Notes: generated by a model not told the origin, from the letters alone. Counted from the first letter of the stretch, positions 1 to 48,775 are shown. The stretch: 48,775 bases of DNA from Candidatus Kaiserbacteria bacterium (GCA_028286865.1 JAQBQU010000008.1:1-48775), one strand, 5' to 3'. Translations and numbers: made by a program.

Positions 1-3000
1 CGGTCGAGAATGAGAGTGGGCCGGTGACGGAGACCGATGAGAAGCCTCCTGCGCCGTTGCCGTAGAGGATAGATGAACCTGAGGTTGCCGGTGCGTAGTC
101 GGTACCGGAGACCGCTGCGATGAACGAGCCGCCGGTTGTCGTCTTCACCAAATTGCCGGATGCGATGGATGAGACCGTGAGGTTGGTGCTCGATGCGAGA
201 GTTGAGAACAAGTTGGTCGAGGTGAGAGCGGTCGATGATGCGGTCGAGAGCGTTGTCTGGCCTGCGACGGCGAGGGTGCCGGTCGCAGTCAAGTTGCCGC
301 CGATGTATGCGCTACCCGCGACTGAAAGTTTCGCGAATGGAGAGGTGGTGCCGACGCCGAGATTGCCTGAATTTCCGCTGAGCACTGCGCCGCTTGCACC
401 TCCTACCAAAAGATTGCTGTTAACTTGTGTATTGCCCTGCGATGTAAATCCGTTAACGACCAAATTACCTGATGCATTCGAAGCTGTGGTTCCTATCTGA
501 AGGATGCCTGCGCCATTGCGGGAGACAAATATATCGCCATTGAACCCGACTGCGCCCGATGAAGAAAGGTTGGCCGTACCGCCGATATACGCATTGCCCG
601 TCGTGGTAGCGCCGCCATTTACTGTGAGTCCGCCTGTCTGCGTTCCATCACCAATTGTCGATGAGCCGGTCGCGAAGAGCGACGGGGCCTTGAAGAGCGT
701 GCCGTTGAACGTGAGCGCTGTGCCGGAGGTGATGCGCGTACCGTCGAAGTAGTTCACGCCATTGGTGACCTGGGTACCCGTCGCGGTACCGCCCTGATTG
801 ATACCAAGGATGCCGGCGATCTCAGCGGCAGAAAGCGATGTGGTCGCGACGACATTGCCTGCTGCGTCGGTCGCGAGGTAGCTGTTGGTGATGCCGCCGA
901 GCTTGAGGGAGCCGACCGCTGCAGCCTGAGCGAAGAGATTCGTCGATGACGCAGTCGTAGCGAAGAAGTTGGTGGAGGTCGCATTCGCGAGCGTGGTGTT
1001 GCCTAAGAATGAGTTCACGCCGGAGAACGTGTTGTTGTCGACGAGGTGTGTCGATGATGCCGCGGTGATTACGATATTCGAGGTGCCGTCGAAGCTCGTA
1101 CCGTTGATGGTGCGTGCGTTCTGAAGCGCAGTAGCGGTTCCGGCATTGCCGCCGATCGAGAGTGATGCGGCAGTACCGGTGAGCCCGGTGCCGGCACCGG
1201 TGAACGATGAGGCGGTGAAGACACCGACGACCGTCGAGGATGCCTGGGAAATGAATCCGCTTCCGAAGGTCTGAAGCGGCAACCAGACATTTGCGAGAGT
1301 CGTCTTCGGGATCGTGGTGGACGCGTTGATCACCGCTTCGACGCGCGCGTTGGTGAAGTACTGATTTGACCCTTCGCGGAGCGCCGAAGTGGTCGTGCCC
1401 GCGAGGTCCGCCGCAAAAAGATTCGTGGAATAGTATTTGTTCACGGTCCCCTGTGCGAGCGCGTCGGTCGTGGTGCCGGCGATGACGGATGCGACGCGAT
1501 TGTTGGTGAAGTAGAGATTACTGCCTTCGGCAAGCGCAGTGGTGGTGGTACCCGCGATAACACCCGCCACTCTATTCGTAGTGAAGTAGAGATTCGACCC
1601 TTCGGCTACGAGTGACGTCGTGTAGTCGCTACCGGTCGGGACGACGACGCCGGTGCGTCCGTTGAACGAGGTGACGCCGGAACCGCCGAGCGCGTAGTCG
1701 GTGCCCGGTACCGCCGCTACCACATTACCTGCCGCGTCGGTCTTCAACAGAGTTGATGGAGTGCCCGTGATGGCAAAGCTCGTGGTCGTCGCATTCGCGA
1801 GGGTCGTGCTGCCGTTGAAAATATTTGCGCCCGAGAATGTGTTGTTGGTCGTGGTGCCGAATGCGCTCGAGATCGTGCCTGACGTGTTCACGAGCGGATA
1901 TGCGAACGAGAGAGCGGACTGCTTATTGTTGAAGGTATTGAAGTCGGCGAATGAAAGGTAGCCGGCGGTGCCGGTCGTTGCCTGCGAGATGGTGAAGACG
2001 CCGGTCGCGGAGTTGTATGAGAGCGGGCCCGTGGCTGAGAGGCTTGTGGATGAGACTTTGTTGTTGAAGGTGGTCCAATTCGATGATGAAAGGAAGCCGT
2101 TCTGCGCGCCGGTGGCGAGCTGGCCGGCGGTGTAGTCGATGGAGATGACGCCGGAGCCGTTGTCGTTGAAGTCGTTGGTGGCGAAGGTCGCCGCGCCCTT
2201 AGTAGCGGCATCGGCGGCGGCGTTGTTGATCGAGAGTGTGCCTGTCGAGAAGCTCAGCGGACCCGATACCGAGACCGACGAGAAACCGCCTGAGCCGTTG
2301 CCGTACAAGATAGATGAGCCGGTCGTCACGGGCGCGTAATCGGTTGATGCCGCGGCGGCAACGACCTGTCCGAGCGCATTGGTCTTGAGCAGTGTCCCGG
2401 TGACGCCGGTGATCGCAAGATTGGTCGAGGTCGCGGTGCCGACGGTCGTGAGTCCGCCGATCACGCTCGAAGATGCTTGAGAAACGAATCCGCCGGAGAG
2501 CGTCGAGAGGCCTGATGTATTCAATGTGTTCGAGAGGACAGTAGCACCGGTGACGGCAAATGCACCCTGCACGATCGCCTTGCCGGTCGTCGTCGCACCG
2601 CCGCTCACGGTGAGGCCGCCGGCCTGCGTGCCATTGCCGATCGTAGAAGAGGCATACACGGCGAAGCCGCTCGTGAATGTCTGGATCTGGCTCCAGGTAT
2701 TGGCTGTAGTGGTGCCGAATGCGAGCGAGAGATTGTTACCGGAGAAAAGGATCGGGTATGAGGCAGTGATCGGCGCCTGGAAATCGGTACCGGCAACGGC
2801 AGCGGTGAAAGCGCTCGCGCCGTTGCCCTTTACGAGGCCCGTGAGCGAATTCACCCCGGTGCCGCCGCTGCCGACCGCGAGCGCGTTCGTAAGATTGAGC
2901 GAATTCGCGTTGAGCGTCGAGGTGAAGGTCGATGATGCGCTCACGATGGTACCGATCGTCGTGGTCGGAGCGAGTGCGCCGCCGACGATCGACCAGGTCG

Positions 3001-6000
3001 AATTATTGGCGAGCGCCCCGGAGTTCACGTAATCCACGCCGGCGACCGCCGGAACTACTTGGCCCAAGGCGTTGGTCTTGAGAATGGTGCCGGCCACTCC
3101 CGTGATCGCAAGGCCGGAGGTGGTCGCGGTACCGGCGACCGAGAGCGACTGTCCGGCGACCGCGGCCGGGAATGTGTAGTTGCCCGCACCGAAGGTACCG
3201 CCGGTCGTCGTGATGACGCCTGTTCCGGAATTGTATGAAATGACACCCGTGCCGGAGATGGAGTTCGCTCCGAGCTTATTGTTGAACGTCGTCCAGTCGG
3301 TCGATGAGAGATAGCCGTCGTTGGTACTGCTCGCTTGTGAGATCGAGTACGTACCGGTGGTGCTGTTGAAATTCAGCGGGCCGGCGGCAAAGAGTGATGC
3401 GCGCACGCGCGCAGGAGTGAAGTACTGATTGGCGGTACCCTCGCGCAGTGCGTCTGTCGTCGTTGCGTACCAGTTCGCGAGCGAAAGATAGCTCGTCAGC
3501 GTCGATGGCGCGACGTAATCAGTTCCCGGTGTCGCCGCAACGACCGAGCCGTTTGCATTGGCTTTCAGGATCGCGTTGGTGAGATTCGTGATAGCAAAGC
3601 TCGTGGAGGTCGCATTCGCGAGTGTCGTTGCACCATTAAATGTGTTCGTGCCCGCGAACGTGTTGTTGGTCGTGGTAGAGAACGCGGTCGAGACCGTGGT
3701 GCCCGTGACAGAGAGCGGATAGGTGAAGGCGAGGACGTCCTGCTTATTGCCGAAGGTGGTCCAATCTGCGGCCGAGAGGTACCCGCCCTGCGTGCCGTTC
3801 GCCTGCTGTATGGAGAAGGTGCCGGTCGTACTGTTGTAGAGGACCGGAGCGGTCGCAGAAAGACTGTTGAGGGACAATTTGTTATTGAATGTGGTCCAAT
3901 CGCCGGCCGAGAGATAGCCGCCTTGTGAACCGCTCGCCTGGTCGATCGCAAGATTGTTGTTCACGAACGAGAGCGGCCCCGATACGGAGCTGATGCGGTT
4001 CTGGTATGCGCTCGTCCACTCGGTGGTCGATGCGGTGAGCGGGATCGTATAGCCGGCGGTGAGCGAGATAGCGCCGGTCGACGTGCTGTATGAAAGTCCT
4101 GCGGCCGCCGATGAGAGGGCGTTGCGGGCGCGGAGATTCGTGAAATAGAGGTTGTTCGTGCCTTCGTGCAATGCATCGGTCGTTGTTGCGTACCAATCAG
4201 TGAGCGCAAGGAAATTCAGAAGGAGCGGGCCGGTCACATAATCAGTACCCGATACTGCCGGGATCACATTACCGAATGCGTCGGTCTTGAGCAGTGATGA
4301 TGTGGCGTTCGTGATCGCGAGGCTGGTGGTTGTCGCAGCGACTCCATATATAGAGCCGCCGGTGATCGCGACGCTCGTAGCTGCCTGCGTGGCGATAGAT
4401 CCGAGCCCGAGATTTTGTCGCGCGTTGAGAGCGTTGTTCGCACCGGTACCGCCGCTTATGACAGCAAGCGCTGTACCGAGCGTGAGCGAGCCGCCGATAT
4501 AGCTGCTGCCCGTTGTTGTCGCGCCTCCATATATAGTGAGGCCGCCGTTTTGCGTACCGTTGCCGAACGTGGATGATGCACTGACCAAGACACCGAGCGT
4601 CGTGGTCGGTGTGAGAGCGCCATAGCGCATCATCCAGTTCTGGTCACTGGAGGACACTGCGCCGGTCGCATAGTCGACACCCGGGATCGCAGGTACGACC
4701 TGGCCCAAGGCGTTGGTCTTGAGGATGGTGCCCGGGACATTAATGATGGCAAGATCCGATGACGTCGCCGTCCCCGAAACCTTAAAGCCACCCGTCACCG
4801 TTGAATCCGCGCCTGCAGCAAATCCGCCGGTAAATGTAGAGGCGGAATCTACGATAAGCTCTGCGGTGTTATGAGTCGCAACGAAGTTTGCAGTTCCGGA
4901 GAATGTTGGGCTCGCTGAGAACACGACCGAGCCGGGAGTTCCGGTCTCATCGGTCAGGTATGCGGCGAGCTTCGCGGATGTATTAAGTGAGGTCGCATCG
5001 AGATAATCCGATCCTGCCACTGCTGCAAACACGAATCCGTTGGCATCCGTCCTCAAAAGCGACGATGTTGCGCTCGTTATCGCGAAGTTCGTCGTGGTCG
5101 CACCATTGAGACCGATCGTGAAGTTCGGAGAGAACATATAACCGCCGTTGCCGTCTCCGATCAGGAACTGGCCGTATGTCGGAGCGGTCGAGGTGCCGGT
5201 ACCGCCGCTCGCGATGCCAAGGGCCGTATCGAGGGTAAGCGAGCTCGAAGAGGCGCCCGCCGCGAAGACCTGCAGTGCATTCCATGTATTCGCGCTTGAA
5301 AAGTCTATAGAAAGGCTCCCCGAGGAAGTAACGCTGCCCGTAAGCCCGCCGGTTCCGGAGACGCTCGTGACCGAGCCGTTGCCTCCGCCGCCTCCGCCGC
5401 CGAAGGAGGCCGGGGGGATAGTGACCGAAATGATCGGATTGCTCGCAGTGCCGGTGATGGTCACATTGCTGCTCCCGGCCTTAATACCATTGACGACATT
5501 CGACGCAAAGATGCGTCCGCCCTGCAGGTCGATATCAGCGCCCGAGGTCGTGATGCCGCCGTTGGCCGCGATGGATCCGTCAAAGACAGAAGGTCCGGCG
5601 ACGAACACGCTCCCGGCGAGCCGCGCGGTTCCGGCGACAGCGAGCGAAGTCGTTCGCACCGCACCGGCAGAAATTCCTGCCGCCGTCAGCTGATCGGAGA
5701 ATGTCGCGGCGCCGTCGACCGACAACGTCTTCTTGATAGAAAGCGGAACACCGACTTCCATGACACCCGATGTGAAATCCGGTCGCGAGACCAGGGTGTT
5801 GCCGATGACGAGTTTGGCAGAATCATTTATCTGTACCGACGAGAGCGCGGCGGAAGCAGTATCTGAAAGTACGGTCGACGTCGCCGCGGATGCTTCCGCG
5901 ACCGATGCTGCGGCGAGATTTTTCGAAGAACCGTTTCCGCCTCGTACTGCCGAGACCACGGATCCGACATCCGCGAACAAATGATGTGCGTTGGTGGAAA

Positions 6001-6514
6001 TGCTGTTCGCGATCCCCTTGAAGGTGCCCGGGTTGATCATCGCAAAAGCAGTGACCGAGAAAAGGAGCGACGTCAGTATCACCGCCGGGAAGACCATGAT
6101 CGGACTCACTACTGCAGGCTGCTGCATGGCCCGCACTTTTTTCGCGACCGGAGTGCCAACGACCGGAGTCGCAGGGAACAAATTGTTCAGGTCGTGTACG
6201 ACCGGGACGGATGCAGAGAAGGCGACGTATGTACTGATAGGAGCAGCGGGTGCGCTCGATGCACGATTGCCCTGATATTCCTTGATCCGCTGATCGCGCA
6301 ATTCCTGGGCTTGTATCTTCTTCTCGCTCTCTCGCTTTGCGATATATGAGGTGAGCTTATCCGCCTCTACATACCATGTGTGCCCGATCAAACGACCGGG
6401 CACCTTCTCTTCGCGGCACAATCGCGAGATATAGTCGGACGATAATCCGAACAATGCACCCGCCTCCTTTGAGCCGACAAATCGCTTCCCCTCAATGAGA
6501 ATTTCGTTCGTCAT
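1..6514 (-). CDS. Giant repeat-rich surface/fibre-like membrane protein with N-terminal HTH domain (3' end outside window, >2170 aa)
   Basis: Translated by hand from ATG at 6514: MTNEILIEGKRFVGSKEAGALFGLSSDYISRLCREEKVPGRLIGHTWYVEADKL, then a TM segment (IMVFPAVILTSLLFSVTAFAMI), then T/S/G/A-rich repeats. The same frame still reads GTDYAPATSGSSILYGNGAGGFSSVSVTGPLSFST at base 2. The ORF track lists no stop-terminated ORF in this frame within 1-6514. Confidence 0.9.
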   Translation of the reverse strand, partial: MTNEILIEGKRFVGSKEAGALFGLSSDYISRLCREEKVPGRLIGHTWYVEADKLTSYIAKRESEKKIQAQELRDQRIKEYQGNRASSAPAAPISTYVAFSASVPVVHDLNNLFPATPVVGTPVAKKVRAMQQPAVVSPIMVFPAVILTSLLFSVTAFAMINPGTFKGIANSISTNAHHLFADVGSVVSAVRGGNGSSKNLAAASVAEASAATSTVLSDTASAALSSVQINDSAKLVIGNTLVSRPDFTSGVMEVGVPLSIKKTLSVDGAATFSDQLTAAGISAGAVRTTSLAVAGTARLAGSVFVAGPSVFDGSIAANGGITTSGADIDLQGGRIFASNVVNGIKAGSSNVTITGTASNPIISVTIPPASFGGGGGGGNGSVTSVSGTGGLTGSVTSSGSLSIDFSSANTWNALQVFAAGASSSSLTLDTALGIASGGTGTSTAPTYGQFLIGDGNGGYMFSPNFTIGLNGATTTNFAITSATSSLLRTDANGFVFAAVAGSDYLDATSLNTSAKLAAYLTDETGTPGSVVFSASPTFSGTANFVATHNTAELIVDSASTFTGGFAAGADSTVTGGFKVSGTATSSDLAIINVPGTILKTNALGQVVPAIPGVDYATGAVSSSDQNWMMRYGALTPTTTLGVLVSASSTFGNGTQNGGLTIYGGATTTGSSYIGGSLTLGTALAVISGGTGANNALNARQNLGLGSIATQAATSVAITGGSIYGVAATTTSLAITNATSSLLKTDAFGNVIPAVSGTDYVTGPLLLNFLALTDWYATTTDALHEGTNNLYFTNLRARNALSSAAAGLSYSTSTGAISLTAGYTIPLTASTTEWTSAYQNRISSVSGPLSFVNNNLAIDQASGSQGGYLSAGDWTTFNNKLSLNSLSATAPVLYNSTTGTFSIQQANGTQGGYLSAADWTTFGNKQDVLAFTYPLSVTGTTVSTAFSTTTNNTFAGTNTFNGATTLANATSTSFAITNLTNAILKANANGSVVAATPGTDYVAPSTLTSYLSLANWYATTTDALREGTANQYFTPARVRASLFAAGPLNFNSTTGTYSISQASSTNDGYLSSTDWTTFNNKLGANSISGTGVISYNSGTGVITTTGGTFGAGNYTFPAAVAGQSLSVAGTATTSGLAITGVAGTILKTNALGQVVPAVAGVDYVNSGALANNSTWSIVGGALAPTTTIGTIVSASSTFTSTLNANSLNLTNALAVGSGGTGVNSLTGLVKGNGASAFTAAVAGTDFQAPITASYPILFSGNNLSLAFGTTTANTWSQIQTFTSGFAVYASSTIGNGTQAGGLTVSGGATTTGKAIVQGAFAVTGATVLSNTLNTSGLSTLSGGFVSQASSSVIGGLTTVGTATSTNLAITGVTGTLLKTNALGQVVAAAASTDYAPVTTGSSILYGNGSGGFSSVSVSGPLSFSTGTLSINNAAADAATKGAATFATNDFNDNGSGVISIDYTAGQLATGAQNGFLSSSNWTTFNNKVSSTSLSATGPLSYNSATGVFTISQATTGTAGYLSFADFNTFNNKQSALSFAYPLVNTSGTISSAFGTTTNNTFSGANIFNGSTTLANATTTSFAITGTPSTLLKTDAAGNVVAAVPGTDYALGGSGVTSFNGRTGVVVPTGSDYTTSLVAEGSNLYFTTNRVAGVIAGTTTTALAEGSNLYFTNNRVASVIAGTTTDALAQGTVNKYYSTNLFAADLAGTTTSALREGSNQYFTNARVEAVINASTTIPKTTLANVWLPLQTFGSGFISQASSTVVGVFTASSFTGAGTGLTGTAASLSIGGNAGTATALQNARTINGTSFDGTSNIVITAASSTHLVDNNTFSGVNSFLGNTTLANATSTNFFATTASSTNLFAQAAAVGSLKLGGITNSYLATDAAGNVVATTSLSAAEIAGILGINQGGTATGTQVTNGVNYFDGTRITSGTALTFNGTLFKAPSLFATGSSTIGDGTQTGGLTVNGGATTTGNAYIGGTANLSSSGAVGFNGDIFVSRNGAGILQIGTTASNASGNLVVNGFTSQGNTQVNSNLLVGGASGAVLSGNSGNLGVGTTSPFAKLSVAGSAYIGGNLTATGTLAVAGQTTLSTASSTALTSTNLFSTLASSTNLTVSSIASGNLVKTTTGGSFIAAVSGTDYAPATSGSSILYGNGAGGFSSVSVTGPLSFST

Positions 6515-6882
6515 TTATGAAGTGAGTGGGGTCCAAAAAACGTATGAAGATTCGTTCATGCACGAAGTCGTATCAGCGAAATCGCTAGCGTTTGTTATGT
6601 TTTTCGTGCAAACGAACATATCAATAAGATATACATATTTTACTTCACGAAACGTACATGAAGATAAAATTTCCCCTCGTGTGGGGAGAACTATTGAAAA
6701 AAATTCCGCACGCGGAAAATATTTTATATGCACGAAAAAGCACTCGTTCTTCTAGCGGCAATTCACTACAGGGCATTTAAAACGCTCTCACGAGAACAAG
6801 TCCTGCGATCGCCCGAGGATCGCATCCACGAACATGCATTTTCTCACAGCACATCCGGATGTTGAGTTTTGGTACGGCATGT

Positions 6883-6943
6883 TCTCGGCATCCGAGATAT
6901 GCCTATAAAAGCTATATATTATGCGAATCTCGGATGCCCGAGA
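6883..6943. repeat. REP-like palindromic element, copy 1 (CTCGG..CCGAG family)
   Basis: 12-bp inverted repeat GGCATCCGAGAT (6887-6898) / ATCTCGGATGCC (6927-6938); each arm is itself part of a short palindrome; lies just downstream of the epsilon gene. Confidence 0.6.
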
Positions 6944-6952
6944 GTTGAGCTT

Positions 6953-9559
<2,607 letters not shown>

Positions 9560-9572
<13 letters not shown>

Positions 9573-11020
9573 ATTTTTTCAAAGACATCGTGTTTGGACC
9601 CCATAAGGCTCAGATATGCATCGAGCGGCATCCCTGCGCGCGCACCCGCGCGAAGCTCCTGCAGGTCCGGATCGTCTTCGATCGCTTTTCGCAGTTTTTC
9701 TTTATTGGTCACAAAAAATTCCACTTCTTTCTCTTCCAGGAAAGGTGTCAGCGTGAGCGCGACGAGCGGTACCTGCGCATCCGCAGGGATCGTGTCCCCC
9801 GGATTCTGCCGCAGTGCGTACTCGAGCATTTCGCCGAGTTTAAGCGCCGCGCGCACGTCGTCCTTCAGCTGCACGCTGAACTGCGAATATTCACGCTGCT
9901 GGCGGAATTTGCTGAGATGCAATCGCACGCGGGCCGAAAGCTGCTTTTGGGTCAGCGTCTGCGCCTGGCGACCCATACGTGTGACGGAGCGCTCTTCGTT
10001 GATGGCCGGGTAAATGCCCTGACCCTGGAGTTCCGGCACGAACATAAGGTGCCCGTCGGTACACGACATGAGGTTGGTCGGAATGATACTCGAAAAGTTC
10101 TGTGCCTCGGTCGCGACGACCGGGAGCGTTGTGATGGACCCGCCGCCGTGCTCTTTCACAAAAGTGCCGGAGCGCTCCATAAGGTGCGCCTGCTGATAGA
10201 AGAGATCTCCCGGATACGATTCTCTGCCCGGCAAGCGCTCTTCAAGGAGTGCAATTTCGCGCAGGTATTTCGCGTGCGCATCCAGGTCGTCGAGAATGAC
10301 GAGCACGTCTTTGCCCTGCTTCTGAAAATGCTCCGCGATCGCGAAGCCGACCGAGGGTGCTATCGCAATACGCGACGGCAGCTGGTCGGAAAGCGCAGCG
10401 ATGATCATCACTTTGGCACCTTCTTTACCGGTGAGTATCTCGCGCGAGACGCGCCCGAGCTCGCTCACGGATTTGCCGATGAGCACGTAGATGCTCACGA
10501 AATCCGCCGCTTTCTGGTGCCGCACGACGTCGATCAAAAAAGATGACTTACCCGCATGATCGCCGCCGAATATGAGCTGACGCTGACCGGTCGCAATGGG
10601 AAGCAGCGTGTCCACCAGGGTACACCCCGTGTAGAGCTGGTCTTTGACCGGAACGCGCAGCTCGATGCCGGGTGCATCCGCATCAAGAACGAGCGGGATA
10701 TCACCTACGGGAAATGACTTCCCCCCGTCGATCGGTTCGCCGAGCGAATTGATGACACGACCGAATAGATGATCGCCGAGGGCGAGCAGGTACGGCTCGC
10801 GCGGCAGCATGTATCGCGTGCCGGCGCGCACATAGACCGGATCAAGTGCTAACGCCATCACGTATGAATCCGAGAGCGACTGCACGAGTGCGCGATTGCC
10901 GTCCTTATCGACGATGATGTCGTTGATCTTCGCCGACGGTAGCCCTTCCACGAAGAATACGTACCGCTTCGCGCGGGTAACGAATCCGATCTCACGGGCT
11001 GTGGTGAGATCCGCCATCAT
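9560..11020 (-). CDS. atpA: F1-ATPase alpha subunit (divergent)
   Basis: GRVINSLGEPIDG, GQRQLIFGGDHAGKSS, PGRESYPGDLFY, GSITTLPVV, IPTNLMSCTDG, SVTRMG (arginine finger). Confidence 0.95.
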
Positions 11021-11535
11021 AGCTTTTGTACCAACGACAGTATCGCGGCGCGCTGCTTGTCGGCGAAGTATGAGAATGAAAAGTCATGGAACGTATTTTT
11101 GTATACGAAAGCGCACCCGCCGACGGCTTCGGGATCGATCTTGATATCGAGCAGGATATCCGGCTGCACTTGGGCACGGCACCATTCCCCGATGCGCTCT
11201 ATCTGCGAGAGCGCAAAATGCACCGGAATGTAAAGCGTCAATTTCGGCAATGAAGCCGCGAGAGACTTGAGCAGCTTGATGCGCTCGTACACATTTTTCT
11301 CCGTATAGAGATCAAGAACAGCGTCCCCCCATGCCGCTACCGCATGTGCATGCTGCACAGTTTCCGGGTCGCCTTGAGCGTAGAATGAGACGATCAGCTC
11401 CGCGCGCGACCCCGTTTTTGGCGTCGTTCCGAAAAAGAAATGCTCGAGAAAGGTCTGCAGAATATCCGCGCGCCGATGCAGATCGGATATGCAGAACGTA
11501 TTTTTCAGCACTGACGGAGGGATCACGTGTTCCAT
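11017..11535 (-). CDS. atpH: Delta/OSCP-like subunit
   Basis: C-terminal LLDIKIDPEAVGGCAFVYKNTFHDFS matches the delta signature (VDPxLIGG...DxS); occupies the atpH position; N-terminal half not recognisable. Confidence 0.75.
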   Translation of the reverse strand: MEHVIPPSVLKNTFCISDLHRRADILQTFLEHFFFGTTPKTGSRAELIVSFYAQGDPETVQHAHAVAAWGDAVLDLYTEKNVYERIKLLKSLAASLPKLTLYIPVHFALSQIERIGEWCRAQVQPDILLDIKIDPEAVGGCAFVYKNTFHDFSFSYFADKQRAAILSLVQKL

Positions 11536-11537
11536 AA

Positions 11538-12323
11538 TCAGATTATTCCCGCGGTGCGGGCTTCCTTGAGCGCATTGTCGACAAGCTCGGCGTGCTCATC
11601 CGGAGTGAGCGTCTTTCGCAGGACGACCTTGGAGGTCTCGGTGATGAGGTCCGCCATATGTTCATCCACCAGGCGCTTTCTCGCCTTCTGATATTCCGCC
11701 ACTTCGGCCTGAGCGGCCGCGAGCAGTTGGTCGATGCGTTCATCAATGCGCTTCTCACCCTTCCCCGAGACATCGTCGAAGGCTTTTTTGAAGCTCTCAG
11801 CCAGCGTGTGCGTACTTTCTTCCATGCCGCGGCGCATGTCGGCCATCTCTGCCTGACTTTGTTTGAAAAAATTATCGAGTTCCTGCTGCACGCGCTCCAT
11901 ACGCGTCTTGAGCTCCGCTCCCTGCGCCTCGATCTCGTGCGCGATGCTGATCGACAGTTCCGCTTGTGCGCTGTGTGCTTTCTCGCTGCTCTCGGTCATT
12001 GAATGCTTTGCTGCCGTCGCAAGCTCTTCCAGAGACTTCTGGTACGTCTGTGCGTGCGCCTCGATGTCGACTCGCTGTTTTTCGATCAGTGCGGATACGG
12101 ACTGCTGCGCCTGAGCCATCATCGTACGCGCCGCCTCATGCGCCTCATTGACGATGTGATCCGCTTCGGCCTGGGATTGCGAGCGCGCATATTCGTAGAG
12201 CGGCTGAGTGAGCCGTTGCACGCGCATCCCCGTTATCACCTGGAGCACGAGGAGGACGATGAGCCCGATGACAAGACCGAGAGCCAGAGCGATGACGGTC
12301 GCGGCAGATAGTGAAGTGATCAT
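11538..12323 (-). CDS. atpF: Subunit b-like peripheral stalk protein, elongated (261 aa)
   Basis: Single N-terminal TM, long A/E/Q/K-rich coiled coil, b-type C-terminus (MADLITETSKVVLRKTLTPDEHAELVDNALKE); occupies the atpF position. Confidence 0.75.
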   Translation of the reverse strand: MITSLSAATVIALALGLVIGLIVLLVLQVITGMRVQRLTQPLYEYARSQSQAEADHIVNEAHEAARTMMAQAQQSVSALIEKQRVDIEAHAQTYQKSLEELATAAKHSMTESSEKAHSAQAELSISIAHEIEAQGAELKTRMERVQQELDNFFKQSQAEMADMRRGMEESTHTLAESFKKAFDDVSGKGEKRIDERIDQLLAAAQAEVAEYQKARKRLVDEHMADLITETSKVVLRKTLTPDEHAELVDNALKEARTAGII

Positions 12324-12362
12324 AATAATTTATATTCGAGTAATAATAACGTTATTTTTTGC

Positions 12363-14027
12363 TCAACCGGCGAAAAGCACGATCATGGCTGCGAATAATC
12401 CGGCGCTCGCGATCGCAAGTGTCAGAACCGCATTGAATACGACCATCGATTGTATCGATGATTTCGCGCGCGGATTGCGGCCCATAGAAATAACCCCGTA
12501 GTTGGCGTCCGACATAAAGCTCTTGAACGCGAGCGTGAGAGTAAGGGCCGCGATCACACCCGAGAGCAGGTAGCGCACGAGCGCGCGGACCACCTGCATG
12601 TCGATGGAGCCTGAGACCCGACATGAGAGCGATGTACATGTTTGCTCCGCTGAACTTTGACCGGGCGCTGATGCGCCGATGGTCACGTTCACCTTGATCG
12701 TGCCAGATGCAAGCTTCGTACCATCCGGCGCATCGAGCACGACTCCCCCGGTTGCAAATGGCTCAGCTGCGGTCCCCACGATATGCTCGCCGTCCTTTGC
12801 GCGGCGCGCTTTCCCGGGTATCGACGATGTCGTGAGCAGGTCTCCGACTGCGATCGGTCCGTTCTCGAGGGTCACGTTCATAAGTGTAGGACCTGAGCGC
12901 GTCACCGAAATATTCGACGCCTCGTCCGGCTTGAAAACAAGCGCCGGATCTTCCGCCACGACCCCGTATGCGGCAGCATCGTTGGCACCATGTGCGAGCG
13001 TATAGAGCTTCGTATCGGGATCATACGAAATGATATCGCCGTATGCCACGGTATTTCCCGAGAATTTGACCGCGATAGCGACCGGCTGTGTGAATCCCAC
13101 CGGCTCGGATGCGGTCGGTGTTTGCGCTGACGCTGCAGCAGCGACCTGTGCTTGCGCGACCGGTAGAACAGCGACCGGCTGAGGCTCCGCGGGCTGTACA
13201 GTTGCGATCGCGGCACTCGCGGCCATTGACGGTTCTCGTGACTGAGCGAGCGGCATCGATATACGAGATGCCAGCGCAAGAGCGGAGCGGTACGAAGAAT
13301 CGATCGTGCTCTGTATGCCCACTACCGCTATTGAGGGATCTTGAGCAAATTTTCCTAAGGCTACGCTCATAGCAGCGCTTGCGGTCGAAGCGCCGCTGCT
13401 CACATGCAAGGCACTTATCTCGACGCTCGCAACACCCGCGCGCGCCGAATCATATGTCATGCGGGCGAAGACCGGGTCGAAGAGAGAATACGTGCCCAGT
13501 ACGAGGACGAGCGCAAACGCCAATGCCACTACGCGATGGATCATGTCCATCGCCGGCGTGACGACGTGCGTCGGCATGTGAGCCATGGCCTGAGCGGGTA
13601 TCTGTGCGGCCGCCTGAAGCATACCGGGCATGCGGGCCCCTTCTGAGAGCGAGGAAAGTGCACCTCCGGCCGGCTCAAGTACGCGACGGACCTGCTCGCG
13701 GGCCGCAGATACACTCGGCATGTGATCAGATTCTGCCGCGATGATATCAGCGAAGGCCTTTTGCGCCTGCACACCACGCTTTGCGTCGTATTCATTTGCT
13801 CGCTGGCGCGCAAGATCCTTGCGACGAAACTCGTTGGCGTGTTCTTGGGCAAGGATATACGCCTTGATCGATGCCACATTCACGTACCAGCCGCTTTCCT
13901 CCCGTCGCGCATCAAGTATCTTCTTTCTGCAGAGTCTCGAAAGGTAGTCGTGCGACAAATTTGTTTCCAACGCGGCACGACGAAGAGAAGCATATGTGAT
14001 CCCATCAAATTTGATCTCTTCTGACAT
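12363..14027 (-). CDS. Fusion protein: HTH + TM + extracellular fibre-associated domain + ATP synthase c-like hairpin
   Basis: N-terminal HTH (DYLSRLCRKK...WYV); TM VVALAFALVLVLGTYSLF; domain with GDIIS...YGVV...ENGPIAVGDLLTTSSIPGKA...IVGTAAE; two C-terminal hydrophobic helices joined by ISMGRNPRAK; occupies the atpE position. Confidence 0.8.
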   Translation of the reverse strand: MSEEIKFDGITYASLRRAALETNLSHDYLSRLCRKKILDARREESGWYVNVASIKAYILAQEHANEFRRKDLARQRANEYDAKRGVQAQKAFADIIAAESDHMPSVSAAREQVRRVLEPAGGALSSLSEGARMPGMLQAAAQIPAQAMAHMPTHVVTPAMDMIHRVVALAFALVLVLGTYSLFDPVFARMTYDSARAGVASVEISALHVSSGASTASAAMSVALGKFAQDPSIAVVGIQSTIDSSYRSALALASRISMPLAQSREPSMAASAAIATVQPAEPQPVAVLPVAQAQVAAAASAQTPTASEPVGFTQPVAIAVKFSGNTVAYGDIISYDPDTKLYTLAHGANDAAAYGVVAEDPALVFKPDEASNISVTRSGPTLMNVTLENGPIAVGDLLTTSSIPGKARRAKDGEHIVGTAAEPFATGGVVLDAPDGTKLASGTIKVNVTIGASAPGQSSAEQTCTSLSCRVSGSIDMQVVRALVRYLLSGVIAALTLTLAFKSFMSDANYGVISMGRNPRAKSSIQSMVVFNAVLTLAIASAGLFAAMIVLFAG

Positions 14028-14175
14028 AGTTAAAAGGACGACTTATCTATGATAATACTAGACATTCCGACTATTTGATGTGAGATCGCTAAAACATAAT
14101 GGGGATAACAGATAGAAAACTTTTCACAGAAAAAAATCTATAAAAAAGGATCACAACTTCCGGCCGGCACCGACC

Positions 14176-14207
14176 AAAAAAAGAAAAAAGCGGCTCATCG
14201 CCGCTTT
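14176..14207 (-). terminator. Intrinsic terminator after the tandem-HTH gene
   Basis: Stem AAAGCGGC/GCCGCTTT followed by a long T tract on the minus strand, about 18 nt after the stop at 14225. Confidence 0.75.
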
Positions 14208-14224
14208 CTCCCGGAACTTTGTGT

Positions 14225-15139
14225 TTATTTACGCACGTAGGTCATCTCAGGAGCGACCATATTCTCTAAAACATCACCCATTCTCCCGACCGCTGCCCCC
14301 GCGCTTGCCGTAAGTGCGTTCTTGGTCACCGAATTCATGCTCTTGGTAAAGTTGAACGTGTATGTGGACTGCTTCTTAAGCGTTACAAAGCCATACGAAA
14401 GCACGATAACGAACGTAAGCGCTACCCCCGCACCAATGGCTCTAGATATAGTGATATCGGACGTTTTAGCCTTTGGTGCCACGTAAGCGACCGGTCGCTG
14501 TGGTGTCATTGTCGTCAGGCGTGGAGCTGTGCGGACCACGCGTATCGGAATATTGTATTGCTCTCTGAGCTCGTCCTGGACGGGATCAGGCTTTCTATCC
14601 ATCTTCGGCATGAGTTCACGGGTATCGGCCGTGTAATTGAAAAGCGGTGATGATGGCATCGGCGATTCAGCCGGCTTCGGCAGCATAAGCCCTACGGCCT
14701 CCGACTGAACGGCCGCGAGCATCGAGTCCTTCTGAGACTTGTGAGCCAGAAGTCCCTCGCGTTCAATGTACCAGCGGTTGCCGATCTGACGCGAGAGGAT
14801 CTTACCGCCACGCGCGAGCTGCCCGATGTAATCCTGGTTATAAGAGGTTAATTTCGCTGCTCGGGATGCCGAGATGTAATCTTTGCCGTCAAAAGAGACG
14901 ATCGAGTCGATATCAGATGCCTGCTTCGGCGCAGGTACCATCGGTTTATACTGTTCCGCGTTCTTTTGGTATGCGTTCAATGAATCGAGCGATACATACC
15001 ATAGGCCGCCGACACGCTGCGCATCAATGAGCCCGCCGCGGGCGAGTTGCCCGATATAGTCCTGTGCGTAGCCTGTTGAGACGGCCGCCTGCTTGGAGGA
15101 CATGTAGTTCTTGCCTTCGAGAAAGAGCTCATCTGCCAT
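14225..15139 (-). CDS. Membrane protein with two tandem Xis/MerR-like HTH domains
   Basis: Two repeats of GKxY(M/I)SxxxAAxxTxYxQDYIGQLARGGxIxxxxxGxxWY, a Pro-rich linker and one TM (AIGAGVALTFVIVLSYGFV). Confidence 0.85.
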   Translation of the reverse strand: MADELFLEGKNYMSSKQAAVSTGYAQDYIGQLARGGLIDAQRVGGLWYVSLDSLNAYQKNAEQYKPMVPAPKQASDIDSIVSFDGKDYISASRAAKLTSYNQDYIGQLARGGKILSRQIGNRWYIEREGLLAHKSQKDSMLAAVQSEAVGLMLPKPAESPMPSSPLFNYTADTRELMPKMDRKPDPVQDELREQYNIPIRVVRTAPRLTTMTPQRPVAYVAPKAKTSDITISRAIGAGVALTFVIVLSYGFVTLKKQSTYTFNFTKSMNSVTKNALTASAGAAVGRMGDVLENMVAPEMTYVRK

Positions 15140-15152
15140 ATGGCACCAGTAT

Positions 15153-15195
15153 ACATCCGTAAAATACCCGGCTCGGTGTTCCGAGATACGGATGT
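15153..15195. repeat. REP-like palindromic element, copy 2
   Basis: CTCGG-TGTT-CCGAG(ATA) at 15172-15188, nested in ACATCCGTA/TACGGATGT; downstream of gatB. Confidence 0.5.
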
Positions 15196-15216
15196 TGATA
15201 ACTTCTCGGCTGTATT

Positions 15217-16665
15217 TTAGGAAAGTTTCTGCTTGAGAAGGTCACGCAAGATGACCGGGTCGGCCGCTCCGCGGAGTATCTTCATGCACTGACCGAGCAG
15301 GAATTGAAGCGCCGCCTCTTTACCCGCTTTATAGTCGGCGACTACCGTAGGATTCTGATCTATCACCCCTTGCACGGCACTTTCCAGCGCACCTGCGTCC
15401 TGCGTCTGCAGAAGCCCCTTCTTGGTGGCGATCGCCTCAGGATCCGCCCCCGTCGAAACTGCCTCGGCGAGAATGTCCTTGGCGGCTCTCGATGAGATCT
15501 TTTTTGAACGGATCATATCGATCAGCTTTCTGAAATGTGTAGCTGAAATACCGAAGTCGCTTTGCAAGTCCGAATCTCGAGTAAGGGTATCTCGGCCCGC
15601 ACTCACCGCGCGGTCGCGTACGATCTTAATGAGGTCGTTGGCGATGTAGTTACTGGCAAGGACCGATGCGTCAGCATCATACCCGCTTGAGACCTCGTCA
15701 AAGAAATCCCCGAAGCGGGTATCGCGCACGTAGAGATCGGCGTCGTCGGGCTTTATGGCAGCCTTGAGATAGCGTTCGCGGCGCATGTGTGGAAGTTCAG
15801 GCAATGTGGCCTGAAGTGTCTCTGCGTCGAACCCGGGAAGCTCAGAGAGCTTGAGGCTCGGGAGGTCGGGGTCCGGGAAATAACGATAGTCGGCACTTCC
15901 CTCCTTTACGCGCTGTGCGAACGTCTGCTGCTTGGCGTCATCCCAGCCGCGTGTCTCCTGTACGACGGTGCCGCCGGAGCGAAGCAGCTCCTCCTGGCGC
16001 CGTAGTTCATACCGCACCGCGCGCTCCATAACGTTGAAGGAATTGATGTTTTTGATCTCTACCTTGGTGCCCAAGGTCCCGGAATTACTGATGGAAACAT
16101 TCGCTTCGACGCGCATCTCCCCCTTCTCCATGTTGGCATTGCTCACCCCCAAGTAGCGCAGCATGAGCTGCAGTTCGCGTGCGAATTCTCCTGCCTGTTC
16201 AGCGCTGTGAATGACCGGCTCGGTCACGAGCTCCATAAGCGGAACACCGGCGCGATTGTAATCGATGAGCGTCGCCCCGGTCGCATCGTCATGGATGGAG
16301 GAAGCGGTGTCTTCTTCAAGGTGCACGCGCGTGATCTCAACACCTTTGAGAGCACCACCTGACACGAGCGGATATTCATACTGCGAGAGCTGATAGCCCT
16401 TCGGAAGGTCAGGATAAAAATAGCTCTTTCGGTCGAACTCGGTGTAATCGGCAAGACGTGAGCCAAGCGCCACCCCGACGCGCAACACACTTCGCACTGC
16501 CTCTTTATTGATGGCCGGCAGTGTGCCCGGGTGAGCCATGCAGACCTGGCAGATGTTCACATTGGGCCTCGTTTCGTCGGCATCATTGATAGAGCTGCAG
16601 AACATCTTGGTCCTGGTGCGGAGTTCCGCGTGTATCTCCAGACCGATCGTGGGTACGTATTCCAT
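15217..16665 (-). CDS. gatB: Asp-tRNA(Asn)/Glu-tRNA(Gln) amidotransferase subunit B
   Basis: IGLEIHAEL, FDRKSYFYPDLPKGYQLSQ, HLEED, DYNRAGVPLMELVTEP, DYRYFPDPDL; start placed at MEYVPTIGLE. Confidence 0.97.
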   Translation of the reverse strand: MEYVPTIGLEIHAELRTRTKMFCSSINDADETRPNVNICQVCMAHPGTLPAINKEAVRSVLRVGVALGSRLADYTEFDRKSYFYPDLPKGYQLSQYEYPLVSGGALKGVEITRVHLEEDTASSIHDDATGATLIDYNRAGVPLMELVTEPVIHSAEQAGEFARELQLMLRYLGVSNANMEKGEMRVEANVSISNSGTLGTKVEIKNINSFNVMERAVRYELRRQEELLRSGGTVVQETRGWDDAKQQTFAQRVKEGSADYRYFPDPDLPSLKLSELPGFDAETLQATLPELPHMRRERYLKAAIKPDDADLYVRDTRFGDFFDEVSSGYDADASVLASNYIANDLIKIVRDRAVSAGRDTLTRDSDLQSDFGISATHFRKLIDMIRSKKISSRAAKDILAEAVSTGADPEAIATKKGLLQTQDAGALESAVQGVIDQNPTVVADYKAGKEAALQFLLGQCMKILRGAADPVILRDLLKQKLS

Positions 16666-16773
16666 TGTTGCCAATCTAACAATCACAGCCTGAGAGTACA
16701 AGGATAAAGAGGCCTTAAGAAAACGGTCGGAGTATTCAAGCCGCGGCAGTACTTATTTAATCCTCACCACCTG

Positions 16774-16884
16774 ACGCGGCACGCGCCTTGGAGTTTTGGG
16801 GTCTTCGCAGGGCCGACGGGCCCGAGATCGAGGAAATTTGTAGCAACAAATTATCCGACCCCAAAACACTAAGGTGCGTCGCGT
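16774..16884. repeat. Structured intergenic element (long stem enclosing GACG-loop and AGCA-loop hairpins), copy A
   Basis: Arms ACGCGCCTTGGAGTTTTGGGGTC / GACCCCAAAACACTAAGGTGCGT enclose GGGCC-GACG-GGCCC and AATTTGT-AGCA-ACAAATT. Confidence 0.65.
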
Positions 16885-16900
16885 ATATCAATCCTCGCCT

Positions 16901-16953
16901 ATCCGAGCACATCCGAGATATCTTGCGAAATAAGCCTATCTCGGAGTCCGAGA
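16901..16953. repeat. REP-like palindromic element, copy 3
   Basis: TCCGAGATA (16912-16920) / TATCTCGGA (16937-16945), plus palindrome TCTCGGA-G-TCCGAGA; directly after the secA stop. Confidence 0.6.
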
Positions 16954-16959
16954 ACGGCT

Positions 16960-19491
16960 CTAATTAACGATCTTCCACTCACCGCTCTGAAGTAACGGCT
17001 CCGCCTTCTTGAATTTCATTTCTCTTGTCTCGGTACCATTGGTGATCTGTATCTTTTCGTTGCGGTTGAAATCTGATCGCTCGACAGCGGTACCTCGGCT
17101 CGTAATATTGGAAATTGCCTGTCCGACGGCTGTATGTGTCGGATTCGGTTGGACCACGAAAGTAGGGGTGCTGGCAAGGCCTCTCACCGCACCTTTTGCC
17201 TGCTCCGCGTACGTTTCCTCGAGTGTCTGAAAAAGCTTCAATCCTTCTTTTTTGTATTCAACGAGCGGATCTCGCTGCCCGTATGCGCGCAGGTTCACGG
17301 AGCTTCGCAAATATTCCATCGCCTCGAGATGTTCCACCCAAAGAAAGTCGATGCCCTGTAGAAGAATTCGCTGTATGGTCGGATAGAAATTATCCGCCAT
17401 GCTCTTTTTCTTCTCATCAATTATTTTTTCAAGCTCTTCGTCTCCGAGCGAGATTCGCATCAGTTCCTCATCTATCGCCGCATTGCCTCCGGTGAGCAGT
17501 GCATTGCGTCGCGCGTAAATCGATTTACGTTGGATGTTGAGCACGTCATCGTATGAGAGGACGTGTTTGCGCGAATCGAAATTGAGCTCTTCGATGCGCG
17601 ACTGTGCTTTCTCGAGCGAGCGCGTGATCATTGAATTATAGATCGGCTCATCCTCAGGGATCTTGAACGTCCCCATGACCCGCTTGATCATATCCGATGC
17701 GAAGATGCGCATGAGGCTGTCTTCGAGGGATACGAAGAATTGGGTGCTGCCCGGATCCCCCTGGCGGCCTGCACGACCTCGGAGCTGGTTGTCGATGCGG
17801 CGTGCATCGTGCCGCTCGGTGCCGAGTACAAAGAGCCCGCCGAGTCCCCTCACCTCTTCATAGGCCTCCGGAGTGGCGGGATTGCCGCCGAGCTTGATGT
17901 CGACGCCGCGGCCCGCGACGTTGGTCGCGATAGTGACGGCTCCGTGACGGCCCGCCTGCGCGATCACCTCTCCTTCGCGTTCGTGATTCTTCGCGTTGAG
18001 CACCTCATGCGGGATCCCTTCCTGTTTGAAATGCGCCGAGAGGAGTTCGTTCTTTTCTACCGAGACAGTACCCACGAGGACCGGCTGGCCTTTCTGGTGC
18101 AACTCTTTCACATGACGTGCGATCGCGCGGTACTTGCCGGATTCGTTCTGAAAAATGAGGTCATCGAGGTCGGTGCGCGCGATCGCTCGGTTGGTCGGGA
18201 CGACCACGGTATTAAGCCCGTATACCTTATAGAACTCCTCCGACGAGGTGACCGCGGTGCCCGTCATACCGGCGAGCTTCGCATAGAGGCGGAAATAATT
18301 CTGGAATGTGATCGAAGCGAAGGTGCGCGACTCTTTCTGTACCTCGACACCCTCTTTGGCCTCGATAGCCTGGTGGAGGCCGTCGGACCAGCGGCGGCCC
18401 AGTTGCATGCGGCCCGTGAACTCATCGACAATGACGATGTTACCGTTATTGACCACGTAGTCCTTATCGCGCTCGTAAATAGCCTTGGCCCGCACCGCTG
18501 TTTCGAGATGATGTACGAATTTGATACCGGCATCGGTATAGATATTCTCAACACCCAGTGCACGCTCGGCCTTCTCGATGCCGGAGTCGGAGAGAACGAT
18601 CTGGCGATGCTTTTCGTCCGCCGTATAGTCGACATCCTTGGTGAGAGTGTTCGCGATGCCCGCGAACTTCTGGTAGAGCGACTCCGCGTCGGATACCGGC
18701 GCCGACACAATGAGCGGCGTACGCGCTTCGTCGATGAGGATCGAGTCGATCTCGTCGACGATCGCGAAGTTATAGCCGCCGTTATCCGGCAAGCGCTGGC
18801 GAAGGAGCCCCGGCGAGTATTCAAGGTTGTCGCGTAGATAGTCGAAGCCGAACTCATTATTGGTACCGTATGTGATGTCGGCCGCATAGGCCTCGCGACG
18901 CGAAACGTCGCGGAGGAAGTCCTGCTCCACTTTGAAGCTTCCGACCGAGTCGACCTCGGCCTCTTCCTCTTTGCGGACGTCTGCGGGCACCTGTGTCGGA
19001 TCGTATATAAATGATGCTTCGTGATTGATGATACCGACCGAGATACCGAGCGCATCGTAGATCTGCCCCATCCAGACCGCATCGCGGCGGGAGAGATAAT
19101 CATTGACCGTGACCACGTGCACGCCCTTTCCGGTCAGGGCATTGAGATATGCCGGAAGCGTCGCAACGAGCGTCTTGCCTTCACCGGTGCGCATCTCTGC
19201 GATGTCGCCCTGGTGCAGGATCATGCCGCCGATGAGCTGCACATCGAAATGTCTCTGCCCGAGCGTGCGCCTTGATGCTTCGCGCACCACCGCGAAGGCC
19301 TCCGCGGCCAAAGAATCAAGTGACTCACCCTTTTCAAGACGAGAACGGAATTCAACGGTCTTAGCCTTCAATTCCTCATCGGAAAGGGCCAGCATGGCCG
19401 GTTCGAGGGCATTGACCGGTTCGACGATCTTCTGCGCGCGGGTGAGCGCGGCCGTATTCTCGTCGCCGAACAGATTCTTCAGGAATGACAT
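16960..19491 (-). CDS. secA: Preprotein translocase ATPase SecA
   Basis: AEMRTGEGKT, VDEIDSILIDEARTPLI, GRRWSDGLHQAIEAKE, RRIDNQLRGRAGRQGDPG, AYGQRDPLVEYK. Confidence 0.98.
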   Translation of the reverse strand: MSFLKNLFGDENTAALTRAQKIVEPVNALEPAMLALSDEELKAKTVEFRSRLEKGESLDSLAAEAFAVVREASRRTLGQRHFDVQLIGGMILHQGDIAEMRTGEGKTLVATLPAYLNALTGKGVHVVTVNDYLSRRDAVWMGQIYDALGISVGIINHEASFIYDPTQVPADVRKEEEAEVDSVGSFKVEQDFLRDVSRREAYAADITYGTNNEFGFDYLRDNLEYSPGLLRQRLPDNGGYNFAIVDEIDSILIDEARTPLIVSAPVSDAESLYQKFAGIANTLTKDVDYTADEKHRQIVLSDSGIEKAERALGVENIYTDAGIKFVHHLETAVRAKAIYERDKDYVVNNGNIVIVDEFTGRMQLGRRWSDGLHQAIEAKEGVEVQKESRTFASITFQNYFRLYAKLAGMTGTAVTSSEEFYKVYGLNTVVVPTNRAIARTDLDDLIFQNESGKYRAIARHVKELHQKGQPVLVGTVSVEKNELLSAHFKQEGIPHEVLNAKNHEREGEVIAQAGRHGAVTIATNVAGRGVDIKLGGNPATPEAYEEVRGLGGLFVLGTERHDARRIDNQLRGRAGRQGDPGSTQFFVSLEDSLMRIFASDMIKRVMGTFKIPEDEPIYNSMITRSLEKAQSRIEELNFDSRKHVLSYDDVLNIQRKSIYARRNALLTGGNAAIDEELMRISLGDEELEKIIDEKKKSMADNFYPTIQRILLQGIDFLWVEHLEAMEYLRSSVNLRAYGQRDPLVEYKKEGLKLFQTLEETYAEQAKGAVRGLASTPTFVVQPNPTHTAVGQAISNITSRGTAVERSDFNRNEKIQITNGTETREMKFKKAEPLLQSGEWKIVN

Positions 19492-19551
19492 CTGGATATC
19501 CTACCTCAAAACGAGTATTCGCGCGACGGAAACGGTGTCCGCGCGCGACGT

Positions 19552-19588
19552 ACAAAAGCAAAAGGCCCCTCCTTTCGGAGAGGCCTTT
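19552..19588 (-). terminator. Intrinsic terminator of the small basic peptide gene
   Basis: On the minus strand AAAGGCCTCTCC-GAAA-GGAGGGGCCTTTTGCTTTTG, a few nt after the TAG at 19596. Confidence 0.8.
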
Positions 19589-19595
19589 GTGCGGA

Positions 19596-19667
19596 CTATC
19601 GGCGCTTCTTAGTCGCCTTCTTTGCCTTCTTCTTTGAAGTCTTCTTTGCCTTTTTTGCCTTTGCCAT
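19596..19667 (-). CDS. 23-aa Lys/Ala-rich peptide MAKAKKAKKTSKKKAKKATKKRR (histone H1/protamine-like)
   Basis: Translated by hand (ATG 19667, TAG 19596); AAG/GCA-biased codons; followed immediately by a terminator; too short for the ORF track. Confidence 0.75.
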   Translation of the reverse strand: MAKAKKAKKTSKKKAKKATKKRR

Positions 19668-19785
19668 AGAATGTAAATTTTGCTTTGAGTATTAAACTCG
19701 ACCCGCTCCGAAGAAAATATATCTTCAATGCGTTTTATGAATTATTACACCGATGTATGCGAAGTGTGTGAAATAAAAAAATATA

Positions 19786-19795
19786 TGTGGATAAC
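19786..19795. promoter_or_regulatory. DnaA-box match TGTGGATAA(C)
   Basis: Exact reverse complement of TTATCCACA in an AT-rich intergenic region; near matches at 14100 and 15193. Confidence 0.4.
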
Positions 19796-19888
19796 TTCGT
19801 GAAAATATTTTTCAATAATTTTTCGCATTGTATGAATACTTATTCACGTATTTAGTGACGAGCGAGCAAATTCCTTGTTCATACTCAT

Positions 19889-20126
19889 AAAAATAAAAAG
19901 GCGCAGTGCGGAGGACGGGTGCGAGCTCCAAAAAGTGAAAGTCTTATGTGAGTGCCGCCGCCCTCCGCGCTACGTCCTTTGCTACGCGAAAACCTGCAAT
20001 AAGGGTAGCACTGGAGAGATGTTTGGCAACCGTAGGAGGTGATCGGGAGGTCCGAAAACTGAATACCACCCTTTCGGGTGGTATTTCAGGACTTTCATTT
20101 GGAAGCGCAACTTGATTGCACTCACC
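19889..20126 (-). ncRNA. Candidate structured small RNA (family unknown)
   Basis: Bounded by a promoter (20132-20160) and a long hairpin plus T tract (19889-19980); internal GAAA-capped hairpin (20059-20089); long-range complementarities; contains only a 38-codon ORF without an RBS. Confidence 0.4.
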
Positions 20127-20131
20127 CGGAT

Positions 20132-20160
20132 ATTTTACATGTGTGAGCCATAACATACAA
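20132..20160 (-). promoter_or_regulatory. Sigma70-type promoter TTGTAT-17-TAAAAT
   Basis: Plus-strand ATACAA (20155-20160) and ATTTTA (20132-20137) with a 17-bp spacer. Confidence 0.5.
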
Positions 20161-20192
20161 GCGAGCCAGAGGTGTTTCCGATGAAAGCGAGT

Positions 20193-20287
20193 GTGACGAT
20201 GCCTGCAAAAGGCTCCGCGGAGGGCGACGGCCCGAGCGAAACAAAAATTCAGCAGAATTTTATGGTGCCTTTTGCAGGCATCGTCAC
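20193..20287. repeat. Structured intergenic element, copy B
   Basis: Perfect 21-bp inverted repeat GTGACGATGCCTGCAAAAGGC / GCCTTTTGCAGGCATCGTCAC enclosing GGGC-GACG-GCCC and AAAATTC-AGCA-GAATTTT. Confidence 0.7.
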
Positions 20288-20300
20288 CGAGCGCCCCGTT

Positions 20301-22529
20301 TTACTGAAGCTTCACCGTCCCCGCCTGGATCTGCTGTATGAGCGGGTCTGCTTGTGCCGCGACCGTCGGATCCTGTTTCTTTGCAGCCTCAAGTGCCGCT
20401 ATGGCAAGCTGCTTGTTCCCCACTTGATACTCAAGTGCCGCAAGTGTGAAATACGCCTGCATATCGCTCGGTGTCGCACTGATATGTGCTTGCCAGATGG
20501 TGATCGCTTTCGCATATAGCTTTCGGCTGACGTACGCTCCAAGGATGCGTTGATCAGCAGCCGTATCGTTCGCGATCGCAGGAGCGAGCAGCTGGTCGGC
20601 GAGCGAGTCCTCTGCGAGCTGTATCGCCACGGTAGCGTACAGGAGTCGTGCCTGGGAATCGGACGTATCGAGTTCGAACGCCGTCTTGAATGCCGTCAGT
20701 GCTCCGGCATTATCCCCTCTCGCGAGTGCGGTCTGTCCGATCTGGAAGTAGATGGTCTGCTTGCGCGGCGACAATTCATGCGCTTTCTCGAGCGCAGCCG
20801 CAGCATTGGCCGCATCACCGAACGATGAATAGATGATGCCGAGGAATAGCGGAAACCGCGCGTCGAGGGGTGAATCCACCGCCTGCTGTTGCATCTCGGT
20901 GAGGGCAAGCTGATAGAACTGCTGCTTGGTGTCTGTCGCGATCGTCGTGGCAGCAGCTATCTGGGATGCCCCCTGCGCAAGCTGTTCGCGTACCTCCTGG
21001 GTCCCGAATGATCCATAGGCGCTCGCCTGTTTGAAGTAGGTGAGGTTGACCGACGGATTCGATTGCGGAGCAATTGCCTTGAGGAGGGTCATGTTCTGTG
21101 CGATCGCGTTGCCGTTAACCATCCAAAGCGCGCCGGCGGTAAGTATCGCAGCACCAAGTGCGGCATATGGGAGCATTTCGGAGTTCAGTATGTCATTGCT
21201 TGGGACCGCAGGGGCGGCTTCGTGCGAAGCACTGCGCCACGCGATGTATGCCAGGATCGTCCCGAACCATATGTAGCTGGTCACGTTGTCGAATACCGTG
21301 AGGTTGTGGATGAAATATCCCGCAAGCAGACCGGTGAGGATACTCCCCTCCGCTACAGAGAATGCGCGCGCTCCTTTCGTATCGCGGCGCCAGATCGCCC
21401 ACACGGTCACGAAAAATATCGAGAGGTACGCAAGAAGTCCGAGGGTGCCTCCTGCGATCCACCAATCGAAGATGATATTGTGCACACGGTCGAACCACGG
21501 CTCCTGCGCATACATGCGCGGGTCATAGTATTTGTCGAAGACGATCGCGTAATTCTCCTGACCCCAGCCGAAGACCGGGCGCTCTTTCACACCCTGAAGC
21601 GCGATACCCATATTGAGGAAGCGCGCATTGATCGTGTTATCACTCAGCGAGATGCTCGCCAGGCGATCAAGGAAGCCGATACTTTTAACCGCCGCGGTAT
21701 CCTTCGCGAGCTTCAAGCCCCCGCCGAGTACCGCAAGTACGATAAGCGTCACGACGGTGTAAGTGCGTACCTGCTTCGTCCCCTGAACGACCGCATATAT
21801 AAGCAGGGCAAGCACGCCGCCGCCGATAAGGCCGAGCATGGTACCGCGGGTACCTGTAAAGAAGAGTGCCGCCGTGTCGAGGACGATCACCGCTCCATAC
21901 CAATAAGAAAGTGCAGTGTTCTTGCCCTGCGGTGCCTGCCGCTGCTGCGCCCACAAAAGCGCGGCGACGAAGATATTGAAGAGCATGTATATCGCCAAGT
22001 AGATCGGATTGCCGAACGTGGCGTCAATGCGAGCGGAAAGTCCGGAGACACCGCCTTCGCCGAGCGCCACTTTGCCGAGTATCTGAAAGAGACCGTCTAC
22101 TGTGAGGAATACCGATATGACGAGAGAGAGCTGAAAGAGACGACGCCAGAGGAGTTCTGTTCTCATCACACTCGCGGCGACAACGGTGTACATGAGCAAA
22201 TGCCCGATCGTCACCCACCCGTCCATGCGTTCAAAGTTGCTCCAAAAGCTTTTGAACGGGTTCACGCCCTGCGCATCCGCTATCGCCATGATGAGCACGA
22301 AGATGGCAAACGCGCCGAGGATCCATGAACGCTGCGGGCGGTATTGTGAAGATACCAATGCCAGTGCGAGCCACGCACCCGTTATGATCTCCACGATGAT
22401 GCGGAAAGCGAAGTTCTTACCGGTAATGTAGGGAAAGAAGAGCGATGTCGTGACTAAAAGACAGACGAACGGGAGCAAGAATATGCCTCCGAGAACGATA
22501 TATCGCAGGGTCTTTTCGAGTGAATTCAT
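20301..22529 (-). CDS. O-antigen ligase (Wzy_C) family membrane protein with C-terminal TPRs
   Basis: About 12 TM segments; RIDATFGNPIYLA, TGTRG, RPVFGWGQENY, DRVHN motifs; helical TPR-like C-terminus. Confidence 0.88.
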   Translation of the reverse strand: MNSLEKTLRYIVLGGIFLLPFVCLLVTTSLFFPYITGKNFAFRIIVEIITGAWLALALVSSQYRPQRSWILGAFAIFVLIMAIADAQGVNPFKSFWSNFERMDGWVTIGHLLMYTVVAASVMRTELLWRRLFQLSLVISVFLTVDGLFQILGKVALGEGGVSGLSARIDATFGNPIYLAIYMLFNIFVAALLWAQQRQAPQGKNTALSYWYGAVIVLDTAALFFTGTRGTMLGLIGGGVLALLIYAVVQGTKQVRTYTVVTLIVLAVLGGGLKLAKDTAAVKSIGFLDRLASISLSDNTINARFLNMGIALQGVKERPVFGWGQENYAIVFDKYYDPRMYAQEPWFDRVHNIIFDWWIAGGTLGLLAYLSIFFVTVWAIWRRDTKGARAFSVAEGSILTGLLAGYFIHNLTVFDNVTSYIWFGTILAYIAWRSASHEAAPAVPSNDILNSEMLPYAALGAAILTAGALWMVNGNAIAQNMTLLKAIAPQSNPSVNLTYFKQASAYGSFGTQEVREQLAQGASQIAAATTIATDTKQQFYQLALTEMQQQAVDSPLDARFPLFLGIIYSSFGDAANAAAALEKAHELSPRKQTIYFQIGQTALARGDNAGALTAFKTAFELDTSDSQARLLYATVAIQLAEDSLADQLLAPAIANDTAADQRILGAYVSRKLYAKAITIWQAHISATPSDMQAYFTLAALEYQVGNKQLAIAALEAAKKQDPTVAAQADPLIQQIQAGTVKLQ

Positions 22530-22565
22530 GAACGCTATTCTATCACGGCACGCCTTCCGAGCCAG

Positions 22566-23045
22566 TTAGGCCTTTGATCGTTTGGAGGCCTGTTCGGAAC
22601 GCGCCTTTTCTATCAGCCACGAAGATGACTGCACCTTTCCGCCGCCGATGTTGAACACCATTCGTATGCCGAGCTCTTTGCAGATGGCCGATTCCGGAAT
22701 GTCGTTGGCGTTCTTGCGGTCCCCTCCGTTGGCGAAGACTGCAGGCTTAAGCGCTTTCAGCGCCTTAATGACGCTGCGATCTGTGTCCCCTGATGCATGC
22801 TTGGTGATATAGACCTTATCCACGAACGGAAATGCTCCGATGATCTCGGCTCGTTCTTTTTCCGGCATGAATGCCGATCCTTTCTTATCGCGAAGCCAAT
22901 TGTCGTTGTTGAGGATCACCACTAATTTATCGCCAAGCGACCGGGCTTTCTTGAACATCCGAAGATGCCCCACATGGATCGGGTCGAAGCCGCCGGAGAC
23001 GGCGACCCAGTGTATGTGACGCGCGGATCGATGTGTCTTTGCCAT
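22566..23045 (-). CDS. Cytidylyltransferase-like protein (TagD/RfaE-II/RibL family)
   Basis: SGGFDPIHVGH (HxGH motif), FANGGDR, KVQSSS. Confidence 0.88.
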   Translation of the reverse strand: MAKTHRSARHIHWVAVSGGFDPIHVGHLRMFKKARSLGDKLVVILNNDNWLRDKKGSAFMPEKERAEIIGAFPFVDKVYITKHASGDTDRSVIKALKALKPAVFANGGDRKNANDIPESAICKELGIRMVFNIGGGKVQSSSWLIEKARSEQASKRSKA

Positions 23046-23086
23046 AGGTGGAGCCAGTCTAGCAAGGGCAGTGCGAACGCGCTACG

Positions 23087-24379
23087 ATGAGCGACATGTT
23101 GAAGCGATTCAAATCCTCCGCCGTCGATCTCCTCCGCTGGAGTGAGAAGTATACGAAGACGGATATGGTCTATCTGGCCTCCGGCGGCTTTCTTTCCCTG
23201 TTATACCAAGGGTCGAGCCTCATCGCGGCCTTTGTCCTTGCAATAGCAATAGGTCATATCGTTCCCCAGGAAGTATACGGACAATACAAATATATCTTGT
23301 CGATAATCGGGATCGTTTCTCTCTTTTCTCTTAACGGATTGGGAACGGCCGTCATGCAATCGACGGCCCGCGGCTTCGACAGCTCACTCGAGAGCGGTTT
23401 CTGGATCAATTTGCGATGGAGCGCGTTCGCAACGATCGCGGCGGTGATCCTGGCCACGTATTACTTCTACGCCGGCAATATGGGACTCGCGATCGGGATC
23501 CTGATCGGCGGGTGTATGTCTCCTGTTCTCGCGAGTGCCAATCTTTACACCGCCTTTCTTGCCGGAAAGAAAGATTTCGTACGTCAGATCGGATACAGTA
23601 TCCTCGACAACATCATCCCCGTCGGAATATTCATACTGGTGATCTTCTTCACCAAGGATCCGACAGTACTTGTTGCCACGTACTTTCTCAGTAACGTCTT
23701 AGCTGCACTATTTTTTTACCGTCGCACCATCGCCTTATACCGCCCCGCACCCGGCAATATTGACCGCTCGATGCTTTCATACGGCAAGCACCTCAGTCTC
23801 ATGGGGATTATCGGGGGCATTGCGGATAATCTTGATCAGATACTGCTCTTTCATTATGTCGGAGCTGCTCAGCTCGCCATTTATAATTTCGCGACTGCGA
23901 TCCCCGATCAGATAAAAGGCCCTCTCAAGACAGTGAACGCAATGATCATGGCCCGCTTTAGCGGGGGTGATGTAAGAGAAATACGAGGTTCAATGTGGAA
24001 TAAGTTTCTCTGGCTGTTTCTTTTTACCTCGGTAGCAACTGTCCTATATGTCGTACTTGCACCGCTCGCATTCAGGATTCTATTCCCCGCATATGCACAG
24101 TCGGTATTCTATACGCAACTATATGCACTCTGGATGATAAGCGCCTCACTTGACCCTGCGAGCGTATACCTTATCGCAAAAAAGAAGATCCGCGATCAAT
24201 ACATCCTCAACGGTACACTCTCTATATTCCAGATCATCAGTATGGTAATAGGCGCCATCGGATGGGGCATTCTCGGGGTAGTGGTAGCCCGCCTCTTCTC
24301 AAAATGGGTATTCGCGATAGTGAGTTTCGTACTGTATCAGCGAGCCGTGCATCGGGACGACGTGGGCACGATCGCATGA
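23087..24379 (+). CDS. Wzx-type oligosaccharide flippase
   Basis: Multi-pass protein with EVYGQYKY, D.ILLFHYVGAAQLAIYNFA and LFPAYAQSV patterns; sits in a glycan locus. The start may be the second Met (23096). Confidence 0.85.
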   Translation: MSDMLKRFKSSAVDLLRWSEKYTKTDMVYLASGGFLSLLYQGSSLIAAFVLAIAIGHIVPQEVYGQYKYILSIIGIVSLFSLNGLGTAVMQSTARGFDSSLESGFWINLRWSAFATIAAVILATYYFYAGNMGLAIGILIGGCMSPVLASANLYTAFLAGKKDFVRQIGYSILDNIIPVGIFILVIFFTKDPTVLVATYFLSNVLAALFFYRRTIALYRPAPGNIDRSMLSYGKHLSLMGIIGGIADNLDQILLFHYVGAAQLAIYNFATAIPDQIKGPLKTVNAMIMARFSGGDVREIRGSMWNKFLWLFLFTSVATVLYVVLAPLAFRILFPAYAQSVFYTQLYALWMISASLDPASVYLIAKKKIRDQYILNGTLSIFQIISMVIGAIGWGILGVVVARLFSKWVFAIVSFVLYQRAVHRDDVGTIA

Positions 24380-24382
24380 ACA

Positions 24383-24901
24383 TCACTTTACGACCGTAAG
24401 CTCGACAACGAGCGATTTAACGATGTCCCAAAGAAAGCGTCTGAGCAATGAAACAAAGGGGATGAAGCGAGTACCTCGCGTATAGTAGTTGTACGATAAT
24501 CTAGTGACCTTAAAATTCATCTTGAGCTTATACTCCGGAAGCTTTTCGGCATCTATAAAGTCCCTGTCGAAATACTCGAACGTCCGCTCAGTGAAGAACG
24601 AGACATGCGTCGGATCTTTAAATGCAGCCGTCGATTTAAAATACGGAACTTTAATGTTCAGTTTCGCATTCGGCTTGCACACCCGATACAATTCCTCCAT
24701 AAGATCCGCCGTGTTCGGTATATGCTCGAGAATATAGCTTGCACGTACTTCTATCACACTGTTATCCGGCAGCGGTATCCCCTTACTGATATCGGCGACG
24801 ATATCAACGCTTGGCAGTGACACCCGATCAATGTTTATGAACCCCTCTATCTTTTCTTCACCACCCCCGAGATTTATCCGCAAATTATCCTTATGTTCCA
24901 T
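24383..24901 (-). CDS. Class I SAM-dependent methyltransferase
   Basis: INLGGG, ILEHIP..LMEELYRVCKP, DPTH. Confidence 0.85.
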   Translation of the reverse strand: MEHKDNLRINLGGGEEKIEGFINIDRVSLPSVDIVADISKGIPLPDNSVIEVRASYILEHIPNTADLMEELYRVCKPNAKLNIKVPYFKSTAAFKDPTHVSFFTERTFEYFDRDFIDAEKLPEYKLKMNFKVTRLSYNYYTRGTRFIPFVSLLRRFLWDIVKSLVVELTVVK

Positions 24902-24921
24902 AACGGGATTGTATCGTACGT

Positions 24922-25968
24922 TTAAGCCGCGCGGCCGATAATCGCCTGGAGCTTCGGCATGAACGATTTATAGGAAAATTCGGCTGCCATGTGCGCTCGT
25001 CCCGCAGCGCCGATACGGCGTCGATACTCTTCGTCTGTTATCAGCTTTTTGAACGCTCCGTACCATTCGTCTGGCGTATTCACCAGCAGCCCGTTCACTT
25101 CGTTCGTTACTACATACGGGTTCTCTCCCCAATCACTGAGGATCGTCGCGACCGCACAGCCCATATATTCCTTCGCCTTCCACGCATCTTTTCCTCGGTT
25201 CAGTTCCGTTTTCTGCAGCGGCATGACCCCGATATCAAACTGCTGTAAATACGCGACGACCGTTTTGGGCTCATTCCACGCGAGCGATGCGGTATATTCG
25301 ACGGTCAGACCCTTCACCGAGGTGATCAGTTCATGGATCTTATCGCCGCCTCCGAGCTGAACAAAAACCACCGCATGTCCGTCATTAACGATCCGCTGCA
25401 ATGGATCGAGCAGAAGCTTCATATTTTCATAGTGCCCCGGTGTTCCCGTCCATCCGATGCGAACCCGCGCGTCTCCTGTCCGCGAGGTCGCGGGCAGATA
25501 CACATCCTCAGTATCAATGGGTGCTGATATCACGTGAGCATTTTTATTGTACTTGAGCGCATATTCCTGGAGGAAATGGCTACCAACGATCACCGCATCA
25601 GCATTCTTGACCATAAGCCAGGTCTTGAAAGCGCGGTTGACCGAGCCGAGAAAGATCGCATCGTCGAAATCGAGGATGTACCCTCTCCTGAGGAACCAGC
25701 GCCGCAGGAGGACCAGGACCATGAAATCCGCTTGATCAGTCGTTTTATGAAGATACAGAATATCGGCCTTCTGGACGGAAAGGAGGAGTCGGACATTCCG
25801 AAGCAGTTCTGAAAAGCGCTCGCGCGTGAGGCTCCACCACGGACGCGTCTTTATGTGGAAAGATTCGGCATCGTATCCCTGAGTGCGCAGGTAGTCGGCC
25901 ACTAAATGAGCACGAGTACGTGAACTCGGGAGCAATCGGTCCCCTTTGGTGCAAAAAATGATCCTCAT
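24922..25968 (-). CDS. Glycosyltransferase family 4
   Basis: DFDDAIF, IGWTG, FDIGVMPL..K..EYMGC, VNGLLV. Confidence 0.88.
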   Translation of the reverse strand: MRIIFCTKGDRLLPSSRTRAHLVADYLRTQGYDAESFHIKTRPWWSLTRERFSELLRNVRLLLSVQKADILYLHKTTDQADFMVLVLLRRWFLRRGYILDFDDAIFLGSVNRAFKTWLMVKNADAVIVGSHFLQEYALKYNKNAHVISAPIDTEDVYLPATSRTGDARVRIGWTGTPGHYENMKLLLDPLQRIVNDGHAVVFVQLGGGDKIHELITSVKGLTVEYTASLAWNEPKTVVAYLQQFDIGVMPLQKTELNRGKDAWKAKEYMGCAVATILSDWGENPYVVTNEVNGLLVNTPDEWYGAFKKLITDEEYRRRIGAAGRAHMAAEFSYKSFMPKLQAIIGRAA

Positions 25969-27095
25969 GCCTTGAACGAGAGCAGCGCTGTCACGACTCG
26001 CCGCGCATCACCTACTGATAATTGAGGGTGTAGTGGGAGCAGTAAGATCTCAGGCCATACAGCTTCTGTTATGGGAGTGTCCTGTGCGGATCCGAATTTC
26101 TTATATCGGGGATGGTGATACAGAGGCTTATAGTGGACGCCCGTGGAAATACCTTTGTCTATAAGGTACGAAATGAGTGCCTCGCGATCGTACCCCTTTA
26201 ATAGTACGCAATAATTATGTGGCGATGTTTTTCGTCCGGGCAGCTGTACGACAGGGCGGATCGTTTTTGAATTCTTGAGAGCCGCATCATACACGGCAAT
26301 GATCTGGCGTCTTTTTTCGTTCATTGCATCGAGACGCTTCAACTGCACAATGCCGATAGCGGCATTGATATCATTCATATGATATTTGAATCCCCCTTCC
26401 TCATCAATATCATAATCCCATCGGTATCCGCCCGCAGTCACCCGCTCATGAGTCGATTTGTTGATCCCGCACCAACGAAGCGAACGTAATCGCTTGTTGA
26501 CGCTCGCGTCATTGGTCGTGATCATTCCGCCGTCTCCGGTCGTAAGATTCTTAACCGCCTGAAAGCTGAAGCAAGCGATATTCTCGCCGCCGCCGATCTT
26601 TTTTCCCTTGTAGGTTGAACCCATGGCATGGGCGGCGTCTTCAATTATCGGGATGCCGTGCTTCTTTCCGATCTTATTTATCTCATCCATGTCGCACGGC
26701 TGACCACCGTAGTGCACAACGATGATCGCCTTTGTTTTCTTTGTTATTTTTTTTTCGATGGACCGCGGATCAATATTAAGGGTCCGGGGATCAACGTCAG
26801 CAAAGACGGGGCGCGCGCCTACGATAAGCGCGGCTTCTGCAGTGGATGCGAACGTGAGCGCGGGAGTAATGACCTCATCACCCCGTTTCACATTAGAAAC
26901 GACCAGTGCCAGGTGCAGCGCCGCCGTTGCCGAATTAAGCCCGACAGCATGTTTTGTGCCGACATATATTGCGAACGCGAGTTCAAATTCTTCGGTCTTT
27001 GGCCCCAAGGTGATCCATCCGGAGCGGAGCGTTTTAGCGACCTCACGAACCTCTTCAGCTCCGATAAAGGGCTTAAAGAGTGAAATTTTCTTCAT
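25965..27095 (-). CDS. DegT/DnrJ/EryC1/StrS PLP-dependent sugar aminotransferase
   Basis: SGWITLGPK, NSATAALHLA, IIEDAAHA, FSFQAVKNLTTGDGGM. Confidence 0.93.
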   Translation of the reverse strand: MKKISLFKPFIGAEEVREVAKTLRSGWITLGPKTEEFELAFAIYVGTKHAVGLNSATAALHLALVVSNVKRGDEVITPALTFASTAEAALIVGARPVFADVDPRTLNIDPRSIEKKITKKTKAIIVVHYGGQPCDMDEINKIGKKHGIPIIEDAAHAMGSTYKGKKIGGGENIACFSFQAVKNLTTGDGGMITTNDASVNKRLRSLRWCGINKSTHERVTAGGYRWDYDIDEEGGFKYHMNDINAAIGIVQLKRLDAMNEKRRQIIAVYDAALKNSKTIRPVVQLPGRKTSPHNYCVLLKGYDREALISYLIDKGISTGVHYKPLYHHPRYKKFGSAQDTPITEAVWPEILLLPLHPQLSVGDARRVVTALLSFKA

Positions 27096-27136
27096 TGGTG
27101 GAATATAACATTCCTAAACCCTTCGAGAAAGGATAT

Positions 27137-27164
27137 TTGACATATTTAATTATTATAATATAAT
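27137..27164 (+). promoter_or_regulatory. Consensus sigma70 promoter TTGACA-16-TATAAT
   Basis: TTGACA at 27137-27142, TATAAT at 27159-27164, upstream of the GNAT gene. Confidence 0.8.
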
Positions 27165-27194
27165 ATGCATTGGTCCCCCACACAGGAGTGTCAC

Positions 27195-27689
27195 ATGCCT
27201 GGATCAGCACTGGTCCTCCGTTTAAGGAAGCCTACGATGTACGATGCCGATATCTTATTGGCATGGCGAAATGACCCGGAAGTGATCCGCTGGTCGCGTA
27301 TTCAAGCGCGCCAGGACGATCGAGAAGGACATCTCAACTGGCTGAGCAAGCGCCTCGACGATAAGCCGACGGAAATATTCCGCATGATCGAGACGACCGA
27401 CTGCGTACCGACAGGTCTCGTCTGGATGTCTCGCGACTCGGATGACGCGGTACCGGAGGTGCACTACCGCGTAGATCCGGCATGGCGCCGGCGTTATATC
27501 GCCTCTCGTGCGGTTCCGGATTTTGTGCGAGATTTCATACGACCGATCCGCAACGGCTCGTTCAAGTGCCCGATCTTTCGCGGCAATGTCCCGTCCGAAC
27601 GGATCGCCGAAAAGCTCGGACTCCATGCCGGACCGGCGTATCGAATGAGTGACACCGATACGCGCGTCCTCGTCGAGTGGGTCCAGTAG
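27195..27689 (+). CDS. GNAT N-acetyltransferase (RimJ/PseH-like)
   Basis: LRKPT..DADILLAWRNDPEV, HLNWL, NVPSERIAEKLG; AGGAG at 27184-27188 supports ATG 27195. Confidence 0.8.
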   Translation: MPGSALVLRLRKPTMYDADILLAWRNDPEVIRWSRIQARQDDREGHLNWLSKRLDDKPTEIFRMIETTDCVPTGLVWMSRDSDDAVPEVHYRVDPAWRRRYIASRAVPDFVRDFIRPIRNGSFKCPIFRGNVPSERIAEKLGLHAGPAYRMSDTDTRVLVEWVQ

Positions 27690-27706
27690 CTCTCGCTGAC
27701 GCATTG

Positions 27707-27738
27707 AAACAGGCTCCAAGATCGGGGCCTGTTTTTTT
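27707..27738. terminator. Terminator between convergent GNAT and rfbC genes
   Basis: AAACAGGCTCC-AAGATC-GGGGCCTGTTT followed by a T run. Confidence 0.75.
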
Positions 27739-28303
27739 AATACCGAAAGAGATCGGATTCGGCACGCTCACACCACTCGGTAAATGAGGGTGACAGCATA
27801 TTCTTTTCTGAGACAACAGGAGTATCCGTGATCGGCCAATCGATGCCGATCTGGTTATCGTCCCAAGCGATCTCCCCTTGCGCGTCCGGATTGTATACAG
27901 CCGAACATTTGTATTGCACTTCACACATATCGGTAAGCGTCTGAAAGCCTCGGGCGAATGAGGCGGGGGCGTAGAGCTGCTTCTTATTTTCTTCTGACGC
28001 CTCGATGCCGAACCACTTCCCGAGAGTCGGAGAACCTTTCCGCAAATCGACAGCGACAAGGAAGGCACTCCCCCGGGTCACCCTCATAAGTTTTGCCATA
28101 GGAGCGTCCCATTGAAAATGGAGGCCTCGTACCGTATTTCGTCGAACTGAGAGCGAATGATTGTCTTGAACGAATGTGTCCGCGATCCCGGCGGCCACGA
28201 ATTCGTCCCGACGGTACGTTTCCGCGAAGAACCCGCGCTCGTCGACATGTGCATCGGGGGTGATGACAAACACATCGCGCAACGGTGCCGATTCGAATCT
28301 CAT
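27737..28303 (-). CDS. rfbC: dTDP-4-dehydrorhamnose 3,5-epimerase
   Basis: DERGFFAE, FVQDNHSLS, RGLHFQ, AVDLRKGSPT.GKW, YKC...Y. The usual FAHGF reads FARGF. Confidence 0.92.
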   Translation of the reverse strand: MRFESAPLRDVFVITPDAHVDERGFFAETYRRDEFVAAGIADTFVQDNHSLSVRRNTVRGLHFQWDAPMAKLMRVTRGSAFLVAVDLRKGSPTLGKWFGIEASEENKKQLYAPASFARGFQTLTDMCEVQYKCSAVYNPDAQGEIAWDDNQIGIDWPITDTPVVSEKNMLSPSFTEWCERAESDLFRY

Positions 28304-29208
28304 ATCATTTCGAGGTATTCCTTCAGTCCTTCGTCGAAGGTATAGAGCGGTTTCCAGCCGAGTTCTGTTTTAATGCGTGTCGCATCCATCTGATATTTAA
28401 GGTCCATGCCTGGTCGGTTGCTCGGATAGGTATTTATTTTCTTATCCGTAACCTTCTCCGCGTGCTCTATAAGTTGGTGGACCGTCAGACCGTCGTTGAG
28501 CGTCAGGTTGTAGGTACGATTACCTTTCTCAAGGATGAGATCAATGGCGGGGGGGATATTTTTTACATAGATATACTCACGATAACCGAGGCCTTCGTTA
28601 TGCAACGGAATAGGCTCTCCGGTATGCAAGGAGTGTTTTATGAGCGGCATTATCTTTCGCGTATCCTGGCGCGGGCCGAAGACATTACAGAAACGAGTTT
28701 CCGCCGTCGTCTCGATCATCGACGGATACGTGCTGCCGTAGGTCAGTCGCATGAGTGATCCGGCCGCTTTCGAGCAGGCATACGGATTCTTCGGGAAAAG
28801 GATCTCTGTTTCTTTCTTCGGATGATCACATTCTCCGTATACTTCATCGGTCGAGACGTAGATAAACTTTTTCAACGACGGCAGGTCTCTGCACGCCTCG
28901 AACATGTTCGCATTCGCATTGATATTCTCGATGAGCGTTTTGAGTGGTTCTCTGATCGAATAGTCGACGTCAGACATCGCAGCCGCGTGAATGACATACT
29001 CCGGAGCCTCTTTTAGGACCAGGTCAATGACAGAACGGTCGCACACGTCCATTTTGTAGTATTTAAACGACCCGTCGATGATCTCAAGATGACTGCCGGC
29101 AGACTCATTATCGACAACAACGACATCCCAGCCCTTCTGAACAAAATACTCGGTGACATGCGAGAATATGAATCCCAGGCCGCCTGTTATCAGTAGTTTT
29201 GGTTTCAT
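28300..29208 (-). CDS. NDP-hexose 4,6-dehydratase, RmlB-like extended SDR
   Basis: TGGLGFIF, HAAAMSDVDYSI, VSTDEVYG, PYACSK, NVFGPRQ. Confidence 0.85.
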   Translation of the reverse strand: MKPKLLITGGLGFIFSHVTEYFVQKGWDVVVVDNESAGSHLEIIDGSFKYYKMDVCDRSVIDLVLKEAPEYVIHAAAMSDVDYSIREPLKTLIENINANANMFEACRDLPSLKKFIYVSTDEVYGECDHPKKETEILFPKNPYACSKAAGSLMRLTYGSTYPSMIETTAETRFCNVFGPRQDTRKIMPLIKHSLHTGEPIPLHNEGLGYREYIYVKNIPPAIDLILEKGNRTYNLTLNDGLTVHQLIEHAEKVTDKKINTYPSNRPGMDLKYQMDATRIKTELGWKPLYTFDEGLKEYLEMI

Positions 29209-29245
29209 ATATCCGAAGTCTATTCAAACACACTGATAAAGCAAG

Positions 29246-29878
29246 TTATTTGCGGACAGCGATATAAACACCTGTAGAAAGTATATTCGAATCGACGACC
29301 GATTTATTTATATCGCCGTACTCCTTTTTGATCAGTCCGTCTAGTTTACTAAAGATCCATGCGAGCGAATATAGAACGAGTTTACTCAATTTACCGCCAT
29401 GCAGGTCCGCTTGAAACCCGATACGCTGCATGAGCGCCGCTATAGTTGAAAAATCTCCGAGCTCCGCTCGCTCCTCAATGATCGTCCATTCCGAGAACAA
29501 CTTTCTTAGACCGTACTTGGTGAAGCGGAAATAATCCCCGGGACTATCATGTATGGGATATACGAAGCGCGTAGTAAGCACGAGCGTGCCTCCGGGCTTT
29601 AATACGCGCATGAGCTCCTGGGCCACGACATGCGGACGCTCTGTGTGTTCGAGCACTTCGGTGCACAAAACGTGCGAAAATTCATTGTCACCGAACGGCA
29701 GCGCGTGCGCATCGCCGACTATCTCGGGCTTTCGCCCGGGATCGACATCGATCGTAAGTCTGTTGGGAAAATAACGATCATACGACGAGCCCCCTGAACC
29801 GACGTCGAGAGTACGCTCCCCCGTGGCGTAACGTGAAATAAATGCTTCAAGATGCGGGCGAGTTAATTTTTTGAACAT
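29246..29878 (-). CDS. Class I SAM-dependent methyltransferase
   Basis: LDVGSG, GDAHALPF, EVLEH, RVLKPGG, HDSPGDYFRFT. Confidence 0.9.
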   Translation of the reverse strand: MFKKLTRPHLEAFISRYATGERTLDVGSGGSSYDRYFPNRLTIDVDPGRKPEIVGDAHALPFGDNEFSHVLCTEVLEHTERPHVVAQELMRVLKPGGTLVLTTRFVYPIHDSPGDYFRFTKYGLRKLFSEWTIIEERAELGDFSTIAALMQRIGFQADLHGGKLSKLVLYSLAWIFSKLDGLIKKEYGDINKSVVDSNILSTGVYIAVRK

Positions 29879-29882
29879 ATAA

Positions 29883-30635
29883 CTACTTGGAGCTCTGAGT
29901 ATCGAAATACTCTGCCCGTCCGATGCGACTCGAATTCCCGAAATAGGCCGATTCTTTTTTCTTGCCGATATACATGACCCCGTCGAGAATGAATATGAAC
30001 CTGCCGAGCCACCCGAACGGCTTCGGGTAAAGTGCGTTTAGTTCGATCGTATCAAATCCGGCGCGCTCAGCCATAAAGCGGACCGTGGACGGAGTAAATG
30101 CGTTCACATGATCTGAGTGGGTATGAGCAGTGAGATGACGCTTTAAGAAAGGTACGTGGCGCAAGTATCGCCACGGAGCGGGCGGTATTGTCGGCACCCA
30201 CATAAAAATCATTCCATTGGGCTCAAGAAGTGTCCAGAGCTTGCGCAAAAATATGTGCGGCGCATCGACATGTTCCAGTACGGCACAGCACCAGACGGCC
30301 TCGACTTTCGGTAGATCCGATAGGTCTGCCGTTATTACATCGCGCGTATATGCCGTCAGCCCGAGGTTTTGCGCGAATTCCGTGTATTCAGGAACGATAT
30401 CGACACCATAACTCTCTGCTCGAGACCAGACGAGGTTCATTCCGTATGAACAGCCGATATCGCAAAAGACCTTTTTGGTGAGTTGGTAGTTTTTATCAAC
30501 CGCCTTGAAGAGATACCGAGGACTTTTCCGAAACCACTTTTCATAGATCTCCAGGTTCTTTTCGGCAGATGGTCCTCCATGTTTGACGACATACTCTTTC
30601 AGATCTGACCCGTGTATGCCGTAGGGAAATTTCAT
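29883..30635 (-). CDS. Class I SAM-dependent methyltransferase
   Basis: CDIGCSYG, VLEHVDAP, LLEPNG, HVNAFT. Confidence 0.85.
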   Translation of the reverse strand: MKFPYGIHGSDLKEYVVKHGGPSAEKNLEIYEKWFRKSPRYLFKAVDKNYQLTKKVFCDIGCSYGMNLVWSRAESYGVDIVPEYTEFAQNLGLTAYTRDVITADLSDLPKVEAVWCCAVLEHVDAPHIFLRKLWTLLEPNGMIFMWVPTIPPAPWRYLRHVPFLKRHLTAHTHSDHVNAFTPSTVRFMAERAGFDTIELNALYPKPFGWLGRFIFILDGVMYIGKKKESAYFGNSSRIGRAEYFDTQSSK

Positions 30636-30647
30636 GCGGCAATCATA

Positions 30648-31754
30648 CTATGCCCTGATATCGAGCGACAGGGTCCGCTCTGCACGTGCCTTCCAGGAAT
30701 ATGCCTGGACCTTTTCGTACGCTTTTCGTGCGCGAATTACAGCACCTTTGTCATTAAGAACTTCCAGGATCGCTGCGGCGATCGCTGCGGGATCATCGGG
30801 AGGCACGAAATATGCCATGGTCTCATCCAGCACCTCTCGAATACTCGGCAGTTCCGATGCGACGATCGGTATGCCGCTGGCCATATAACTAAACAGCTTA
30901 AGCGGCGACGTGTAACGCGCTGAGATCTCGCTTCCGCCCGAATTAGGCAGTATTAGCACATCAGCAGCCGCTTGGTTGTGCGCCAACTCGCGATACGGAT
31001 GATATCCAAGAAAACAAACCGAAGGGTACTGTCTCTTCAATATATCCACTTGTTTCGGCTCTCCGCCGATGATCACTACTTGCACGGATGGCGGTAATTG
31101 TTGAGCCGCTGCGCATAATATATCCGCCCCCTTATAACCATCGACCCTTCCGATATACAGAGCCACATCCTTATCTTGAGAGAGCCCGAGCCGCTGTCTT
31201 GCCTGGCTTTTGCTTTCGGTCTCATTGAACTCCATGAGATCCACTGCATCGGGGGCGACGATGATCCTGGCTGCCGGAACCCCTTTTGCAACATAAAGAT
31301 CCTTCAATCCGTTCGATATGGCACATATAGTGCGCGCTTTTCTTGCAATGAGCCGTGCGGCAAAGTTCCATGCACCGACGTGTGATTCCCATATGATCGG
31401 TGCGCGCGCAAAAAAAGAAAGTATGGAAAGCGTCAACTCGTCTCGCCCGTATATCAGGTCCGCATTCCGAATATCACGTAGGAATACTGCTCTGAGCGAG
31501 AACGTCAGATACTGCACAAGAAAGCCGATCCTGCCCAGTCGCACCAGGTCCCACGACCAGATACGGCGCACGGTGAACACCTCTCGGACGCCGTAATATT
31601 GAAATTCATCCTGCTCGAGCGTATTGTGCCTTGTTGGCACGTAGAGGATCACTTCATTTCCCAGATCGGCAAGGGCCTCACATGTCTTCATTATTTGTAG
31701 CCCGTGAGCTTTCTCGGTGGGCAAACGGACATTTGAGATATAGATGATTTTCAT
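30648..31754 (-). CDS. Glycosyltransferase family 4
   Basis: [38 protein letters not shown]. Confidence 0.9.
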
Positions 31755-31786
31755 GGCTGCCTTTCGGCTCTGTACGATATCAGATG

Positions 31787-32812
31787 TCAGATGTCCTTTC
31801 TGCAGGCTTCCAGATCACTTTTCGCCATCATCGATACGAGTTCTGTAAAATTCACTTTCGGCTTCCATTTCAGTACATTCAGAGCTTTTGATGCATCTCC
31901 ACAGAGTGCATCTACTTCATTAGGTCGATAGAAGCGCGGATTGATGCGCAAAATGACCTTTCCGTCAGCGGTCTTCGCCACTTCCTCCAGACCGCTCCCT
32001 TCAAAATGGATATCGATGCCGATCGCCTGGGAAGCGGCGACAAAAAAATCTCTTACGCTGTGCGTCTCGCCGGTCGCAATGACATAATCGTCCGGCTTCT
32101 CCTGCTGCAGCATGAGCCACATTGCTTCTACATAATCCCCTGCGAATCCCCAGTCGCGCTTCGCATCAAGATTCCCCAGCTCGAAAGACTCTTGAAGACC
32201 AAGCTTGATCTTTGAGAGAGATATCGTGATCTTGCGCGTCACAAAATGCTCACCGCGTCGTGGAGATTCATGATTGAAAAGAATGCCGGAACTAATGAAT
32301 ACGCCATGTTTCTCACGGTAACCCGCGACAAAGTCCTCGTGCGCTTTTAATTTTGCTTCCGCATACGGGCTCACCGGCTGGAAGGACGACTGCTCATTTT
32401 GAGGCGGATTCGTTCTTCCGAACATCTCGCTCGTCGATGCCTGATAGATCCGGGCCTGAGGATTTACTTTCAAGACCGCATTCACGAGTCGGCCAAGTCC
32501 ATAGTAATTTATTTCGACAGTCTCTTCCGGAACGAGGAATGAGATCCCAACATCGGATTGCGCGGCAAGATTATATACTTCATCCGGCATTGCGGTCTTC
32601 ACGGCCCTTTCAAGTGCGCTGGTGTCGCGCAGGTCACCATAGAGGACCTCTATCTTTCCGTGCACTTCCTTCGGCATCCGCACGAACGGATTATTGCTCG
32701 ACCGGCGCACCAGACCAAATACTTGATATCCCTTGGACAACAACAGTTCCGCAAGATACGAGCCGTCCTGTCCGGTGACACCGGTTATCAGCGCACGTTT
32801 TTCTGATTTCAT
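31787..32812 (-). CDS. gmd: GDP-mannose 4,6-dehydratase
   Basis: [59 protein letters not shown]. Confidence 0.96.
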
Positions 32813-32876
32813 GGAGATGAGCATACCCCAAAAAAGCACGAATAACTACGTCTTCGGGCAACAACGTGCCGTATTA

Positions 32877-34040
32877 CTATTGTGCGACAGATCTGAATAC
32901 ATCAACCAATTTTCTGGCTGTTTCGGACCACCTGAACGTACGGACATGCTCTTTTCCAAGCCGAGAAAGGCGTTCCCGATATTGAGGATCCAGCAACTTG
33001 ATCATGCCAGCTGCAATAGAGTCAGCGTCATAGGGATCCGCTATTTCCCCGATACCGCCGATGACCTCGGGCAACGAGGCTCGGTCGGAAACGAGCACGG
33101 GTGTGCCGCAGGCCATCGCTTCGACGGCGGGCATCCCGAATCCTTCATAGAAAGACGGAAATACAAAGAACGTAGCTGCCTGATAAACGACCGGAAGATC
33201 CTCATCATCGACGAAAGGGACGATCTTCACGCGCTCTGAAAGTCCGAGCTCAGCGATGAGGGAGTCTATCTGTTCGGAATAATCTTTCATGTGCCGAGTA
33301 CCGACGAGCACGAGGATATGAGGGGCATCGGTCGAATCAATAAACTTCTTAAAGCCGTTTATGGTACCGAGGATATTCTTATGGGGATCGAAGCGCGAAA
33401 CGCTAAGCACATACGGGGCCGTTATGTTGTACTTCGCAAGCACCCGTTCAGGAGACTCCGTGCGCTGTTCGACGGAATGGAACTTATCGTTCATCCCGCA
33501 ATAGATAGTTCGGATCCTGTCTCGAGGGACTCGATAGGCTTCAGAAATTCCGCTACTTCCGAAATCGGTAAGACCAATGAACATGTCCACCTTGTATAGA
33601 AAAAGTCGCACATACCAAGGGACTTTCGTATTTTTATACGCTCCATATCCCGCGGTTTGCGGTCCCCCATCCATCGCCGCAAAGACTATTTTTGTTGCCG
33701 GGGCAAGCCAGAAGAACGGATATATTCGTGAGTACGCGAAATAATATATGTCGTAGCGCGTCCTGGTAGTGAGAAAGAAGAATAACTCTGAAAAGAAACT
33801 GGCATATTTAGGCAGTCGGATCCGTGGGATTATGACCTCCTTGAATTCCGAATACAGCGGATCTTCAGGAATTTTCTCTCTGTGAATGAGAGTTATGTCG
33901 AATTCAGAACGGTACGGCAGTAGCTCGATGACTGTCTGCCGGATCCAGATGGCGGTGCCCATCGCAGGCCGACGATCCATGTACGTAGTATCAATTGCGA
34001 TCCTTATCTTACGATTTCGCTTATCTGCGGTTTCCGACAT
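32877..34040 (-). CDS. Glycosyltransferase family 4 (mannosyltransferase-like)
   Basis: PHKN, FVFPSFYEGFGMPAVEAMACGTPV. Confidence 0.92.
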   Translation of the reverse strand: MSETADKRNRKIRIAIDTTYMDRRPAMGTAIWIRQTVIELLPYRSEFDITLIHREKIPEDPLYSEFKEVIIPRIRLPKYASFFSELFFFLTTRTRYDIYYFAYSRIYPFFWLAPATKIVFAAMDGGPQTAGYGAYKNTKVPWYVRLFLYKVDMFIGLTDFGSSGISEAYRVPRDRIRTIYCGMNDKFHSVEQRTESPERVLAKYNITAPYVLSVSRFDPHKNILGTINGFKKFIDSTDAPHILVLVGTRHMKDYSEQIDSLIAELGLSERVKIVPFVDDEDLPVVYQAATFFVFPSFYEGFGMPAVEAMACGTPVLVSDRASLPEVIGGIGEIADPYDADSIAAGMIKLLDPQYRERLSRLGKEHVRTFRWSETARKLVDVFRSVAQ

Positions 34041-34055
34041 ATCTACGTGATGAAG

Positions 34056-34532
34056 CTACCCGATGACTCGCGTAGGATTACCCACAACGGTCGCGCCTGA
34101 GGGAACATTCTTTGTGACGACCGCGCCGGCACCTATTATCGCGCCGGCACCTATTTCAATACCACCGAGAATAGTGACATTGCTACCAATTGATGCTCCG
34201 GTGCGCACCAAGGTCGTGCTCTTACGGGTCTTCCAGTCCTCTTCTGCCTCAAGCCTCCCGCCGACAGCGGCGCGAGGATGATTGTCATTGACTGTCATGA
34301 CCCCGTGTCCGATGAATACGTCGTCCTCTGCGACAAACCCATCGCAAAGGAAACTATGGCTGCCTACTTTGCAGCGCTTCCCTATTTTTGACCCCCGCTG
34401 CATTTCGACGAACGCCCCTATCTTTGAATCGTCGCCGATTTCACAGCCGTAAAGATTGACGAACGGTGCGAGATATACGTTCGAGCCGATCTGGCAGTCC
34501 TCGGAGATCATTTGATTCATACCGTTCATCAT
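34056..34532 (-). CDS. Hexapeptide-repeat sugar N-acyltransferase (WbpD/FdtC-like)
   Basis: NLYGCEIGD..KIGAFVE, VFIGHGV..ND..PR, GAGAVVTKNVP...VGNP. Confidence 0.9.
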   Translation of the reverse strand: MMNGMNQMISEDCQIGSNVYLAPFVNLYGCEIGDDSKIGAFVEMQRGSKIGKRCKVGSHSFLCDGFVAEDDVFIGHGVMTVNDNHPRAAVGGRLEAEEDWKTRKSTTLVRTGASIGSNVTILGGIEIGAGAIIGAGAVVTKNVPSGATVVGNPTRVIG

Positions 34533-34540
34533 ATACGAAG

Positions 34541-35635
34541 CTAGTAGGAATGCCGCATGCGGATATATCGCTCTCTTATAGCATGCATGAATCTGTTGGC
34601 TGACCTGAAATCGATACTGATTTTCTTTCCCTGCGATCTAAGCGATCGATCGGCCGCACTTAAGATGCGTACGACATCCAATCCGAGTGTCGCACTCGAT
34701 ACCGGCACGGCGCCCGTTCGTACGGAGCTCTGGAAATCGGCCAGCATCGAAGCGAGATCCTCTCCCCCTTGAGAGAGTTCGACCGTTCTTGATTCCCCCG
34801 TTTTATATTCAAAGAGAGGTCCGCTTTCGCCGCCGTCCTGTTTCGGATATACACCCTGATCCATGATGGTGAGCTGATCTGGCGCCAGCTGGTCGTAGAG
34901 AGCGGTGCGCTCGCTGCCGATCACCGTGATCTGGCGGATCTTAACCGGTGAGATCCAGCTCACATCGATATGCGCGACGAATGTCGAATAGAAAAGCATG
35001 ATATGTGCGACACTCGCTTGCGCGCGTTCCTGCTTCGGATGCACCACCGTCTTCGAGCCGACGACCGATACATACGCAGGTCGCTCATCAAAAAGGGAGA
35101 GCAGTATCGATACATCATGCGGCGCAAGGTCCCATACGACATTGGTATCCCGCTGGAAAAGCCCGAGATTCACACGGGTGGATTCGAGGGAATATATCGT
35201 ACCAAGTGTGCCGGAGCGCACCTGTTCTCGCAGTGCTCGTATCGCCGGCGCATATAGATACGTGTGATCTATCATCAGAGTGAGTTTGTGCTCCTTTGCG
35301 ATCCGCACCAACAATTCTGCTTCGATAGGATCGAGCGTAAGCGGCTTTTCCACCAGTACATGCCTACCGTTTTCAAGTGCCTGCTTGGCGATCCTAAAGT
35401 GCGAGGATGGGATCGTTGCGATGATGACGGCTTGAATATCTGCGCGGGCGAAAAGCTCTTTGTACTCCTGGACCACTTCGGCCCCCGGATTTTCACCACG
35501 AATTCGCTCATGTCGGGACGAATCTTTCTCGCAGATAGCCACGAGCTTAAATCCGGGATCCGCTATGATATTCCGAATTAACTTCGGGCTCCAGTACCCG
35601 TATCCGATGACTGCGACGCCGAGTGGATCAGACAT
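34541..35635 (-). CDS. Gfo/Idh/MocA oxidoreductase (WbpB-like sugar 3-dehydrogenase)
   Basis: VIGYGYW, HVLVEKPL, WDLAPHD, SW..PVK.R. Confidence 0.9.
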   Translation of the reverse strand: MSDPLGVAVIGYGYWSPKLIRNIIADPGFKLVAICEKDSSRHERIRGENPGAEVVQEYKELFARADIQAVIIATIPSSHFRIAKQALENGRHVLVEKPLTLDPIEAELLVRIAKEHKLTLMIDHTYLYAPAIRALREQVRSGTLGTIYSLESTRVNLGLFQRDTNVVWDLAPHDVSILLSLFDERPAYVSVVGSKTVVHPKQERAQASVAHIMLFYSTFVAHIDVSWISPVKIRQITVIGSERTALYDQLAPDQLTIMDQGVYPKQDGGESGPLFEYKTGESRTVELSQGGEDLASMLADFQSSVRTGAVPVSSATLGLDVVRILSAADRSLRSQGKKISIDFRSANRFMHAIRERYIRMRHSY

Positions 35636-36740
35636 GAAAATATTCTCGGATCGACGACACGACGTACGTGACTTGCTCCGCGGTCATCCCCGGGAACATT
35701 GGAATACTGACGATACGGGAAGCGAATGTCTCCGCGTGCGGAAGATCGCCTTTTTTGTATCCTAGGCCGGAGAGTGCGCCGGTCAGGTGAAGCGGATCCG
35801 GATAATGAATCCCTACGCCGATACCCTTCCCTCTCATTGCATTCATAAATGGATCACGCTCTCCTTCTGGAAGCTCGATCATATACAAGTGGTGCACGGG
35901 CTGCACCCCTGCCGCTCTCGCGGGAATCTTAATGGTCGTTATATCACTGAGACCTTTCTCATACGCTTCCGCGATCGAACGGCGCATTTCATTCCAAGAA
36001 TCGAGCAACTTCAATTTCTCATCGAGCACGATCGCGTGAAGCGTATCAAGACGACTATTGAAACCGACGATCGCATGCTCGTATTTTTTGACCCCCCCAT
36101 GGTTGCGGAGCATGCGAAGGCGCGCGGCCACATCATCATCATTCGTGGTGATCCCCCCGCCATCGCCATATGCGCCCAGATTCTTCCCGGGATAAAAACT
36201 AAATGCTGCTGCGATCCCGAATGAACCGGCTCGTTCCCCCTTATATTCCGCGCCGTGCGCCTGACAGGCATCCTCGATAATCATTACCTTGTGTTTATCG
36301 GCGATATTCTTGAGCGCATCCATGTCGGGCATATCGCCATACAAATGCACCGCCAAGATGGCTTTTGTCTTCGGCGTGATCGCCGTCTCGATCTTTTCCA
36401 TATCAAAATTACGCGTCGTAGGATCAATATCGACAAATACGGGGCTGGCACCAAGGTGCAGAAGCGGACTTACCGATGCAATGAATGTCGTCGCAATAGT
36501 GATCACCTCGTCGCCCGGACCAATCCCCGCCGCCGCGTAAATGAGCATCAGCGCGTCAGTACCGTTGGCTACGGCTATCGCATGTTTTACGCCGCAATAT
36601 GCGGCAAAGTGCTCTTCAAACTGCTCAACCTCCGGTCCCATGACAAAAGCGGTGCGCTCGATCACGTCGGCAAAGCGCTTTTCGCGCTCCGTTTTTATCT
36701 GGCTTTCCTGCCAAGCAAGGTCGACAAAGGGAACATTCAT
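35628..36740 (-). CDS. DegT-family sugar aminotransferase (WbpE/FdtB-like)
   Basis: VPFVDL, ANGTDAL, IEDACQAHGA, FSFYPGKNLGAYGDGG, GFNSRLD. Confidence 0.93.
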   Translation of the reverse strand: MNVPFVDLAWQESQIKTEREKRFADVIERTAFVMGPEVEQFEEHFAAYCGVKHAIAVANGTDALMLIYAAAGIGPGDEVITIATTFIASVSPLLHLGASPVFVDIDPTTRNFDMEKIETAITPKTKAILAVHLYGDMPDMDALKNIADKHKVMIIEDACQAHGAEYKGERAGSFGIAAAFSFYPGKNLGAYGDGGGITTNDDDVAARLRMLRNHGGVKKYEHAIVGFNSRLDTLHAIVLDEKLKLLDSWNEMRRSIAEAYEKGLSDITTIKIPARAAGVQPVHHLYMIELPEGERDPFMNAMRGKGIGVGIHYPDPLHLTGALSGLGYKKGDLPHAETFASRIVSIPMFPGMTAEQVTYVVSSIREYFHV

Positions 36741-37900
36741 ATCCGAACAATGATCTTATATATCGCTTCGTAAATACGTATGATATTACTCCAGTTTAGT
36801 TCTTTGGTCACATACGCGCGAGCGTTCTCGCCAATGCGCTCCCGCTCGATAGGATCCAACGCGAGGCGGGTGATCGCCGCCGCCAGCGCTGCCGTGTTCC
36901 GCGGCGGTACAAGGATCCCGTTCTCTCCGTCTCGGATGTACAGCGAAGCGTCGGTATATGCTCCGACGAGGACCGGGAGGCCGCTCGCCATCGCTTCGAA
37001 TCCCGCCACCCCTATGGCCTCTGCATCTGTTCCCTCAGGATAGCTGAACACGAGTGAGAAAATATCTGCCACGGAAAGGGTCTCGTATATGTCCGATCTG
37101 ATACCGGGCATGATGATCCGTTCGGATAATCCCAACTCTTGGGCGCGCGCAAGAAGATCCGGCCGCAGCTGACCATCACCCGCAATAAGCAATTTCAACC
37201 GCGGATCGCCAGAAGCTATGGCAAATGCTTCGATGAGATCGCGGTGCCCTTTCCATTCAATGAAGCGGGCGACGGAAACCACGAGAATATCGTCTTCGCC
37301 TACGCCGAATTCCGCACGCTTGCTATGGTGATCGGTGGAACGGGCTTTCTCGATACGTTCTATGTCAACACCGTTGTGGATAGTGCAGGACTTTCTCTCG
37401 ATTCCTTGTGGAGGCTCCGCGATCTCATGCACCGTCCCGAAGATCTGCTTTTCTACGCCGGTGGCGTAGCAGACGCTCAGTGCCGAAAATGGCCGCAACA
37501 GTCGGAAAGCCAGACGGATCTTTCGTGAATGAAATGTGTGCACTTGATGCTCGTGAATAATGAACGGTACACGCAAGGACGCTGCAGCCATACCGCCCGC
37601 GATCACCGCATCAGGCAGGTGCACGTGAACGATATCCGGTAGAGATTCTTTAAATAGTTTTCGAAGTGCGATCGCCGATCGTGCGATACCGACCCGCCGT
37701 GAAGACACGAATATTACCGGGATCCCTGCTTCGCGGAAGCGCGGGAGTAATGACGGACGTTCCTTAGCGTGATCAAAAAGTGCATATACGATCGGCTCGA
37801 ACCGTTCATGATCAAGATGGCTCGCCATTTCGAATACGACTGTCTCGGCACCTGCCACAAGCATGGTGTTTATCACATACGCGATCTTGATTCGTTTCAT
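36737..37900 (-). CDS. Glycosyltransferase family 4
   Basis: GAE, IHNGVD, VARF.EWKGH, EAMASGLPV, GENGILVPP. Confidence 0.9.
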   Translation of the reverse strand: MKRIKIAYVINTMLVAGAETVVFEMASHLDHERFEPIVYALFDHAKERPSLLPRFREAGIPVIFVSSRRVGIARSAIALRKLFKESLPDIVHVHLPDAVIAGGMAAASLRVPFIIHEHQVHTFHSRKIRLAFRLLRPFSALSVCYATGVEKQIFGTVHEIAEPPQGIERKSCTIHNGVDIERIEKARSTDHHSKRAEFGVGEDDILVVSVARFIEWKGHRDLIEAFAIASGDPRLKLLIAGDGQLRPDLLARAQELGLSERIIMPGIRSDIYETLSVADIFSLVFSYPEGTDAEAIGVAGFEAMASGLPVLVGAYTDASLYIRDGENGILVPPRNTAALAAAITRLALDPIERERIGENARAYVTKELNWSNIIRIYEAIYKIIVRI

Positions 37901-38931
37901 ACTGCTCTGCAGAGGGCTGACAAGCGATCCGTTAACAGTGCGAGACTGTGTGAATCCTGAATATATGCACGGGATTTCGCACTTATGTGCAGATATTCCG
38001 GTGCTGACAGATCAAGCGCTGCACATAGGCCCGCCACAACTGATACCGCATCCCCTGTTATAGAGAATTGCTTGGAAATATGGTCCGCCACGGCTTTATT
38101 TGCCGCTATCACCGTGCAGCCGGCTGCCATCGCTTCGCCGATCGTCTTGTCGAAACTGCCCGACGGGGTGAGATTCACGTAGATCGCATGGGACGAATAC
38201 AGTGCCGGTGTTTCGGCATGTGGAACTCCGGGATGCATCGTCAGTACGCCATCAAGTGCCAGGACCCCTGCTTTGTTGCGGATATCGTGCGCATATTTTT
38301 CATTCCCCGGCGTCGGGTCTCCGACGATGTCGGCGCGGAAAGGAATTCCATCAGCATGTAACTTTTCGAGCGCCTCGATGAATACTTCGCATTTCTTTAC
38401 GGGATCCAGTCGACCAAAAAAGAGGATCGATCGGGTGTCCGGCGCTTGAACCGGCGGTTTAAAGAGTTCTGTATCGATGCCGATAGGCATTTGTACCGCA
38501 TTTCTATAGGTGGCCACATAGGCTTCAGGAGAGGTGTGGCAGACCGTATTTGAAAGCAACGCAGCGACACGTGTGAAGAGCGAACCTTTTTTGTGATTGC
38601 GCCACAATACAACTCGTTTACCCCAGAGCCACCATAATTTTCCCCCGAGCAGCACATACTCCTGATTCATATGGACGAAGACTCCATCGTACTCATGGCG
38701 CATGCTCCAGATCAACCTATAAAAGTTGAGAATATATTTAACACGCGATACGCCCGACTCTTTGCCGAGCGAATAGACCGACACATTCGCCGGTAGCGTA
38801 TGCCTCCCCTCCTTGAGACAAATTACACGCACTGATTCACACTGTTTTGCGAGCTGTACCACCCATTGATGAAAAAAACCAAGGACCGGGTCGTCCAGAT
38901 CGACCGCTTGCGTAAGGATCAGGAGGCGCAT
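37897..38931 (-). CDS. Glycosyltransferase family 4
   Basis: TQAVD.DDPVLGFFH.W, GRLDPVK, GSFDKTIGEAMAAG. Confidence 0.88.
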   Translation of the reverse strand: MRLLILTQAVDLDDPVLGFFHQWVVQLAKQCESVRVICLKEGRHTLPANVSVYSLGKESGVSRVKYILNFYRLIWSMRHEYDGVFVHMNQEYVLLGGKLWWLWGKRVVLWRNHKKGSLFTRVAALLSNTVCHTSPEAYVATYRNAVQMPIGIDTELFKPPVQAPDTRSILFFGRLDPVKKCEVFIEALEKLHADGIPFRADIVGDPTPGNEKYAHDIRNKAGVLALDGVLTMHPGVPHAETPALYSSHAIYVNLTPSGSFDKTIGEAMAAGCTVIAANKAVADHISKQFSITGDAVSVVAGLCAALDLSAPEYLHISAKSRAYIQDSHSLALLTDRLSALCRAV

Positions 38932-39860
38932 AGAGCTCCGGGATCTTCGCCGTAGACACCCTTGAGGAGATCCAGATCCTTGTTGCTCTTGGTCAAAAGG
39001 TCGATATTCTTACATTCCATTGAGTGAAGGAGGTTCGCTCCGAGCGTATCGTCGGGGAATGTCTCCTGATAGAGGCGCGAGAATGCCGCGAAGTCCTTGA
39101 TGAAGCAGTGGCCTCCCGCACCGCGCCCGCTCTTGTGGATGGGTTCGAGATGCAGCTCGTTGAATTTAAGTGCGCGCACGTCGCCGCCCTTTTCCCCGCT
39201 TGCATGTACCGGATTCAGGTGCGTCGAACCGATACGAGGATCGGCCGCCATCGCGGTCTTGATGACATCCCACGAACAACCGTCATTGGCGGTGAGGTCA
39301 TACAGCATGTTTATGAAAAGCACTTTGAAGTAGAACCAGTTATTGCCTCCGTATTTTATATATTCGGCTTCGCGTGCCGAACAAATGAGCTTATACGGAG
39401 CATCCGGAAGAATAGCGAGCACGGACTGCGCACGGGATCGGTATTCCGAATTATCGATCGGCATTCCGATTATATTTCTGGTGGGATGTGCCGCATCGTA
39501 TTCGGCAGTGGCCTCAGTGAGAAATTCCGGTGAATGCATCACGAAACGATCCGGATATTTCGCCTGTATCGCATCGGTCGTCCCCGGGAGAAGGGTTGAT
39601 TTGATGACAGCGGTCTTTCCCGAACCCACGAGCGAAACCGCGCTCTCTACGATGTTTGCATTAAAACCCTCGGGCGTTGAAGGAGTGGGTACCGCGATAA
39701 AAACGATATCGCAATCCTTTATTTTGTCCTTATTCTGTATGTAGGGTTCTTCGAGCGCGTAGCGGACGGTCGAGTACCCACGCGCCTCGAAATCGGTCGC
39801 GTAATTCTTGCCGATCCAACCCTGGCCGATAAACCCGATGAGTGGCTTAGTCTCTGACAT
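38919..39860 (-). CDS. UDP-glucose/GDP-mannose dehydrogenase family protein (no C-terminal domain)
   Basis: IGQGWIG, FIAVPTP, IKST..PGTT, SPEFL.E, AEYIKY, GAGGHCFIKD; start placed at MSETKPLIG. Confidence 0.88.
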   Translation of the reverse strand: MSETKPLIGFIGQGWIGKNYATDFEARGYSTVRYALEEPYIQNKDKIKDCDIVFIAVPTPSTPEGFNANIVESAVSLVGSGKTAVIKSTLLPGTTDAIQAKYPDRFVMHSPEFLTEATAEYDAAHPTRNIIGMPIDNSEYRSRAQSVLAILPDAPYKLICSAREAEYIKYGGNNWFYFKVLFINMLYDLTANDGCSWDVIKTAMAADPRIGSTHLNPVHASGEKGGDVRALKFNELHLEPIHKSGRGAGGHCFIKDFAAFSRLYQETFPDDTLGANLLHSMECKNIDLLTKSNKDLDLLKGVYGEDPGALCAS

Positions 39861-39877
39861 AGCCGCGATTGTAACAG

Positions 39878-40948
39878 CTATCGGGTGACCGCGCACGCCA
39901 TGATATCGGCGCAATATGCCGCCACATAGTCATTAAAGTCCTTGTACGGATACATGATGAGTTTTCCTTCTGTCGGGCCGTTTTTAAACCAGTTGTTCAG
40001 CGTGAAGTCGAGTTCATCACGATGCCCCACGATAGCTCCTGCTTCGCGTGCCACACCGACGTCGGTCGAGATGACCGGGATCCCGCGCGCGAGCGGTTCA
40101 ACAATTACGAGGCCATAGCCTTCGTAGCGCGAGGTGACCATGACCACATCCGCGAGCGGATAATACAGAGATGCTTCCTGCTGTCCTTCGAAGAAAATGC
40201 GATCCCGCGCGGCACAGGTGCGTGCGAGCTTCTCAAGATATTCACGCTGACTCCCGTCGCCGACTATCACGAGACACGAATTCTCCGGCGAAGCCGCCGC
40301 GAATACTTTGATCGCAAGCTCAACGTCTTTCTCCGGCTCAAGTCGCGCGACCACGAGCACGACTTTTTCAAAGGGCTCAAATCGCGTCACCAGTTTCGGA
40401 TCCGGAGTTTCGGCAGCTTTGAACTCCGCAAAGATCGGTAAAACGGTGATCTCCGGAAGTCCTGTGTAGGTCCGGACAAGAGAAGCTTTGATGCGCTCTG
40501 ATACAACGCGGATGCGGCTCGCGCGGCGAAGTATGAATCCTGCGAGAAAAACCCGAATTCTATTGGTGATCGAGTGTTGAGCGTATTCCGGCGAGAGGAA
40601 GTCGGTATGTATTTGTACATGCAGCGGCACTTTCCACATACGCGCGATCCACCATGCTACGAGACCGGTTTCAAAAGGATCCTGCACAGAAATTACCTCT
40701 GTTCTCGGCAATCTACGCGCAATTCGTATTGCATCGAGACCGAAGAAAAGCTTTGACCTAGAATTTGTCGGTAACGTTCGCAAACATCGGTCCTCACGCA
40801 TGAAGAATCCGTCAGACCTCAGAGAGAACCCGATGATCTCAAGGGTGCCGAGCTCCACTGCATACGCCTTTTGGCGCAGGTATGCGGCACTACCGGGCAC
40901 GAGTATTCCCCGCTTTGATCTGTCTGCTCCTATCTGAAGCACTTTCAT
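39878..40948 (-). CDS. Glycosyltransferase family 4
   Basis: QDPFETG, HVQIHTD, ARLEPEKD, SRYEGYGLVIVE...GIPVISTDVG. Confidence 0.9.
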   Translation of the reverse strand: MKVLQIGADRSKRGILVPGSAAYLRQKAYAVELGTLEIIGFSLRSDGFFMREDRCLRTLPTNSRSKLFFGLDAIRIARRLPRTEVISVQDPFETGLVAWWIARMWKVPLHVQIHTDFLSPEYAQHSITNRIRVFLAGFILRRASRIRVVSERIKASLVRTYTGLPEITVLPIFAEFKAAETPDPKLVTRFEPFEKVVLVVARLEPEKDVELAIKVFAAASPENSCLVIVGDGSQREYLEKLARTCAARDRIFFEGQQEASLYYPLADVVMVTSRYEGYGLVIVEPLARGIPVISTDVGVAREAGAIVGHRDELDFTLNNWFKNGPTEGKLIMYPYKDFNDYVAAYCADIMACAVTR

Positions 40949-42072
40949 ACATTCGTTACTTTCTTGAATAATGCGATGTGCTCACGCAGCACATCGTCCC
41001 AGCTCCAAGCAAAAGCCACTGATGAAAACTCATTGACGAATTGAGCATATTTCGCCTCGTCCGCCAGCACCTGAAGTTTTGCCGCAATATCGCTTACCGA
41101 TCCCGGGTCGATCGTCTCAGGCAGCTGATCTCGAATGCTCAAATAATTTTCTTTGGTCACCAGTGCGGGAAGTCCGAGGGCCATCGATTCGTAGACCTGG
41201 TTCGGAGAGATATCTGTCCAGCTTGGCAGAATAAATGCGCGCGCATTCTTTACGCGCTCAAGCACCGCTTTTTGCGGAAGAGCCGCTTCAATGCGCACCC
41301 GAGACCCGAGACCCATTTCTGTGACCAGATCTTCAATATGCTTTTTCTGCGGTCCGTTCCCGATGAGCGCCAATGTGAAGCCCGGGATATGTGCTTGTCC
41401 GAACGCCCGAACAAGCGTAATCACGTTCTTCATTACAATGAATCGCCCCCAGAAAACGAACTCTTTCGTCGGTACCCCGCGCACGATGCCCATGGCAGCC
41501 GTTTCCGGTATTGGATTATTGATCGTCGAAACGTTCGCAAGAGCATAGTGTTTCTTGTAGATATCGCGCTGCATCTCGCTGTTAAAGACGACGTGCGCAG
41601 CTCCGCGCAGGACCCATCGGATAATACGGAATAAGATCGGATAGTGCCTATAAAATCCGGCGTAATAAAATTCTCCCAAGGCAATGGGGGTCTTTCCGCT
41701 CTCGAGATATTTTTGCTCCCACAGATAATCGCCGCCGACGCGGACGACATACGGCTTTCCTGCAAGGCGTGCCGCGATCGAAGCAGGAAGGCCTGCCGCG
41801 AACCAGTCGAGCATGTATACCAGTTCGCTTGAGCGGATGAATGAGCGCGCCATCAAGAAAAATCGCAGGCGGTTGAGTAACTTATTACCGCGCGCTACGC
41901 GCACGAGCTTGAACGAATATGCAGTGTCTGATGGGTACGTGGATTTTTTTGAATAGGTGACGACAACGACCTCGTGCCCCGCTTCGGTCAGCTTTTGTGC
42001 GAGCTGCGGCGCATAGGTCGCCGGCCCTCCGCTTTCGGGCTCAAATATTCCCGAGACGATGCAGATCTTCAT
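40945..42072 (-). CDS. Glycosyltransferase family 4
   Basis: GIFEPESGGPATY, GRFIVMKN, LPSWTDISPNQVYESMALGLP; start MKICIV overlaps the upstream stop by 4 bp. Confidence 0.9.
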   Translation of the reverse strand: MKICIVSGIFEPESGGPATYAPQLAQKLTEAGHEVVVVTYSKKSTYPSDTAYSFKLVRVARGNKLLNRLRFFLMARSFIRSSELVYMLDWFAAGLPASIAARLAGKPYVVRVGGDYLWEQKYLESGKTPIALGEFYYAGFYRHYPILFRIIRWVLRGAAHVVFNSEMQRDIYKKHYALANVSTINNPIPETAAMGIVRGVPTKEFVFWGRFIVMKNVITLVRAFGQAHIPGFTLALIGNGPQKKHIEDLVTEMGLGSRVRIEAALPQKAVLERVKNARAFILPSWTDISPNQVYESMALGLPALVTKENYLSIRDQLPETIDPGSVSDIAAKLQVLADEAKYAQFVNEFSSVAFAWSWDDVLREHIALFKKVTNV

Positions 42073-43280
42073 ACCAGAGCACTGAAGAGCGTTCGCACAT
42101 CGCGCGCGATGATGTTCCAATCGTATTTCTCTGCGGCCAGCTGCTTCGCGTTGGTTATGATGTTGGCTGTGAGGACCGGATCATTCATATAGCGCTTGAC
42201 CGCCTCCGCGATGCTCTTGGGATCGCGTACGGCGCAAAAGAGCCCGGTCGGCTCTTTATCGGGATTATGATCGGGATCAAAAAGGAAGTCCGGAATGCCG
42301 CCGACGGGAGTCGCGACAACGGGGATCCCGGCCGCAAATGCCTCGACGAAAACATTGCCGAACCCTTCGATGATCGAAGGCCGTACGAAGATGTCCGAGA
42401 TCTTGTAATAGAGCGGAAGCTGCGCATGATCAATGTGGCCCGCGAAGATCACCCGATCAGTCACCCCGATCTCATCCGCGATCGCTTCGAGCTGCTTTTG
42501 ATCGTCGCCGGTCCCGGCGATAAGCAGCTTCACGTGATATGGAAGATACGAGAGAGCGCGGATCGTGTCTTCTACGCCGCGCGAAAGCACGAGCCGCGAG
42601 GCAGTGAAAAGGAATACATCGCCAAGCTTTTTTTCATACTTTTCTTTAAGCTTCGCGAGCTCGACGAGCGGGACGAACTGCGAGAATTTCGCGACATCGA
42701 CGGCATTCGGTATCACATCGATCTCTTTCGTATATCCGATCGCGCGGACCTCGCGCTCGATAAAATGCGAAACACCCTTGATGCGATCGGCATTGAGATA
42801 GATCCGTTTGTAGAGCCACCATATCGGTAAGAGGATGCGGCGTCGCTTGGTCATTTCGGATAGTGCGCGCCCGTCCTGCAGCTCCAGAAAGTACGGTACA
42901 CGAGGGAACCAATATTTGAAAAAGAGCGCCGCAAATCCCGCCTGATTCGCCATCATTCCCCACGTCATGTCATACGGATGCGCCTTATGCAGTGCACGGG
43001 CTTTCCAGAACGCGCCGAACGGGAAGAGCAGTTTTGCGCGCCGGAGCACGAAGGGCATATTTCGATCAGATACTTTTGCGTCCGGTACCGTCGGGCCGAT
43101 GCGATGCACGGTGATGTTGCCTATGCGCTCCACTTCTGGCAACGCACTGTCAAACCGCAGCGTCACCATGTCGAACACGAATTCAGCCGGACTCAATCGA
43201 TCAGTGATCTCCTTGATCGCGACCTCGGCTCCCCCCACATAGGGGTGGTACGTCAGCGAAAATATCAGTATCCGCTTCAT
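42069..43280 (-). CDS. Glycosyltransferase family 4
   Basis: YHPYVGGAE, IPNAVD, RPSIIEGFGNVFVEAFAAGIPVVATPVGGIPD. Confidence 0.92.
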   Translation of the reverse strand: MKRILIFSLTYHPYVGGAEVAIKEITDRLSPAEFVFDMVTLRFDSALPEVERIGNITVHRIGPTVPDAKVSDRNMPFVLRRAKLLFPFGAFWKARALHKAHPYDMTWGMMANQAGFAALFFKYWFPRVPYFLELQDGRALSEMTKRRRILLPIWWLYKRIYLNADRIKGVSHFIEREVRAIGYTKEIDVIPNAVDVAKFSQFVPLVELAKLKEKYEKKLGDVFLFTASRLVLSRGVEDTIRALSYLPYHVKLLIAGTGDDQKQLEAIADEIGVTDRVIFAGHIDHAQLPLYYKISDIFVRPSIIEGFGNVFVEAFAAGIPVVATPVGGIPDFLFDPDHNPDKEPTGLFCAVRDPKSIAEAVKRYMNDPVLTANIITNAKQLAAEKYDWNIIARDVRTLFSALV

Positions 43281-44770
43281 AGTACGGGGCGCATCAGCTT
43301 CCCTTCCTGCTTCATGGTGAGTTCGTGATACTTGTTGCGCACACGGCTCAAAAGGTCGTCGCCGGTCCGGGTGTCGGTATCCGTATATACCTGGTCAGCT
43401 TTTTTCTCAGCGTAGGAAACGAGACGTTGCTGCATCGTTGAATATTTCTCACTGTCATGGCGCGCGATAATAAAGCTCGCGCGGGATCCCATGAGTTTGA
43501 GAATCACACCGGCCAGCGCACCATAGCTCGCCATGAGCGACCACATGAATCTGAATTTGAGCGTGCGGTCGAGCGTGCGCGCTTTGAACGCTCCGAGGAT
43601 CGGCAGCAGATATTTATCCAAGGGCGTTCCGAATCCCAAACGATAGATGGTCACGTTTTCGGTCTTCTCGATGCGCTTGAGTCCGCGACGAAACTTGGTC
43701 GTGACCACATGGAATTCCGTTTCCGGCATCTCGCGCGCAAGCATTGCGAGACGCTCCTCGGCGAGCCCCGCGTCGGGATAATACGTGGTCGCAAACACCA
43801 GTATCTTCGCTTCAGGTAGCCCCTCATCTTTGTACTGGGCAATCATGTCATCGAGCAATTGATTGAGCGTTTTGGAAGGCTTCCAATTGAGCTCATGTTT
43901 GGCAAGCGTAATGTCCGGTCGACGAAAGAGCGGCGCATCGTCTATTTTCTCAAAAACAACGTTTGATTTGGAACCCGTCTTCTCGATAATGCTTTTTGCC
44001 AAGTCGAGAATGGATATCTCTTGGTCGCTGCCGATATTGACGGGGCCAGCAAAACCGTCTTTTTTCATCAAAAGATCGAGGGCTTCGATCTGATCATCGA
44101 CATGAAGGAAGCAGCGCGTCTGCGACCCGGTGCCGTATAAAATAATATCGCGATTACTCAGTGCATTGTAAATAAACACAGAGGGTATTCGTCCGTCGGT
44201 CATTTGGGTGTGAGGTCCCGCCGTATTAAAAATACGCGCGATCTTGATCTTGGTGCCGTACATGCGCGCATGATCGACGAAAAGAGTCTCCGCCATTCGC
44301 TTCCCCTTCTCATAGCACGAACGCGCGGAGAGCGAATTGGCATTACTTGCATCGTCATCACTCTCCCGAAATGCGTGATCTCCCATCTCGCCGTAAATAT
44401 CCGCCGACGATGCCTGCAGGATCGTGGCATCGTTCTTTCGTGCAAGATCGAGCATATTGATGACACCGTCGACCAACGTACGGGTCGTGTGGATCGGGTC
44501 TACCTGCAGGCTGATTACGGATACGGGGCATGCAAGATTAAATATCCAATCTATTCTTTCTCCCGGATCAAGGGGCGCCACAATATCGTGTTTGATGAAT
44601 CGAAAATTCTTGTGATGGAGTATGGGATCAATGTTGCGGGTATCGCGCGTTTTCATAAGATTATCCACGACGATCACTCGATGACCTTCGCTGATGTAGC
44701 GCTTCGCCATTACCGAGCCTAGTGCTCCGGCTCCTCCCGTGATGAGGATGGTCTTGGTGTGAGTGCCCAT
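43277..44770 (-). CDS. UDP-glucuronate decarboxylase-like SDR fused to a GT4 N-terminal half-domain
   Basis: TGGAGALGS, NLACP, RSCYEKGKR, ARIFNT.GP, GSQTR.F, GPVNIG; C-terminal ~175 aa begins KILVFATTYYP. Confidence 0.85.
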   Translation of the reverse strand: MGTHTKTILITGGAGALGSVMAKRYISEGHRVIVVDNLMKTRDTRNIDPILHHKNFRFIKHDIVAPLDPGERIDWIFNLACPVSVISLQVDPIHTTRTLVDGVINMLDLARKNDATILQASSADIYGEMGDHAFRESDDDASNANSLSARSCYEKGKRMAETLFVDHARMYGTKIKIARIFNTAGPHTQMTDGRIPSVFIYNALSNRDIILYGTGSQTRCFLHVDDQIEALDLLMKKDGFAGPVNIGSDQEISILDLAKSIIEKTGSKSNVVFEKIDDAPLFRRPDITLAKHELNWKPSKTLNQLLDDMIAQYKDEGLPEAKILVFATTYYPDAGLAEERLAMLAREMPETEFHVVTTKFRRGLKRIEKTENVTIYRLGFGTPLDKYLLPILGAFKARTLDRTLKFRFMWSLMASYGALAGVILKLMGSRASFIIARHDSEKYSTMQQRLVSYAEKKADQVYTDTDTRTGDDLLSRVRNKYHELTMKQEGKLMRPVL

Positions 44771-44779
44771 TTCAGAAGA

Positions 44780-46252
44780 CTACTCTGCTTCCGGGCTTTC
44801 TTCAACAATGTCCCACTCGCTCGCTTTCATTCGGCGCGTCATCATGGCTGCCGCGCCGAGTATCCCGACGAGACCAACGACACCGACATACCAATACCAA
44901 TGCCCGCTCGTGGATCCTGCTGCAGCTGCCAATTGCGACGACGGAGCCTGCTCGCTCGAGGTGGTCGCGCTATCTGTTTCGGCCTTTTGCTCGCTTACCG
45001 CTGTTTCTGCCGAAGCAGTATCTTGCACTTGCTCCTCGGCAGCGGAAGTCGTGGCGATCGCTGTCGCGGGCATGGCTGCCGTTGCTATCGGGGCTTGTGC
45101 GGTCGCAACGGGTTCGGCGGGGGTACTTTCATTTGCCTTGAGCGCAAGGACGCCGTTGGGATAATCGAGTTCGGTGTCGGGACCGGAGTAAAATCCGAGC
45201 GTTGGTTGCGCAATACGAAGTGTTGCGCCTTTGAGCAGGATCGAGTGTTCGGGCAGAATAAAATTCCGGGCGAACGATCGCACGACCCATCGCGATAGAT
45301 CGAGATTGTGTCCGGCGCTGTTGCCGATCGAGATACTGCCGTCGGCATTGGTCGTGTAGGTGAGCTTTGCCGGCTCGGCATCCACGGTCAGTACATCCTC
45401 CACCGCCGTCTTATTCTGTGCGATCGAAAGCACGACCGCATACCGCCCCGGATAATCGTAGTGATGCATCACGGTCGCCCCCTCGGCGGTCGAGCCGTCG
45501 CCGAAATTCCACATGAATCGCACGCGATCAAGATCCTGGTCATTGCGATCATATGCACGGCCGTCGAATTCGGCATCCGCTCCGACGATCACCGTCCGAT
45601 CACCTCCCGCATCGGCAAACACCGTCGGGACCGGCGGTGGCACATACGAAGAGACCGTTGTATTGGTAGTTGAAGTCTGGGTCGTAGTTGTAGAAGTACT
45701 CGTAGAACTATCGGCAACCACCGGCACCGCTGCTACGGTCGCATTGGCGGCATTCGGTGTCGGCAACGCCATGATCCATGTGCCCGCATTATTCTGTAGA
45801 CTATTGCCGTCACCGTTACCGCCCTGGTCCTTCGTATAGCTCACGGTCGAAACCACGGCGCCCGTGTCGTTAGTGAGCGAAATGGTGCCCGAGAGGTTCG
45901 AGAGGCTCAGCACAGTATCGATGACGGTGCCCGTCACTGCCGAATGTGACGCGAGAAAGTTGGTCGCGTTATCGACGAGAAGCGCATAGCCGCCGGGAGC
46001 GATCGTGATTGAGCCCGCACCCCCGTTTTTCGGCGGAACATTGAACGTATGTGCTGAGCCGTCATTGATCTTCCACTTGGTGAGATCGACGGCAGTACTG
46101 CCGGTATTCAAAAGCTCGACGTACTCCTGATCGGTGTCAGTACCGGGCGCATCGTAAAGAAATTCATTGATGATGACGTCCGCTGAAACCAAAGCAGGCG
46201 CGCAGAGCGTGAAGAGAACGACGAGAACGCTTGTTGTTTTTGGAGTGAGCAT
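44780..46252 (-). CDS. Surface protein with lamin-tail and PKD domains and a C-terminal TM anchor
   Basis: Signal peptide, IINEFLYDAPGTD..EYVELLN..VDL..W, WNFGDGS...HHYDYPGRY, Ala/Thr linker, C-terminal hydrophobic helix. Confidence 0.85.
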   Translation of the reverse strand: MLTPKTTSVLVVLFTLCAPALVSADVIINEFLYDAPGTDTDQEYVELLNTGSTAVDLTKWKINDGSAHTFNVPPKNGGAGSITIAPGGYALLVDNATNFLASHSAVTGTVIDTVLSLSNLSGTISLTNDTGAVVSTVSYTKDQGGNGDGNSLQNNAGTWIMALPTPNAANATVAAVPVVADSSTSTSTTTTQTSTTNTTVSSYVPPPVPTVFADAGGDRTVIVGADAEFDGRAYDRNDQDLDRVRFMWNFGDGSTAEGATVMHHYDYPGRYAVVLSIAQNKTAVEDVLTVDAEPAKLTYTTNADGSISIGNSAGHNLDLSRWVVRSFARNFILPEHSILLKGATLRIAQPTLGFYSGPDTELDYPNGVLALKANESTPAEPVATAQAPIATAAMPATAIATTSAAEEQVQDTASAETAVSEQKAETDSATTSSEQAPSSQLAAAAGSTSGHWYWYVGVVGLVGILGAAAMMTRRMKASEWDIVEESPEAE

Positions 46253-46330
46253 GACCCCGCAAGCACACGCCATTATTATAGTGACTTCTCTTATTTCATG
46301 AAGGGCGCCGCCGCGCGAATTGGGGATATC

Positions 46331-47443
46331 CTAGCGGACCGATAGATACTTCCCTTTCTTGCCGATCTTACTGAACACCACCTGCCAGAGCTGGAGATGT
46401 CGCATGCGAAACGACGCCGCGCACGAGAGCAGATAATATTTCCACATGCGATAGAAGCGGTCATCGTACGAGCCTTTCAGTTCGCTCCAATGCGCATCGA
46501 AATTTGCCGCCCATGCCATGAGCGTCGGGTCATAATCGGGTCCGAAATTGTGCCAGTCCTCCATCGAGAACAAATTGTCCGCCGCATCTCCGATCTGCTT
46601 GATCGAGGGCACGGTACCATGCGGAAAGATATATTTAGCGGTCCACGGCTCGTTGTCGAGGCGGGTGATGTTCCCCCCGATCGTGTGCAGGAGGAAATAT
46701 CCGTCGTCTTTGAGGATCGAGTGCACCTTCTGCATATATTCCCGATGATTCTTGTAGCCCACGTGCTCGAACATCCCGACCGAGACCACGTGATCGAATG
46801 TTCCTTCGAGCATGCGGTAATCCTGGAGTCGCGTCTCCACTGGGAGCGCTCCTTTGTGCGCGTCTACGTACGCGACCTGCTCTTTCGAGACCGTGACACC
46901 GGTACCGTGCGCGCCGTATTTCTCTGCGGCAAACAACAGAAAGCTTCCCCATCCCGAGCCGATATCCGCGACACTATCCCCCGGCTTGAGCCCTATCTTG
47001 CGACAGATGAGATCGAGCTTCGCTTCCTGTGCTTCATCGAGCGTTTTCGCACCTTTCCAGTAGCCGCATGAATACGCGAGGCGTTTATCGAGCATCTTCT
47101 CGTAGAGGTCGTTGCCGATATCATAGTGCCGCTCCCCCACCTCAAATGCGCGGGTCTTCTGATAGTTGGTAAGCTTCGCTTGTACGAAGCTCCAGACGAG
47201 CTTCGCATTGATCTTAATGTGGTTCTGTAGATCATTCTGTAAAATTTTGTAAATGAGCTGATCCACGGCACCCGCATCCCACCAGCCGTCCATGTAGCTC
47301 TCGCCGAATCCGAGAGTGCCGCCGGAGAGTACACGGTCGTAAAAGCGTGCATCGTGCACCTGAATATCCCATGGCTCTTTCCCGCCCACCACGATGCCTG
47401 ATTTCTCGAACGCATTCCTGAGCACGATCTCGGCATTCTTCAT
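46331..47443 (-). CDS. cfa: Cyclopropane-fatty-acyl-phospholipid synthase
   Basis: LGFGESYMDGWW, HYDIGNDLY, YSCGYW, DIGSGWG, SVGMFEHVG, KYIFP, RMWKYYLLSCA. Confidence 0.95.
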   Translation of the reverse strand: MKNAEIVLRNAFEKSGIVVGGKEPWDIQVHDARFYDRVLSGGTLGFGESYMDGWWDAGAVDQLIYKILQNDLQNHIKINAKLVWSFVQAKLTNYQKTRAFEVGERHYDIGNDLYEKMLDKRLAYSCGYWKGAKTLDEAQEAKLDLICRKIGLKPGDSVADIGSGWGSFLLFAAEKYGAHGTGVTVSKEQVAYVDAHKGALPVETRLQDYRMLEGTFDHVVSVGMFEHVGYKNHREYMQKVHSILKDDGYFLLHTIGGNITRLDNEPWTAKYIFPHGTVPSIKQIGDAADNLFSMEDWHNFGPDYDPTLMAWAANFDAHWSELKGSYDDRFYRMWKYYLLSCAASFRMRHLQLWQVVFSKIGKKGKYLSVR

Positions 47444-47449
47444 GCCCTT

Positions 47450-47458
47450 ATTATACCA
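47450..47458 (-). promoter_or_regulatory. Extended -10 element TGGTATAAT (leaderless cfa promoter)
   Basis: TG-n-TATAAT ends 6 nt upstream of ATG 47443. Confidence 0.65.
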
Positions 47459-47517
47459 AAACAGGCTTTCATAGAACATCTTAGTCATGATTTGTCGCCC
47501 GGCGCTATCTGGAGCAC

Positions 47518-47545
47518 AAAAGAAAACTCCGCCCGTAAGGCGGAG
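47518..47545 (-). terminator. Intrinsic terminator
   Basis: CTCCGCC-TTACG-GGCGGAG-TTTTCTTTT on the minus strand after the gene ending at 47571. Confidence 0.75.
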
Positions 47546-47570
47546 CAAGTCGTAGCTGAGGTAGTAGTTT

Positions 47571-48032
47571 TTAATTTTCGGGTACAGTGGTCGATGTAAG
47601 TCGTGCCAATCTCGCGTCGCGGATTTCCTCCACTAGGTTTCTTTCTTCGTTAGCGAGCACAAGTCCTGCCGCGACCCCGCGTTCCACGAGACCGAGAAGA
47701 AAAAGCGTCCAATCTACGCGCCTGCTTTTGTCGTTCGCATCCACTGTGCTGGTGGTGCGATGCGATTTGATGAAGTCACTGAGGAGTTTATTCTCCGCTG
47801 CCATTTCATTGTAGAGCGTAGTGAGCGGACGGCGCAGCCTACTCATCTTAAAGTCGTTCACCTCGCCTCCGTCGTTGTCTTTCTGCAAGCCTTTCAGTTC
47901 CGTGAATCTCGCCTGAAAGACGAGGCTAAGGGGGACCAACTCTTGTTTACGTCGCTGCGCCGTCACAAGGTCTGGAGGTGGATTTTGTTCGGTGTAGATG
48001 CGTTTGTACGCTTTGGACATTTCCTCGGTCAT
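47571..48032 (-). CDS. Hypothetical helical protein
   Basis: About 153-aa ORF with natural composition, followed by a terminator; no motif recognised; start uncertain. Confidence 0.55.
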   Translation of the reverse strand: MTEEMSKAYKRIYTEQNPPPDLVTAQRRKQELVPLSLVFQARFTELKGLQKDNDGGEVNDFKMSRLRRPLTTLYNEMAAENKLLSDFIKSHRTTSTVDANDKSRRVDWTLFLLGLVERGVAAGLVLANEERNLVEEIRDARLARLTSTTVPEN

Positions 48033-48512
48033 ACGACGCACAGCCGAAGTAATGGTCGCAAGTGCGGAGCGGTATCTCTCCGGGTCCGAACCGCCTGGTC
48101 TGCCTCCTCTAACCCAGCGGTAGAGAAACTGGATTTCAGTACGATAGTACGAGAGCGCACTTGTCGCCGATGCTTTCCATCCCAGATAATCCTCATCAGT
48201 CTCAAACTCGTTCGAATCGACAAACTCAAGCTGCGTCTCTCAGCTCTTTATCGCCAGCTCAAGTTCATTGATGCGCGACAAAGCATTTTCTTCAGACGGT
48301 GGGGGTGTTTGGCGACTGTAAGGCCCCAGGTGGGCCTTCTGCTGTTGCTGCGACATTGGCTTCTATCCTCTGTTGGATGCCAAGAGTGGAGACCCCCTAA
48401 TCAAAGGACATCTCCAAATAAGACCGTATCACATTGCTATAGCAAACGAAAACGACGTGCCTCAGTCCGCCGGAATCAATTTCAAACCGGCTGCCGGACT
48501 TGGATCTGACCC

Positions 48513-48775
48513 TTAGAGATCGTCCTCCCCTCTATGCGAGCCGTTGATGACTTGCTGGAGAACCTTGTGGGACACCTCGGCGTCGCGCCAATCATGCTGC
48601 GGCTCGGGTGACTGCTTAGGCTCGGGGGCTTTTTGCTCTTCCCACTTCGTTTCTGTCTTTCGTGCATCCACATGAATGTCGGTGCGCACTTGCGTATAGG
48701 TATTGTTCTGCACCATACGCGGCTGTTTATCATCGATGCGCTCAACCACGCGCTCTTCCGGTCGCGTATCAGGAC
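48513..48775 (-). CDS. Hypothetical protein, C-terminal fragment
   Basis: The frame of track ORF 48513..48749 stays open to the window edge (PDTRPEERVVERIDDK...). Confidence 0.45.
   Translation of the reverse strand, partial: PDTRPEERVVERIDDKQPRMVQNNTYTQVRTDIHVDARKTETKWEEQKAPEPKQSPEPQHDWRDAEVSHKVLQQVINGSHRGEDDL

Follow-up and report, generated by a model that had tools for sequence, protein, structure and literature searches.

An F-type-ATPase-derived complex of Patescibacteria that may perform ion-uncoupled rotary work at the cell surface

Gene content of the locus

The window, that is, the whole stretch of DNA analysed here, comprises 48,775 nt from Candidatus Kaiserbacteria bacterium (GCA_028286865.1, JAQBQU010000008.1:1-48775). 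It contains an F1-like operon on the minus strand (6953-14027) in which a gene for a c-like fusion protein is followed by b-like, delta-like, alpha, gamma, beta, and short epsilon genes. With homologues of alpha, beta, gamma, epsilon, delta, b, and c all found in one operon, the locus belongs to the F-type ATPase superfamily. A first-pass annotation had read these genes as standing in the canonical atp order, and the open reading frames (ORFs), taken together with the Pfam and profile identities of their products, match that reading. The genes are also, as proposed there, mostly overlapping or abutting: the intergenic distance is 2 nt from b to delta, -4 nt from delta to alpha, from gamma to beta, and from beta to epsilon, and -13 nt from alpha to gamma, the exception being the 39 nt between c and b.

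Upstream lies a gene for a 304-aa HTH membrane protein (14225-15139, minus strand; ORF, Pfam, and transmembrane [TM] prediction), which carries a tandem pair of HTH_17/excisionase-like modules (aa 1-64 and about 80-140; PF12728, E 1.4e-8, two stretches) and one TM segment (aa 234-252). The excisionase-type model TIGR01764 scores 27.4 bits on this protein against a cut-off of 28.8, and related loci also have homologous upstream HTH-TM genes. The suggestion that this gene is set apart from the operon by a terminator agrees with a consensus scan, the only evidence for it, which places an intrinsic-terminator-like hairpin of 13 pairs (6 GC) with a loop of 5, followed by a T-run, at 14212-14182 (minus strand), in the interval separating the c-like gene from the 304-aa gene.

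Downstream of epsilon there is a gap of 438 nt with three minus-strand terminator-like sites in the consensus scan (6717-6704, 6690-6671, and 6687-6672; together 6671-6717), and beyond it a giant surface protein of more than 2171 aa (2-6514, minus strand; ORF, HTH alignment, and TM prediction), which is cut by the contig end. This protein begins with an HTH (aa 1-64; PF12728, E 0.0026) and has one TM segment (aa 134-152); its extracellular region is repetitive, with recurring motifs, and rich in Thr, Ala, Gly, Ser, and Asn (T 15, A 13.3, G 12.6, S 12.5%).

An HTH followed by a TM segment is thus common to the 304-aa protein, the c-like fusion (HTH module at aa 1-64; 13836-14027, minus strand), and the giant, as judged by alignment A4 and TM prediction, and the four copies of this module in the genome all lie at the F1-like locus. 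The first-pass claim that the c fusion and both flanking genes share this N-terminal arrangement therefore holds within the window, but the HTH is not a core feature of the c fusion, being limited to the closest relatives, in forms of 500-585 aa.

The F1-like head and its stalk

All of the head subunits are encoded on the minus strand and are recognizable by Pfam. The alpha-like subunit (486 aa; 9560-11020) matches PF00006 (9.1e-59) and PF00306 (3.3e-9), has the P-loop GDHAGKS, and is about 14 aa shorter at the N-terminus than the canonical protein. The beta-like catalytic subunit (497 aa; 7222-8715) matches PF00006 (1.1e-58), has a 12-aa insertion, and reads EELSQQN in place of DELSEED. The gamma-like subunit (286 aa; 8712-9572) matches PF00231 (4.5e-27), and the epsilon-like subunit (90 aa; 6953-7225) matches PF02823 (3.5e-11) over residues 11-88, which leaves the beta-sandwich domain only and no C-terminal helices. 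The canonical epsilon of the same genome is likewise short, at 84 aa.

In an alignment to the E. coli subunits, GGAGVGKT, the Walker B Asp, and the Glu of GERTRE are all preserved in beta, as is the Arg of S-V-T-R-M-G in alpha. We take GGAGVGKT to be the Walker A motif, the Glu to be catalytic, and the Arg to be the arginine finger; the alignment thereby confirms the earlier assignment of all three. One related genome (G028) has lost the Lys of the alpha P-loop.

Each of these subunits falls below the NCBIfam equivalog cut-offs, with beta at 427.5 versus 462.85 bits (TIGR01039), alpha at 355.2 versus 554 and 308.8 versus 484.45, gamma at 79 versus 194.45 (TIGR01146), and epsilon at 41.8 versus 67.25 (TIGR01216). 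In a beta tree built by quick search, the canonical clade (16 rows, including E. coli) has an SH-aLRT of 100, and the window beta falls in a separate clade of 63 rows with a support of 96. Forcing it into the canonical clade costs 330.8 lnL (AU test, p-AU 5e-33), so the window beta is not nested among canonical CPR betas, the placement against which the first-pass reading was to be checked. Because fast-evolving sequences can drift rootward, we stop short of calling this separate lineage an ancient paralogue.

The two stalk proteins are far more divergent than the head. The b-like peripheral-stalk protein (261 aa; 11538-12323, minus strand) has an N-terminal TM segment (aa 9-27) and a long coiled coil, and exceeds the 149 aa of the genome's canonical b by some 100 aa. 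Profile A6 finds E. coli b in the PDB at 2.9e-6, a weak match, since it stands amid apolipoprotein and other coiled-coil matches and is biased by the coiled coil. The delta/OSCP-like protein (172 aa; 11017-11535, minus strand) is recognized only through family profile A5, which finds delta/OSCP chains in the PDB (best 6n2y_I, 2.6e-7) and covers the delta C-terminal domain, the N-terminal domain being unrecognizable; the G028 orthologue has a weak match to PF00213 (E 0.027). Given the shortened alpha N-terminus and the unrecognizable delta N-domain, the contact between stalk and head may differ from the usual one. With subunit a missing, the membrane anchor of the stator comes down to the single TM segment of the b-like protein, a point against a rotary reading.

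The c-like fusion and the loss of subunit a

The 554-aa c-like fusion (12363-14027, minus strand; ORF call) consists of the cytoplasmic HTH, a TM anchor, an Ala/Ser/Pro-rich linker, an extracellular beta-rich domain, and a C-terminal hairpin, with TM segments at aa 166-184, 483-501, and 533-551. Although no Pfam or NCBIfam family is assigned to the protein itself, the hairpin (aa 478-554; 12366-12596, minus strand) is homologous to subunit c by several lines of evidence. BLASTP against the subunit c of its own genome gives E 2e-5; a PDB profile search with the hairpin returns ATP synthase c subunits in 10 of 10 matches (best 7.2e-6); and hhalign against canonical CPR c subunits, with which the hairpin has the GRNP loop in common, gives 95.6% (E 1.3e-8). 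Within the family, PF00137 is above its cut-off on one 664-aa member, and JGI annotates three members as 'ATP synthase membrane subunit c.' Family profiles A1 and A3 both give their highest score to the window protein. One should bear in mind, as a point against reading the hairpin as part of a c-ring, that its helix 1 shows no GxGxGxG packing motif and is left unaligned to canonical c by hhalign.

The first-pass annotation had noticed that the hairpin is without a carboxylate, and this extends well beyond the window. The hairpin is made up of TM1, an invariant G516-R-N-P519 loop, and TM2 with Asn532 and Leu537, and the alignment to canonical c sets Leu537 opposite the ion-binding Glu. Across the family, the canonical position, 22 after the GRNP Gly, is without a carboxylate in all 273 distinct hairpins, whereas E/D occupies the ion-binding position in 19 of 19 canonical c subunits. 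In 266 of the 273, D/E is absent from the entire stretch of positions 12-36, and in the other 7 it is found at position 16 or 17. At TM2 position 17, 231/273 have Asn and 7 have D/E, if a Glu that lies one residue earlier in one of them is included; the near-invariant Asn could have a different polar role.

The beta-rich domain (aa about 325-460, some 135 aa; 12648-13055, minus strand; domain HMM match) is related to phage decoration/minor-capsid proteins: 15/50 family members match PF23982 XM1_gp53_minor_capsid (best 1.9e-6) and 2/50 match Phage_cement_2. Its structural neighbours in the ESM Atlas (TM 0.47-0.55) are a lead only, and the same domain is also present in giant ORFs elsewhere, as seen in the domain HMM search. 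Most members of the c-like family are about 270 aa long, with an N-terminal signal peptide in place of the HTH, and in other lineages NHL/Ig-like proteins, from 664 to about 2590 aa in length, end in the hairpin. The window protein shares the family's defining combination, a GRNP hairpin without a carboxylate, C-terminal to an extracellular domain.

Subunit a is absent from the F1-like operon, as the first-pass annotation had also stated: genome-wide, PF00119 and PF00137 match only contig C13. That contig has a canonical atp operon in complete form, including PF00119 and a c with its carboxylate, so the proposed search for a second operon of the atpBEFHAGDC type was successful.

The F1-like operon of the window represents a large F-type-ATPase-derived family specific to Patescibacteria. 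The c-like family amounts to 1881 representative clusters spread across this group, and at least 66 of the 401 genomes sampled, including the window's own, have a fused c-like hairpin. No canonical a or c is found within about 10 kb of the c-like gene at any of 80 related loci. A normal a/c operon coexists in 43 of the 65 other carrier genomes, and PF00119 above cut-off is missing from the remaining 22/65. Three single-contig genomes that are 95-99% complete (G390, G237, and G284) possess one alpha/beta pair only, located beside the c-like gene, with no canonical c and, even at E<=1, no match to PF00119. In some genomes, then, the F1-like operon is the only F-type set and not merely an accessory second copy.

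For synteny, the count covers the 59 loci that extend 6.5 kb or more downstream of the c-like gene: alpha is found in 57, gamma in 56, beta in 57, and epsilon in 49. Departures from the usual gene order, which speak against the rotary reading, occur in G257 and G284. Between the c-like gene and alpha, 53/68 loci have two ORFs of b and delta size. Among close relatives the operon is patchy (3/41 genomes). An ORF of at least 600 aa with one or two TM segments is present at 48/80 c-fusion loci versus 1/17 canonical loci, and flanks 40/78. In 27 of 42 giant neighbours there is an N-terminal HTH_17 domain; no HTH_17 match was obtained in the other 15. The neighbourhood is therefore conserved in Patescibacteria in the respects for which a survey had been suggested, namely the carboxylate-less c fusion, the absence of a, and adjacent fibre-like giants. 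C-fusion loci often have multi-TM, TPR-tailed proteins as neighbours, and secA is found nearby.

Relation to known systems and possible function

The closest point of reference is the canonical F1Fo operon (atpBEFHAGDC, including the copy on contig C13), which has the same subunit families in the same order from c to epsilon and shares the catalytic beta residues, the alpha Arg finger, and the CPR-type GRNP loop. The window system differs from it in having neither subunit a nor the c carboxylate, in the extracellular domain of the c-like protein, in the longer b-like protein, and in F1 subunits that all score under equivalog cut-offs, with a beta outside the canonical clade.

N-ATPases are comparable in that a second, divergent F-type operon coexists with a canonical one. 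They retain subunit a and an ion-binding c, and their gene order is atpDCQRBEFAG. The window's operon does not qualify (TIGR03305/TIGR03324: beta 390.7 versus 752, alpha 301.6 versus 750.5), and its order is c-b-delta-alpha-gamma-beta-epsilon, whereas N-ATPase operons, according to the available part of a preprint, place beta and epsilon first and have two extra small membrane genes (10.64898/2026.10.01.756066). The 'basal' or truncated F-type operons of the same preprint (October 2026) probably overlap with the c-fusion family; the portion available makes no mention of a c-extracellular fusion, a missing carboxylate, a-less genomes, or giant neighbours. No description of a Patescibacteria c-fusion F-type family was found in the literature.

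Extra F1-like alpha/beta/gamma/epsilon sets likewise occur in Mycoplasma, in the Type 3 'F1-like X0' system (MIB-MIP antibody cleavage) and the Type 2 system (Mycoplasma mobile gliding), which also resemble the present case in belonging to a genome-reduced, host-dependent bacterium, in lying beside surface proteins, and in having a surface function. The membrane subunits of X0 have a signal peptide together with a pair of C-terminal TM segments, according to the part of that report available (PMC12994834), and can be likened to the CPR c-like proteins by this architecture alone. Unlike the Mycoplasma systems, the CPR system keeps recognizable c, b, and delta subunits and the canonical order, and has neither the 12-TM subunit nor MIB-MIP genes. 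The Mycoplasma exception models for alpha and beta (NF045858, NF045863, NF045934, and NF045936) all remain under their cut-offs in the window, both for Type 3 (MSC_0618, 329 versus 570 bits; MSC_0619, 189.8 versus 520) and for Type 2 (MMOB1670, 353 versus 850; MMOB1660, 276 versus 600). The FliH-FliI-FliJ system is another example of an F1 relative that serves a surface appendage and not energy conversion, but it is homohexameric, with neither alpha/beta pairs nor a c-ring; window proteins reach 175-187 bits on FliI/T3SS models against cut-offs of 380-715 (best 186.3 versus 619.1; subfamily 175.5 versus 379.5).

Since the operon has no subunit a and the c Glu/Asp is replaced by Leu, ion coupling is not possible in the conventional manner. 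The loss of a and of the carboxylate, the beta tree, and the synteny lend good support to the first-pass proposal that this is not an ion-coupled ATP synthase and that it is associated with surface proteins and an extracellular domain. We consider it reasonably probable that the locus encodes an F-type-derived complex of Patescibacteria that would use ATP to perform ion-uncoupled rotary work on a surface crown and giant fibres.

A static c-like platform could instead hold an F1-like head that acts as an assembly, export, or unfolding ATPase or as an anchor for giant fibres, in the manner of FliH/FliI/FliJ, and the conserved linkage to giant single-pass proteins, a stator anchored by one TM segment, beta-like scores of 175-186 bits on FliI/T3SS models, and an ABC ATPase with permease within the operon in one lineage (assigned by eye) would all suit it, as would the derivation of flagellar export ATPases from truncated F-type operons put forward in the available part of the preprint (10.64898/2026.10.01.756066). 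We nevertheless regard it as unlikely, if worth keeping in mind: a static platform has no obvious need for the stalk or for the complete rotor set of gamma, epsilon, and c-like loop, all of which are kept, the FliI/T3SS scores are far under their cut-offs and under the F-type scores, and the giants have ordinary N-terminal TM anchors, with secA nearby. Ion translocation through an unconventional TM2 Asn/Asp site and an unrecognized substitute for subunit a seems to us decidedly improbable. The frequent Asn, or in 7 cases D/E, at TM2 position 17 would fit such a site, genomes with the F1-like operon as their only rotary ATPase would otherwise be without an ATP-driven ion pump, and multi-TM, TPR-tailed neighbours could be candidates for the missing subunit. 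Yet these neighbours, frequently encoded on the opposite strand, have the Wzy_C and TPR features that characterize glycan enzymes, no conserved multi-TM gene lies inside the operon, where only b- and delta-sized ORFs separate the c-like gene from alpha at 53/68 loci, and the canonical carboxylate is absent from all 273 hairpins, as is PF00119 from the three closed genomes at E<=1; the coexistence of a normal a/c operon in 43/65 carriers further argues for a different job.

The HTH modules call for a separate comment, as an HTH domain points to DNA binding and is unexplained by a purely mechanical model. HTHs of the MerR/excisionase type could bind DNA for uptake, tethering, or ToxR-like signalling, with the ATPase serving that process, and the order of HTH, TM segment, and extracellular domain is that of ToxR-type regulators. 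An HTH_17/MerR domain does stand at the cytoplasmic N-terminus of 27/42 giants and of the c-like fusion, and two copies stand at that of the 304-aa protein; the module is restricted to one locus in the genome. Still, a DNA-related machine or membrane regulator strikes us as a very slim prospect: the HTH is missing from most c-like proteins, which have a signal peptide, 15/42 giants have no HTH_17 match, the operon has no other DNA-related gene, and an HTH fold alone is no proof of DNA binding. Least probable of all is a decaying atp duplicate without a function of its own. The sub-threshold scores of all F1 subunits, the patchiness among close relatives (3/41), and the lost alpha P-loop Lys in G028 could be taken as signs of decay, but the reading frames are intact and tightly coupled, catalytic residues are conserved, the operon is syntenic across classes in a family of 1881 representative clusters, and in three closed genomes it is the only F-type set.

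In the ATP-driven rotary complex that we favour, alpha3beta3-gamma-epsilon would form the head and shaft, with catalytic residues intact, and the membrane-anchored b-like protein, with its extra-long coiled coil, would form the peripheral stalk together with the delta/OSCP-like protein. The membrane ring would be assembled from the c-subunit-like hairpins. The hairpin retains the cytoplasmic GRNP loop of canonical CPR c subunits, which in the textbook F-ATPase contacts gamma and epsilon. The N-terminus of c subunits faces outward, and since it is here that the beta-rich domain of about 135 aa sits, such a ring would bear a surface crown of these domains. Fermentation would supply the ATP that the head hydrolyses, and the c-like ring, together with gamma and epsilon, would then be turned against the stalk, torque being passed to an extracellular structure. 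The output would be mechanical work at the outer face of the cell, exerted on the crown and on the HTH giant fibre proteins encoded next to it. Candidate uses include the moving, tensioning, winding, or remodelling of fibres for attachment to a host or surface.

Operon Layout and F1 Subunits

The genome to which the window contig belongs is 871 kb long in 21 contigs and 90% complete, with Paceibacterota/Kaiserbacteria MAGs as its closest named relatives. In minus-strand order, the region opens with a 304-aa gene (14225–15139), followed by the 554-aa c-like gene (12363–14027), six genes of 261, 172, 486, 286, 497, and 90 aa (6953–12323), and, after a gap of 438 nt, a giant gene of more than 2171 aa that is cut by the contig end (2–6514). 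The frames of the 261-aa through 90-aa genes abut or overlap by 4–13 nt, and a 13-pair hairpin with a T-run lies between the 304-aa and 554-aa genes. A look-up of sequencing runs covering 6953–14027 turned up none of RNA; one DNA run contains the stretch and may be where it came from. The first-pass annotation had described a canonical atp order lacking subunit a and preceded by a terminator, and the ORFs, Pfam and profile searches, and a hairpin scan bear this out. Walker A and the catalytic Glu of beta and the Arg finger of alpha, reported there as kept, are indeed retained in the sequence, as is Walker B of beta; we take the roles of these residues to be the generally known ones.

Pfam searches identified alpha and beta (PF00006, about 1e-58 each), gamma (PF00231, 4.5e-27), and epsilon (PF02823, 3.5e-11), the last by its beta-sandwich domain alone. 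All four fall under the NCBIfam equivalog cut-offs, and the window F1 subunits are far under those of the N-ATPase, mycoplasma Type 2/3, and FliI/T3SS models. Epsilon is without the C-terminal helices, which inhibit hydrolysis in other F-ATPases according to a preprint (10.64898/2026.10.01.756066); the genome's own canonical epsilon is just as short (84 aa).

The 172-, 261-, and 554-aa proteins had no family match in single-sequence Pfam and NCBIfam searches, and profiles built from orthologues were needed to identify them. When the 172-aa family profile is compared with the PDB, delta/OSCP chains top the list, matched over the C-terminal domain, with Bacillus PS3 delta being the best (2.6e-7). 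The 261-aa family possesses an N-terminal TM segment (aa 9–27; TM segments throughout are crude hydropathy-window calls) and then a long coiled coil, and its profile matches E. coli b (2.9e-6) amid apolipoprotein-type coiled-coil matches. Because these matches are biased to coiled coils, its identity as b leans equally on architecture and position and on sequence.

Variations on this layout occur in other genomes. In G257 (L131, G257:C1:512000–526000), the order is alpha-gamma-beta-c-like, with the c-like gene after beta, and in G284 (L140, G284:C1:1045000–1054600) the c-like gene stands immediately before alpha, and the b- and delta-sized ORFs are missing from this position. The alpha-like protein of G028 (L020:8000–9457) has lost the P-loop Lys (GPMNSGIT versus GDHAGKS in the window); members of the family may be able to do without the non-catalytic nucleotide site.

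The C-Like Protein and Ion Coupling

A typical member of the c-like family is approximately 270 aa long. Its signal peptide is followed by a conserved beta-rich domain of approximately 135 aa and then by a variable linker leading into the hairpin, whose loop, GRNP(L/R)AK, is positively charged. The signal peptide and the domain order place the beta-rich domain outside the cell, on an outward-facing N-terminus as in canonical c. The window protein and its closest relatives (about 500–585 aa) carry a cytoplasmic HTH and a TM anchor instead of the signal peptide; the HTH-TM module claimed for the c fusion is, therefore, present in the window but is restricted to these relatives and is not a feature of the family at large. 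In public annotations, the c-like proteins appear as "hypothetical protein," apart from three JGI entries that read "ATP synthase membrane subunit c."

Of 50 family members, 15 have an extracellular domain that matches PF23982 (XM1 gp53 minor capsid protein), and two have one that matches Phage_cement_2. Its structural neighbors in the ESM Atlas are C-terminal modules of fiber/tailspike proteins (TM 0.47–0.55; query model pLDDT 0.57), and one relative of the c-like protein has a precomputed Peptidase_G2 annotation. We treat these only as leads toward an oligomerizing decoration-type fold.

The final 80 residues of the 554-aa protein align to the genome's own subunit c (BLASTP, E 2e-5), G-R-N-P falling on G-R-N-P and a Leu lying opposite the subunit c Glu. 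A profile of 48 hairpins matched ATP synthase c subunits only in the PDB (10/10 matches, best 7.2e-6), and hhalign aligned the loop and helix 2 with those of 18 canonical CPR c subunits at 95.6% probability (E 1.3e-8); hairpin helix 1 is unaligned to canonical c, and the Gly motif is absent. Counting from the Gly of the GRNP loop, the canonical carboxylate is at position 22, where Glu or Asp is found in 19/19 canonical c subunits (18 CPR plus E. coli) versus 0/273 distinct family hairpins. This absence, together with the Leu opposite Glu, confirms the reading of the hairpin as having no carboxylate. The whole of helix 2 is free of Asp/Glu in 266/273. Position 17, five residues cytoplasm-ward of the canonical carboxylate site, is a nearly invariant Asn (231/273; Asn532 in the window, nt 12432–12434), which is replaced by Asp/Glu in six hairpins; a seventh has Glu at position 16.

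A search of the window genome for a second, canonical atp operon and for PF00119, proposed in the first-pass annotation, found both. PF00119 and PF00137 occur on contig C13 only, in a complete a-c-b-delta-alpha-gamma-(inserted genes)-beta-epsilon operon. The additional ORFs between gamma and beta (L021, G000:C13, 6888–8243) include two that, by eye, resemble a Nudix hydrolase and a HAM1/RdgB-type NTP pyrophosphatase.

The c-fusion complex might be thought to borrow its subunit a from such a canonical operon; this is ruled out by carrier genomes without any subunit a. Another candidate for a hidden subunit a would be the multi-TM proteins encoded nearby, and these are ruled out by their Wzy_C and TPR features and their position outside the operon. 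With the catalytic residues kept and both subunit a and the carboxylate lost, the complex looks like a competent, ion-uncoupled ATPase, neither driving nor driven by an ion gradient.

Phylogeny, Distribution, and Surface Neighbors

Of 108 betas, 18 were removed because their identity to a retained row reached 80% or more, and the remaining 90 were placed in a quick IQ-TREE analysis (LG+G4) with 10 alphas as root. The canonical-labelled betas, including that of E. coli, form one clade of 16 rows (SH-aLRT 100), 13 of which are linked to subunit a, with L010, L011, and L013 labelled from similarity only. The window beta sits in a 63-row clade composed exclusively of c-fusion-linked betas (support 96), and there is a second c-fusion clade of nine rows (support 95). 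Betas from operons with 664-aa and 2568-aa fusions (n = 2) adjoin the canonical clade (support 99). Forcing the window beta among canonical CPR betas changed the log-likelihood by −330.8 (p-AU 5e-33). The suggested alpha/beta tree, run for beta, thus leaves the window protein outside the canonical clade, and the AU test rejects nesting; the apparent depth of the split may be exaggerated by fast evolution.

An exhaustive HMMER search recovered 1881 representative clusters of the c-like family at E ≤ 1e-3 and 379 at E ≤ 1e-10. We fetched 80 loci from named MAGs (Kaiser-, Davies-, Ames-, Levy-, Pace-, and Andersenbacteria, WWE3, and Saccharimonadales); the organism labels of several MAG records ("uncultured Gammaproteobacteria/Pseudomonadales") seem doubtful and were disregarded. 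Where the downstream sequence reaches 6.5 kb or more (59 loci), the c-like gene is followed by alpha in 57, gamma in 56, beta in 57, and epsilon in 49. Between c-like and alpha, 53/68 loci have exactly two ORFs, which in 51 are b- and delta-like in size, and canonical a or c was matched in 0 of the 80. The neighborhood is, therefore, conserved across Patescibacteria, as the proposed survey was meant to establish.

In an even sample of the phylum, the hairpin is fused to a larger protein in at least 66 of 401 genomes, a lower bound from the 150 matches listed, with 92 further matches beyond. Profile tallies of 215/401 and 205/401 include extracellular-domain-only matches and cross-matches to canonical c and are not system counts; both take in the unpublished genome G194, on which no specific claim rests. 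Among the 65 carriers besides the window genome, 43 have a normal subunit a, always at a separate locus, and 22 have no PF00119 match over the cut-off. In the single-contig genomes G390, G237, and G284, the sole alpha/beta pair adjoins the c-like gene and there is no canonical c. Carrier G062, which is without subunit a, encodes a 188-aa protein with two PF00137 domains (G062:C1:442858–443280), a doubled c of V/A-type appearance; a V/A-type ATPase may accompany the c-fusion operon in this genome. Distribution among close relatives is patchy: the operon is present in 3/41 genomes, namely the window genome, a congener (beta 79% identical), and a genome of another family (beta 61%), in which the same cluster is followed by TM-anchored fiber-like proteins.

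One of the nearest flanking ORFs is at least 600 aa long with one or two TM-like segments in 40/78 loci, the TM usually lying 100–190 residues from the N-terminus. Counted over whole loci of similar length, such ORFs occur in 48/80 c-fusion versus 1/17 canonical atp loci, relatives being non-independent in this count. HTH_17 is found in the first 150 residues of 27/42 giant neighbors, including that of the window, and MerR in 18/42. The specific HTH module has four copies in the window genome, all within the operon locus. For the HTH modules, PHROGs yielded only excisionase-type matches and one weakly matching family whose function is unknown. On the cytoplasmic end of surface proteins, the HTH could be an ATPase docking tag, a ToxR-like regulator, or a DNA tether.

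The c-like extracellular domain recurs in giant ORFs of 1000–6900 aa across the phylum, four of which adjoin the operon. The carboxylate-free hairpin also forms the C-terminus of a 664-aa Ig-like protein (PF00137, 27.7 bits, over the cut-off) and of NHL/Ig-like giants of about 2568–2590 aa in other lineages; loci with these large fusions are L102 (G421:C1:84000–103900), L103 (G045:C8), and L104 (G356:C4). These large-fusion operons go on to b-, delta-, and alpha-like genes. In G421, there are a second giant (Kelch/fn3, 2420 aa) and, by eye, an ABC ATPase and permease before the b-, delta-, and alpha-like genes.

The gene at 20301–22529 (minus strand), 5 kb upstream of the cluster, encodes a multi-TM protein of 742 aa in which Wzy_C (O-antigen-ligase-like) and TPR domains were recognized, and similar proteins with TPR tails adjoin the operon in other clades (13/78 loci by rough TM count, 11/80 by tblastn), the tails being Pfam-confirmed in three (L020:3214–5757, L079:10613–12895, and L074:9549–11948). 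These proteins may glycosylate the Ser/Thr-rich giants. A long surface-glycan cluster (23087–44770; seven ORFs scanned) encodes a flippase-type Polysacc_synt protein, group-1 glycosyltransferases, a DegT aminotransferase, and GDP-mannose-dehydratase-type epimerases, and 44780–46273 (minus strand) encodes a 497-aa product, probably another surface protein, in which a Lamin Tail Domain (1.2e-23) was found along with PKD domains.

A Candidate Surface Motor

Head, shaft, c loop, and stalk are kept and the a channel and carboxylate are lost, so that the simplest reading is an ATP-burning motor. The c-subunit loop contacts the shaft in textbook F-ATPase structures. A predicted complex of gamma, epsilon, and four c-like hairpins had a median score of 0.13 against a mark of 0.32 and speaks neither for nor against binding. 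ATP hydrolysis by the head would turn the c-like ring against the membrane-anchored stalk, and the load would be external, made up of the decoration-like domains that crown the ring and of the giant fibers associated with it. For the c-fusion complex, we infer ring assembly, hydrolysis, rotation, and fiber contact from sequence. A more far-reaching reading, possible but rather doubtful, is a rotary motor in which ATP hydrolysis in the cytoplasm would spin the carboxylate-free c-ring and the output would be outside the cell, where the crown or, in some lineages, the hairpin-fused 2500-residue proteins would turn, wind, or drill with giant adhesive fibers. To the extent that sequence evidence reaches, it supports the interpretation in the first-pass annotation.

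The closest systems in working are the mycoplasma F1-like ATPases, which are extra F1 sets beside surface proteins. Unlike them, the c-fusion operon retains c, b, and delta in canonical order, and by HMM scores, the sole means by which mycoplasma Type 2/3 and N-ATPase betas were compared, it falls outside the mycoplasma Type 2/3, N-ATPase, and FliI families. We rate the family as belonging with the repurposed F1-like ATPases. A literature search found no description of the c-fusion system, though the supplementary figures of the October 2026 preprint (10.64898/2026.10.01.756066) may show such operons. That preprint reports odd CPR beta-homologue neighborhoods, "basal" F-ATPases, and truncated operons whose function is unknown; the passages of its main text considered here do not mention the c fusion, missing carboxylate, a-less genomes, or giant neighbors.

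This would be the third F1 motor recruited to a cell-surface job, independent of both mycoplasma systems and far wider in spread (at least 66/401 Patescibacteria genomes; 1881 representative clusters). Since c, b, and delta are retained, the change of an ion-driven rotor to another role can be read directly in the sequence. Among rotary ATPases, a c-ring whose protein crown projects outside the membrane is a structurally new idea, and a defined motor tied to the giant surface proteins typical of epibionts offers a handle on host attachment. The interest rests on breadth, the clean loss of ion coupling, the externally decorated rotor ring, and the consequences for CPR bioenergetics. Counting alpha and beta as "ATP synthase present" would misclassify carriers, as would blaming incomplete genomes, to which ProAD (PMC11738941) largely ascribes partial subunit sets in Patescibacteria. 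The three closed genomes own only the a-less, carboxylate-less set. If the reading with output outside the cell is true, ultra-small, host-dependent Patescibacteria would possess an ATP-powered organelle of attachment or motility and, where the c-fusion operon is the sole rotary ATPase, would lack an ion-coupled ATP synthase altogether.
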